Positions 1 through 51,726 of a stretch of 51,726 bases of DNA are shown here, piece by piece. The notes beneath the pieces were generated by a model. The model was given only the letters and a program-made list of their open reading frames with translations. It was not told the DNA's origin and ran no database searches. A program made the position numbers and the translations under genes. The DNA is from Atractiella rhizophila (Eukaryota), in contig MU271264.1 in assembly GCA_021432655.1 (NCBI GenBank), positions 62,001-113,726 of the forward strand, given 5' to 3'. How positions within the stretch are numbered: the stretch's first letter is position 1; each line of letters begins with the position of its first letter.

Positions 1-1644
1 GCAGCCTTCGCTCTGTCAGCTCCGTCCCTTCCTTGTCCTCTGATAGTGATGCCTCCGGTCCTTTCGTGGTGCGGATGGAATGGGACGAGAGGGTTTGGGA
101 GGACTTCACTCGCCCGTTAGAAAGAGTCGTGTGGGCTGGAAGGAGGGAGGAGAAGGAAGAGGAGTTCGTCCTCATCCCGTCTTGGGAAAACCTGGTTTAA
201 CTTCAGGTCAACTAGCTGATTATTTTTGAAGGAGGGGAGAGGCGGACCGTTGATTTGTGTCATGGGTGGACACCGCTTCTGAGTCTAAGATGTTCTGTGA
301 GGATTTGGGAGTGCTCGATCGTGGGTTGGATAGGATCATAAGGAAGGAGAGGGTGTATATGTTCGATAGTATTATCAAGGGTATCTATTCATCGTTCAGC
401 TCCCATCGGTCTGCTCGCTTAGGGAGGTAATGTGAGAGAGAATACCAACCTCGCTCCATTGATCGAACGGTGTCCCATTTGCCTTCTCAATCACGAAGGC
501 GAGAAACGCCCAGAGCTGTATTGTGGTTGCGAGTAAACCAGAAGTGACGACGAGAAACAAGAGGCGATTGACGATGAGCTGGGCATTGTTGAGCGTAGAG
601 TGGGGTAGCAAGGATTGTTTCGTGCTCCTCAGCTCGGCGATAAGGAATGTCATCAAAGTGGTGTCTTCGAAGAGGCAGCATGAGTTTGCAGTTGAAAGGA
701 TGGAAGGAGGGACCGACCGATAAGGAATGAAGCCAACAACCAGACGTAGCTTACTATCTTGCCCAATTCCGTACCGAAACCATTGATCTGCGACGAAACC
801 AAATTCTCAGCATCCATACTGCCCAAAAAGATCGGTCAAGACTCACAACCGAGTCCATGGCTGCCACCATACCCACACCGTTCGATCCTATGACGACGAA
901 AGCGCCTCCGAAGATGAGAGCGAGTGAGTATCCTCGTCGCATGTTGACAAACCTACAAGTACAAATCGATGTGGCATCAGACACAGGTAAGGGTACGAAA
1001 GATGGGTCGGCGCACCTGCTAAACTGCCACGCCCTGTATAAGAGGAACAGTTGGCTCTGCGTCTGTAAGCAGTGTGCGATGAAGATGCTCGTCGGGATTT
1101 CGACACGACCAGCGACGGCGAAGTAGTCCCGATCTGTTCAACATCTCTTAACATGAAGATCTTCATAAAATCCAGCAGCTGCTCACCTCCCCAATGTATA
1201 GCAAGAGCCTGGCATTGTAAGATGAGTGCCTAAATCAAGACGTAGAAAGGAAAACTTACATTCGCCTCGTAAATGATCTGAGCCACGTTCTGCGCCCCTT
1301 GAAGCACCACAACGAAGGTGACCCATAACCTGATTTTCCAAAACCTAGATTCAGGGAAGAGCGTGAAGTAGTTCCTTGCCACGGTCAAGAGGATGCCATA
1401 AACTGTCCCCTTCTCTCATCAGTTCCTTCCTTCTCAAATATCTCAAATCCGCTGTCACATCCACCAGGTAGCTTGAAAACCCACGTATGCAAGCAAGAAA
1501 CTCCCCCAGCAAAGGGGGTAAGAAGAAGTCCAGCTAGCTCATACTTTCAGCAGGGACGACACGACAATGGAACGTTTGACACACTGGAGAAAATCGTTGT
1601 TGTGGACCAGGTTCTGTCTCATTTGCTTGTCTTGGCAGCAACAT
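1..1644 (-). CDS. DUF6534-like multi-pass membrane protein, paralogue 1 (multi-exon; 3' end runs off the window)
   Basis: Spliced translation MLLPRQANETEPG..|LDFFLPPLLGEFLACI..YGILLTVARNYFTLFPESRFWKIRLWV..MTFLIAELR..NRLLFLVVTSGLLATTIQL..DQWSE..IYTLSFLMILSNPR resembles the basidiomycete DUF6534 family pattern as recalled. It is collinear with the paralogues at 9897 and 12319. One frame stays open to base 1. Confidence 0.75.
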
Positions 1645-2525
1645 CCTCCTCGAGAGTCGCCACCAGGGGGAGGGGGTCCAAAAGCAGGCGAGCGCAGATT
1701 TATAGCTTATGGAATCCACCCGTCGCAAGGAGAACTCGAAGTTGAATGTCGGAAGCGTTAATTAACACGTCGAACAAAACAGCGAGCAAACGCCAGCCGA
1801 CTCTCTCCAACAGGAATGCTCAACTTGGGTCAGCGGCGATTTATGAAACTTGGCTCATACAAAGGCCGATGAGGCAGGACGACCGACGCTGCGACACATC
1901 GTGATCATGAGCATGAATGTGGCTCAAGAGACAGCTGGAGCCTGACGTCCATAAACTGCAACACGGATAATAGAAGCTAGTATCAAGTCATTCATGGAGC
2001 TGGATATCTCGAGCCGAAGCCCTCCTGCGAGGGTCGGGAGACGTCCCAAAAGGACCAGAAAGAACCAAAAGTCGAGGTCCACCACGATCGATCGACGGAC
2101 GATTTGGTGAAGACGTTGAAGGGGCGAATAGGACGGCCGTGAAAGCGTGGGGGGAGCTGAGATAGGCTGAGATTCGAAAACGGAGCTTCCACTTCCTTGG
2201 CTTCGAATTTCGAATTTCAACTGGATCATCTGAGGTCATCATCATTCATCTATATTAACCAATGCAACCATCGGCAAGTTGACAAGGTGATATGACATCC
2301 TTAGATTCGTGATATTGAAGATGGCGCATCCCAAAGATGAACAAACGATGCAATTCTCCCACATTCTGCCTCTCCTATTCCAATTACGCCGAATTATTGC
2401 AGAGCTCGAGCAGCTGGCATGAGCTATAAGTTAGCATAGGATTGATGCAACAACAGTCTTGATGTGTTGATAATAGAGGTGGGATGGATGTTGTAGAGCG
2501 AGTCATCTTCAAGATTATTGGGATA

Positions 2526-5313
2526 TCAACTAGTCTTTGCGAATTTCGAGGCCGCTCGTATCCTTGTTTGGCAAATTCTCAGTTCCCTGAGGGACAGAAA
2601 ATGTGAAAAGCGTACCGTTTTCCATAGAAGTATATTAACGGCACGGCAGGACATCCCACCACGATGGCAAAACCAGCTAGAATAGTGTTCCCTACATAGA
2701 CTGGCGCGTCAGGCAATGCTCTGATTCAAACATCAAAGGAGGATACTCACCCCAGCCGTAGCCTACAGCGTCGTACATGTTGCTCGCGAAGAGAGGAAAG
2801 GCGAAACCGCACAAGGACCTGAAAAAGGTCACTGCCGCGAGGGCGGAGGCGGCGTAGAGGGTGAAGGAGTCGACGAGGTAGCCGATGATGCATTGGAAGT
2901 TGCCAATCATGCCTTTAATCTCTCGGTTAGATGAACGGTGATGAAATATGGGGAGACTCACCCCAGGCTATGAAGGCTAGACCGATGTCGCAGACTATCC
3001 AATGCCATTTTTTCTGAAAATTCATGTTTAAGCTGCAAAATGGATGATGGAGACCACACTCACCTCCGCCGCCCATCCAAAAAGTAGTAAGCCTAGTGGA
3101 AGGACGATCGTAGCGGGTACCATGATAGGCACTAGGTGTTAAAAAACCCAGTCGTCAAGAACAAAGACGAAATTGCGAGAGGGGATGGCTCACGTCGCAT
3201 CTCTGGCTCACCCTTCCCTCCATTTCGCTTTTTGAGGTATGCATAAAGTGGGTCCATGATGCGCGCTTGAATTTGTGCGATTCCACTGTATAGTCATTCG
3301 ATACGTCAGCCATAGCTGTTAGGGCAAGGAGAAACGCGCGTGAAGCCGATTGCTAGGGAGAGGTAGTTTAAGCCTGCTATCCCTACAGATTCTCCGTACG
3401 TCACTCGAAAGATTCCGGTGATTGTCGTAAGTACCAGATAAATGACACCTGTTGAAACTATGAGCTATCACTACTAGTGGAAGGACGATCGTAGCGGGTA
3501 CCATGATAGGCACTGGGTGTTCAAAAAGTCGGTCATCAAGAACAAGGACGAAATTAGGAGAGGGGATGGCTCACGTCGCATTTCTGGCTCGCCCTTCCCT
3601 CCATTTCGCTTTTTGAGGTATGCGTAAAGTGGGTCCATGATGCGCGCTTGAATTTGTGCGATTCCACTGTATAATCATTCGATATGTCAGCCACAGTTGT
3701 TAAGGGAGGGAGAAACGTACGTAAAGCCGATTGCTAGAGAGAGGTAGTTTAAGCCTGCTATTCCTACAGATTCTCCATACGTCACTCGAAAAATTCCGGT
3801 GATTGTCGTAAGTACCAGATAAATGACACCTGTTGAAACTATGAGCTATCACTTGTGGCTGGATTGATAAGGCCAACCATAGATGAACGCCATATATACG
3901 CTCCAAGTTACAATAATCGGCTCCCTAAAGCGTTTCTTTGTGTAAGTTGTCAATGAAACCGACGGATAAGTTACTGACTTGAAGAACAATTCGAACGGAC
4001 GGATGAGAGACTTGGACATCAACTCCGTCCAATTGACTCTTACCGAATTCTTCGTCTGAAACACCGTGCGGACCATTGGCGAATCAGGCGGCAAGTTCAT
4101 GCTCTTCCGCAAGACTGCTGCTCGCTGATTGAGGAGGACAGGTGCGCTAACGTTGGCATGAGCGGAAGTTCGACATTCTGGGAAATTGAGCAGGGAACGC
4201 ACTAGGTCTCCGTGAGGAAGAACAAGCCCAGAAATTGGACGACCGCAGTAAGGATGCTCGTTGACCAAAATACCCTATTCGCTCTTGCTCAGCGGCGTCT
4301 TTAAGAATGGACAAACTGAATACCATTTATACGTTGACTTCTCAGCGATCCAAGCACCACAAACTGGCCCAATGGTAGGTCCTAGCAACGGTCCAAGCGA
4401 GTAAAGTCCCATAGCTACGCCTCTCTCCTCAGGCAGCCAGACGTCGGATATTAGTCCACCTCCAATCTAGCAATTCAACTCAGTCATGCGTTTGATGCAG
4501 AAGGGTGGTAAGAAACCCACAGCCAAAGGAGCGCTGCCTCCCAGACCTGATAAGAAGCGGAACGCAATGAAGGCGCCTTTATTCGGTGCCCAAGCACAAG
4601 CAAGATTGAAGACTGTTTCGATCGTCAAAGGTCGTTCTCATCGTTTGCTTAGGACATGGCGTACCAAAGAAGAAGCCGTTTGCAAGCTGTAACACCCGTG
4701 AACGTCCATAAACCTCGCTCAATGGCCCAAGTAAGAGCGGTCCAAATGCGTAAGCCCTATTACGCGGCTTTTCAGGTCCAGCCAGGAACAGCGGTCATAA
4801 AGCTCACAGAACAAAGACGCTGACAGTCAATGCGAGCTCTGTTGAGTTTGTGATTCCGAATTTCTCCCCGATCTGGCCAACGGCGGGTGCCATCATGCTG
4901 CTTGCAACGGGAGAAATGAATGTGAACGCAGAGGTGATTGCTGTTGCACCCCACTTCTTGTTGAACCTCCACTGCTTGGGATTTCCGGGATCATATGGCT
5001 TTGCCCACTTCACAAATCACTTCAGGTCGATCACGGTTCAAGGAGGAAATCAAAGACGAACGAGAACTACTGTAGCTCCAGATTTCAGGCGAATCGTGCC
5101 ATCGTGTTTCTCAGGCTCCACTAAACGATCGTCATCCTCGTCCTTCTCGTTACCTGACCCCTTCTTCGCCTCCTTCACCTCCGTATCTTCTTCTTCCCGT
5201 TCCTCCTCTTCTCGCTCATTCTTCTCGAGATCCCGTTTCTCCAACTCGTCACTGTTATGTGTTGGTTCCTTCGACTCGACCAGTGTTTTCGTCGTATCAT
5301 TCAGCGAAGCCAT
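2526..5313 (-). CDS. MFS multidrug transporter, DHA1 (drug:H+ antiporter) family; multi-exon, contains an internal tandem duplication
   Basis: Motifs W..PYDPGNPKQW..KKW, FISPVASSMMAPA, GPLLLGPLSEVYGR, FRFLSGLGGSAPL, GPLLGPTIGP, RPFELFF..EPII, YLVDSFTLYAASALAA..RSLCGFAFPLF..GYGWG. ATG at 5313, TGA at 2526-2528. Confidence 0.92.
3093..3853. repeat. 381-bp-period tandem duplication inside the MFS gene (3093-3472, A, 3474-3853)
   Basis: Both copies run from ctagtggaaggacgatcg to gagctatcact. The exonic differences checked are synonymous. A single A lies at the junction (3473). Confidence 0.95.
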
Positions 5314-5928
5314 CTTCAGCACTCGTCACTCGCACTCGTAATAATTGGTGAAGGGCATGACAGCATCATAGCTCTTTTTATATCATCTCCTGATCATATC
5401 CTCACACTCGGCAAGCCCATGGCGGCATACGGCACGCTCTTCAATCCGACTTCGGCGGGGTCGAGTTCTGGTCTCGCTCCCGCTGCTCTATTCTTGCACT
5501 CTCTGCTATGCTTTGCTATGTCGTTTCGCTAGTTCGCTAGAATATATTCATGAGTGAAACCTACTCCTCGTACTCGAGGTCGAGGAAAGGCTTCATCGGT
5601 CCGAGAATGACATGTTGATGCTGATCCAATAGTGGAAGGTGGAAGCAAGAATGCTCAATAATTCAATATTAATGTTCACGTTCAGTCAGTGCAGATTGAA
5701 GATACTCGATATTGAATGAAGCGATACAAACAAGTCGATATTGAACACTTTTGAGTAATTTAGTAACTAAGGAATAAGCGAAAGAGCGTAGCAGGAGTTG
5801 AGAGGAGAATACTGGGATGGTTTGAGACAAGCCTATCTGAGTCGGCTCAATGTACCGAGCGAAAAACTAGGCCTGGCAGCCCATCGGCGACGAATATGAT
5901 TGAGATATTGACCACAAAGGAAGATCTC

Positions 5929-7471
5929 CTACTTCCTGTATGAAATTTCAACCTTATTCCCATCCTTGGATACGCTCATCCCGGTGGGCACAGGCTTAAC
6001 TTCCTCCTCCTTGAATGCCTTCCCCTCCTCCTTATGCTTCTTTTGCTTCTCATGCTTCTTCTCCTTCCCCGGCCCACCAATCAGCCATCCCACTGCCACG
6101 ATAGCGGCCAGGCCATAAAGACCAGTCTTCTCCTCATCACTCAAAGACCTCTCCTCGAACTTCCACTCGTTTCCCTTTCCATTGTCAGAGGATGATGAAG
6201 AGCCAGAGGAGGATAACTTGACACCAGTCCTCTCCTCCAGGGACTTCAACACTCCTTCTCCCTTCTGGACCGCCTTATCCAAGTTCTCTTGGGCAGTATA
6301 AACCACTTGGGGGACACCGCCGTCGACGAGGTCACTCCAGAGTCCGCCGAAGAAACGACTGACAGAAGAAGAGGTAGAGGATACGGCTTCGGACGAGTCC
6401 TTCTCTAATTCTTGCAACACGCTGTCCGACGAATGCGCTTCGGAAGGCTCCTTCCCCGCGTGATGGGTCGTGATGTCAGCCGAGGTGTGGATGAGACGGG
6501 GTGCACGGCGCGTAGGGAAGTCGTCGGGTTGAGAAAGCGATGAATCGAACTTCTCTGGGATGTATGGCTGTCCAACAACAAACCATGAGGTTTGTCTCCG
6601 GCACTTGGGATGAGGACTTAGGAAAGAAGACGTACAATCGTTACCCCGGTTTTAGCCTCTTCTCGTGGACCGGGGAGCTTGACATTATCCTTCTCTACTT
6701 CTTGCAAGACGCTGTCCGACGAATGCGCTTCGGATGGCTCCTTCCCCGCGTGATGGGTCGTGATGTCAGCCGAGGTGTGGATGAGACGTGGTGCACGGCG
6801 CGTAGGGAAGTCGTCGGGTTGAGAAAGCGATGAATCGAATTTCTCTGGGATGTATGGCTGTCCAACAACAACCAATGAGGTTTGTCTCTGGCACTTGGGA
6901 TGAGGACTTAGGAAAGGAGACGTACAATCGTTACCCCGGTTTTAGCCTCTTCTCGTGGACCGGGGAGCTTGACGTTTCCTACAATTTCATCCGGCGAAGG
7001 AACGGAGGGGGCAGTGAAGGGTACCACGCGCGGGAGTGGCTTGCCTGTTGCGGGATCGAGCCATTTTTCTTGCTTTTGCTTTGGAGCAGTAGGATCCTCC
7101 TGAGCGGCAGCAGGAGCAGAGGTCGAAAGAGGTCTTGACTGAGAAGGGGAGGACGGCACTGCTAGGAGGGGAGATGAAGAGACTGTAGAGTAATCGTGAT
7201 GTTCCGCGAGTCTCGAAATCAAGGCCTCTCGCTTTCCCGTCCTGTTTTCAGTTGAATACAACCCACGTTATTCCTTCCTCTGACCCACATTAGACATAAG
7301 GAAGAAAGCGTACGTAGATAACCCCCGCTCACGCAAATCCTTCTTGAGCTCATTCACGGTCTTCTTCTCCAAAGTCTCCCGCGTCTTGGACAGCAGAATG
7401 GCGGAAGCCAGCCCGCGCCGTTGCTGGAAAAGAGGAGACCGACGTAGCAGCAGTGCACGCGAAGCTGACAT
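5929..7471 (-). CDS. SAP-domain protein with predicted mitochondrial presequence and C-terminal TM helix (Aim34-like architecture)
   Basis: N-terminus MSASRALLLRRSPLFQQRRGLAS is Arg-rich with no acidic residues. SAP motif LEKKTVNELKKDLRERGLS|TGKREALISRL is split by an intron. TM segment GLYGLAAIVAVGWLIGG. Stop at 5929. Confidence 0.75.
6398..6976. repeat. 290-bp-period tandem duplication inside the SAP gene (6398-6686, A, 6688-6976)
   Basis: Near-identical copies, tccttctcta...gagcttgac(a/g)tt, each containing a 68-nt intron. A single A lies at 6687. Confidence 0.95.
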
Positions 7472-7650
7472 TTTGAGCGGGAATGTCGAACAGTCGCTTC
7501 GTGACGAAAGTCGTCGAAAATTTTGGCTTTTTCACACTGGAGACGTACACGAAACGTACCTCCGTCTACGGTCTCGTGACAGATGATTGGACCTCGAAGG
7601 CATGCCAGTTTCCAATCTGGAAGCCTTTTCTTGGAGCGATAAAGCGATAA
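7472..7650. promoter_or_regulatory. Short divergent (probably bidirectional) promoter between the SAP gene and the 2OG-Fe(II) oxygenase
   Basis: Two ATGs face away from each other only 180 bp apart. No specific sites were identified. Confidence 0.5.
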
Positions 7651-9091
7651 ATGTCGTACAAGGTCGTCCAAACTGGCACAGGCCAAAGGGTAGTGCCTAC
7701 AGGTGTCGATTCTGTGCCAGTGGTCGAGGATTTTATCCCAGTTATCGACCTTGATGCGCCGCGTGATGTAGTGGTTGCTTCCCTTCGAGAGGCATGCAAG
7801 AATGTTCGTGTCCCCATTCAAAAAAAACAGAAATAATTAGAGGCTCATCTGTTTGAGGTCAGGTCGGATTTTTCTACATCAAGAACCATGGAGTATCGGA
7901 GGAACTGATACAACGCACTTTTGATGAATCGAAACGATTCATGGATCTCCCAATTGATGTGAAGGCACGCGTGAGACATACGGGCAAGAAGAAGGGCTAT
8001 GTTCCTCTTCTCGGTGAGCAAGTAGACCCGGACAGTAAAGGAGACTTGCACGAGAACTTTGATTTTGGTATGCTCTCCAAAGAAAATAAGAAGAAGTGCA
8101 GCTGACACTGCTATGCATAGGAACGCAGGGTCATGGATCCTTTGAAGAGGAAGATGAAAACTTGAATCAGTGGCTTGACGAGGACACTCTTCCTGGTTTC
8201 AAAAGCAATGTGGTAGACTACTGGTGCGCTCCGTTTCGCATTACTGGAGAAAACAGTTGCTAATTGTTTTAGTGCAGGAGAGAGCTGGGAGACCTCGCTA
8301 AACGGATCACGCCTTTTCTCGCTCTAGCACTTGATCTGTTAGTCCTTCTCAAGTACTCCAATTTAAACTAATTTGATGATGCTCCTTAGAGAGCCAGAGT
8401 ACTTCCAAACGAGACTTAAGCATCCTAATGCAGTTTTAAGATTGATACATTATCCACCACAAGAGAACAGGATCGATGAGTCCTGTATCGGGATCGGTGC
8501 TCACCACGACTACGAGGTCGTCGTTTCTCCACCATTCATGGGCAAATGGCTCATTAGAGTATCTGTAGATCATTACAATCCTCCACCAAGGAGACATCCC
8601 CGCCCTTCAGATCCTGGACGCAGATAACCGGTGTTGGTCCTTCTCTCCTCGTCTTTTAAATTCTAACCGAAAATAACAGGGATAGGAGCACCCATTATTC
8701 CTGGTACGTTTATATGCAATTTAGGCGACCAACTGGCGCGATGGACGAGTGAGTCGTTTTCTCCCTCTACGCCAATTGTTGTTCATAATCATGCGTTTGA
8801 ACCCCCCATCGCGCTCAGACGAAACGTTCAAGTCCACCCTCCACCGCGTTATCAACCGTAGCGGGAAAGAGCGTTATTCTCTCCCCTTCTTTTACGCGGC
8901 GGACTACGACGTGCCGCTCGATGTTCGTCTTTTCTCTCCTCCTGACACGGCTTAATTATAGAGTGGGTAAACAGGTCATCCCCTCTTGCGTTTCGGACGC
9001 TAATCCTCAGAAGTACCCCACCATATTAGCGGGAGAATATATGAGGATGAGGATTGAGGAAACGTTCCATTCGGAAGTCAAGGCAGCTTGA
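7651..9091 (+). CDS. 2-oxoglutarate/Fe(II)-dependent dioxygenase (IPNS/DIOX_N + 2OG-FeII_Oxy family), multi-exon
   Basis: [41 protein letters not shown] (HxD), [32 protein letters not shown] (distal His and RxS). Stop TGA at 9089-9091. Confidence 0.93.
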
Positions 9092-9896
9092 TCCAACCAT
9101 CCAACATCGTCATTTGTTCGAGATGCAGGAAAGCATAAAGTTGGAGTGTATGCATGACTTCGTAGCCCTTGGAAATTTATTGCTTCTGTCAGTCATTAAC
9201 AGCTTCAATGGAGCCGAACTCCAACACCTAGAAGCTAACTGATTGACAACACTTTGGGGTACTTCCCCGAGATTGTTCGTGGTAGCATTCACCTGATCTG
9301 TTGTATGTTTTGTTGACCGCTTCCATTGCACTCTAGTTCACTGGTCGTCTCCTTCTATCGTCAATGCAGTGCACTTGAATCTCGCTCTCAGCATCTATCA
9401 CCGTCCATCGGGTCTTAGAGTCTCTGCAAGAAATTTCTTGCCAACAATATATTGTGTCAGACATTGAACAACTTATGTGAGCAACACCGACAGACGTTCA
9501 ATCATTAATAATTAATTATCGTTTATATCAACATTCATTCATCCCATTCAGTGGGAGCTGTTTCAGAATGGCAAATTGAGTTCGGCGAAAATACCTTCCA
9601 CGATCTCAATTCTTCTTCCCCAATCCCAGCCCAATCTAAAGTCACGACATTCTAAGTTTGAGCATTCAGCAAGTTATCAGACGTGCAGCAACATGTAAAG
9701 CAGGACCAATCTCGTTTCGGAGCGACAGTTACAAGACAACTGCGCTTCGCCTGTGACATCTACAAAAGGTAGGAGTGCGATGTTCTCTTGTCTGGACCTT
9801 TCTTTCAGCACGTCAGCTCCCTCGACTTAGTTACATCGCATAATCTGGAATCGGGGCTTGATATTCGAAGCTCGCACGTTGATCTGACAGGGTTTC

Positions 9897-11823
9897 ATGG
9901 ATTTGGTGAAGAGGCAAGGCTTCGCTTTTTCCAATGTGAGTTCATTCTGCCACCTCCCGGTTTCCAGTACTGAGGGAGCTGATGAGCAGACCGCATTATT
10001 CTTCCCTCCGCTATTAGGACAGTTTTTCTCTTGCATCTGTCCGCCTTTCCATCAAGTTGCTGTAGCTTCACTCAAATCTAGACTATAGTGTATGGAATCG
10101 TTCTTACACTCACACACCACTACTTCCAACTCTACACCGAGCCAAAGTCGAGCCTCTCCTCATCTTGCTGGGACGCACGCGCTGATGCCGAAGCAGGTTT
10201 TGGAAGTCAAAAGTTTGGATTGTTTTCGTCGTTCTTCTACTTGCTGGTCAGAATATAACTCAAATATATTTCGAGTGTCGAGTGCGTTGTTATTCCTCTC
10301 AAGGTCTTCAGCTTCATTGACCATGTGTCTAGCTTTTAGCTGTTCACTGGGGAGGAAAGTTTAATACGCCTCCTCCTTTCCTCAAACTGAGCAGGATCTA
10401 CAGAATTTGACTATCTCGCTACGACCAACTACAACGAATTCATAGGGATAACCACGATCTCTCTCATCCTCCAAATTCAAGCCCAACTCTTCCTACTCTA
10501 CCGAGCTTGGCAATTCACCAGGTTCTTAAGGCTACCAGCGGTTTATCTAAATGTCCTCCTCTTTGGAGGTACTGTCGTCATCCTTGGAGCTAATCTTGCT
10601 GGTCTGCTCGCGACTTACAATGGTGTGGTACGTGCATCCCTTTTGTTCCGGGACAATTTGAGTCTGAGGAGTCTGTAGGGTTCTACGTACCTGTCTTTGA
10701 GTGGCAGAAGGACTGCGACGTATGTTTGGCTTGCTTCTTCCTTCGTTATAGGTGTGCCACTCCTGTCTACAGGCGGGAAGTCATGATAAATTGCAGTTTA
10801 TAGATGCCGCACTTATGGCTTTCCTTGTCCTTGAGTTGCGCACCACAAAGAAGCTCATGCTTCCTCACCCGACTCTGGGCAACGCACAGATGATCATCGA
10901 GCGCTTACTTGTCCTCGTTGTCACTTCTGGTTTCCTTGTAACCATTGTACAACTGTCAGCTCTTGCGGCTTTCATCTGGCAATCCGAGTACGGATCAGTA
11001 TTTGACCAATGGTCTGAAGTAAGCAGTGGGATTAGACCCTTTATCACACTGACCATTTGAGGGCAGATCCCGCTTGTGCCCCTTCCCAGCATCTATACCA
11101 TCTCCTTCCTTATGGTCCTCAGCAATCCGAGAGCAGCAAAGACTCCACAGTCCTCAGGAGATGTTGAGGCGTCCTTCCCCCGAACTCGCACAACTGGTGG
11201 AAACGGAATCGGTTCACATCACACAGCCAGGTTTGTCACCACATTCCTCCAGTCTTCCATGTCAACTGAACTTTGGAAGTAGTTACAACGCTGTTTGGGG
11301 GCTGAACCATCCTCCATCTACGATAGTTATAGTGCCTGCGGACCAGCTCTCCTCGTCTCGCACAGATTCAGGAACAAGAGATCGATCAACAGATAAGTCG
11401 CATTCAGTTTCCTTTGAAACCCGGGAAGTATCAGAAAGTGAAGACACGGATCATGGACTAAGCAAAGAAGAGAGACGTCTGCCGTCGATACCAGAACTCA
11501 GAGAGCGATCGATGGGACCGCTTGTTCCTGAACGACAAAATCGAATATTCCCACAAATGACAGATTCGAGCTCTTCACGCCATCAAGTGACTTCACGCTC
11601 CGCCACTCCACGGAGCCGCCATCCACCAGCCTCTACTCCCGCTAGCTCTCAGGATCGGTCCTCAAAGGAACTTAGCGATGGTCGTGACGACATCCGGTTG
11701 GATGGGTTGATGGGGAGGAGCAATGGCTCTGAACCTAGATCTCAGGATGTGGGCCAGGGCGCAGAGTCAGGAATGGTAACACAACACGACTACTACGAGG
11801 GCGTGGACCGTTACTCAAGTTGA
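9897..11823 (+). CDS. DUF6534-like multi-pass membrane protein, paralogue 2
   Basis: MDLVKRQGFAFSN|TALFFPPLLGQFFSCI|YGIVLTLTHHYFQLYTEPK|FWKSKVW..DAALMAFLVLELR..ERLLVLVVTSG..SIYTISFLMVLSNPR, then a long Ser-rich tail ending at TGA 11823. Confidence 0.75.
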
Positions 11824-12318
11824 TAAATGTTCGTGCCAATTGCTTAGTTCCTCCTGTTCAGTCGTTCCTACATGAAGTTGTTGGGAAACAAAGATACGTT
11901 TTTTGTCTTCATCTCAACTGCGCCTTGTCCACTCTGCAAGAATTCTGCCTTCTATAAGGCGGTGCCAATCGTGTGAAGTTGAGGTTGGGTGAAACCTATG
12001 ACGGTCTGGATTTGCTTTCGTCCGTAACCAGCCGTTCGGAATGCTCATGATCGACGGGCTGGAATCTCAACCGATCCCAACTCTCGTCGAGGACGAAGAT
12101 TCAGTTTCTGGGAAGGCGCTCGTATATCGAATCCTGACGTCTGGATAAAGCTCGTTTCCGAGCGACAGAACACACTGCGCAAGCACTAACTGTGAACGAA
12201 GTCTCGAGCATCGGGATGAGCAAATGGAAAGCAAAATGTTCACATTTCAGCCTCATCCAATTTGACAAATGCCACCGACTTAAGGGCACCGTTAGTGGAG
12301 AATGTTTCTTCATGACTG

Positions 12319-14226
12319 ATGGGTGTGGTAGGGAGACAGGGCTCCAGCGGGCCAAGTTTTTCAAAGGTTGGAAAACCAATAGTTGACCTCTACGACGACT
12401 GATACAGGTGACTAGATCGACTTCTTCTTCCCTGCCTTATTCGGGCAATTTATTTCGTGTATTCGTTAAGTCTCAGGCTTCTTCACCAGGGTCTTGTCAC
12501 TGACGCTGAAGTTAGTGTATGGCATTGTGCTTACGGTCACTCAAAGATACTTTCGGTTATATCCTGAAAACAAGTCCACAAAACCTCATATGTGCGCTTT
12601 TTGCTCATTAGCAATGCAGGTTCTGGAAGTCAAAGTTATATGTACTCGCGGTTGTCCTTCTGCTTTCCGGACAAAACATAGCACAAATGTATTATGAATC
12701 TCGGGTACGTATTCTTCTTTGTCACCACTCAGAGCACTGAGCGTTGAGCATCCACAATAGTTCCTTGCCATTCATCGGGGAGGTAAATGCTGCTCAGCAG
12801 TCCATGCGCAAGAAAACTGAAAAAAAAATCCATAGAGATCGACTACCTCATCTCGAGCACTGTTGACGAGCTCCGGGTGGCAAGTGGAATCGCCCTCACA
12901 CTTCAAACACAGACCCAACTCTTTCTGCTCGTCCGAGCTTGGCAGTTTAGCAGAGTGATCAGGCTGTCGGCACACTATTTGAACACTTTGCTCTTTGGTG
13001 GAGGCATTATGATCCTTGGAGGCAATCTCGCCGGCCTGCTCAATGTGTTTAATGGAGTTGTCTGTCACTGCTCAAAAGTTGGCTTGCTCCGTCTGACGAC
13101 TACAGAACAGGGCTCGACATATCTCTCACCAAAAGGTTCGCAAATCGCCAATTACACATGGTTGTCACTGTCCTTCCTCATTGGTGGGTAGTCAGGATCC
13201 AAGCACAAATAAGATCAATAAGATCTGATGTGTGAAGACAGATGTAACTATGATGGCTTTCCTGGTCCTTGAGTTACGCAAGACGAGAATGTTAATCATT
13301 CCGCATGCGACTCTGAACAACGCACAACTCATCGTTGGGCGATTATCCATCCTGGTTGTCACTTCAGGTTTACTCGCAACGCTCACACAGTTGGCGGCTC
13401 TCGTCACTTTTGTTGTCGAAGACCAACGCGGAGCCGTACTTGATCAGTGGGCTCAGGCCAGTTTTACTTCGTCCTATTGGCCGCTTGATGAAGGGCTCTG
13501 CAGATACCTCTCATCATAATGTCGAGCATTTACACACTGTCCTTCATCACAATCCTGAGTAATCCAAGGGCAGCGAACACTCCATATTCTTCAGAAAATA
13601 TCGGGCGTTCCGGGCCACACACACCTGGATCCGCTTCCAACAGGATTCGGTCTCATCGCACATCTACGTGAGTTGTCTTGTATCTGCATCCGTGGCCTGT
13701 GCTGAGACAAGAGCATAGTTATAATGCCATCTGGGATTTGAACAATCCACCATCCACCATCGTCATCGTCCCTTCAGAGCAACTCTCCGCCTCTAAAACA
13801 GACTCAGGGACTCGAGAGCAGAGACAGGAGAAGTCACACTCAGTGTCTTTCGATGCTCGGGAGGTTCCAGAAGGCGGTTCTGACGATGACGATGGGGAAC
13901 AAGGCCATGAATCCGTAAAGGGACTGCCGAGCATTTCAGAGCTGAGGCAGCAGTCAATGGGTGCCCTCCATTCCGCACCATTGACTGGAAGAGCGTCTGC
14001 TAAAAACACTGGTTCTTCGAGTAGTGTAAATGGATCTGGCGTTTGGAATCAGTCACCACCAAATCGGCCACCACCAGCAGTTCTCGCGGATGGATTGGGA
14101 GGCATTGTGTTGGAAGAAAGGACGCAGCAACGTTCCACTCCGTTCCCTTCCCAAGACCACCTCCAGAGTCTAGAATCTGGTATCATCACGAAAAATAGCT
14201 ATCAGGAGAATTTAAGGCGTGGTTGA
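12319..14226 (+). CDS. DUF6534-like multi-pass membrane protein, paralogue 3
   Basis: MGVVGRQGSSGPSFSK|IDFFFPALFGQFISCI|YGIVLTVTQRYFRLYPENK|FWKSKL..DVTMMAFLVLELR..SIYTLSFITILSNPR. The tail is shared with paralogue 2 (SYNAxWxLNxPPSTIVIVP, KSHSVSF, LPSIxELR). Confidence 0.75.
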
Positions 14227-15094
14227 ACTAGGAAACGGATTTTGAGCCGCAGCTGTTGTTACCCTTTTGGCTCCACACGTTCTTCTTCTTCATGATGTAC
14301 AAGACAATGTTAACGAGTTTGGACGGCATGATACTGCGAAGAGGATATTAATGATTCCCCATTGTGATAAGCATTTGGGATAAGCACTTCATGTAAAGAA
14401 CAGGAAGATGATTGCAAATGCACGACTGCCTTTTTGCGAAAAATTGCATATTAAGCAGAGACAGGAGAAGTCACACTCAGTGTCTTTCGATGCTCGGGAG
14501 GTTCCAGAAGGCGGTTCTGACGATGAGGATGGCGAACAAGGCAATGAGTCCGTAAAGGGACTGCCGAGCATTTCAGAGCTGAGGCAGCAGTCAATGGGTG
14601 CCCTCGATTCCGCACCATTGACTGTAAGAGCGTCTGCTAAAAACACTCGTTCTTCGAGTAGTGTAAAAGGATCTGGCCTTTGGAATCAGTCACCACCAAA
14701 TCGGCCACCACCAACAGTTCTCGCGGATGGATCGGGAGGCATCGTGTTGGAAGAAAGGACGCAGCAACGTTCCACTCCGTTCCCTTCCCAAGACCACCTC
14801 CAGAGTCTAGAATCTGGTATCATCACGAAAAATAGCTATCAGGAGAATTTAAGGCGTGGTTGAACTAGGAAACGGACCTTTTGAGCCGCAGCTGTTGTTA
14901 CCCTGTTGGCTCCACACATTCTTCTTCTTCTTCATGATGTACAAGACAATGTTAACGAGTTTGGTCGGCATGATACTGCAAAGAGGATATTAATGATTTC
15001 CCATTGTGATAAGCATTTGGGATAAGCACTTCATGTAAAGAACAGGAAGATGATTGCAAATGCACGACTGCCATTTTGCGAAAAATTGCATATT
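13817..15094. repeat. 637-bp-period tandem duplication of the last exon and 3' UTR of paralogue 3 (13817-14452, A, 14454-15094)
   Basis: Near-identical copies from agcagagacaggagaag to aaattgcatatt. A single A lies at 14453. Confidence 0.95.
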
Positions 15095-15649
15095 CCGCTG
15101 AGGTTCATGCGAGTTGACGACTGCCAGCGTCATATGTGCACTTCCATCTGCCAGAATGGTGTGCAATGATGATGGTTCTGGATCCAAATGGCGTTTTGAT
15201 AAGCAGTGAACCAACTTTCAAGCCGTGGCTTTCAGCCGCACTCCTTTTCTTGAGGATTCAAGACGAATAAACTGCACCGAGCAATGGAAAGCTTTACGCT
15301 TGTCGTTTACGCTCCACACAGCAACCCAAAGAAAGGAAAGGAGCTCCACTCTTTGAGACCTCCACTAGAAGAGAGACAATGGTGCTCGGAACATTCCAGG
15401 TAACGAAATAAATGTCAAGGAAGGACAACCCCAATTGCAAGGAGTGAAATACGGACCAGTGTCCCTCCAACGTTCACCCTTACATCTGATTCTACTTCAC
15501 TTGTCGAGACTTGTACTCAATCGTCAAGGGGTGAGAGGAAAATATTCATATTCAGCGCAGTGGTCATGTGATCTTTCGCTTATCTGATAACCCAATCAGT
15601 TGAGAAGGGGAAATGCACAATGCTGGTGAAGACATTTCAAGTTTCAAGT

Positions 15650-17576
15650 TCAGATATACATCAACTCTTCCAAGGCATCCAGACACTTCTTGCGTCCGAC
15701 CTTCAAATCAGCACACATTCCAAGACCGTCCTTCGCATCCCTACTTCTGGGAACCCATTCCACAGTTTCCCACCTCACATTTTCCCTCTCCGCGACCAAA
15801 TCATTCACAAACCATTCCTGCTCCCCTTCCAATCCCTTGGTCGTCAACACCACATGAGGGACCGCTCTCGGATACGACGTGAGGTCGACCGACTCCTCCG
15901 ACCCGGACTTCCTCTCCCACTCCTCCTGCATCCTCGACCGCGCCACGTTGTCCGAAATGGTGCGAGGGGACGGAGCGTAGATCCTCGCTTTCGAGCCTTC
16001 GCCTTTGATGACGCTCTTCCACCTCCCCCAACCTGTTCCGGTTTTGAGGAAGAGGCGCCAGACGCCTTGGTGGAAGAACGTCCCCCACCCGCTGAGGAGA
16101 GGGAGGGAGGGAGAGAAGTAGAGGGAGGGCGTGAAGCCGTCGATGAGGAGGTGGGAGGAGACGAGGGAGGAGTGGAGGGATGCGAAGTGGAGAAGGTGTG
16201 GGGAGGAGGTGAGGGCGGACATGAGGATGAGGCCGGAGGTGGTGTTGGGGGATTGGAGGCGGGAGAATTCGCCGGCTTGGGCGAGCGATTGGGCGAGCGC
16301 GCGTGAGATGGTGGATATCGAGGACGAGGGAGAGTTGTCGCTCCAGCCGTATCTACACATCCACATTCTTCAACGTGATTTCTCACTTTGCAACGACAAA
16401 AGATAGGCTTACCCTGGCCGATCAAAGTAGCAGACCCTGAGCTCCACTTTCCTTCGTCCGATCTTTGGACGCGAAGCGATCTCCGACACTCCCTCAAACA
16501 CCCAATCCCCGACCGCACGACCAGGATAACCAAAAGGAACATCGACCAAAACTGTCCTGTTCGTGGTGGACGAGACTCCTGGGACAGCTCTGCAGTTTAA
16601 ATGGAATTGGAATCCTCGTCCCTCTCTCAGCCAAACGCCCCGCGAATCGTCCTTTGGCGTCGACTTGGCGAAAGGATCCACGGTCCATCGCTGACCTGGG
16701 ACCTGTTGGGACGAATCGACCATGCGGATGATGGTGGAGGAGAGGAGGAGGAAGAAGAGAAAGAAGATGAGGAGTAAGATGAGGAGGTTTGCGAGGAGGG
16801 AGAAGAAGAGAGAGAGTCCTTCTAACACTGCGTTGCAGCATCCTACTCCCTCTTCGTCGATCTCTCGGTCCAGAGGCGCTTCCTCTCCCCTCTCCACTTT
16901 CAGCTTCATCTTCTCACCGGCATATAGAGCAATGAGCCCGACAGCGGAGCTGAGAGCGGACAAGATGCAAGCGCAGATTGTGAGACCGCTTTCGGTGTGG
17001 CGCAACACTTGGTTGGCGAACAAGAAGACGACGATGAGGAGCGAGGCTGCAGTGGTGAACGAGAGGACCAGTCGCGTGGGGACGGCGATGTGGCGCAGAG
17101 TGGAGGGGGAAAGGAGAGGGGAGAAGGAGAAGAGGCAGATGACGACGGATGAGAGGCTGAGCCAGACGGGTAGGGCTGTGGATCCGTGATGGCGGAAGAC
17201 GACTGTGGAGTTGAGGAGGGTTGAGATCCAGACGTTGAAACTGGAAACGACGGCGAGGATGTAGAATAGGAGGTCAATGACGAAGAAGAAGGAGACGAGG
17301 AGGAAGGTTAGTCGAAGGAAGAGGGGAGCGGGTTTCTTCACGACTTGGGACTTTTGCGACAATAGTGGTGCGCGCTCATCGAGGTCGTCGTGATCGTGAA
17401 TGCTGGGTAGCGATGGGGGACGAGCGCGAGGAGGAGAAGAGATGTGGTAGTCGGACGAGAGTGGTGCTTGACTTGAGCTTGGTTCCAAGCTTGTTATTTC
17501 TGGGGCAGCAGTAATTATTCAGTCTCTCTAGAGGGAGGAGATTACAACTATGCGCTGTGGAGAAAGAATGGAGCAT
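15650..17576 (-). CDS. Multi-pass membrane protein with C-terminal alpha/beta-hydrolase-like domain (start uncertain)
   Basis: About 5 N-terminal TM segments, then FHLNC..TVLVD..VCYFDRPG|YGWSDNSPS (DRPGYGWS motif, split by an intron near 16352-16412). The ORF-track start at 17488 is TTG. ATG 17576 with a short intron is inferred. Confidence 0.72.
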
Positions 17577-18162
17577 GCGGCAAAGAAAGGACTTGAGAGT
17601 AACCTCGCAAATCTACTCCACTTCTAGCAATTACGCTGGATATTATGAGCGTGTTAGATGAGTGAGTCTGCGGCGCAATGCATGAAAGACTTCATGGACG
17701 CGCTTCGGCGGTGGATGAACGGGACTCATAAACTGAGCAGGATGGGCTGATTAGCTTGAAGATTATCGAGTATCTCTCAACATTTGGTATTCAAATACTC
17801 GGAGCTTGAGCAGCATTGTCACTTGGAGAATGAAGCTGATACTCCCCTTCCTCTCGCTTAAAGACACTGAGAGTGCGCACCTGCCATTCCCTTGGTGATA
17901 CAATGACCCAATAAATATACTAATCTCCTTGATACTTGACTGCAGCCATGGATGAGACCATTATACCATGACTCACATAGGATAGGATGCATCAATGGAC
18001 ATCAACATCGCTTGCAATTAACAACTTGACGACATCTTTTCTTTCTTCCCCTCGTTACTTCATCCCCCAATATCCCTATTCCCTTACACACTATTGCCAT
18101 ACTATTGCCCTACTATTAGTATACTATCCCACTGCTAGTATCGTAGTACAGGGATAATAGGC

Positions 18163-21100
18163 ATGGCCTCCTACGCTCACCTCCCCTCGCCACTCACACC
18201 CTCCTATCCCTCCTACCCACCCCCACAAGCAGGCATCACAGGTCCCACTGCCTCCCAGCCACACGCCTCCCTCCATCCGCCGTCTCCGCCCCTTCCATCC
18301 CCACTCACCCCCGACTCCCTCCTCCAGTACCTCTCCTCCCACACCACCAGCCCCGTTCCCCTCTCAGCCGTCCATCTCGCCCTCCTGAACCCATACCGTC
18401 TCCCGTCCCCGCAGGCGGTCGAGAACGAGATCAGGAGAGCGGGAAAGACGTGGAGAGAGGTCAAGGGAAGAGGGTGGACCGTCTCTGAGAGAGCGAGGAA
18501 GAATGGGACCGCGAGAGAGATTGGAGTCGAGGATGAGGGTACGGCAGGCGAAATTAGGAGCGTGCCCGATGTCGCGGGTAGAGCTTATTGGTGGATGAAT
18601 AGGACGGGTGAAGACGCTAGCGTCGTTCTTAGGTTGGTTCTTTCTTTCTATTACCTGTTGTCTGGTACTTTGGTGGCTTGTAGCTTGTAATCCTGTAGCC
18701 GAGCGAGGGCTTTATTTCCTGCTCCTCTTCTTTTGAAACTTGGACCAAGAGTTGGATGCTTCAATTTTGAATCATGGTTGTGGGAAATTGTCCGAAAGCC
18801 ACTGTCATGTGTTGGCGTTGGGTTAGGGTATCGTTATATTATTTTTTGTAGAAACCGCACCTCTACTGAAACAGAGAGGAGAGGAACAAACAGGGTTAGA
18901 CCTTGGATGGCATCGCTTCTAATTCGAGAACGCCTTTGGCTGTTCCATGACCGGGGAACTCCCTTGCTATCATGAAAGAGAAACTGACTTCAATGTGTAT
19001 CACAGCGGCGAAACCTCCTCTGGCAAGTCTCACGCGCGCACCCTCTTCCTCCGATCCCTCATCAACTACTCCGCGCCACCACAAGGAAAAAAGGGAGGAA
19101 AGCTGGTGTACCAACTCCCATCCGTCGATTTCATCCTCGACGTCTTCTCCTCCGCCTCCACACTCTCCAACCCCTCCGCCTCCCGATATGGTCGGTACAC
19201 CGAGGTCCAGTTCAACGAAAAAGGCCGACTGTACGGAATGAAGAGTCTCGAGTATTTCCTCGAGAAGAGGAGGATCAGTGAGACCCCGCTCGGAGAGAGG
19301 AACTTTGATGTCTTCTATGCTCTCATCGGTGGAAGCACGGACGAGGAGAGAATGCATCTCGGCATTCCCGCCAACGGGGACTCCAACGCCTTTCGATACC
19401 TCAGCAGGGGTAGTGCTGGAGGCAGATTGGGAGGAGGGACCGCAACGGATCGAGAGGATGTACAAAAGTTCTCCCAATTGAAGCAGGCGTTGAAGAACGT
19501 AGGATTCTCAAAGAAGAACGTAGCCGACATCTTTCGCGTCCTCGCCGCCATCCTCCACCTCGGAAATCTCGACTTTAGGAGCGGAAAGACGGCGGAGACG
19601 GCCGAAGTCTCCAATCGCGACCTCTTGCCTAGGATCGCGGAGTTTTTGGGTATCCGAGACGATGAGTTGGAGGGCTGTCTCGTCAATAAGCTCACGATGA
19701 TTGGAGGGGAGAGGTGTGCGGTGTTGTTGGATGAGGAGGGAGCGGAGAAGAATAGGGACGAGCTCGCGAAGACGCTCTATGGATTGTTGTTCTCTTGGCT
19801 CGTCGAATTCCTCAATCAGAAGTTCTGTAAAGAGGACTTTGCTAACTTCATCGGGGTCGTCGATTTCCCTGGAAACCAGCTCTCTGGAAACGCCGGAGGT
19901 CTGGGCGGGAATGGAAAGCTGGGGAGTATGAGCGGAAGCAGAGGAGGGAGCTTGGAAGAGTTTTGCGTCAATCTGGCCAATGAACGTTTGATGCGCTTCA
20001 CTTTTGATCGCACCTTTGAGAACCCTCTAGTGGACGAATACAAGAAGGACGGAGTGGAAATCGTCCTCGAAAAGCTGGGCACGAACTTGAAACCCAAGTA
20101 CTTCTCGAACGCGGACACCGTCAGACTGCTCACTAACCAGCCTGGAGGACTGGTTCACATCGTTTCGGATCAGTCGACGAGGAAGGGAAAGACGGACTCG
20201 ACGATGTTGAAGGCGATGGGTAAGAGGTGGTCCAATCACCCTAGCTTTGGATGGAGAGAAGGAATCGGAGGCGGAGGTGTGTATTCGGGAAGTTTCGCGG
20301 TCAACCATTGGGATGGACAGGTCAATTATGAGGCGGAAGGATTCTTGGAGAAGAATAGAGAGAAGATAGGAGGCGATTGGGTCACCCTCTTCGCTGGCGT
20401 CCCCAACACTTCGGCTCATAAACCGAAAGCCTCGACTATGAGCGGAATTCAGAAGCCTGGCGCGGATAGGATTGGTGGCTCGGTCTCGCCTTTTGTGAAG
20501 AGCTTGTTCTTGAACGAGAAACTCCTACACACTGAGCTACACCCAAGGAGCGAGGATACGATCGTCGCCGCCCAGCAGAACGTTGGACCAGCTCGTCGTC
20601 CAAGCGTGAGGAAAGGTGTAGGACGTGCTGGGACGATCAAGAAGATGGGAGCCAAGATGGAGACCGTCGGCGAGGATGGAGATGACGCTGACGGCGCCAA
20701 CGTCCCCGATGGCGCTGGGATCTTGGAGACGTACAGCAAGTCGCTGGACATGTTGGTCGAGACCCTGTCTGACACTCGCGCCTACTTCATCTTCTGCTTG
20801 AGACCGAACGACGCGCAACTTCCCGCTCAAGTCGATTCGAGGATCTTGCGTCATCAGATTCGGGCTATGAATTTGTCAGAGATCGGGAATAGGATGAAGG
20901 GGGAGTGGAGCGCGAGTTTGACGCTGGAAGAGTTTTGGGAGAGGTATGGCGATGTTTTGTTTGAGGATGTGGAGGGAGGATCGGAGATGGCGCTTAGTTT
21001 GAGCGGGATGATGATGAAGGATAAGTTGCAGAGGATCAAGGAGTTCTTGGCTTGGGGAGAGGAGGATATGACCATCGGAAGAGAAAAAGTACGCCAACTT

Positions 21101-24100
21101 TCTTCCTTTTGAACCTGGTGCTCATTCTTCATCGATGTAGGTCTATCTCTCAGATATCGCTTTCAGAGAGTTGGAGGATCTTCTCCGAGTGCAGGACGAA
21201 GACGAGATGCGTCGCATCAAGGAGAAGGATAGACAAGACCTAGAGGTTGCCAACGGTCTCCTCCATGTTCCGGTCGATCCTCTCGCCCCGTTCCCCACGT
21301 CTCCCATGGAAGGCTATGGAGACGACTACGGCAAGATGGGCTCGAGCACGAATCTTCCAGCGAACATTGCGCCGATGGGAGTTGCGGACGATTACCCCGA
21401 AGATAGCAAGACGTTCTATTCCACGGACGACTATTTCTCCTCTGCCCGCGCGCTTCGAAAGAATGGAGGTTACGACGATGAAGGCGCATCAGCTATCGGT
21501 TCTGAGCGTTTCAATCCGTCCAGAAATTTGTTTGATGCGGACCGCAAGACGGAGTTTGGGGAGAAGGCGGCTTATGGTTTGGATATGCAGAAGCCGGATG
21601 AGACGGTGGAAGAGATTGGGGATACCTCGGCGCGAAAGAAATGGGTCTTCCTCACCTGGCTGTTGACCTGGTGGATCCCCTCCCCTTTGCTCTCTTGGGT
21701 CGGGCGGATGAAGCGACGAGATGTAAGGATGGCTTGGAGGGAGAAGCTCGCTATCAACATGCTCATCTGGTTGTTGTGTGGAGTCGCTGTCTTCATTATC
21801 GCCTTTTTGGGCAACCTCATCTGTCCCCGAGAATACGTGTACACCCAACAGGAAGTTCGCAATCACGGCTTCACGAACAACGCGGGCAATATGTTGGTAT
21901 CCATCAATGGAGAGGTATTCGATTTGACGGATTTTGCACCTCTGCACTCTCCTGGGAACGATGTCATTCCTACTCTGACAATCCAGAAATGTAAGATTTC
22001 ATGTCATTAGAGAATGTAGCTGACTCGCGCGAGACCAGTCGGTGGAACGGACATATCAGCATTGTTCCCTCTCCAACCAAGTGCACTTTGCAATGGCGTC
22101 GACGGCACCATCAGCCCGTTTGTTGGCCTCGACTACTCTAACGCTTCCACGAACCTTCGTACCTACTCGAAATACCACGACTTCCGCGCCAGCACCAACG
22201 ACTATCGGCCGGATTGGTATTATGAGCAGATGATATTCTTGCGATATAATTACCGTCGTGGATTCGTGGGATACACGAAAGGCGATGTCCACAAACGTCG
22301 CTTGACTTACAACACTGTCATCTATCGAGGTGGTGTCTACGACATGACTGATTACATTAACGCCGGCGGAGGAGTCCCCAACCTTCCCGACAACACCTTG
22401 CCACCTGCTGATGTCAACTACGAGTTTATGGATCCCCTCGTTGTCGCTCTCTTCCAACAAAAGAACGGGCAAGATATTACGAAGGAATTCGACTCGCTTC
22501 CTCTCAGCGCCGATCAAAAACAAATTCAACGCGTCTGCCTTCGAAATCTCTTCTTCATCGGCAAGCAGGACAATCGACGGTCGCCCCAATGCTTGTTCTC
22601 TCAGTACATCCTCTTAGGTCTCAGTATCTTGCTTGCATCTGTCATTGGTTTCAAGTTCTTGGCTGCTCTCCAGTTTGGGCGGTCCAAGCAACCAGAGGAC
22701 CACGAGAAATTCGTTATATGTGCGTGAATCTTCTTGTTGAGGAATACAACTAACCTCCCTGTCAGGCCAAGTCCCATGTTACACGGAAGGGGAGGAGTCG
22801 CTCAGGAAATGTATTGACTCCCTCGCACAGCTCAAGTACGATGACAAGCGCAAGTTATTGTTTATCGTCTGCGACGGCATGATCATCGGTTCTGGAAACG
22901 ATCGACCAACACCTCGCATTGTTCTTGACATCCTCGGTTGTGACCCTACTTTGGACCCCGAACCACTCTCTTTCCTTTCGATCGGCGACGGCGCGAAGCA
23001 GCACAACATGGGCAAGGTGTACTCTGGTCTTCATGAGTCTGCTGGTCATATCGTCCCCTATCTCGTTGTAGTCAAAGTCGGAAAGCCCTCCGAACGATCA
23101 AGACCCGGAAACAGAGGAAAGCGAGACTCGCAAATGCTTGTCATGAGGTTTTTGAACCGAGTGCATTTTGACGCCCCAATGGCTCCTCTCGAACTTGAAA
23201 TTTTCCATCAGATCAAGAACGTCATCGGAGTGAATCCAACCTTTTACGAGGTCCGTTTGTTTCGCTCAAGTTGTATCTTCTGACACCGGAAGTAGTATGT
23301 ACTCCAAGTTGATGCAGACACTGTTGTCGACAAGCTATCCCTCAACCGAATGGTTTCTTCTATGATGCACGACAAAAAAATCATGGGTCTTTGTGGAGAA
23401 ACTTCGCTTGCAAACGCACGGCACTCCTTTACAACAATGATTCAAGTTTATGAGTGGGTTCTTTCATCTTCCGTTGGTGGAACTTCAACTGACAGTTTGA
23501 GTAAAGATACTTCATTTCTCATCATCTCGCGAAGGCATTCGAGAGTTTGTTCGGCTCTGTCACCTGTTTGCCTGGTTGCTTCTCGCTATATCGTATCAGG
23601 ACTTCAGAGAACAAACCGTTGTTGATAAACAATCAGATTGTTCAATTGTACGGCGAGAACCGTGTGGATACATTGCACATGAAGGTAAGAGTTTAACACC
23701 GTCATCAGGATGGCTTCTCACCTTGTTATAGAATCTGTTGCACCTCGGAGAAGATCGTTATCTGACAACCCTTATGTTGAAAGTAACTATTTCGCTTGTC
23801 TGGTTAGTACTCTGCTGACTCTTTTTTCTAAAGCAATTCCCGAAGTACAAGAATATCTTCATTCGTGACGCCTACGCCCAAACTATTGCCCCAGATGAGT
23901 GGAGCGTCCTTTTCTCTCAGCGTCGACGATGGATCAACTCTACCGTCCACAATCTCGCCGAATTGTTGATGATTGAGCGGATGTGCGGTTTTTGTCTCTT
24001 CTCCATGAGATTTGTCGTCTTCCTCGATCTCTTCTCCACCCTGATTGCCCCCGTCAGGTGAGCCTTCAGCTGTCGCTTGATTTTGAATTTAGAGGTAACC

Positions 24101-25380
24101 ATTGCTTCTTTAGCGTTGCCTACATAGTTTACCTGGTCTACCTTGTTGTCGCCCAAGGCGATTCCATCCCGATCACTTCTATCATTCTGTTGGGTGCAGT
24201 TTATGGCCTTCAAGCACTTATCTTTATTTTCCACCGCAAGTTTGAGCACATTGGTAAGCCGCATTCCCCGATAAGACGTAAAACTGAATGATGGCATCAT
24301 AGGTTGGATGATCGTATACATTCTCGCCATCCCGATCTTCAGCTTCTTGCTCCCGCTCCTCAGCTTTTGGCAAATGGACAAGTAAATTGCTTCTTGCACA
24401 GTAAACTCTTGCTGAAATGTGTCGCAGTTTCTCTTGGGGTAACACTCGTGTTGTCTTGGGAGAGAAAGGTCAACGTCTCGTCGTACACGACGAAGGAAAG
24501 TTTGATCCAGCGGAGATTCCTCTGAAGCGCTGGCACGAATACGAAGAGGAACTTTGGGAGCGGGTGAGTCCCTTGTTTAATGCCAAATAATCCTAACATT
24601 GTCCCCTAGGGATCGAATAAGTCGATAGGATCGTTGATTGAGGAGTCGAAACGCAAGGCGATGGGGGATCACTCGCGCGAAGGCTCTCTATATGGCCGTC
24701 AGTCAACACTGGGTGGAGCCTTACACTCTCGGGCACAATCTCGGATGGCAACTCCTATGGGCTTCGACCAGAAATCGCTTCTAGGTGGGGCATACGATCA
24801 GCGTTCCATGATGGGAGGATATGAGCAGGCATCCTATCAACCTTCCATGCACGGATTCGACCAGAAGTCAGCCTACAACATGCCCTATGACCAGAAGTCA
24901 GAATTTGGCGGTCCCGCACGTTCAACTTATTCCGGTTTCATGGGAATGGGTCCTGGGAATGGATTTACACCTTTGAACGGTCCCCCTCCGAGTGCCAGGA
25001 GCTCAGCTTTCTTTGGTGGACCTGTCATGGGCGTGGCACCAACACCTGGTAACATGAGCCAAAGAAGCTCGGCTTTCTTTGGCGGACCCGGTGGGACAGT
25101 TGGAGTTGGAGGATATGGAACAGTGGGACAAGGGAGTCAGTATGATCTTGGAGAGAGCATCATGATGGTGGAGCATGGAGGCGGTTGGGAGGCAGGGGAC
25201 GGATGGCCTTCTGAGGACAAGATGACGAAGGAGATTAGGGATCTCCTTGCCAATGCCGATCTCAATACGATTACGAAGAAGAGCGTCAGGAAGACTTTGG
25301 AGGAGAAATATGGGACTACTCTGCAAGGCGATAGGAAGGAATGGGTGAACAAGGAGGTTGAAAGAGCCCTGGGAGCGTAG
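18163..25380 (+). CDS. Class V chitin synthase with myosin motor-like domain (Mcs1/CsmA type): myosin head, cyt b5-like domains, Chitin_synth_2, DEK_C
   Basis: LLNPY, P-loop [111 protein letters not shown]-like [19 protein letters not shown] at the C-terminus. Confidence 0.96.
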
Positions 25381-25964
25381 AAAGATGTGAGCCTTAATCT
25401 TCTTCGAAAAGCAGAATGTGCTCACTCTATGCCACAGGTTGCCTTCGTTGGACAATCACGCCTTTTATTTCGAACACGCGACGAGTTTCCGTAACGTCCG
25501 CCTCTATATCCAGTCGTTGTTCAAACTCTCAATTTTGAATTATATGTCATTCACAACTTCGATGACGGACTACTTCTTCCTTTCTTATGGACTTCAATTT
25601 CCTCCTTCATTTCGTATACCTACTTGACGCCTTAGAGTATTCTCAGTGAGCTTTAGTGGACTCCTTTCGTTCTTCTCGTCTCTCCTATGACCCGGTAATA
25701 TGTCTGGTTTATTCCAAGTAATAGTGCAGTAAATCAGTCCTGAAAATGAAAGCTAAGACGCCTTTCTCCCTTACAGATATACAACAACTTCTGTTGCAAA
25801 GAGGATTTTAGTGGAGCAATATTTGGCTGTGAAACATTGCTTGTCTGCCATGGTCCTGTGGCAAATCACCAGATGTCATCAGGTCATCTCTAGCCTGAAA
25901 GGGCATGCATTACATAGTAAACGAAATAACCACCAAACAAAGAACCAGAAGAAGAAAGCTATCC

Positions 25965-27247
25965 CTAGATCCCTCTAACTTGACTCCAAGCCTGAAGAAC
26001 TGACGTTCAACCCAGGTGATGTCGGAAGCCCTTGACGCTCCACCCACTCGCATGTCGCTCCGAAATTCTTTCTGAAGATTTCGTTGATGCTCTTCTTGTG
26101 AGGCTTTGCGACAGCTGCACTTCCACCATCTACATACAGGCCTATGTCCAGTATATAAAATCAGCTTGAGTGGGCATAAGGGGAGCGAGATAGGTAAAAG
26201 ACAAACCGCAGCGATTGGATGTTAAACGTCCAGAAGGGTCGTAATTGCAAGCTATCGCGTATTGGAAGGAAGAGAACCGCCATCCGACATCCCCGACCAT
26301 GATTTGGATCTTTTTTCGAATGTTATTCGGATTCGGTTCCCCCTTCGCAGGTACGTCAATTGGATCAACAATCGTACACTTCAGATTCCTCATCTCCAGC
26401 ACTGCACTATACCATCAACGAAAGAATAGAGACAGGGCAGGAAAGAACGAACAATCTGCCAGCTTGACAGCCGGTGTGCGATACGCGCTTCCACTAGTCT
26501 TTCCACTACTTCCACCTTGATAGGACCCATCTTGAAAACTTCCTCCACTCTTGAAACCCCAGTATCTGATGTTCTCTGTGAAGGCATGCACTGGTGGAGC
26601 GTTCAGATCTTGATGACGAAGGTATACGTTGCAAGTGTGGACATGGGTTGGATCCGCTTCAGTTGTGCCTTCGCATATCCTGAAGAGCTTTGAGTACCGC
26701 TTGTCCCACGTCGGCATACTGTTCCACGTTCATTTCACATTTAATAAGGCAACATATAGCAAAAAGAATAGACGACGAACCCAGTTATGCGAATAGAATC
26801 TATCTCGATGATTGCGAAAATGAACAGTCCAAGAAAGATGACTATCAGTAAAAAAGTGACAAAAAGGCATTTAGAATGTCTCTTTGGATTTTTAATGATG
26901 TAGCGGACTGTTTCCGCTCGTGTTAACGTCGGCTTCTTCTCATCGTTCAGTCCAGCTTCAGGGTCAGCCGCCGGCCTTGTATCTGGCGAAGGGTACGGTG
27001 GGGGAAGGGGAGAATCCCGCTTCGTCAAGAAAGATGGAAGGGTGGAAGACCGCTTCGCCAAGAAAGGGGGCTTTGGATCGCCAGTTTCAGAAAGAGGTGT
27101 GTACGGCAAAGGCTCTGGAAAAACAACGGATGTTGGCGCCTCCGCTACCCCAATTTCTGCGCGAGTGACAGTGGTATGAGGACGGGTGAGGCCATCGGGA
27201 ACAGCTGGCGGCGCGTCCGCTGTTGCTGAAGATTCGTGAGGATTCAT
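25965..27247 (-). CDS. Hypothetical single-pass (type II-like) membrane protein with PPxY motif; 3' exons approximate
   Basis: MNPHESS..PLPPPYPSP..DEKK..RHSK, one TM (CLFVTFLLIVIFLGLFIFAII), an intron, then a Cys-containing luminal region continuing in ORFs 26415-26717 and 26142-26402. Confidence 0.6.
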
Positions 27248-27885
27248 AACCCTGAGATTGTCGGCTGAAGTCCAGAGGTGTAGTTGGTTGTGGGAGGAGG
27301 AAATCCTGGGAGAAATCCAGGAGGAGACAGTTTTATAAAGGGAGAGACTCAGAATCCGGAACGTTGGATGTGGAACCAAACGGGAACAGCGCCAAGAGAG
27401 ACGTGGAAAAGCGAATAAAGGCAGGAATAAAGGCAACCCTGCGACAACAGGCGACAACAGAGGCTGGCAATTCCTGGCGTTGAGGAATTGAAAACAATGT
27501 TATAATCATTATTTACACTTTCCATCATTGTAAAGAAAGCACGGCATATGCCCATGTGGACTGCATCACGCTGCATGGGCTCATGCGATCAGGATGTCTC
27601 ACTCAGGGGTCTCGCTCAGGAGCTGTTCGCATTGAACAAGGGGCTCACAGAAACACCCAAGGACCAAGTCATCTCCAGCCTCTCCATCTCCATCACATGT
27701 GGCACTCAGATCATTGTCAATCATCTCCTTGAAAAACAAATCACACTGACGGTTGCAGCCTTAGCCTGAGGGAGCAGTTTCCTGTTGTCTGATGAGGCGT
27801 ACGTACGTAGGTGGCAAAAGTGAAAATATCCCGTTTCTCCTAGTCTGTACATCAACATCTCTCTGGATTCACTCAGTAACTCAAG

Positions 27886-28842
27886 ATGGCCAAGTCCTTA
27901 CGTTCGAAATCCAAGCGTACTTTCAGAGCGCTCAAACGGACAGGAGATGGGTCGACAAAAGGAGTTTATGCCAACGCGGAAGCTGCAAGGATTGATAGGC
28001 TCAACCTAAAACTTATGAATATCAAGGGGAAGAGGAGGGCGGAGGAGGAGGCAGTTAAACTTGAGGAGGAGGGAGAGAAGGAGGGAGGTATGTACTTTAC
28101 ACTTTGACGAGCGTGGATAAAGGGTCCTGTCCGCAACCAAAGGCACATTGATATCCTTTGATTCGGCTTCAATTGCAACATTGTGCATCGAATGACTTCC
28201 GTTGCCTCCACCAGGGCCTACGTTTGCATCATTACTACTTTAAGAAGAAGGCCTCAAGCTTTTAATCATAATCATAACAATTTGTTTATTTTCTTTCTCC
28301 ATAGCTTTCTCAAACCTCCTGTGGATCCTTGGGAGTTGATTGTCAACAAACAATAGTAAAAATTGTTTACTTCTTCTACAAGCTGCAGATTTGTTTGTAG
28401 AGGTGCAAAGACTGGCCCTTTTCAAAGCATCTAATGACATGAGATGGGGACTTGCAAACGAAGTGCCAGACCTTCCACAAGAAAGAGATCAGGTTGTCTT
28501 TTCCTCTTGTCGCTTCAATATCACTGCTTGATTTTGGATCCTCCTTGTGTCTGTGTAAACTTTCGTGCACATGTCTACTAGGTACCTGTTTGAAGTATGT
28601 CCCTGACTACTTCTTTACCAGAGTCGGGGACGATCCCTACGGCAAACGAGTCTTCTCAAGCCGATGACGATGTGATGGAAGTGGAGATTGTGGAGGGGAA
28701 CCCGAAAAAAGTCTCAACAGGCGGACCGAGAAATTCGAGGAGGGAGCAATGGAAGGCTTCTAAGGGAATGAAGAAGCATGCGAAGAGTGGGACCGTTTTT
28801 GGGGGAGGAAGAGGTGGTGGGAGGCGGAAGAATAGACGATGA
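27886..28842 (+). CDS. DUF2423 / YBL028C-like small basic nucleolar protein (exons 27886-28087, 28622-28842)
   Basis: Signature N-terminus MAKSLRSKSKRTFRALKR..GVYANAEAARIDRLNLKL and C-terminus KKVSTGGPRNSRREQWKASKG..RRKNRR. A GTATGT..CTGAC..CAG intron joins the exons in frame. Confidence 0.85.
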
Positions 28843-29328
28843 TTTCCCTTCTGTACATTCTTACTGTTTTCAGGTGATGGGATTTGGATAAAGTAGTTGT
28901 GTAATTGGTAGGACAGAGATAGTTGGCGCATTTCGACTGTTTTTTTCTGCTCAGTGCACTTTTGCTCTACCCGTCCTATCACATCAAACACCAGATAAAT
29001 GAACGCTCAGCGCTTCACAGGCGCACACAGGACTATTCACTTACTACCGCTGGCACACAACAGTGAGATGTCGTCTGCTAGAAGTCCCGCATGCAGTGAA
29101 GGTAGTAATGATGTGATCTTAATACTCTCTGAGAATAGTTGTGCTTCATTGAATATGGAGGCTGTCCGTTTATAACATTCCACAACAAAGTCAGTGCATA
29201 TTCTTCTTCCTTTCACTGTTCATTTTCCTTTAAAACAGCCTACGATCACCTTACTTGGTCTTTCCATCACCCCCCTTCAGTCCAGCATAGAAACGGAGAG
29301 AAACAAGACATTCACAATTGTGAACCAG

Positions 29329-29841
29329 TCAATAGGCAGACGGTTTTGCAGCGCCGGCGTGCTGAGAGATGAGAGCCTGAAGTCCTTTCGGTTCAGCGCT
29401 CACAAATGATCCGATCTTGTTCCCATCCTTGCTGTGTCGAAATGTCAAAGGAACCTTGGTCCAAAAGAAAAGAAAGCGCACAAAGCCATGAAAGTAGGGA
29501 CAGCTCTGACTCCAACTTCTTCAGCGATTTCCATCTCTGCGTCAATGTCCACCTTGTAGAAGTGGACGTCTGGGTTGTTTTTGTGTTGCTCGGACAGCTT
29601 GTCGAATACAGGAGAGATCATGCGGCATGGACCGCACCAAGTCGCCCCTTCGAAAAGAGGCGTATGAAGAAGGCGTAAACGTTACAGCAGTCAATAAAAC
29701 AAACTCTCATAGAAGTCGACGAAGATCACGTTCCCGGAATTGATCTTTCAGAACAACACAACTTCAGTTGTGTATAAACAAGCCGCAAGAAAATACGATT
29801 TCGTCAAACTTGCTTTTTCCACTCAGAACATCGACCGTCAT
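29329..29841 (-). CDS. TRX: Thioredoxin, copy A (intron-2 donor mutated; possibly impaired)
   Basis: MTVDVLSGKSKFDEI|INSGNVIFVDF|WATWCGPCRMISPVFDKLS..FYKVDID..VGVRAVPTFMAF|KDGNKI. WCGPC active site intact. The homologous intron-2 donor reads ATGAGA instead of GT. Confidence 0.8.
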
Positions 29842-30417
29842 CTTGTCAAAGAACTCATCGGATACAGTTTTCCACAACAACCTTTATACAGATGGCGAAA
29901 TCTCATGCCATCTGATGCTGACTAAAAGTAAGATAACCTCCAGATGAACTCGAATACCTGACAAAGCAAGTCCTTACATGTATCCTCAGATCATTCTCGT
30001 CTAAAATGGTTTATCCTGCCCAACCCCTCCTTTTAATCAACTTCAAGTGGAATCGACTGAATGCGGTTTGAAGCTTTTTCCAGCTTCCTAGCAAGGCAGA
30101 GAACAGAGGAAGAGAAGAAGAGGGAAACCCTCGCGATGCATTGAGAACGCAAGCCAGTTTGTGACTGCACGATGGCGGTTATGCTGCAATATCAACCGTT
30201 GTTAGACCTACTAATACGAGGGCAGGAAGGACTTTTTCACTCAGCATCTGAAGTAGATTGTCTCTCCCCGCTGCTTACTTGTTGATATCAGACACGTTAG
30301 TGCAAAAACATTGTGCGACTGCATGAAATGCTCAAATATGAAACCGTCATGAACTGCGGAAGCAAATTTGCGAATCAAATTATCAACATTAACATAAATC
30401 AAACGTAGATATACACG

Positions 30418-30958
30418 TTATGCTGTGGGCTTATCGCTGGCGCTGTGCTCGGAGATGAGGGCCTGAAGTCTCTTTGGGTCGGCACCCATCAGGCTTCCAA
30501 GTTTGTTGCCGTCTTTGCTGCAACCCCAAACGCAGCAAATCAACATTGTCCAATATGGATCGCTACCTCATGTCGCCTGAGAGAGGAAAGACATACAAAG
30601 CAATAAAGGTCGGCATGGCCCTTACTCCAACCTCTTCAGAGATATCCATCTCCTCGTCCACGTCAACCTTGTAAAATGCAACATTCTCGTTATCCTTGTA
30701 TAGCTCAGAGAGCTTGTCGAAGACGGGTGAGATCAGACGGCACGGTCCACACCATGTTGCCCCTGCATAACAAGAAAATTGCCAGTTAGTATTGTTTCTC
30801 GGCAGCGAGTGACACGCTTACAGAAGTCAATGAAAACGACCTTGCCAGAGTTGATCTTTTCACACAAAACAACACGTTAATCCAGCCAGCGAGGATTGAA
30901 GAGAACCACATACAACTTCGGTGAATTTGGCTTTTCCGCTCAGAACTTGGACAGTCAT
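30418..30958 (-). CDS. TRX: Thioredoxin, copy B
   Basis: Four exons, MTVQVLSGKAKFTEV|INSGKVVFIDF|WATWCGPCRLISPVFDKLSE..FYKVDVDEE..GVRAMPTFIAF|KDGNKLGSLMGADP, with all GT-AG introns canonical. Not shown in the ORF track because of the introns. Confidence 0.93.
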
Positions 30959-31813
30959 GTTCGGGGAGGTGCTGTGAAAAAATCTGCTTGTTCCTGGTGC
31001 GGATGCTCGTGGGAGAGCTGCTTTGGTGAGTGTGTAGGAAAGGGGGCGTAGGAGAGACAGCTTGGAGTGATGTTTGGCGAATTGATGGGAGGATTGATGG
31101 AAAGTCGCGCTTTTATACCGCGGTGATGAAATCAGAATTGATCAGGCGGATGACTAACTGCGATAAGGTTCGTCAACTGCCAAACTAAACATGACATGAC
31201 AAACCCCGTCGCGTCGCTACTGGCACGCGAGGCTCTCCACTGCACCAATGTTCGAGAATGCTTACCATTCGGTCGCTATCGATTATAGACACTCCGAGCC
31301 TTGGGAAGAATTGCTTCTGGGTATGGGCCATCCAGTGGTAAACGTTTCCAGTGCCAGCGTGAGCATTCTGCCTGTTTTGTGGCATGTGGGTCTCTTCAGG
31401 TATATCTCACTCTGGTGCCTAGCCGGAACAGGGCTCTTTTTGAGATCCTTGTCCAACCACTGCCAACCGTGAAAATCATCGACGTCGACCAAGCACCATT
31501 GTCTGGGATTGACAATATTTGGGCAATGAACAAACCATAGTTCAACCATCGTCGGGAGATAATGTATTAATCATCAGCCAGTGATGGCCAAGTAAGCACA
31601 TCTTGACAATGCTTTTATGGCTCGACAATGCTTGAACAAAGATTGTTCCTACTGGACAACAGTTGAAAGAGTGTATAAAAAGGTGAAGCGACACCATGAA
31701 ATCTATAATAATAATTTTCAAGGTCTGACAATTTCTTAAACATTCAACTCCTAGATGGCACCAGCACATTGAGATTTGGTTCAAATCGTTTGAATTTTCG
31801 TATACCACCTTTA

Positions 31814-32592
31814 CTACAGCCTGTCTCCTTCCTTGTCGCTCCTCCTGTTCCTCGCGTCCTCCTTCTGCATCCCTTCACATCCCTTCACGATTTCCCATCC
31901 TCTGATTTCCTCCAGCCTCCACTTGTCCACACACCGTCCCATCGTTACTAACCGTCGTGGAGACGTCAGGAGCCGAGCGGAGGGGATACGAGGAGTCGTT
32001 CGACATATTAGGTGATTGTGAGTCATAAACAACACGGGATGGCTAGGACAAGAGTAGAAGGTGTAAGAACGGGACGGAGAGCAAGGAGATCGAAAGCATA
32101 CCTGATCCAAGGCCTCGGGCGTCATCAAAATGTAAAAGAGGGAAGCAAATGGAAGAATTTCAATGTTCTAGCACAGGTTGGTCAGCTAAGCGAAAGTGAG
32201 CAGGGAGACTCACCATGCACAGCAATGGGTTAAAGAAATAGTAAGACTATGCGCAGACGTCACTACCAGGGGAAGACGAAAGAATGAAACTGCTCACACG
32301 CGAAAAATGAAGATGACCTTGTCTAGGTGCAATCCTATGGCTAAAAGACAAGTTCAGCTCTTACTGAATGTCAAAAGAAACAAATGGTGGCAGACACAGT
32401 AGTCGTTGTAATTATAGACATCCTGGCGAAAAACTTACGATCGAAAGTCGTGCCAAATCCAGCCTTCATGCTTGATTGGAAAACACTAACCCGCTTACTC
32501 ACGCTCTAAACAATTGAAGAACTTACCTCCCGCCCTTGTTGCACAGCAGAATCCTTGCTATACCTCCTTCGACCTCTTGTAGACTCTCTCAT
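31814..32592 (-). CDS. Possible small multi-exon hypothetical gene
   Basis: A series of minus-strand consensus donors (GTAAGT about 32526 and 32437, GTGAGT about 32502 and 32212, GTATGC about 32101) separate short exons. No recognisable protein. Confidence 0.3.
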
Positions 32593-34520
32593 TTCGAACT
32601 ACTGATCTTGCCCATCTGGGTCCACTGTGCTCATCTTGATCCAATCGCAATCAATGGGTGCAAGGGGGGGATGAGGGATGCATAGACAAAGTTTGTCGTC
32701 CTAGGGAGGTGAGTTGTGCACTGGGACTGGAATTAGAAGGGAGAGGCTGCGAAGGGAGATGGGGGAGAGGGAAGGTAAGTCGTCGTTTTTCTTTGATGTC
32801 AAACCTCATCAGAAGCCCAATCTTCGGCAAGCTCAGGTGCAAGGCCACTCTGGTGAGAGAGAGGAGGAACGCGTACCAATTCAGCGTTCAAGGCGCTTCC
32901 AAGCCATGTCTATGCTTTATGCCATTCCATCTTCATCCCCCACACCAATGAAACATGCGGCGCTTGGACACAAGAAGCAGTGCAAAGGCGAAAGGCGATG
33001 ACTGTGACTGGGCATCGTGCGAAGCGCGATTTATACAGTCACTAATACCAAAGTGAGCCATATGTCAGCTACAGAGGTAAATCATACAGAACTTCAAGTG
33101 TTAGGCACCCATGCTTTCTCCCTCAACTCCCCTAGCTGATAGAAGAGCACACTTGAGGTAGCAGCTCTGCATACAAATCGCACAGAGAGTCAACGTCTTC
33201 GCCCCTTCATCATGGCTCTGAGAGACAGCATACCTTTATTGCATTTCCTTGGACGTGATACTCCGAGCCTCCTCATCACTTCATCCCTATTCCCTCACTT
33301 CTGGCATATTCCCCTAATCTTGCATTACTCCTGCACTACAGCTGCAGAGGGGTTGACCAAGGGTTGTGGGCAGAGATGTCCCATTGTTCCACCATTTTCG
33401 ATGTTGCCGATGATATGCCTTGCTTCCCATCAGAGTCAGCACATCATTGACGATGAAATAAAAAGCACTAACCATCATTAATGCATCATTGGTCGCAGTG
33501 TCTATTGTTTCTGAAGGAGCGGTCAACGATTGGCAAGTCCACAAATCATGCGGCAACTGTAGAGGGATGACAGGCGACCTAAGCCAAATTGGCGTCAATT
33601 TTGCTTCGGTTGGAGGACCATAGAAAGGTTCTTCTCACCTCCTTGCGACATAAGCTAGCAAACATGGAGCGATTGTTGACAAGTGCAGATAACTGTCGTA
33701 GCAGTTCGACAATGGTGGGGCAATGATGCGACAACAATTTGGCAATTTCGGGACGGTTGTGGTCGGTTGCTGGCCAAGTTTTGTTTGTCCCCAACGATTG
33801 AGCAATGCTCAAGACATAGCAGTGCAACCATACCATCACGGTTTGGACACAGTGGTATGACTTTTCAATCACCTTCCAGCACCTACAAGCATTTTACTGA
33901 CATTGGACAAGAATCTTGAAAAGGACCCTATTCCGGCTAGGTGGGGTCTAACCGGAACAAGTTGAAGTGTATTCATCCATCAAGTTCGTACATATAAATT
34001 TGTATGTAACCATCATAAGCTGTCGACACGCAGAAATGAGGGAAGAACACACTTGAGAATACACTTGAAGAGCCATCACAAGTATAACTTGAACTGTTCC
34101 ATTACCTGTCAATTATGGTGTTGACGATTGAAGTAGCACGCTCAGGAAGATATTCAGACTCTGTTTGAGCATCCCTTGTGATAGAAATTGTCAGTGTGTG
34201 TGTGTTGTGTGCACATGCCATTATTGACTCTAATAAATAACTGTGGATGACGGCGAAAGAGCCCGAGAGGCCCCGAACAATTCACCTGCAGAAAGTCGAA
34301 GAAAGGCTCTTGCAGCCATAGATCCTGATGTTCCATGGAAATGAATGACAATTTTTCTGAGTGTACAAAGGAGAGTCGGGCAACACCTTAGATGTTCCAT
34401 TTTTCACATTGTCCTCCTTTCCTTCTGCACAGCTGTGAATTCATTCAAACCGGTTTATCACATTTGAACAATACAGAACAGGAGTACGACACTTTTTCAG
34501 CTCAGAGCTTTACTCGTTAT

Positions 34521-34835
34521 ATGAGCACGCTGGCATTCCTTGACCGGTCCAAGCTTGACACGAGATTCTTCAGGCCGCCATTGCTCCCGAGAAGAATAAA
34601 ACCAAATGGATGCTGAAGTGTTCGAGGCACGGAAGTCATGTTTGCTCAAATCAAGCATCAATCCGCAAGGCTCGTTTTCGCCCAGTAGATCCTGCCAAGG
34701 ACGCAAAAGTTTTCTTCGAGCTCTTTGATGAGGCTGCTACGTTTGCTGGAATAGGTGATCCTGCGTGCGTCCTTTCTCTCCATCCCGTAATTCTTTGATA
34801 TTGACATTGTGAAATGTTGGATCTGTAGGCCACAG
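34521..34835 (+). pseudogene. Truncated gene fragment, possibly a GNAT (RimJ/RimL-like) N-terminus
   Basis: ARFRPVDPAKDAKVFFELFDE followed by a GTGCGT intron. Frameshifted upstream and cut off by a gag fragment. The family guess rests on weak motif resemblance. Confidence 0.3.
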
Positions 34836-35021
34836 TAGGACGACCATGAACAAAGAACAATATCTCCAAGCACAAGGAGAATATTTTGATTCAAAGATCA
34901 TTAACCAAGAAAGACAATTTGCACAGCTCGCCAACCAGTTGCCGAAAACAAGCGTTACTCAATCGAAAGATCTAGAGGAGGATTTTTAGGACGGCGGTGG
35001 GTGAAAGAAGTGTCCCCATCT
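34836..35021 (+). mobile_element. Fragment of Ty3/Gypsy gag C-terminus, inverted relative to the large element
   Basis: MNKEQYLQAQGEYFDSKIINQERQFAQLANQLPKTSVTQSKDLEEDF* aligns with MSKEQYLRTQGEYFDTRLLEHERQSAQIADQLPKTSVAQSSDLEEDF encoded on the minus strand near 48160-48305. Confidence 0.88.
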
Positions 35022-35263
35022 TTAGGGGTAGTTAACTAGACATTGCAATGCATGAAGTATTGGTGGAAAGCAATAAGACACAAGAACATACCTAGACACC
35101 GGAAGCCAAGGCTATTAAAAACAGCAGCAGTCCCCAAAGGTCAGGGTCGGCTTTCAACAGAATAAGAATGATCAACAAAACAAGAAACGAAGGAGACTCA
35201 CTTTCCGGTGTCTAGCCTTCTTGTAAGGCAAAGGTAGAGAAACGAGGTACAACTGTGACTGGA

Positions 35264-35776
35264 TGTTAGGGCTGACACTATGTGCGTGTTAGGGCAAACA
35301 CTATGTGCGGTCGCCGATCAGCGATGTGTCTGTAGTGGAGGTAAACCTAAGGGAATAGTATGGCATGAGAAGACTAACCTGTAGTGGAGGTAAACCTAAG
35401 AGAATACTCTGAGGTCACCACCACTACATCTCGATGTATATATACATATGTAAAGGCACTGCCATAAACTGTAACATACGTTGCTTGAAACGTGCAAGAT
35501 AGCTAGATCAGGAAAGTAATAAAGGGAATACTTGGAAATAAGTTATACTGGGTAGTACTAGTGAGAGAGGACAATAAGGCGAAAATGGAGACGGTGCAGA
35601 CCGGCAAAATGTATAACATCTGCTGAGCGACGATTCATGTGAGAAATGGGAAAGCGGCGAACAGCGCAGACGTGTGCAGAGCACCGATGGGTAGGCATGT
35701 GATCTCAAGACACGGTAAAGTGGGTCACATGACTTCGGATGGTGCATTTCGGTAATGTGTAGGGGCAAGCCTGACA
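35264..35776 (-). repeat. 3' LTR region of the Gypsy: 23-bp stub matching the right LTR (35264-35286) plus a complete related LTR (35287-35776)
   Basis: tgttagggctgacactatgtgcg followed by tgttagggcaaacactatgtgcg...gcaagcctgaca. The first ~180 bp resemble the LTR at 49494. TATATATA at 35437-35444 and an internal repeat tgtagtggaggtaaacctaag x2. Confidence 0.85.
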
Positions 35777-36973
35777 ACACCCCCAAATTCCTGACTAGTG
35801 TTCTTGAGTCACGGAATTTTTAGGTTAAGGTTTGCAGTTAGTTGGGGCGAAAATTTTTCCCAGTTCTTCCACCATCTCCCACTCTTCTTTTCCTGCAAAA
35901 ATGTCAACCGACACACAACTCTTCGACTTCGTCCTGGCGAACAAGGATAGAAAGGAGAGCACAGTTTACTGGGATGTGGAGAAGGCGAAAGCGGTGAACT
36001 TTGGGCGATTTGCTGATGTGTTGGAGTGGGGGAAAAGGTGTTATCCTCTGTATATCACGGTTTGCGATGAAGTACAAGCGGAGGTGAGATTTCTTGTCTT
36101 GTATGGTATGGTTGGGTGTGTGTGGTAACCTGTCAGTGGTGGGAAAGGTGCGAACGGTTTATGAGTCTGTGAAAGGGTTTGGTGATGGGCACGTTTTGTC
36201 GTTCCCGCTGCGGATGTCTGTGGAAGACATGCAGGTCTTGCCGGATGAACTTCGGCTTTGGGTGGTGGAACAAGCGGCGCTCGTCGAGGAAGAAGCGGCG
36301 AAATTCGGATTTCAGCCCTCTGAATCGGTGAATGGAAACCCCGTTTTGCGAAGGAAAGAACGAGAACTTTTCTTGTTCGACACGAAAAAGCGTCTGGTGA
36401 AAGAGGAGGAGGAACGAAAACGGGTGGCGCTCGAAAATAAGCGTCGAGCGGCTGAGGAAAATTTACGCGCTCAAAAATCGATTTCAGCGGCGAAGGGGCC
36501 CGAGGTTGGGGTTGTGAGGGCGCTGTCCGACCATCTGGTGACTGCTACTACTTTTGTTTTGCCTGCTGCATTGGGGGACAGAAATCCGTCGCCAGTCACC
36601 GAATTTGTAGTACGCGACGGGAAAGTTCGAATCAGTGACAAGGAATTGGACGCATCGAAATACAGATACTTTTGGCCAGGTACTCGCGAGGCCTATTCCC
36701 ACGCTGCGGCGAACATCAACCTGGGCGAGTTGGACCTCGAATTGGTTATCACGACTCCTCGGGCAAATGCTCACATTCTTCCTACATTGGCAAGCATGGG
36801 GACACAGTGATGTAGTAATTATACCGGAAAAATTCGAGCGGCGCCTGTCAAATCGGCAAAAAAGAAGGCCAAAGCCGACAATGACTCCCAGGTGTGCGAT
36901 TTTTCCGCTGGGCATGTCACAACCGCATTCGGACGGGTCTGCTCACGTTGTCACAGTTCGCGAAAGAGGTGCA

Positions 36974-37146
36974 TGTGAGAGAATGTACCATTCTCCCGTT
37001 CTTTGCACTCTTCGGCGCAGTTACACGTTCATTTGTTTTTCATTCCTATGTCTGCCTACATTACAATATGTACATAGGGTTAGGTTTCTCCGTCCTGATT
37101 CCCCAGCGTTTTCCACCATCTCATACTCCCTGGGGATCAGCTCACA
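36974..37146 (+). repeat. Copia 5' LTR (173 bp)
   Basis: tgtgagagaatgtacc...gatcagctcaca, near-identical to the 3' LTR apart from a 59-bp indel. Confidence 0.95.
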
Positions 37147-37259
37147 TAGTAGCGAGAGCCATCTGTTAGCCACAAATATCTCCTCGATTGTTCAGTATTG
37201 GGTTTAACGCCGCCCATTGTGAATTCTTGTAACAACACTACGAAGTGTACTGATTGTAC

Positions 37260-40200
37260 ATGTCTTCTCGATACCTCACCCCATTCGACGACAGAGATCC
37301 TCCTCCACATACACCAGACAACCCTACTAGACAATTTTCTCCTGCCCTATCAAATACGACCGAGTCTTTAATCCCTTCGTCTAACACCTCATCACCTCCA
37401 CACTCGTTTCGGGCAATCGATATGGAATCTTCGGCTGGGACGACGGGACTTATTATTGATGGAGTGCCTTCTATTCTAAGGGTGGGTTTTACCAGTTGGT
37501 GGGCGGCGATGAGAATGGGTCTCCAGGTCCGTATGGTTTACCGCTATGCATTGGACGAGCTGGTTGGGACAGAGGACTTTCGCCGTACTCAACCTTTGCG
37601 TAACACTTTCAGCAATTTGTCACAATGGGAGGACGCTATGGAATGTTGGGAAGCTGGGAACGCCAAGGCTGTGGCTATAGTCCTTGCGAATTTGGACCTC
37701 ACGGCTGCGAATCAGCTTTCTGAAGAAGAAAAGCATGTTGCTAGCTCCATCGTCGCAAGGATGCGGGCACTATACAGCACAACGCAGGCCGTTATGGGTC
37801 ACACGATTATAGCCAAATTGATCACATTTTATCAAAGTGGATCTGGATGCACGTCCTTGGCGCAGTTCATCACCAAATGGAACGCGATTTATGCGGAACT
37901 ACTCTCTGCAGACTCTGCTTACACTCTGTCCGATGCAGTCCGCTTCCTCCTCTTCGTTAACCTCCTTGAACCTGAATGGAGGAAGTTTGCACTCAATCCA
38001 AAGAATGTCACCAGGAATGATCTAAACGATCTTTTTCAGAAACTGAAAGCGGAAGATGTAACGAACACTGTTCTAGAGCATGGAGACCCTGCTATCCCCA
38101 TGCATTTTTAGAGAGACACAAGTGTATATGCTGTATTTCCTTCTCAGTCTCGATCTTTGTCAATGCCACCTTCCTCCCAGCCGATACGTTTTTCCCCATC
38201 CTCTGCTCGTCATTTTCCACCTGCGTCATCTGCAACACTGCGAAGCCAGACTCCCACATTGAGGCACCCATCTACACCTCCTTATCGACCCTCCTTGGCA
38301 ACTACTTCACTACCACGTATCCTCGTTTCTACCCCCCCAGTCGCTCCGATGTATAACCGACCTTGGTCGGTTCGGCCTCCTACTTTGCGACACTTTGGGA
38401 AGACGTATCATCTCGCAAGGCGAGTTTACGGTCATCCAGGGACCCGTGTATTTGGCCGCCGGGCGTGGGACTACGACGGGATTGACTCCTGGCCAGGATC
38501 TATCTCGCCGTCGGGTCATTTTATTGTACAGCCAAATCAATGTGTATACTGCCTTGGTATAGGACACATATCTTCCAGTTGCCGAGTACCAGTTATACAG
38601 CGAGAGAAAACCGGTGATGCTGCCTTCGAGGCGATGGGTATTACTCTTCAACCTAACTCCTCCGGTCGATCTCAATATGTCCACCCTTCGGTGTTGATTG
38701 CCAGCCCGGCTTTTGCATCTCCAAACGAACTCAATAGTGACGGCATTCCCCGCGCGGCCAACGACATTTTTAGCCCTGGACCTGATGGGCGGTACGATGG
38801 AAACCTTGATGGAAAGATCATCCACAATGGTGACCTGTCCTACTGGCCATCCTACGTCCAGGTTGCTTATGAACAACGACGCTGGCCTGTTCCTCTCCCG
38901 GCTCAGCATCCAGACCTTGACATCCACCCACTCTTTCTTCCACTATTCTCCCATGACAACCCAGTGCCTTCAAATGATCCTCATTTTCACACCCATGTAC
39001 AGTATGCCCCGAATGGCGACATGTCTTTTGACAGGGCATTGCAAGAAATTTCAGACCAGGAATACCTCAATTTTATGGAAGAACACGATACAACCCCGGG
39101 AAAGATCCTGCCCTCCACTTCTCCCTCTGCACTCCTTGCTTCTACTAATAATTCTCTTCTGCCTAGTTTAACAATTTCTACTCCATCCGTATATGATCAG
39201 CCGAAATTTTCTTCTAATTTGTCTTGGATTCGAAATTGCCTTCCTCTTACCATATCAAAATTTGTTCCTTTCAACCTTCCTCAAAATTTTCTTCGTTTTC
39301 TTGAATCCCCTGCTTCAATTGCTGAACGTTTCCTACCTGTTGACTATGCGGCGAATGTTGCTGCTCTCCATTCCACCACACTTTCCAACCTCGATTCGAC
39401 AACTCGATCAAACCCCTTTACGAGTTACGACGCCGTAATTCCTCCTCCGGCATTCTGCTTCCTCACACATGATCGACCGGATGTTCCTTCCGTGTCTGTG
39501 CTCTGCTACGTTGATTCTGCAGCAACAGTACATATGTCGGGCTCTACTGCGCTGTTCGACGATCTTCGACCCATCAACCCACCAGTCTTTGTGGGCGGAG
39601 CGTTTGGGAGTGGAGGATTTGCAACCCACGTTGGCAGGGTCTGTCCACTCCTTGAGGATCAAAGCGGAACATTGGTTTCCCAAGCAGATCTCGGCACAAG
39701 CCTCTACGTCCCTGGGCTTGGTGCCAAGTTGGTGTCCCATTTCGACCTCATGAGGCGTGGGATCCGGTTCACCAACGACCGCGAACACCTCTTCTTTCGT
39801 AGAGAAGATGGTCGACACTTCGGTATGGCGAAGTTTGGCCAATCACAAATAGAACTCCAGGCAAGTTCCCTCTCCCCAACCCAACCTACAGAAAACATAG
39901 CTCATCCAAGCCCGTCTGCTTTTGCAGTTACGTCTTCCAAAATGTGGCATTCACGATTAGGCCACATAGGCACTACATGCTGGCGGGAGCTATGTACGCG
40001 GAGGTGGGTTACGGGTTTTGATTGCAATCTACGTGCTTTTGAAACTTGTACTGTTTGTGCGGCCGGGAAATCGAAAACAAGACCGAATCGACGGACCACA
40101 AAGAAGTCTTTGTTCACCAAGGGTGAACGGATTGACTGTGATTTGTGGGGCCTTGCACCTATTCCTGCTTTGCAGAGTGGTTTCAGATATGGGCTTGGAA

Positions 40201-43041
40201 TCGTTGAGGAATCTACTGCCATGATATGGTGGATTCCTCTACGACTTAAGTCGGATGCTGCTGCGGCGTTGAGAGTGTGGATTATGGAGACAGAACGTCG
40301 TCACAATGTCAAGGTAAAAGTTTTGAGAAGCGATAATGGTGGGGAGTTTAAGTCTATGGTTTTCACAAGCTTCATTAAGAAATCGGGTATTGTTCATGAA
40401 ACATCCATTCCTTACGTCCACAATCAGATGGGTTTTATGGAGCGTCGCTGGTACACTATTTTCGATGTAGCACGCACTATTTTAATCTGGGTTACCTTTG
40501 TCATTTTGGGAAAAAGCTGTACAATTCGCTGTCTACACTTTAAACCGCCTACCTACATTTTCTCATGGTGTTTGGAAATGTCCTTTAGCACTTTGGTCAG
40601 GGGATGCACCTGATCTCTCTTCTCTTCACACATTTGGTTGTTTGGCTATTATTCACATTCCGAAGGAGCGGCAGATCTCCAAACTTCATCCGAGAGGGGC
40701 AAGGGGATATTTCGTGGGGTATTTGCCAGGTGCCAAGGGCTGGTTGTTCTGGGTACCGTCACAACGGAGATTCATCAAGGCGAAAGATGTAAAATGGTTT
40801 GAAGATGAATTTTATCGGGATCGCCCTCAAGAGGATATGGCTAGGTTGAGTGACTGGACTCTTGATGAATTCATGCCTTCAGATTTTCACAACCTCGCTG
40901 ACGAAGTACTGATCAACATCCCTGGCCCTGAAGAAATCATACCTCCCGTCGTACCTACGCTTTCGAATACACAGGATACACAAACGAATTCGGCAACACC
41001 GGTTATACCGACAGTTTCGACCACATTGCCAGCTCCCTCTGACCCTCTGCTGTTGGCACCTCCTGCACCTACTCCTCTGATCTCTGGCGATGGAGGTGGG
41101 GACGGATTACTGCATGGTGAAGCTGAGGAACAGCCTGCTCCGCCACGCACTAGGCAAGTCCCTAAGCGCCGTCCATATCACGTCCCTGCGCCATACCCTC
41201 CACATAACCAGCGCCCAAAACGGAATATTCCTCGGTTTGATTATACTGATCAGTTAAAAGGGAAACCTTCAGATAAACGACTAGACCAGCCACAGCACTC
41301 CGTGTTCTATTTCGATGCTAACTTTAGGTCTGCCACCCAAGACTTCATTCCTTCTTTAGCTAGCAGGAAAATGTCGTCCATGTTACGGTCCTCCCTACAG
41401 TCTTCGCTTACTGGTGACGGTGAGGATGTACGACGATGGCAGGTATTTACTGCCAACACAAAATGGACAGGCAGTCTTGATGAACCCACTTTCAGACAGG
41501 CGCTCACAGGTCCGGATGCTGAACATTGGTGGGCGGCCATCTTAGCTGAAATAAACGCACTGCAGTCGATGGGGACGTGGGATGCGGAGCCAGTACCTTT
41601 GCCTCCTGGCAAGAAAGCAGTAGGTTGTAAATGGGTATTGCTGATAAAAAGGGATCTAGATGGTAGTGTCATTAAATACAAGGCACAGTTGGTTGCTCGA
41701 GGTGATACGCAGACAGAGGGTGTTGATTTTGATGAAACATATGCTCCTACGGTGCGTATGGCTTCTGTCCGTGCGATTCTCTCCCTTGCTGCCTCGACCC
41801 GCATGAAGCTGGGACAGTTCGACGTGAGCAATGCCTTTCTCAATGGCGTTCTCAATGAGGAGGTCTATCTCCGCCAGCCACAGGGCTTTGTGGACCGTGA
41901 CCATCCGACTCATATGTACAGATTACGAAAAACTCTATACGGCCTCCGGCAAGCAGGCAAAGGTTGGAATGATGCTGCTCATACTTTCTTTATAGGCCAC
42001 GGTTTTACTCGGTTGGATGCAGACCATGGAGTGTACATCAAGAGTGGGTTAGAAGGTCTTACTATTGTTGCTATCCACGTCGACGATGGCCTGGTGGCTG
42101 CCTCTACACACGCGCTTATAGAACACCTATACACAGCCCTCCGGTCTCAGTTCAACATCACCACATCACCAGTAGGGAATTTTCTAAGGATGAGGATAAC
42201 GTGGGACGAGGATCAAAGTCGCATAACGCTGGACCAGGAAAGTTACATCCGTAAATGCATTGACAGATACTTACAGGACATGCACCCGGTTAAGACACCG
42301 TGTGAAGTCAATGAGAAGGTCTCCGATACCTGGTCTCCTCAAAATGAAGGCGATAGGGAGTATATGAAGAGGATTCCTTATCGTGAAGCAGTGGGAGCTC
42401 TGATTTATGCTGCAGTCAATACCCGCCCGGACATAGCATTTGCGGTTAACCGAGCTGCACGATACAATGCGAACCCTGGACGTTGACATTGGTCCATGGT
42501 ACAACGCATTTTTCGATATCTTCTGGGGACGATGGGGTTTAAGCTGATATGGGATGCTACAGGGAGCACCACATTAGACGGATTTTCTGACTCTGATCAT
42601 GCTGCTGACGTGGATACCAGACGCTCCATCTCTGGTGTTATCTTTCGATTAGGATGTTCGGCCATTTCATGGATCTTGAAGATGCAGCCTACTGTCGCCA
42701 TTTCCTCAACTGAAGCGGAGTACATCGCCCTGTCGACTGCAGCAAGGGAGGCGATTTGGCTACGAGCACTCCTCGCTCAACTGGGTTTTGCTCAACAAGG
42801 GATCACGCTAATCCGGGGTGATAACCAGGGGTCTCTTTTACTTGCGAGACACCCATCTAACCATAGCAGGACCAAGCACGTTGACGTGCACTATCACTTT
42901 ACACGCGAAAAGGTAGCGGATGGGGACATTGTTCTCAAATGGATCCCGACACAAGAAATGGTTGCCGATGTTCTTACCAAAGGTCTAGGACACCTGCAAC
43001 ACTCAAGACTGTGTTCTGAGATGGGCCTTCTCTCATTATGA
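37260..43041 (+). pseudogene. Copia gag-pol polyprotein (gag, Zn knuckle, protease, integrase, RT, RNase H)
   Basis: CVYCLGIGHISSSC, YVDSAAT, WHSRLGH..CTVCAAGK, DCDLWG/RSDNGGEF/ERR, IHVDDGLV, GFSDSDHA..ISSTEAEY..RTKHVDVHYH. In-frame stops at 38109 and 42484 and a frameshift near 40490. Confidence 0.93.
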
Positions 43042-43193
43042 TCGATTGGTCTGACTCAAATTTTTTTTTTCTTTCTCTCTCTCTTGACAGTTGTTTTCCC
43101 TTCATGTATTGGCCTAGTCTTTATTCTGCCTCGTAATTTTGCCAACATACATATCTTTTGTTTTTGTTCACACACGCCTTGAGTGAGGGGGGG

Positions 43194-43425
43194 TGTGAGA
43201 GAATGTACCATTCTCCCATTCTTTGCACTCTTCGGCGCGGTTACACGTTCATTTGTTTTTCATTCCTATGTCTGCCTACATTACAATATGTACATAGGGT
43301 TAGGTTTCTCCGTCCTGATTCCCCAGCGTTTTCTACCATCTCATACTCGCTGGGGATTAGGTACGTGTCATCATTGCATGTTGAGCGTTTTCCACCATCT
43401 CATACTCGCTGAGGATCAGCTCACA
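43194..43425 (+). repeat. Copia 3' LTR (232 bp)
   Basis: Contains two copies of agcgttttcYaccatctcatactcgctgRggat and is followed by the TSD gtgca. Confidence 0.95.
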
Positions 43426-44868
43426 GTGCAAGGTTTTGCCTCTGGGATATTTGCGAGAGCTATCGATGTTAGTCGTGATGTCGCCTGTGTTCCACTCTAA
43501 ACGGATCGGCGATGGGAGAAAATGTCCGTCGGCTTTCGCTGAGAGCAACTATGAGAATCTATCGGACGTCGACGAAGACTCTCCCGCGCATTCGATGCTG
43601 AGCGCCGCTTGGTTGTACTCCGAAGCGTTCAGCATGAATTTCGCACAAACGATGCTCGCGGCCGCCAGGTTGAATGCTCAAGCGGCGGCGGACGCTCTTA
43701 AGGCCGCCGAGTTACAAATGGAATTGTATAGAAGGAGGCAGGATGATTGTGCTGCGGAGGATAGGGCTAGCGAGGGTTCTGTGCTGGAAGGTGTGGTAGC
43801 CGATGTGACTGGTAGGGTAAGTCTATCCGTTTTCGGCGATCTGTCTGACTATCTAGATGTTGTTTAGGCATCGTAGGCCTAACCCATCGCCAGCTGTACA
43901 AAAGTCGTCGCATTGGCGAAATTGAGTTCCGACTCGGCGACTTAAAACCTTCGTTGGCTCAGGAGGCCGATGACAATTCGAATTATGATGTGTATTCTGT
44001 TTCTGTTTCGAGTAGTAGCGATAGTGAGGAATCCGTCCGGAGCGATGATTTTGAACTTTGAAATGTATGTTTTGTGTCTCCGTATTAGCGGCGAATTGCC
44101 AGGCGGCGACAAGTGTAAATCGTGTCATGGTGGCATAAGGTATTGTGGTGAATGGGGAGAACAATGGCAAAGTGGGTGATGCAGGACTCACACTCCCCTG
44201 TCTAGGGGAGGACCCTCAGGCGTTCCTCCCACTAGCTATCCAAGCTTATTATGGAGCTCGCAACCAAATAGGCCTGGGCCACACGCTCGTGGACACAATG
44301 CGCAGTATAATGTGTCGCCAGTTTGCGTGCTTGTTGCCGGTTCGTCTTCTTTGTGGGATAGTGTGTTGTCGAGCGAACAAAGATGGGAAAACCAAAGGAT
44401 AAAAAGCAAAAATTAGAACATCATAAACATCAAAACCAAAACAGGGCGTGAGATGAAAAGGAGCGTTGTGTACCTCGCAATTGAGGGATTTTCGGGATTT
44501 GACCGGTGTTGTTTTGGTGCAATAAGCAACCGTTTTGTGAAAATGGGGCGAGTAACTCACCGACAAACCGGTCGCCGATCTGTCCGTTGAGGAACAGACC
44601 GGCGCCTCGCTTAGACCTATGCTCAACAATGTGACTAGGGATTCACCCAGCGAGGCGTGTAGAGGAGTAGGCCCCCTTAATGTGAGGGGGAGGGGACCTC
44701 ACAATTGAGGACAATTTTCGTAAATGCGACATTGGTGATGGCGCGAGAACGCAATGAGCATTCGTCTTTGACAGGCGACGAATGGACTCACCACCGACTA
44801 AGTTGCCTTGACCTAAGTATCAAAGACTAGGATTTCACCCACCAAGGCATATAGGGATGTTGGACCCC

Positions 44869-47800
44869 TTAAAGTGAGGAAGACCCCTGAGCACGTTTTC
44901 GTCGAGGGTTACGAGAACGTGTATTTGGGCGATTTTTTGCGGAGTTCGGCATGGAGCCTGGACTATCTGCAAGGGGGTGTGTATTGTGATAGTCTTTTAT
45001 GGCATCTTGGGAATTCTCCTGATCTACAATGCTGATCCATTCATCCTCAGATGGTGAATACCCTTTATATCGAACACGATATTTGAAAACTCTATTTCGG
45101 GTGCCGAACCATTTTCCATCAACAATTTTTTCCACTTCCCATTCTTCAATCCCACTCACCAATTCCGGAGGTGGTTTGGGTAACTGGACTCTGCCAGGGA
45201 TGTCGTCTTCATTGACTTTTCATATTAGGCTCACATGGAATACTGGATGTATCTTCCATGAGGATGGCAATTCGAGTTTGAGGTTGAGGGGACCCAAAAC
45301 TTGCAGAACACGAAAGGGGCCGTGCCATTTGTCATCCAACTTTTTGACAGGTCTCGTCGATTTGATGTCTCCCGTGCTCAACCAGACGAAATCACCGACG
45401 TGATATTCAGGCGCCAGTTCGCATTTTCTGTCATAATGTTTTGCCATGAGATCTGCTGCTTGCTCAAGTGCCGCTTGTGCTTCCTGGTCGGCGATTTGCA
45501 TCTTTTCAACAATTGCGCCACTGCAGGAACATCTTCATTGGAGATGGGTTCAAAGGCCATGCGGGGATGTTGACTGCAATCGAGCGAAAATGGAGTTACG
45601 CCTGTCGCTGAACTGACGTGATTGTTGAGCGCAAATTCTGCGTTGGGAAGTCCTTCCACCCAATTATCCTGAAGGTGATTGCAGAAAATACGCAAATATT
45701 GTTCAACCTCTTAGTTCATACGTTCAGTCTGACTGACCATCACTTTGTGGGTGATAGGCTGTCAATGGTGAACCTTTGATACCTAATAGGCGAAAAAGCG
45801 CCGATGTGAATTTGGACACAAACTCTTTGCCTCGATCAAAAATTGCGACATCGAAAAAGTCCATGTAGCTTCCATACGTGATCGCGAAAAAGTCTTGCAA
45901 GGCCTTCTGCATCCATCGTCGAATGGGTGGGGATGAGATGAGTGTGTTTTGAGAGTCTGTCCATGACGAAAATCGTGTCAAACCCCCTAGATTCTGGGAG
46001 CGGTCCAACCAAGTCCATGCTGACAATTTGCCATCGACGCATGGGAATGTCATTTGGTTGCAAAAACCCGACAGGTGGGGAAGGAAAATTTTTCGTTCTG
46101 TGGCAAGTGTGACAGGCGCCGACATAGCGGCGAACATAATGTGTCAAACCTGGCCACCAGTAGTACCTTTTTACGAGAGCTGTCGTCGATTTTACGCCTG
46201 GATGACCAGCGATTTGCGAATCATGCAGGTCTTGCAAATCGAGCGGCGAATTTCGTCATCGCGGGAATATAGAGTTTTGGGCGAAAATAGACTGCACCAG
46301 CGACTTCTTGCCACTCCCATCGGCGAATTGCGTCGACTGGTTCGTCTAGGATCTCTCTCAAGGCCTTGACTACTTGTTCTTCCCGTTCAGGTTTACCTCC
46401 ACTACAGACGCGTCGCCCATCGGCGACTGTGCATAGTGTTTGCCCTAACAGTTGTCTCCATTCTTGCAGTCTACACATAATCGCGAGCATTTCTTTGTCG
46501 TAGGTGTCATAGTTCCTCTGGGCAGCGTCCAGCGATTTTGACACGAAACCGAGAGGATGAAACTTCCCATCAGGCTTCATGTGCGACAAAACGGCACCTG
46601 TGGCGAAATTTGACGTGTCGACTTCGAGCAAGAACCGTCCTATTTGTTCGGGATGCGCCAAAACGGGCGCCGAAGTCATGAGCTGTTTCAAAGCGGCTAA
46701 CGAACATGGCTGATCTACCCCCCAGACCAAGGAACCTCCATTTTCGTCAGTTCATATAAAGGTCGTGCAATGTGACTGAATCTGTCGCAAAAGCGGCAAT
46801 AGAAATTAGCGAAACCAAGGAACATTTGGACTTGCTTCATGTTTTTTGGTTCCGGCCAATCCATCACTCCTGCAACTTTTACTGGATCTGGTTCGATCCC
46901 TCTGCTGGAAATGATCAAGCCTAGATACTCCACCTCTTCTTGACACCAAACGCATTTCTGCAAATTTACGTAAAGCCCATTTTGGCGCAAAATTTAACAA
47001 ACTTGTCGAACACGTTCCCAATGTTCTTCTTCAGTCTCTGTCGCAATGAGGATATCATCAATGTACATGAAGATGAACGCAGCGGCTATCATCACGCGAA
47101 AAATAGAGTTCAGGAAAGCCTGAAAAGTCGCCGGTGAGTTGCAGAGACCGAAATACATCGCCAATGGTTCGAAAAGTCCGCGATTTGTGCGAAATGTCAC
47201 TTTGTGCTCGTCTCCTTTGATGCGAACATTGTTGAAACCCTTTCTCAGGTCAATCTTGCTAAAAAATATCTTACCAGAGACCATGGAGAAAAGGTCGGCT
47301 TGGATAGGGAGTGGAGTTTTGTCCTTGATTGTGGCTTCATTCAGCTTGTGATAGTCGAAAAGGGGACGAAGTTCCGGTGAGTCCTTTTTGTGTGTAAAAA
47401 AGACGGAAGCATCATGTTCACCTGTGCATGGATGTATACGACCGGTGTTCAGTTCAGCGTCAATGAATTGGTTGAGCGCCGCTTGTTCGTCTCTTTTCAA
47501 GGGGTAGACGGGACCAGCATATGGTTGAGCTTCTGGTGTGAGGTTGATAGGACACATCAACCGCGTTGCAACTGGTGGGGCAACAAGAGAACTCAACTTT
47601 CCCTGATGCCCAGTTAATCTCTAGGTTGTGTTGTCTTAGCCAGTCATGACCCAGAATCATGTCAACTGTCCCCAACTCCGCCACAGCGAATTGCCAAACT
47701 TCGTGATGGGTGGCGATCGAAATGGGTAAATAAGCGACAGAATGGATGGAACCCCCCTGATTGAGGGATCCGTCGATATTGTAAACGGGCACTGGGGAAG

Positions 47801-47975
47801 GGAGTTGAGTGGCGGGTAGGTTGCATTCGGAAATGAGTTTTGGAGAAATAAAGGAAGTGGTTGCCCCACTGCCGACGAGCGCACCGATGTGGCGTGTCAG
47901 CGATGGGAATGTGGGTGATGGAAAGCGGTTCTGAGGTTCGTTTTCGAACTGACTAGGGATGCAGTAATCAAACAT
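44869..47975 (-). pseudogene. Gypsy pol: protease, RT, RNase H, integrase, chromodomain (multiple frameshifts and deletions)
   Basis: ALVGSGAT (catalytic D>G), ILGHDWL, KIDLRKGFNNVRI, YIDDILI, VDTSNFATGAVL, HDSQIAGHPG..CHTC, AYHPQSDGQ, KWHGPF, HPVFHVSL, chromodomain EEWEVEKIVD..YRVRYKGYSPSEDEW. Confidence 0.93.
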
Positions 47976-47997
47976 AAGTGCACTTTGTCGTACATTT

Positions 47998-49453
47998 TTA
48001 CGACATCAGCGCAGCTTTGTCTCCAAGATGGAAAACGAATTTTGGAAATGGGGAGTCATGTTCGGGAGAAGGGAAATCTGCGCAAAGCGGCACTTTGTTA
48101 GACGTGATTAAAATGAATTGCAAGTCAGAGACAGGGACACTCCTTTCGCCCATCGCCGTCTCAAAATCCTCCTCCAGATCTGATGATTGAGCGACGCTCG
48201 TTTTCGGCAACTGGTCGGCGATTTGCGCAGATTGTCGTTCATGTTCTAAGAGACGAGTATCGAAATATTCTCCTTGTGTACGAAGGTATTGCTCTTTGCT
48301 CATGGACATCTTGCATTCCTTCTCTCTGTGTCCGATCTTTTGGCATCTTCGACAACGAGGCGGTCTGAACTTCGCTGCGTCCACCTCCATATCGTCCGGG
48401 TCTTTAGCTTTGTGAGGTTGCGAAGCGGCGATGGGCGACAAAGCGGCGCTCGGTGGGTACTGAGGGGGTCCGTTGTTGTCCTTCTGTTTCGTCGATTTTG
48501 AGTGATCTTTCTTTGCTGAATGTGTATTTTGGGTTCCACTCGTCGCCGATGAGATGCCCCGAAAGAAGCTGGAATGCGCAAATTCTTCTGCGTCGATTCG
48601 CCACATTTTTTCCTTCCACTCTTCAAGGGACTTGGGGAAATCACCTTGTGTCACTTTAAGGTGCACGGCAGGATTGAGGCCCCGTTTGAAGAAAAATGTC
48701 AGCGCCTCATCATCAAAGTCTGTCTGATTTGCCAACTCCTCAAACTTGATGATGTAGGACTCTAGGTTGCCCTTCTGTTGCAGGGAAGACAGTTTCGTTT
48801 GCGCAATAAGTTTGTGGTCAGTTTTGCAAAAACGCGATCTGAACTCTGACAGAAATTGCTCCCACGAAATCTGTTCCTCATTTTTGACAAGTCGGCACAG
48901 TATCCCAGCGGTGAATTTTTCAGCGTCTCCTTCTTTCATATACGATAGAGTAAATAAGATTTTCGACTTTTCTGAAGGGAACTGTCCTGGGATGGCAGAT
49001 GTGTAGACGTAAATTTCGCGAAGAAAGGTCGGCGCCGAGCTAGGCACTCCTTTGAAGATAGAGGGTGTGGCAAGTCTGATTCCTGCATAAGGCGAAACTT
49101 GTGCACTTTGAGGTATAGAGGGAGGAGAGTAAGTTTGGGGTATTGGGTCTGTTCGCGATAAAAAGGGGGAGGTGGTTCCACTGTCTCTAGGAGGAGGCAG
49201 TCTGGAGTCCAATAATTGTAAAATTCGGTCGTTTGTGTTCTGGACGTCGGACCTCAGTTGGGCAATTTCGTGCACATTTTGGGAGGTTTGTGCGTTTTGT
49301 TGGTTGAAACTTGCTATGAGGTCTTGTTCGATTTTTTTGAACTGCTTTTCAGTTGTGAGGTGTAGAGTTTGGAACATCCTTTCTAAGTGATGGATGCATT
49401 TTTTCGCTCGTCGGCGATTCACGCCTTTCCATATCTCCCTAAACCTCCGACAT
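47998..49453 (-). pseudogene. Gypsy gag (retrotransposon gag domain + CCHC zinc knuckle)
   Basis: PSIFKG..FLREI..KILFTLSYMKEGDA..WEQFLSEF..Q..YIIKFEELA..FFKRGLN, DDMEVDA, CRRCQKIGHREKEC. The likely ATG at 49453 is out of frame with the long ORF. Confidence 0.9.
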
Positions 49454-49493
49454 TTTTTAAGTTTGGTTTTGAAAATGATGGAAAGTATTCTTC

Positions 49494-49953
49494 TGTTAGG
49501 GCTGACACTATGTGTGGTCGCCGATGAGCGATGCGTCCGTAGTGGAGATAAACCTAAGTGCATGATATGACATGAAGACTAACCTGTAGTGGACATAAAC
49601 CTAAGAGAATACTCTAAGGTCACCTCTACTACTCTCTGATCTATATATACGAGCGGAATAACACTGCCACAGAGCGTAGAGGAGAACAGATGAAACATGT
49701 AAGAGAACTAAAAGGGGAAGTGACAGTGGGATTATGCGGAGTTAATAAGAGGAGGATAGGCACAATTGGGCTAAGTGGTGGTGTAGGTGCAAATGGGCGA
49801 ACGGGCGAACAGGCGCGGATGTGCACTGTGTGTAAATAGGCGACGGGAGACGCAGAGTGGCGAAAGGGCGCCGATTCACAGGGAACACAAATGGGCGATA
49901 GTAGACGCAATCCGGCGAACGGGCGCCGATTTGCGTAAGATGCAAACCTGACA
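49494..49953 (-). repeat. Gypsy 5' LTR (460 bp)
   Basis: tgttagggctgac...gcaaacctgaca, TATATATA at 49642-49649, followed by the TSD ctgga. Lies immediately upstream of gag on the minus strand. Confidence 0.9.
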
Positions 49954-50199
49954 CTGGACTGAAGGAAACCTGTAAGGAGGGCAGCAACAGGGACACAGTA
50001 ACTGTACCGTGAACGCAAACCAAGAGAAGGAAAAAGCCACACAAGAGGGTTTTGAACTGGTGGTTGTTCGAAAAGGACAAATGAGAAAAGCAGACGAGAA
50101 AGGTAGAAAGATAGAATCAGGACGGACTGACTCATGGCTCACATCTTACATTTTCTATCTAGCCTACTGCCTCCGATTCGTCCACTCTGCATCACCTTC

Positions 50200-51600
50200 A
50201 ACTATGTCATACGTCCTAACATTGAAGATGACACTCTTTAACTTTTGGCAAAGCCGAACAGCCAGAATCTTACCCTTCCTCACACTATTCGGATGATCTG
50301 CAACCATGCTTCACTGGTACGTTTCCTATGCCAGCAGACCATTCTGACTCCATCTTCGCCCATGTCGCTAAATACAACAACAACTACAACTACAACTACC
50401 ACTGCATCCCCATCTATGACGTCGATGAACCCCTATACCTGGCTCCTGCACATCAAAGCAGATTATTATTCAACTCTCGCTTCCCCCACCTTCCGGTGTA
50501 TGCTACATCTCACGCGTGCCTATCGAGCTCCTTTCCCACATCTTCACTTTCCTCACATCTGGCTTGGATGTGAGTGATTCCTTGGAATGGGAGATGGCTT
50601 CCGGGCTTCCTGATGTCTGCCAGCTCTGGGAAACTGCTTCTGCTCCTTTTTTGCATGAAAGGATAAGTATGCTCACGTGAAATGCTATCCTGGTGCTGGA
50701 TGCCTGTGGAAGTATCTGAAGTTGAAAGAAGATATCAGTGTTGTGATGGTGAAAGAGATCATCGCTGGCTCACCAAATGTCACGTATGTGAAGTTGAACG
50801 CATTTTGGAGTGTGGCGGAGGCGGAGATTGTGCTGGATACGATTGAAGGCTTGATGAAGGTGGTCAGCGTAAACTTTGGAATCAACAGTTCAAGAAAGTG
50901 GAAGAAGGAGGAGGTCGAGAAGTTTGTATGGAGAATCGGTGTCAGGATCAAACGGCTCTCTGCTTTTGACATGGAGAACTTTCACCTTCGTCAACAGCGA
51001 GCCTTCAATTAGCTCCCGGCCTCGAGTATCTATCACTTCAAAAGTACCCACCTCTCACATCGCTCTCCTTCTCATAAACCCTCTCCCAGCTAGAACTCTA
51101 CAACATGTGCCCACTCCCTCCATCCATCTCAAACTCCGCTCTGCTGCCTGTTCTAGAAAAGATCGATCTCAGGCTAGCACCCTACTCACCTGATGGAAAG
51201 ACCTCCGAACTCCTCACTCCACTCAACTTTTCACACCTCACACACCTCACAACCCTCTCCCTCAACGCCGGCGAGGAAACGTCAAACCTTGTTCCCCATC
51301 AGTTCTTCAATACTTTCAGAAATGTAAAGGCGATAAGCTACATGGATTTTTGGTATTGTGTCGTGGACTGGTCCAATTCCCTGGGTTCACTTTCCCATAC
51401 TTTATCCGCTGGTTCTTTCGGAATAGGGGGATAAAGGGTGTATGGGATGTGATGGATATGTCTGAAGGGAAGAAAAAAGGTACCAGAGGATACAGGTTGG
51501 GGGTTCTTTTATTCTTTGGAGAGTGGCTCGAATAGGATATCCGTTTTGCCAGGGCCACGGTGAGAGATTATGGGGGTGGTGATGATGGAGGAGTACAAAT
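50200..51600 (+). pseudogene. Degenerate F-box/LRR-like hypothetical protein gene
   Basis: Protein-like blocks in shifting frames (LPDVCQLWETA, SPNVTYVKLNAFW, LEYLSLQ, LEKIDLRL, LTHLTTLSL) with stops and frameshifts not explained by introns. Boundaries approximate. Confidence 0.4.
50371..50403. repeat. Short (ACA)n/(ACTACA)n microsatellite
   Basis: aatacaacaacaactacaactacaactaccact. Confidence 0.6.
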
Positions 51601-51726
51601 GGAACTGGGTTTGTGAGGCTGGAGAGGAGTGATGTTGGAGTTTTTGACTTACACTGCAAAAGATATGAAACAAGGTGAGTCTCTTTTATTACCCATCCCA
51701 CCTGCACAAAATTGAAGAAGCATTTG

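Follow-up and report, generated by a model that had tools for sequence, protein, structure and literature searches.

Why does a chromodomain Gypsy element of Atractiella rhizophila carry about 2.6 kb of additional sequence between the end of pol and its 3' LTR, and does this spacer hold a gene that belongs to the element? The locus lies in a window of 51,726 nt (GCA_021432655.1, contig MU271264.1, positions 62,001-113,726, forward strand), which is the whole stretch of DNA that was analysed, and all coordinates given here are window positions. A. rhizophila is a culturable root fungus and a basidiomycete of the Pucciniomycotina. A first-pass annotation had proposed that the spacer conceals an intron-containing gene, antisense to gag-pol, whose product may be a nuclear regulator or anti-silencing factor. 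The gene is real and multi-copy, and this interpretation is supported in part, for the gene and its setting; the regulatory role is a proposal. We consider it probable (about 0.6) that one chromodomain Gypsy lineage of A. rhizophila bears an antisense, intron-containing accessory gene that is spread by the element and is probably regulatory. The copy in MU271264.1, referred to below as the window copy, is a pseudogene inside a dead Gypsy element.

The host element consists of the following parts.

35264..49953, minus strand: chromodomain Gypsy (chromovirus-type) element including a nested Copia (LTR ends, TSD, Pfam domains)
35264..35777, minus strand: 3' LTR, 514 nt (blastn and whole-LTR alignment)
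35778..35790, minus strand: AGGAATTTGGGGG, polypurine-tract-like, adjoining the 3' LTR on its upstream side (sequence reading)
43877..44868, no strand assigned: remainder of the pol-3' LTR spacer, no supported coding frame (frame and Pfam inspection)
44869..45219, minus strand: C-terminal chromodomain piece of pol, stop at 44869 (Pfam Chromo)
49494..49953, minus strand: 5' LTR, 460 nt (LTR ends)

The element is flanked by a 5-bp target duplication, TCCAG in the minus-strand reading (35259-35263 and 49954-49958). On the minus strand, gag matches Retrotrans_gag and Ty3_capsid, and pol matches RVP_2, RVT_1 (RT), RT_RNaseH_2, Integrase_H2C2 and SH3_Tf2-1, with Chromo at the C-terminus (E 2.5e-7). 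The order gag, protease, RT, RNase H, integrase and chromodomain, together with the LTRs and the TSD, is that of a chromovirus-type Ty3/Gypsy element, as assigned from domains and not from an RT phylogeny. The 3' LTR begins with TGTTGTCAGG at 35777 (minus strand), after the purine-rich tract, ends with ...CCCTAACA at 35264 and carries a tandem duplication of 23 nt where U5 ends. It aligns well with the 5' LTR only in the TATA/R/U5 part (35287-35460), and the identity of the pair is 86% over 160 nt by blastn and 79% (335/422 aligned positions) across the whole LTRs. In the window copy, pol is interrupted by six or more frame breaks over roughly 3.1 kb. Once the Copia is removed, a spacer of 2634 nt separates the pol stop (44869) from the polypurine tract and 3' LTR (35777), in agreement with the size first proposed.

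The accessory gene and its interruption can be laid out as follows, where P0001 to P0006 are labels for the annotated A. rhizophila proteins or gene models used in the comparisons.

35901..36083, plus strand: exon 1, 61 codons, ATG at 35901 in the context CAAAAATGTC (P0001)
36084..36147, plus strand: intron 1, 64 nt, GTGAGA...AAG (sequence and gene models)
36148..36807, plus strand: first 220 codons of exon 2, with a long charged helix (P0001, AlphaFold2 helix)
36808..36810, plus strand: premature TGA, R in paralogues (paralogue alignment)
36811..36973, plus strand: continuation of exon 2 with the Cys cluster and the basic patch KSAKKKAK, up to the Copia site (paralogue alignment)
36974..43425, plus strand: nested Copia, LTRs of 173 nt and 232 nt (LTR pair, TSD, Pfam domains)
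43431..43816, plus strand: exon 2 resumed, split codon A/AG, then 128 codons, Ala-rich helix (P0005/P0006)
43817..43876, plus strand: uncertain 3' end of the gene (sequence, P0005 model)

The two Copia LTRs (36974-37146 and 43194-43425) are 97% identical over 167 nt, and the 3' one contains a 59-nt internal duplication. They are bordered by the TSD GTGCA (36969-36973 and 43426-43430) and enclose gag_pre-integrs, rve and RVT_2 domains in a reading frame with two in-frame stops and one frameshift. It had been noted that deletion of the Copia and one GTGCA rejoins the gene, and 36973 does join 43431 in frame, with A/AG as the junction codon. Both halves of the gene are contiguous across this site in P0005 and P0006. 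Copia-free joints are also found in assembled contigs from the public runs X1 and X2, both marked 'DNA?', which connect 36968 to 43426, 36969 to 43431 and 36971 to 43431. In the window copy the Copia insertion postdates the accessory gene; the Gypsy LTRs are only 79-86% alike.

After rejoining and splicing, the gene runs for 465 codons to ...VTGR, and the second intron of the first-pass annotation adds AS and a stop, for 467. The TGA at 36808 (codon 282) is the sole stop in the rejoined 465-codon frame, as had been stated. G occupies 40% of the first codon positions, and the 240-codon frame exceeds every frame obtained when the 2634-nt spacer was shuffled 300 times (maximum 231, mean 129). That the frame is not a product of chance is settled by its paralogous proteins. 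The gene was described as hidden, but not all of it is: the first 281 codons correspond to P0001, an annotated hypothetical protein of 281 residues.

Exon 1 is identical to residues 1-61 of P0001 and shows 87% identity in 231 aligned paralogue cells. Because intron 1 brings in an in-frame TAA and a change of frame, the two conserved exons can be joined only by splicing. Although many other GT..AG pairs, at least 19, would also connect the two exons in frame, 36084-36147 was chosen for its donor, the best of all, and for giving the junction of two gene models, QAE/VRT in P0001 and the equivalent QEE/VRT in P0005. This shared junction agrees with the intron as originally placed. Listed variants occur in 4-5 contigs inside intron 1 versus 11-13 contigs at exon positions 36014 and 36337, and in six contigs at exon position 36071. 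The resumed part of exon 2 (43431..43816) is 80% identical to P0005 and 89% identical to P0006 over the aligned part.

The 3' end is less certain. The candidate intron 2 (43817-43867, GTAAGT...TAG) leads to AS and a stop at 43874-43876. This intron is optional: unspliced, the frame ends after 16 more codons, at a TAG at 43865-43867. In the P0005 model an identical donor position follows VTGR, and beyond it the model runs into sequence that is missing from the window. Other copies have G at 43819, which gives the donor GTGAGT.

The charged helix, the KSAKKKAK patch, the Cys cluster and the Ala-rich helix were all found in the rejoined translation. The ancestral residues that had been predicted for the two lesions in this region, R in place of the TGA and C in place of the TAT at 36820-36822, are both read in P0002, P0004 and P0006. 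The six cysteines are spaced C-x2-C-x24-C-x14-C-x2-C-x6-C, and the part from the fourth to the sixth is present in only two sequences. The Cys of GDGRKCPS in the window copy is R in both paralogues that cover the site.

Kinship with fungal Zn2Cys6 domains, as suggested by the first-pass annotation, was not upheld. The Zn2Cys6 pattern (PF00172) is C-x2-C-x6-C-x5-12-C-x2-C-x6-8-C. The accessory protein shares the sub-motif C-x2-C-x6-C with basic residues (CSRCHSSRKRC), but no second C-x2-C-x6-8-C half follows it, and the other three cysteines lie 17-52 residues upstream. There was no Zn_clus match at E<=1 in the window pieces, P0005 or P0006. P0005 and P0006 matched no Pfam family at E<=1, and the window pieces gave only sub-threshold matches to DUF6720 (E 0.031) and Haem_bd (E 0.082). 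A search of PDB sequences gave no match at E<=1 for P0006 and none at E<=10 for a profile of the six paralogues. Structure prediction, which had been proposed as a check on the Cys cluster, returned no confident fold. The AlphaFold2 model of P0006, built from 6 sequences, has a mean pLDDT of 34.2 and a pTM of 0.21; for P0001 the values are 44.4 and 0.35, and only the helix at residues 126-177 is moderately confident (pLDDT 66-79 by 10-residue blocks). The ESM Atlas model of P0006 (pLDDT 0.37) gave no usable feature matches, and all its structure rows have TM <0.3.

The gene is multi-copy: six annotated paralogues, all named A. rhizophila, lie on six different contigs. Protein searches yielded four matches among 1355 candidates and then two among 1366, all from A. 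rhizophila, and three matches among 1.84 billion representative proteins; no relative beyond the six paralogues was found among those representatives. Full-length paralogues were recovered only by the protein search among longer proteins, and the C-terminal piece gave no match among 64 candidates of 70-224 residues. In metagenome contigs, 600 stretches fitted a peptide pattern and none was confirmed, and a degenerate DNA pattern for KYRYFWPGTREAY had no match. The paralogues are 80-91% identical in every region, and 106 of the 112 distinct residue changes among them can be explained by a single base change. Variant sites across the accessory-gene region are each seen in 4-14 distinct contigs. 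All the copies seen are damaged or modelled with gaps: in addition to the window copy, P0005 has a stretch in another frame, and segments are missing from P0002, P0004 and P0006. The window copy is dead, as judged from the TGA at codon 282, the Cys-to-Tyr change, the Copia insertion and the broken pol.

Is the gene part of the element elsewhere in the genome? Two contig records, one matching 35766-36235 with 56 differing letters and 5 gaps, the other 35766-36563 with 105 differing letters and 8 gaps, contain the polypurine tract and LTR edge beside the 5' end of the gene, and residues 1-38 of P0006 map to 35585-35728, inside the 3' LTR. The same LTR edge at the gene 5' end in two paralogous contigs and one gene model indicates that the gene travels with the element. 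The gene is present in other copies of the family, three of them with the same LTR junction, but not in all. One contig joins the LTR edge straight to 44923, at the pol end, without the accessory-gene region, and the summed contig depth is 3-8 thousand over the spacer versus 21-27 thousand over pol-like sequence, about a quarter. It follows that many related elements either lack the region or have a version that has diverged beyond 80%. The tails of P0005 and P0006 have no counterpart in the window.

The gene belongs to a known class, the additional ORFs that lie antisense in the interval from pol to the 3' LTR (aORF-3R). It lies (35901-43876, Copia removed) between 35777 and 44869, and it is on the plus strand, antisense as first described, while gag, PR, RT, RNase H, IN and the chromodomain are on the minus strand. 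It occurs in several copies, the six paralogues, but not in all related ones. An env-like sense ORF3 was also considered and rejected, as the gene is antisense and its only hydrophobic run, by inspection, is about 11 residues long (LSMLVVMSPVF). To our knowledge, antisense accessory genes have been seen repeatedly in LTR retrotransposons, none of them with a known function.

One close counterpart is brtn, an antisense extra gene of Boty-like Gypsy elements in Botrytis cinerea and Sclerotinia, which was reportedly described by Zhao et al. in Virology in 2011. Passages of PMC7264820 place it as an additional gene, antisense, between pol and the 3' LTR, and Boty gag-pol has a chromodomain according to the relevant part of PMC4227169. 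Both cases thus combine a fungal chromodomain Gypsy element with an extra antisense gene in this position, but the host of brtn is an ascomycete and the host here is a Pucciniomycotina basidiomycete. No Botrytis protein appeared in our searches; brtn may be missing from the collections searched, since a passage of PMC8365987 places it outside the latest B05.10 annotation. In the portions of the literature searched, nearly all antisense examples are from plants and Boty brtn is the single fungal case named.

The plant examples are Grande, RIRE2 and Retand (passages of PMC7264820 and PMC11963269). They resemble the A. rhizophila gene in place and orientation within Ty3/Gypsy elements and in encoding orphan or poorly understood proteins. 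The same passages mention proposals of nuclear localisation or DNA binding for the plant proteins and, for Grande, a promoter of its own upstream of the antisense gene. PMC11963269 assigns Retand to a non-chromovirus lineage, whereas the host element here is a fungal one with a chromodomain, and Pfam searches of the window pieces, P0005 and P0006 gave no match to TRP28 (PF04195)/Transposase_28 or SMC. An intron is needed to join the exons of the A. rhizophila gene; neither of the two reviews (PMC7264820, PMC11963269) uses the word intron.

HBZ of HTLV-1, a vertebrate retrovirus, is an antisense, spliced gene expressed from the 3' LTR, and its product is a basic, helical nuclear bZIP protein. 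Antisense extra ORFs have been compared to it (passages of PMC7264820 and PMC11963269). The A. rhizophila gene would resemble HBZ in lying antisense near the 3' end of its retroelement, in its proposed 3' LTR promoter and in encoding a basic, helical and putatively nuclear protein; it appears to differ in that no bZIP was shown in the accessory protein and LTR transcription is only a proposal.

How could such a gene be maintained? The accessory gene would occupy the opposite strand of the 2.6-kb spacer and encode about 465-470 residues, with at least one spliceosomal intron. Owing to its antisense placement, the genomic RNA would never show the intron in a spliceable orientation, so that every round of retrotransposition would copy the intron unchanged and the element would spread the gene along with itself. 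The basis for this step is established retroelement logic, together with the conservation of exons 1 and 2 and the common junction in two paralogous models. The orphan protein is predicted to consist, in order, of a poorly predicted N-terminus, a long charged helix, a lysine patch within the six-Cys cluster and an Ala-rich helix. It may act as a nuclear nucleic-acid- or chromatin-binding factor that tunes the expression of its own element, which we infer to be its most likely role. Its transcript may begin at an antisense promoter within or beside U3 of the 3' LTR. A scan of the window with bacterial promoter and terminator models, which are unsuited to a fungal host, returned nothing. We give a limited chance to a more specific version, in which the lineage has evolved a spliced antisense nuclear regulator, an orphan coiled-coil protein that binds zinc and is expressed from a 3' LTR promoter, and that controls transcription or shields the element from silencing. 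In that version fungi would have their own equivalent of HBZ and other retroviral antisense proteins, and the antisense intron would be direct proof of inheritance through RNA-mediated copying.

A different origin, to which we give a limited chance, is that a host or orphan segment was captured once at the DNA level and amplified as a hitch-hiker of no use to the element, with a frame that is still mostly open because the copies are too young to have lost it. The lesions or model gaps in every copy, the low depth of the region and its loss from one contig would fit such cargo, as would the lack of a known Pfam domain and the flat residue identity across regions, which is what would be seen without domain-specific constraint. 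Against such a capture, no homologue outside the repeat family turned up among the 1.84 billion representatives, and transduced genes are usually sense-oriented (a passage of PMC7264820). The window copy has one stop in 465 codons against the many breaks in its own pol. The residue identity of the paralogues (80-91%) is not below the base identity of the contigs (85-88%), and although the proteins and contigs are unpaired, this is more than neutral decay would leave.

The accessory protein would be beside the point if the antisense RNA itself mattered, with plus-strand RNA from the 3' LTR pairing with genomic RNA for silencing or copy-number control. The entire gene does lie inside the 3' untranslated part of the sense transcript, and non-coding antisense retroelement transcripts are discussed in a section of PMC7264820. 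Non-coding RNA would not, however, preserve a frame of 465 codons that is strongly biased towards G at first positions, or keep the same frame in at least six paralogues, which makes this reading very improbable as a replacement for the protein; the two can coexist. It is also quite unlikely that an unrelated mobile element with its own gene is nested in the Gypsy spacer and has Gypsy-independent copies elsewhere. The depth of the spacer, unlike that of pol and the LTR, and the P0005 and P0006 tails that are absent from the window could be read in this way, but the spacer has no bounding terminal repeats or target duplication, Pfam finds no transposase, RT or other mobile-element domain in it, and the same boundary with the polypurine tract and LTR edge recurs in three other copies.

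The preferred reading, an antisense accessory gene spread by its Gypsy element, would provide a second, unrelated fungal case in a culturable basidiomycete and thus a tractable system. The host element has a chromodomain, the intron bears witness to the gene's strand history, and the copies form a small family. With this system one could find out whether genes of this kind help their element, for instance by nuclear import, control of transcription or protection from silencing, or are cargo. The A. rhizophila 'hypothetical proteins' BT69DRAFT_1295380 and its five paralogues are retrotransposon-borne, which bears on gene counts and on claims of orphan genes.

Two minor observations concern the 3' part of the spacer. 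An alternative donor six bases upstream of that of intron 2 (GTAGGG), used with the same acceptor, would lead into an open, acidic, Ser-rich frame of 63 codons (43870-44058, stop 44059-44061), which has no Pfam match and is covered by no paralogue protein. A 55-nt copy of the 3' end of pol (44825-44879) is present within the spacer at 44633-44687, with 78% identity.

A chromodomain Gypsy element of Atractiella rhizophila carries, in its 3′ spacer, an intron-containing gene that lies antisense to gag-pol; this gene and the adjoining LTR edge have multiplied together. The parts of this element, of the gene and of the Copia element inserted in it are listed below.

Features of the Gypsy element, the antisense gene and the Copia insertion
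35264-49953, minus strand: Gypsy element in the right part of the window, TCCAG on both flanks
49578-47998, minus strand: gag, with Retrotrans_gag and Ty3_capsid domain matches
44869, minus strand: pol stop
Directly before the 3′ LTR start, minus strand: purine-rich tract (PPT) AGGAATTTGGGGG, read from the sequence
35777, minus strand: start of the 3′ LTR, TGTTGTCAGG, read from the sequence
From 35901, plus strand: start ATG (context CAAAAATGTC) and 61 codons
36084-36147, plus strand: intron 1, 64 nt, GTGAGA...AAG, with an in-frame TAA inside and a shift of frame
Up to the TGA, plus strand: first stretch of exon 2, 220 codons
36808, plus strand: premature TGA
From the TGA to the Copia site, plus strand: exon 2, 54 codons
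36974-43425, plus strand: Copia element with gag_pre-integrs, rve and RVT_2 domains
Across the Copia site, plus strand: junction codon, split as A/AG
To 43816, plus strand: exon 2 resumed, 128 codons, ending ...VTGR

The two Copia LTRs share 97% identity over 167 nt and the element is flanked by GTGCA (36969-36973 and 43426-43430). Excision of Copia and one GTGCA leaves a spacer of 2634 nt from the LTR to the pol stop, and once intron 1 is also spliced the gene totals 465 codons with a single stop. First codon positions have G at 40%, a coding-type bias, and at 240 codons the longest single frame is longer than in any of 300 spacer shuffles (maximum 231). A second intron proposed in the first-pass annotation, 43817-43867 (GTAAGT...TAG), has canonical signals, but it adds just two codons before a stop and the unspliced frame stops 16 codons further on; either way the 3′ end is a candidate. 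A 59-nt internal duplication (43325-43425 region) is present in the 3′ LTR of Copia but not in the 5′ LTR, and the reading frame of Copia is interrupted by two in-frame stops (38109-38111 and 42484-42486) and one frameshift near 40486-40613.

Annotated paralogues confirm the gene. A query with its middle part, with X at the stop, gave 4 matches among 1355 candidate proteins, all of them A. rhizophila hypothetical proteins. The annotated 281-residue protein P0001 is identical (100%) to the window's exon 1 joined to exon 2 as far as the TGA, therefore intron 1 is the intron used in the public annotation. At the TQ-stop-CSNYTG of the window, two further paralogues, P0002 and P0004, have TQRCSNCTG, and both ancestral residues had been predicted correctly from the window. 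The C-terminal piece had no match among 64 candidates of similar length; among 1366 candidates in a search of longer proteins it matched P0005 (569 aa) and P0006 (515 aa). Both proteins join the N- and C-terminal halves in a single chain, and P0006 reads ...GRVCSRCHSSRKRCEVLPLGYLRELSMLVVM... uninterrupted across the Copia site of the window. The conceptual protein of the window is identical to P0006 at 339 of 438 aligned positions (53 gap positions, with three gaps in the P0006 model) and to P0005 at 333 of 470 positions. About 23 residues of P0005 are in another frame, so this copy is frameshifted. Contigs from two public sequencing runs, X1 and X2, contain the joints 36968 to 43426 (one contig per run), 36969 to 43431 and 36971 to 43431, which correspond to other copies whose Copia site is empty. 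These joints and the single chains of P0005 and P0006 show that the earlier reconstruction across Copia was correct.

The six paralogues are found on six contigs that differ in length. An exhaustive phmmer search of 1.84 billion representative proteins gave 3 matches, all of the gene's own family, and no host gene outside this family was seen among them. Two contig records (35766-36235 and 35766-36563, 85-88% identical) have the PPT and first LTR bases adjoining the 5′ end of the gene, and the N-terminal extension of P0006 maps to 35585-35728, within the 3′ LTR; at least three further copies thus share this gene-LTR junction. The pol side of the gene in other copies has continuous cover from multiple contigs only, without a single bridging record. 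Summed contig depth, which is not copy number, is 3-8 thousand in the spacer, about one quarter of that in pol (21-27 thousand) and far below that in the LTR (27-226 thousand), and one contig joins 35776 straight to 44923. This pattern suggests that the gene region is confined to a sub-lineage or is evolving faster than pol.

An antisense intron cannot be spliced from the genomic RNA and thus survives reverse transcription, so the sharing of one exon junction by two paralogous models fits inheritance through retrotransposition. Since there are only 124 nt between the LTR and the ATG, the promoter would be located in the U3 of the 3′ LTR or overlap it. The product, with its basic patch, Cys cluster and long helices, may be nuclear and may act on the element's own expression or silencing. 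A live alternative is an effect at the RNA level, as the gene's mRNA would be complementary along its whole length to the 3′ region of the genomic RNA. The first-pass observation is confirmed and its interpretation, that of an element-encoded nuclear regulator, is partly supported: the element carries the gene, which is antisense and has an intron, and the predicted ancestral residues are right, but the Zn2Cys6 kinship is not supported, and function and expression are predictions from sequence.

In each region the paralogues agree at 80-91% of residues, not below the base identity of the paralogous contig records above (85-88%). The gene has one stop in 465 codons versus at least 6 breaks in pol of the same copy. 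Contigs with the listed variants number 4-5 in the intron, 11-13 at exon positions 36014 and 36337, and 6 at exon position 36071. The identity level, the single stop and the contig counts are weak, indirect hints of selection on the gene; against them, all copies observed either carry damage or have gaps in their models. Transitions predominate among the copy differences in X1/X2 over 35200-46000: A>G, C>T, G>A and T>C each number about 200-250, and each type of transversion about 20-55; the inferred residue changes comprise 72 transitions and 34 transversions.

No Pfam family was above threshold for any piece of the gene, P0005 or P0006, and a PDB sequence search gave no match to the protein or a six-sequence profile. 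The ESM Atlas gave no usable look-alike, and its own P0006 model had a pLDDT of 0.37. AlphaFold2 models have a mean pLDDT of 34 (P0006) and 44 (P0001); the sole moderately confident part is a long charged helix, residues 126-177 of P0001, and a second long helix is predicted at residues 388-435 of P0006. The intact paralogue has the pattern C-x2-C-x24-C-x14-C-x2-C-x6-C with a lysine patch between the second and third Cys. The final three Cys look like the first half of a Zn2Cys6 domain, but no second half comes after them and there is no match to the Pfam model, so the kinship proposed earlier is not supported by spacing or by Pfam. Zinc might still be coordinated differently, by the two CxxC pairs. 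The Cys of GDGRKCPS in the window is R in both paralogues covering the site.

One review describes additional antisense ORFs located between pol and the 3′ LTR in maize Grande, rice RIRE2, Silene Retand and Phaseolus PvRetro13, the non-plant case named there being Boty of Botrytis and Sclerotinia (PMC7264820). Another paper finds antisense ORFs in every Retand cluster, most of them with a TRP28 domain (PMC11963269), and two others cite the Boty gene brtn and show a chromodomain in Boty gag-pol (PMC8365987, PMC4227169). No basidiomycete example was found in the limited full-text collection searched for fungal or basidiomycete cases. The A. rhizophila gene is a new, unrelated member of this known class and not a new kind of system.

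The Gypsy copy in the window is old and dead, based on its LTR divergence and the breaks in pol. Its LTRs (514 and 460 nt) are identical at 335 of 422 aligned positions, with 86% identity over 160 nt in the TATA/R/U5 part. After gag come protease, RT, RNase H, an integrase zinc domain, SH3 and a C-terminal chromodomain; ORF coordinates and domain matches place the pol domains in different frames or with in-frame stops between them (at least 6 breaks). The U5 end of the 3′ LTR has a 23-nt tandem duplication at 35264-35309 (CGCACATAGTGT..GCCCTAACA) that is not in the 5′ LTR. A 62-nt piece of pol near the RNase H/integrase boundary (46389-46450) is an 89% inverted copy of the LTR U5 end at 35287-35348 and may be one of the pol-breaking lesions. 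The last bases and stop of pol (44825-44879) are repeated 192 nt downstream at 44633-44687 with 78% identity, and a loose end at 44803 in the contigs of other copies suggests that these do not have the duplication. Just outside the Gypsy element, 34844-35016 (173 nt) is 79% identical, inverted, to gag at about 48134-48305 and is a fragment of a related element adjoining the insertion.

Elsewhere in the window, a host gene region at 18923-25380 (plus strand) has Myosin_head (E 8e-80), Cyt-b5, Chitin_synth_2 (E 8.5e-70) and DEK_C in successive plus-strand frames, the arrangement of a chitin synthase with a myosin motor whose gene is interrupted by introns. An open frame at 16412-17518 (minus strand) has a DUF2417 match (E 8e-13).
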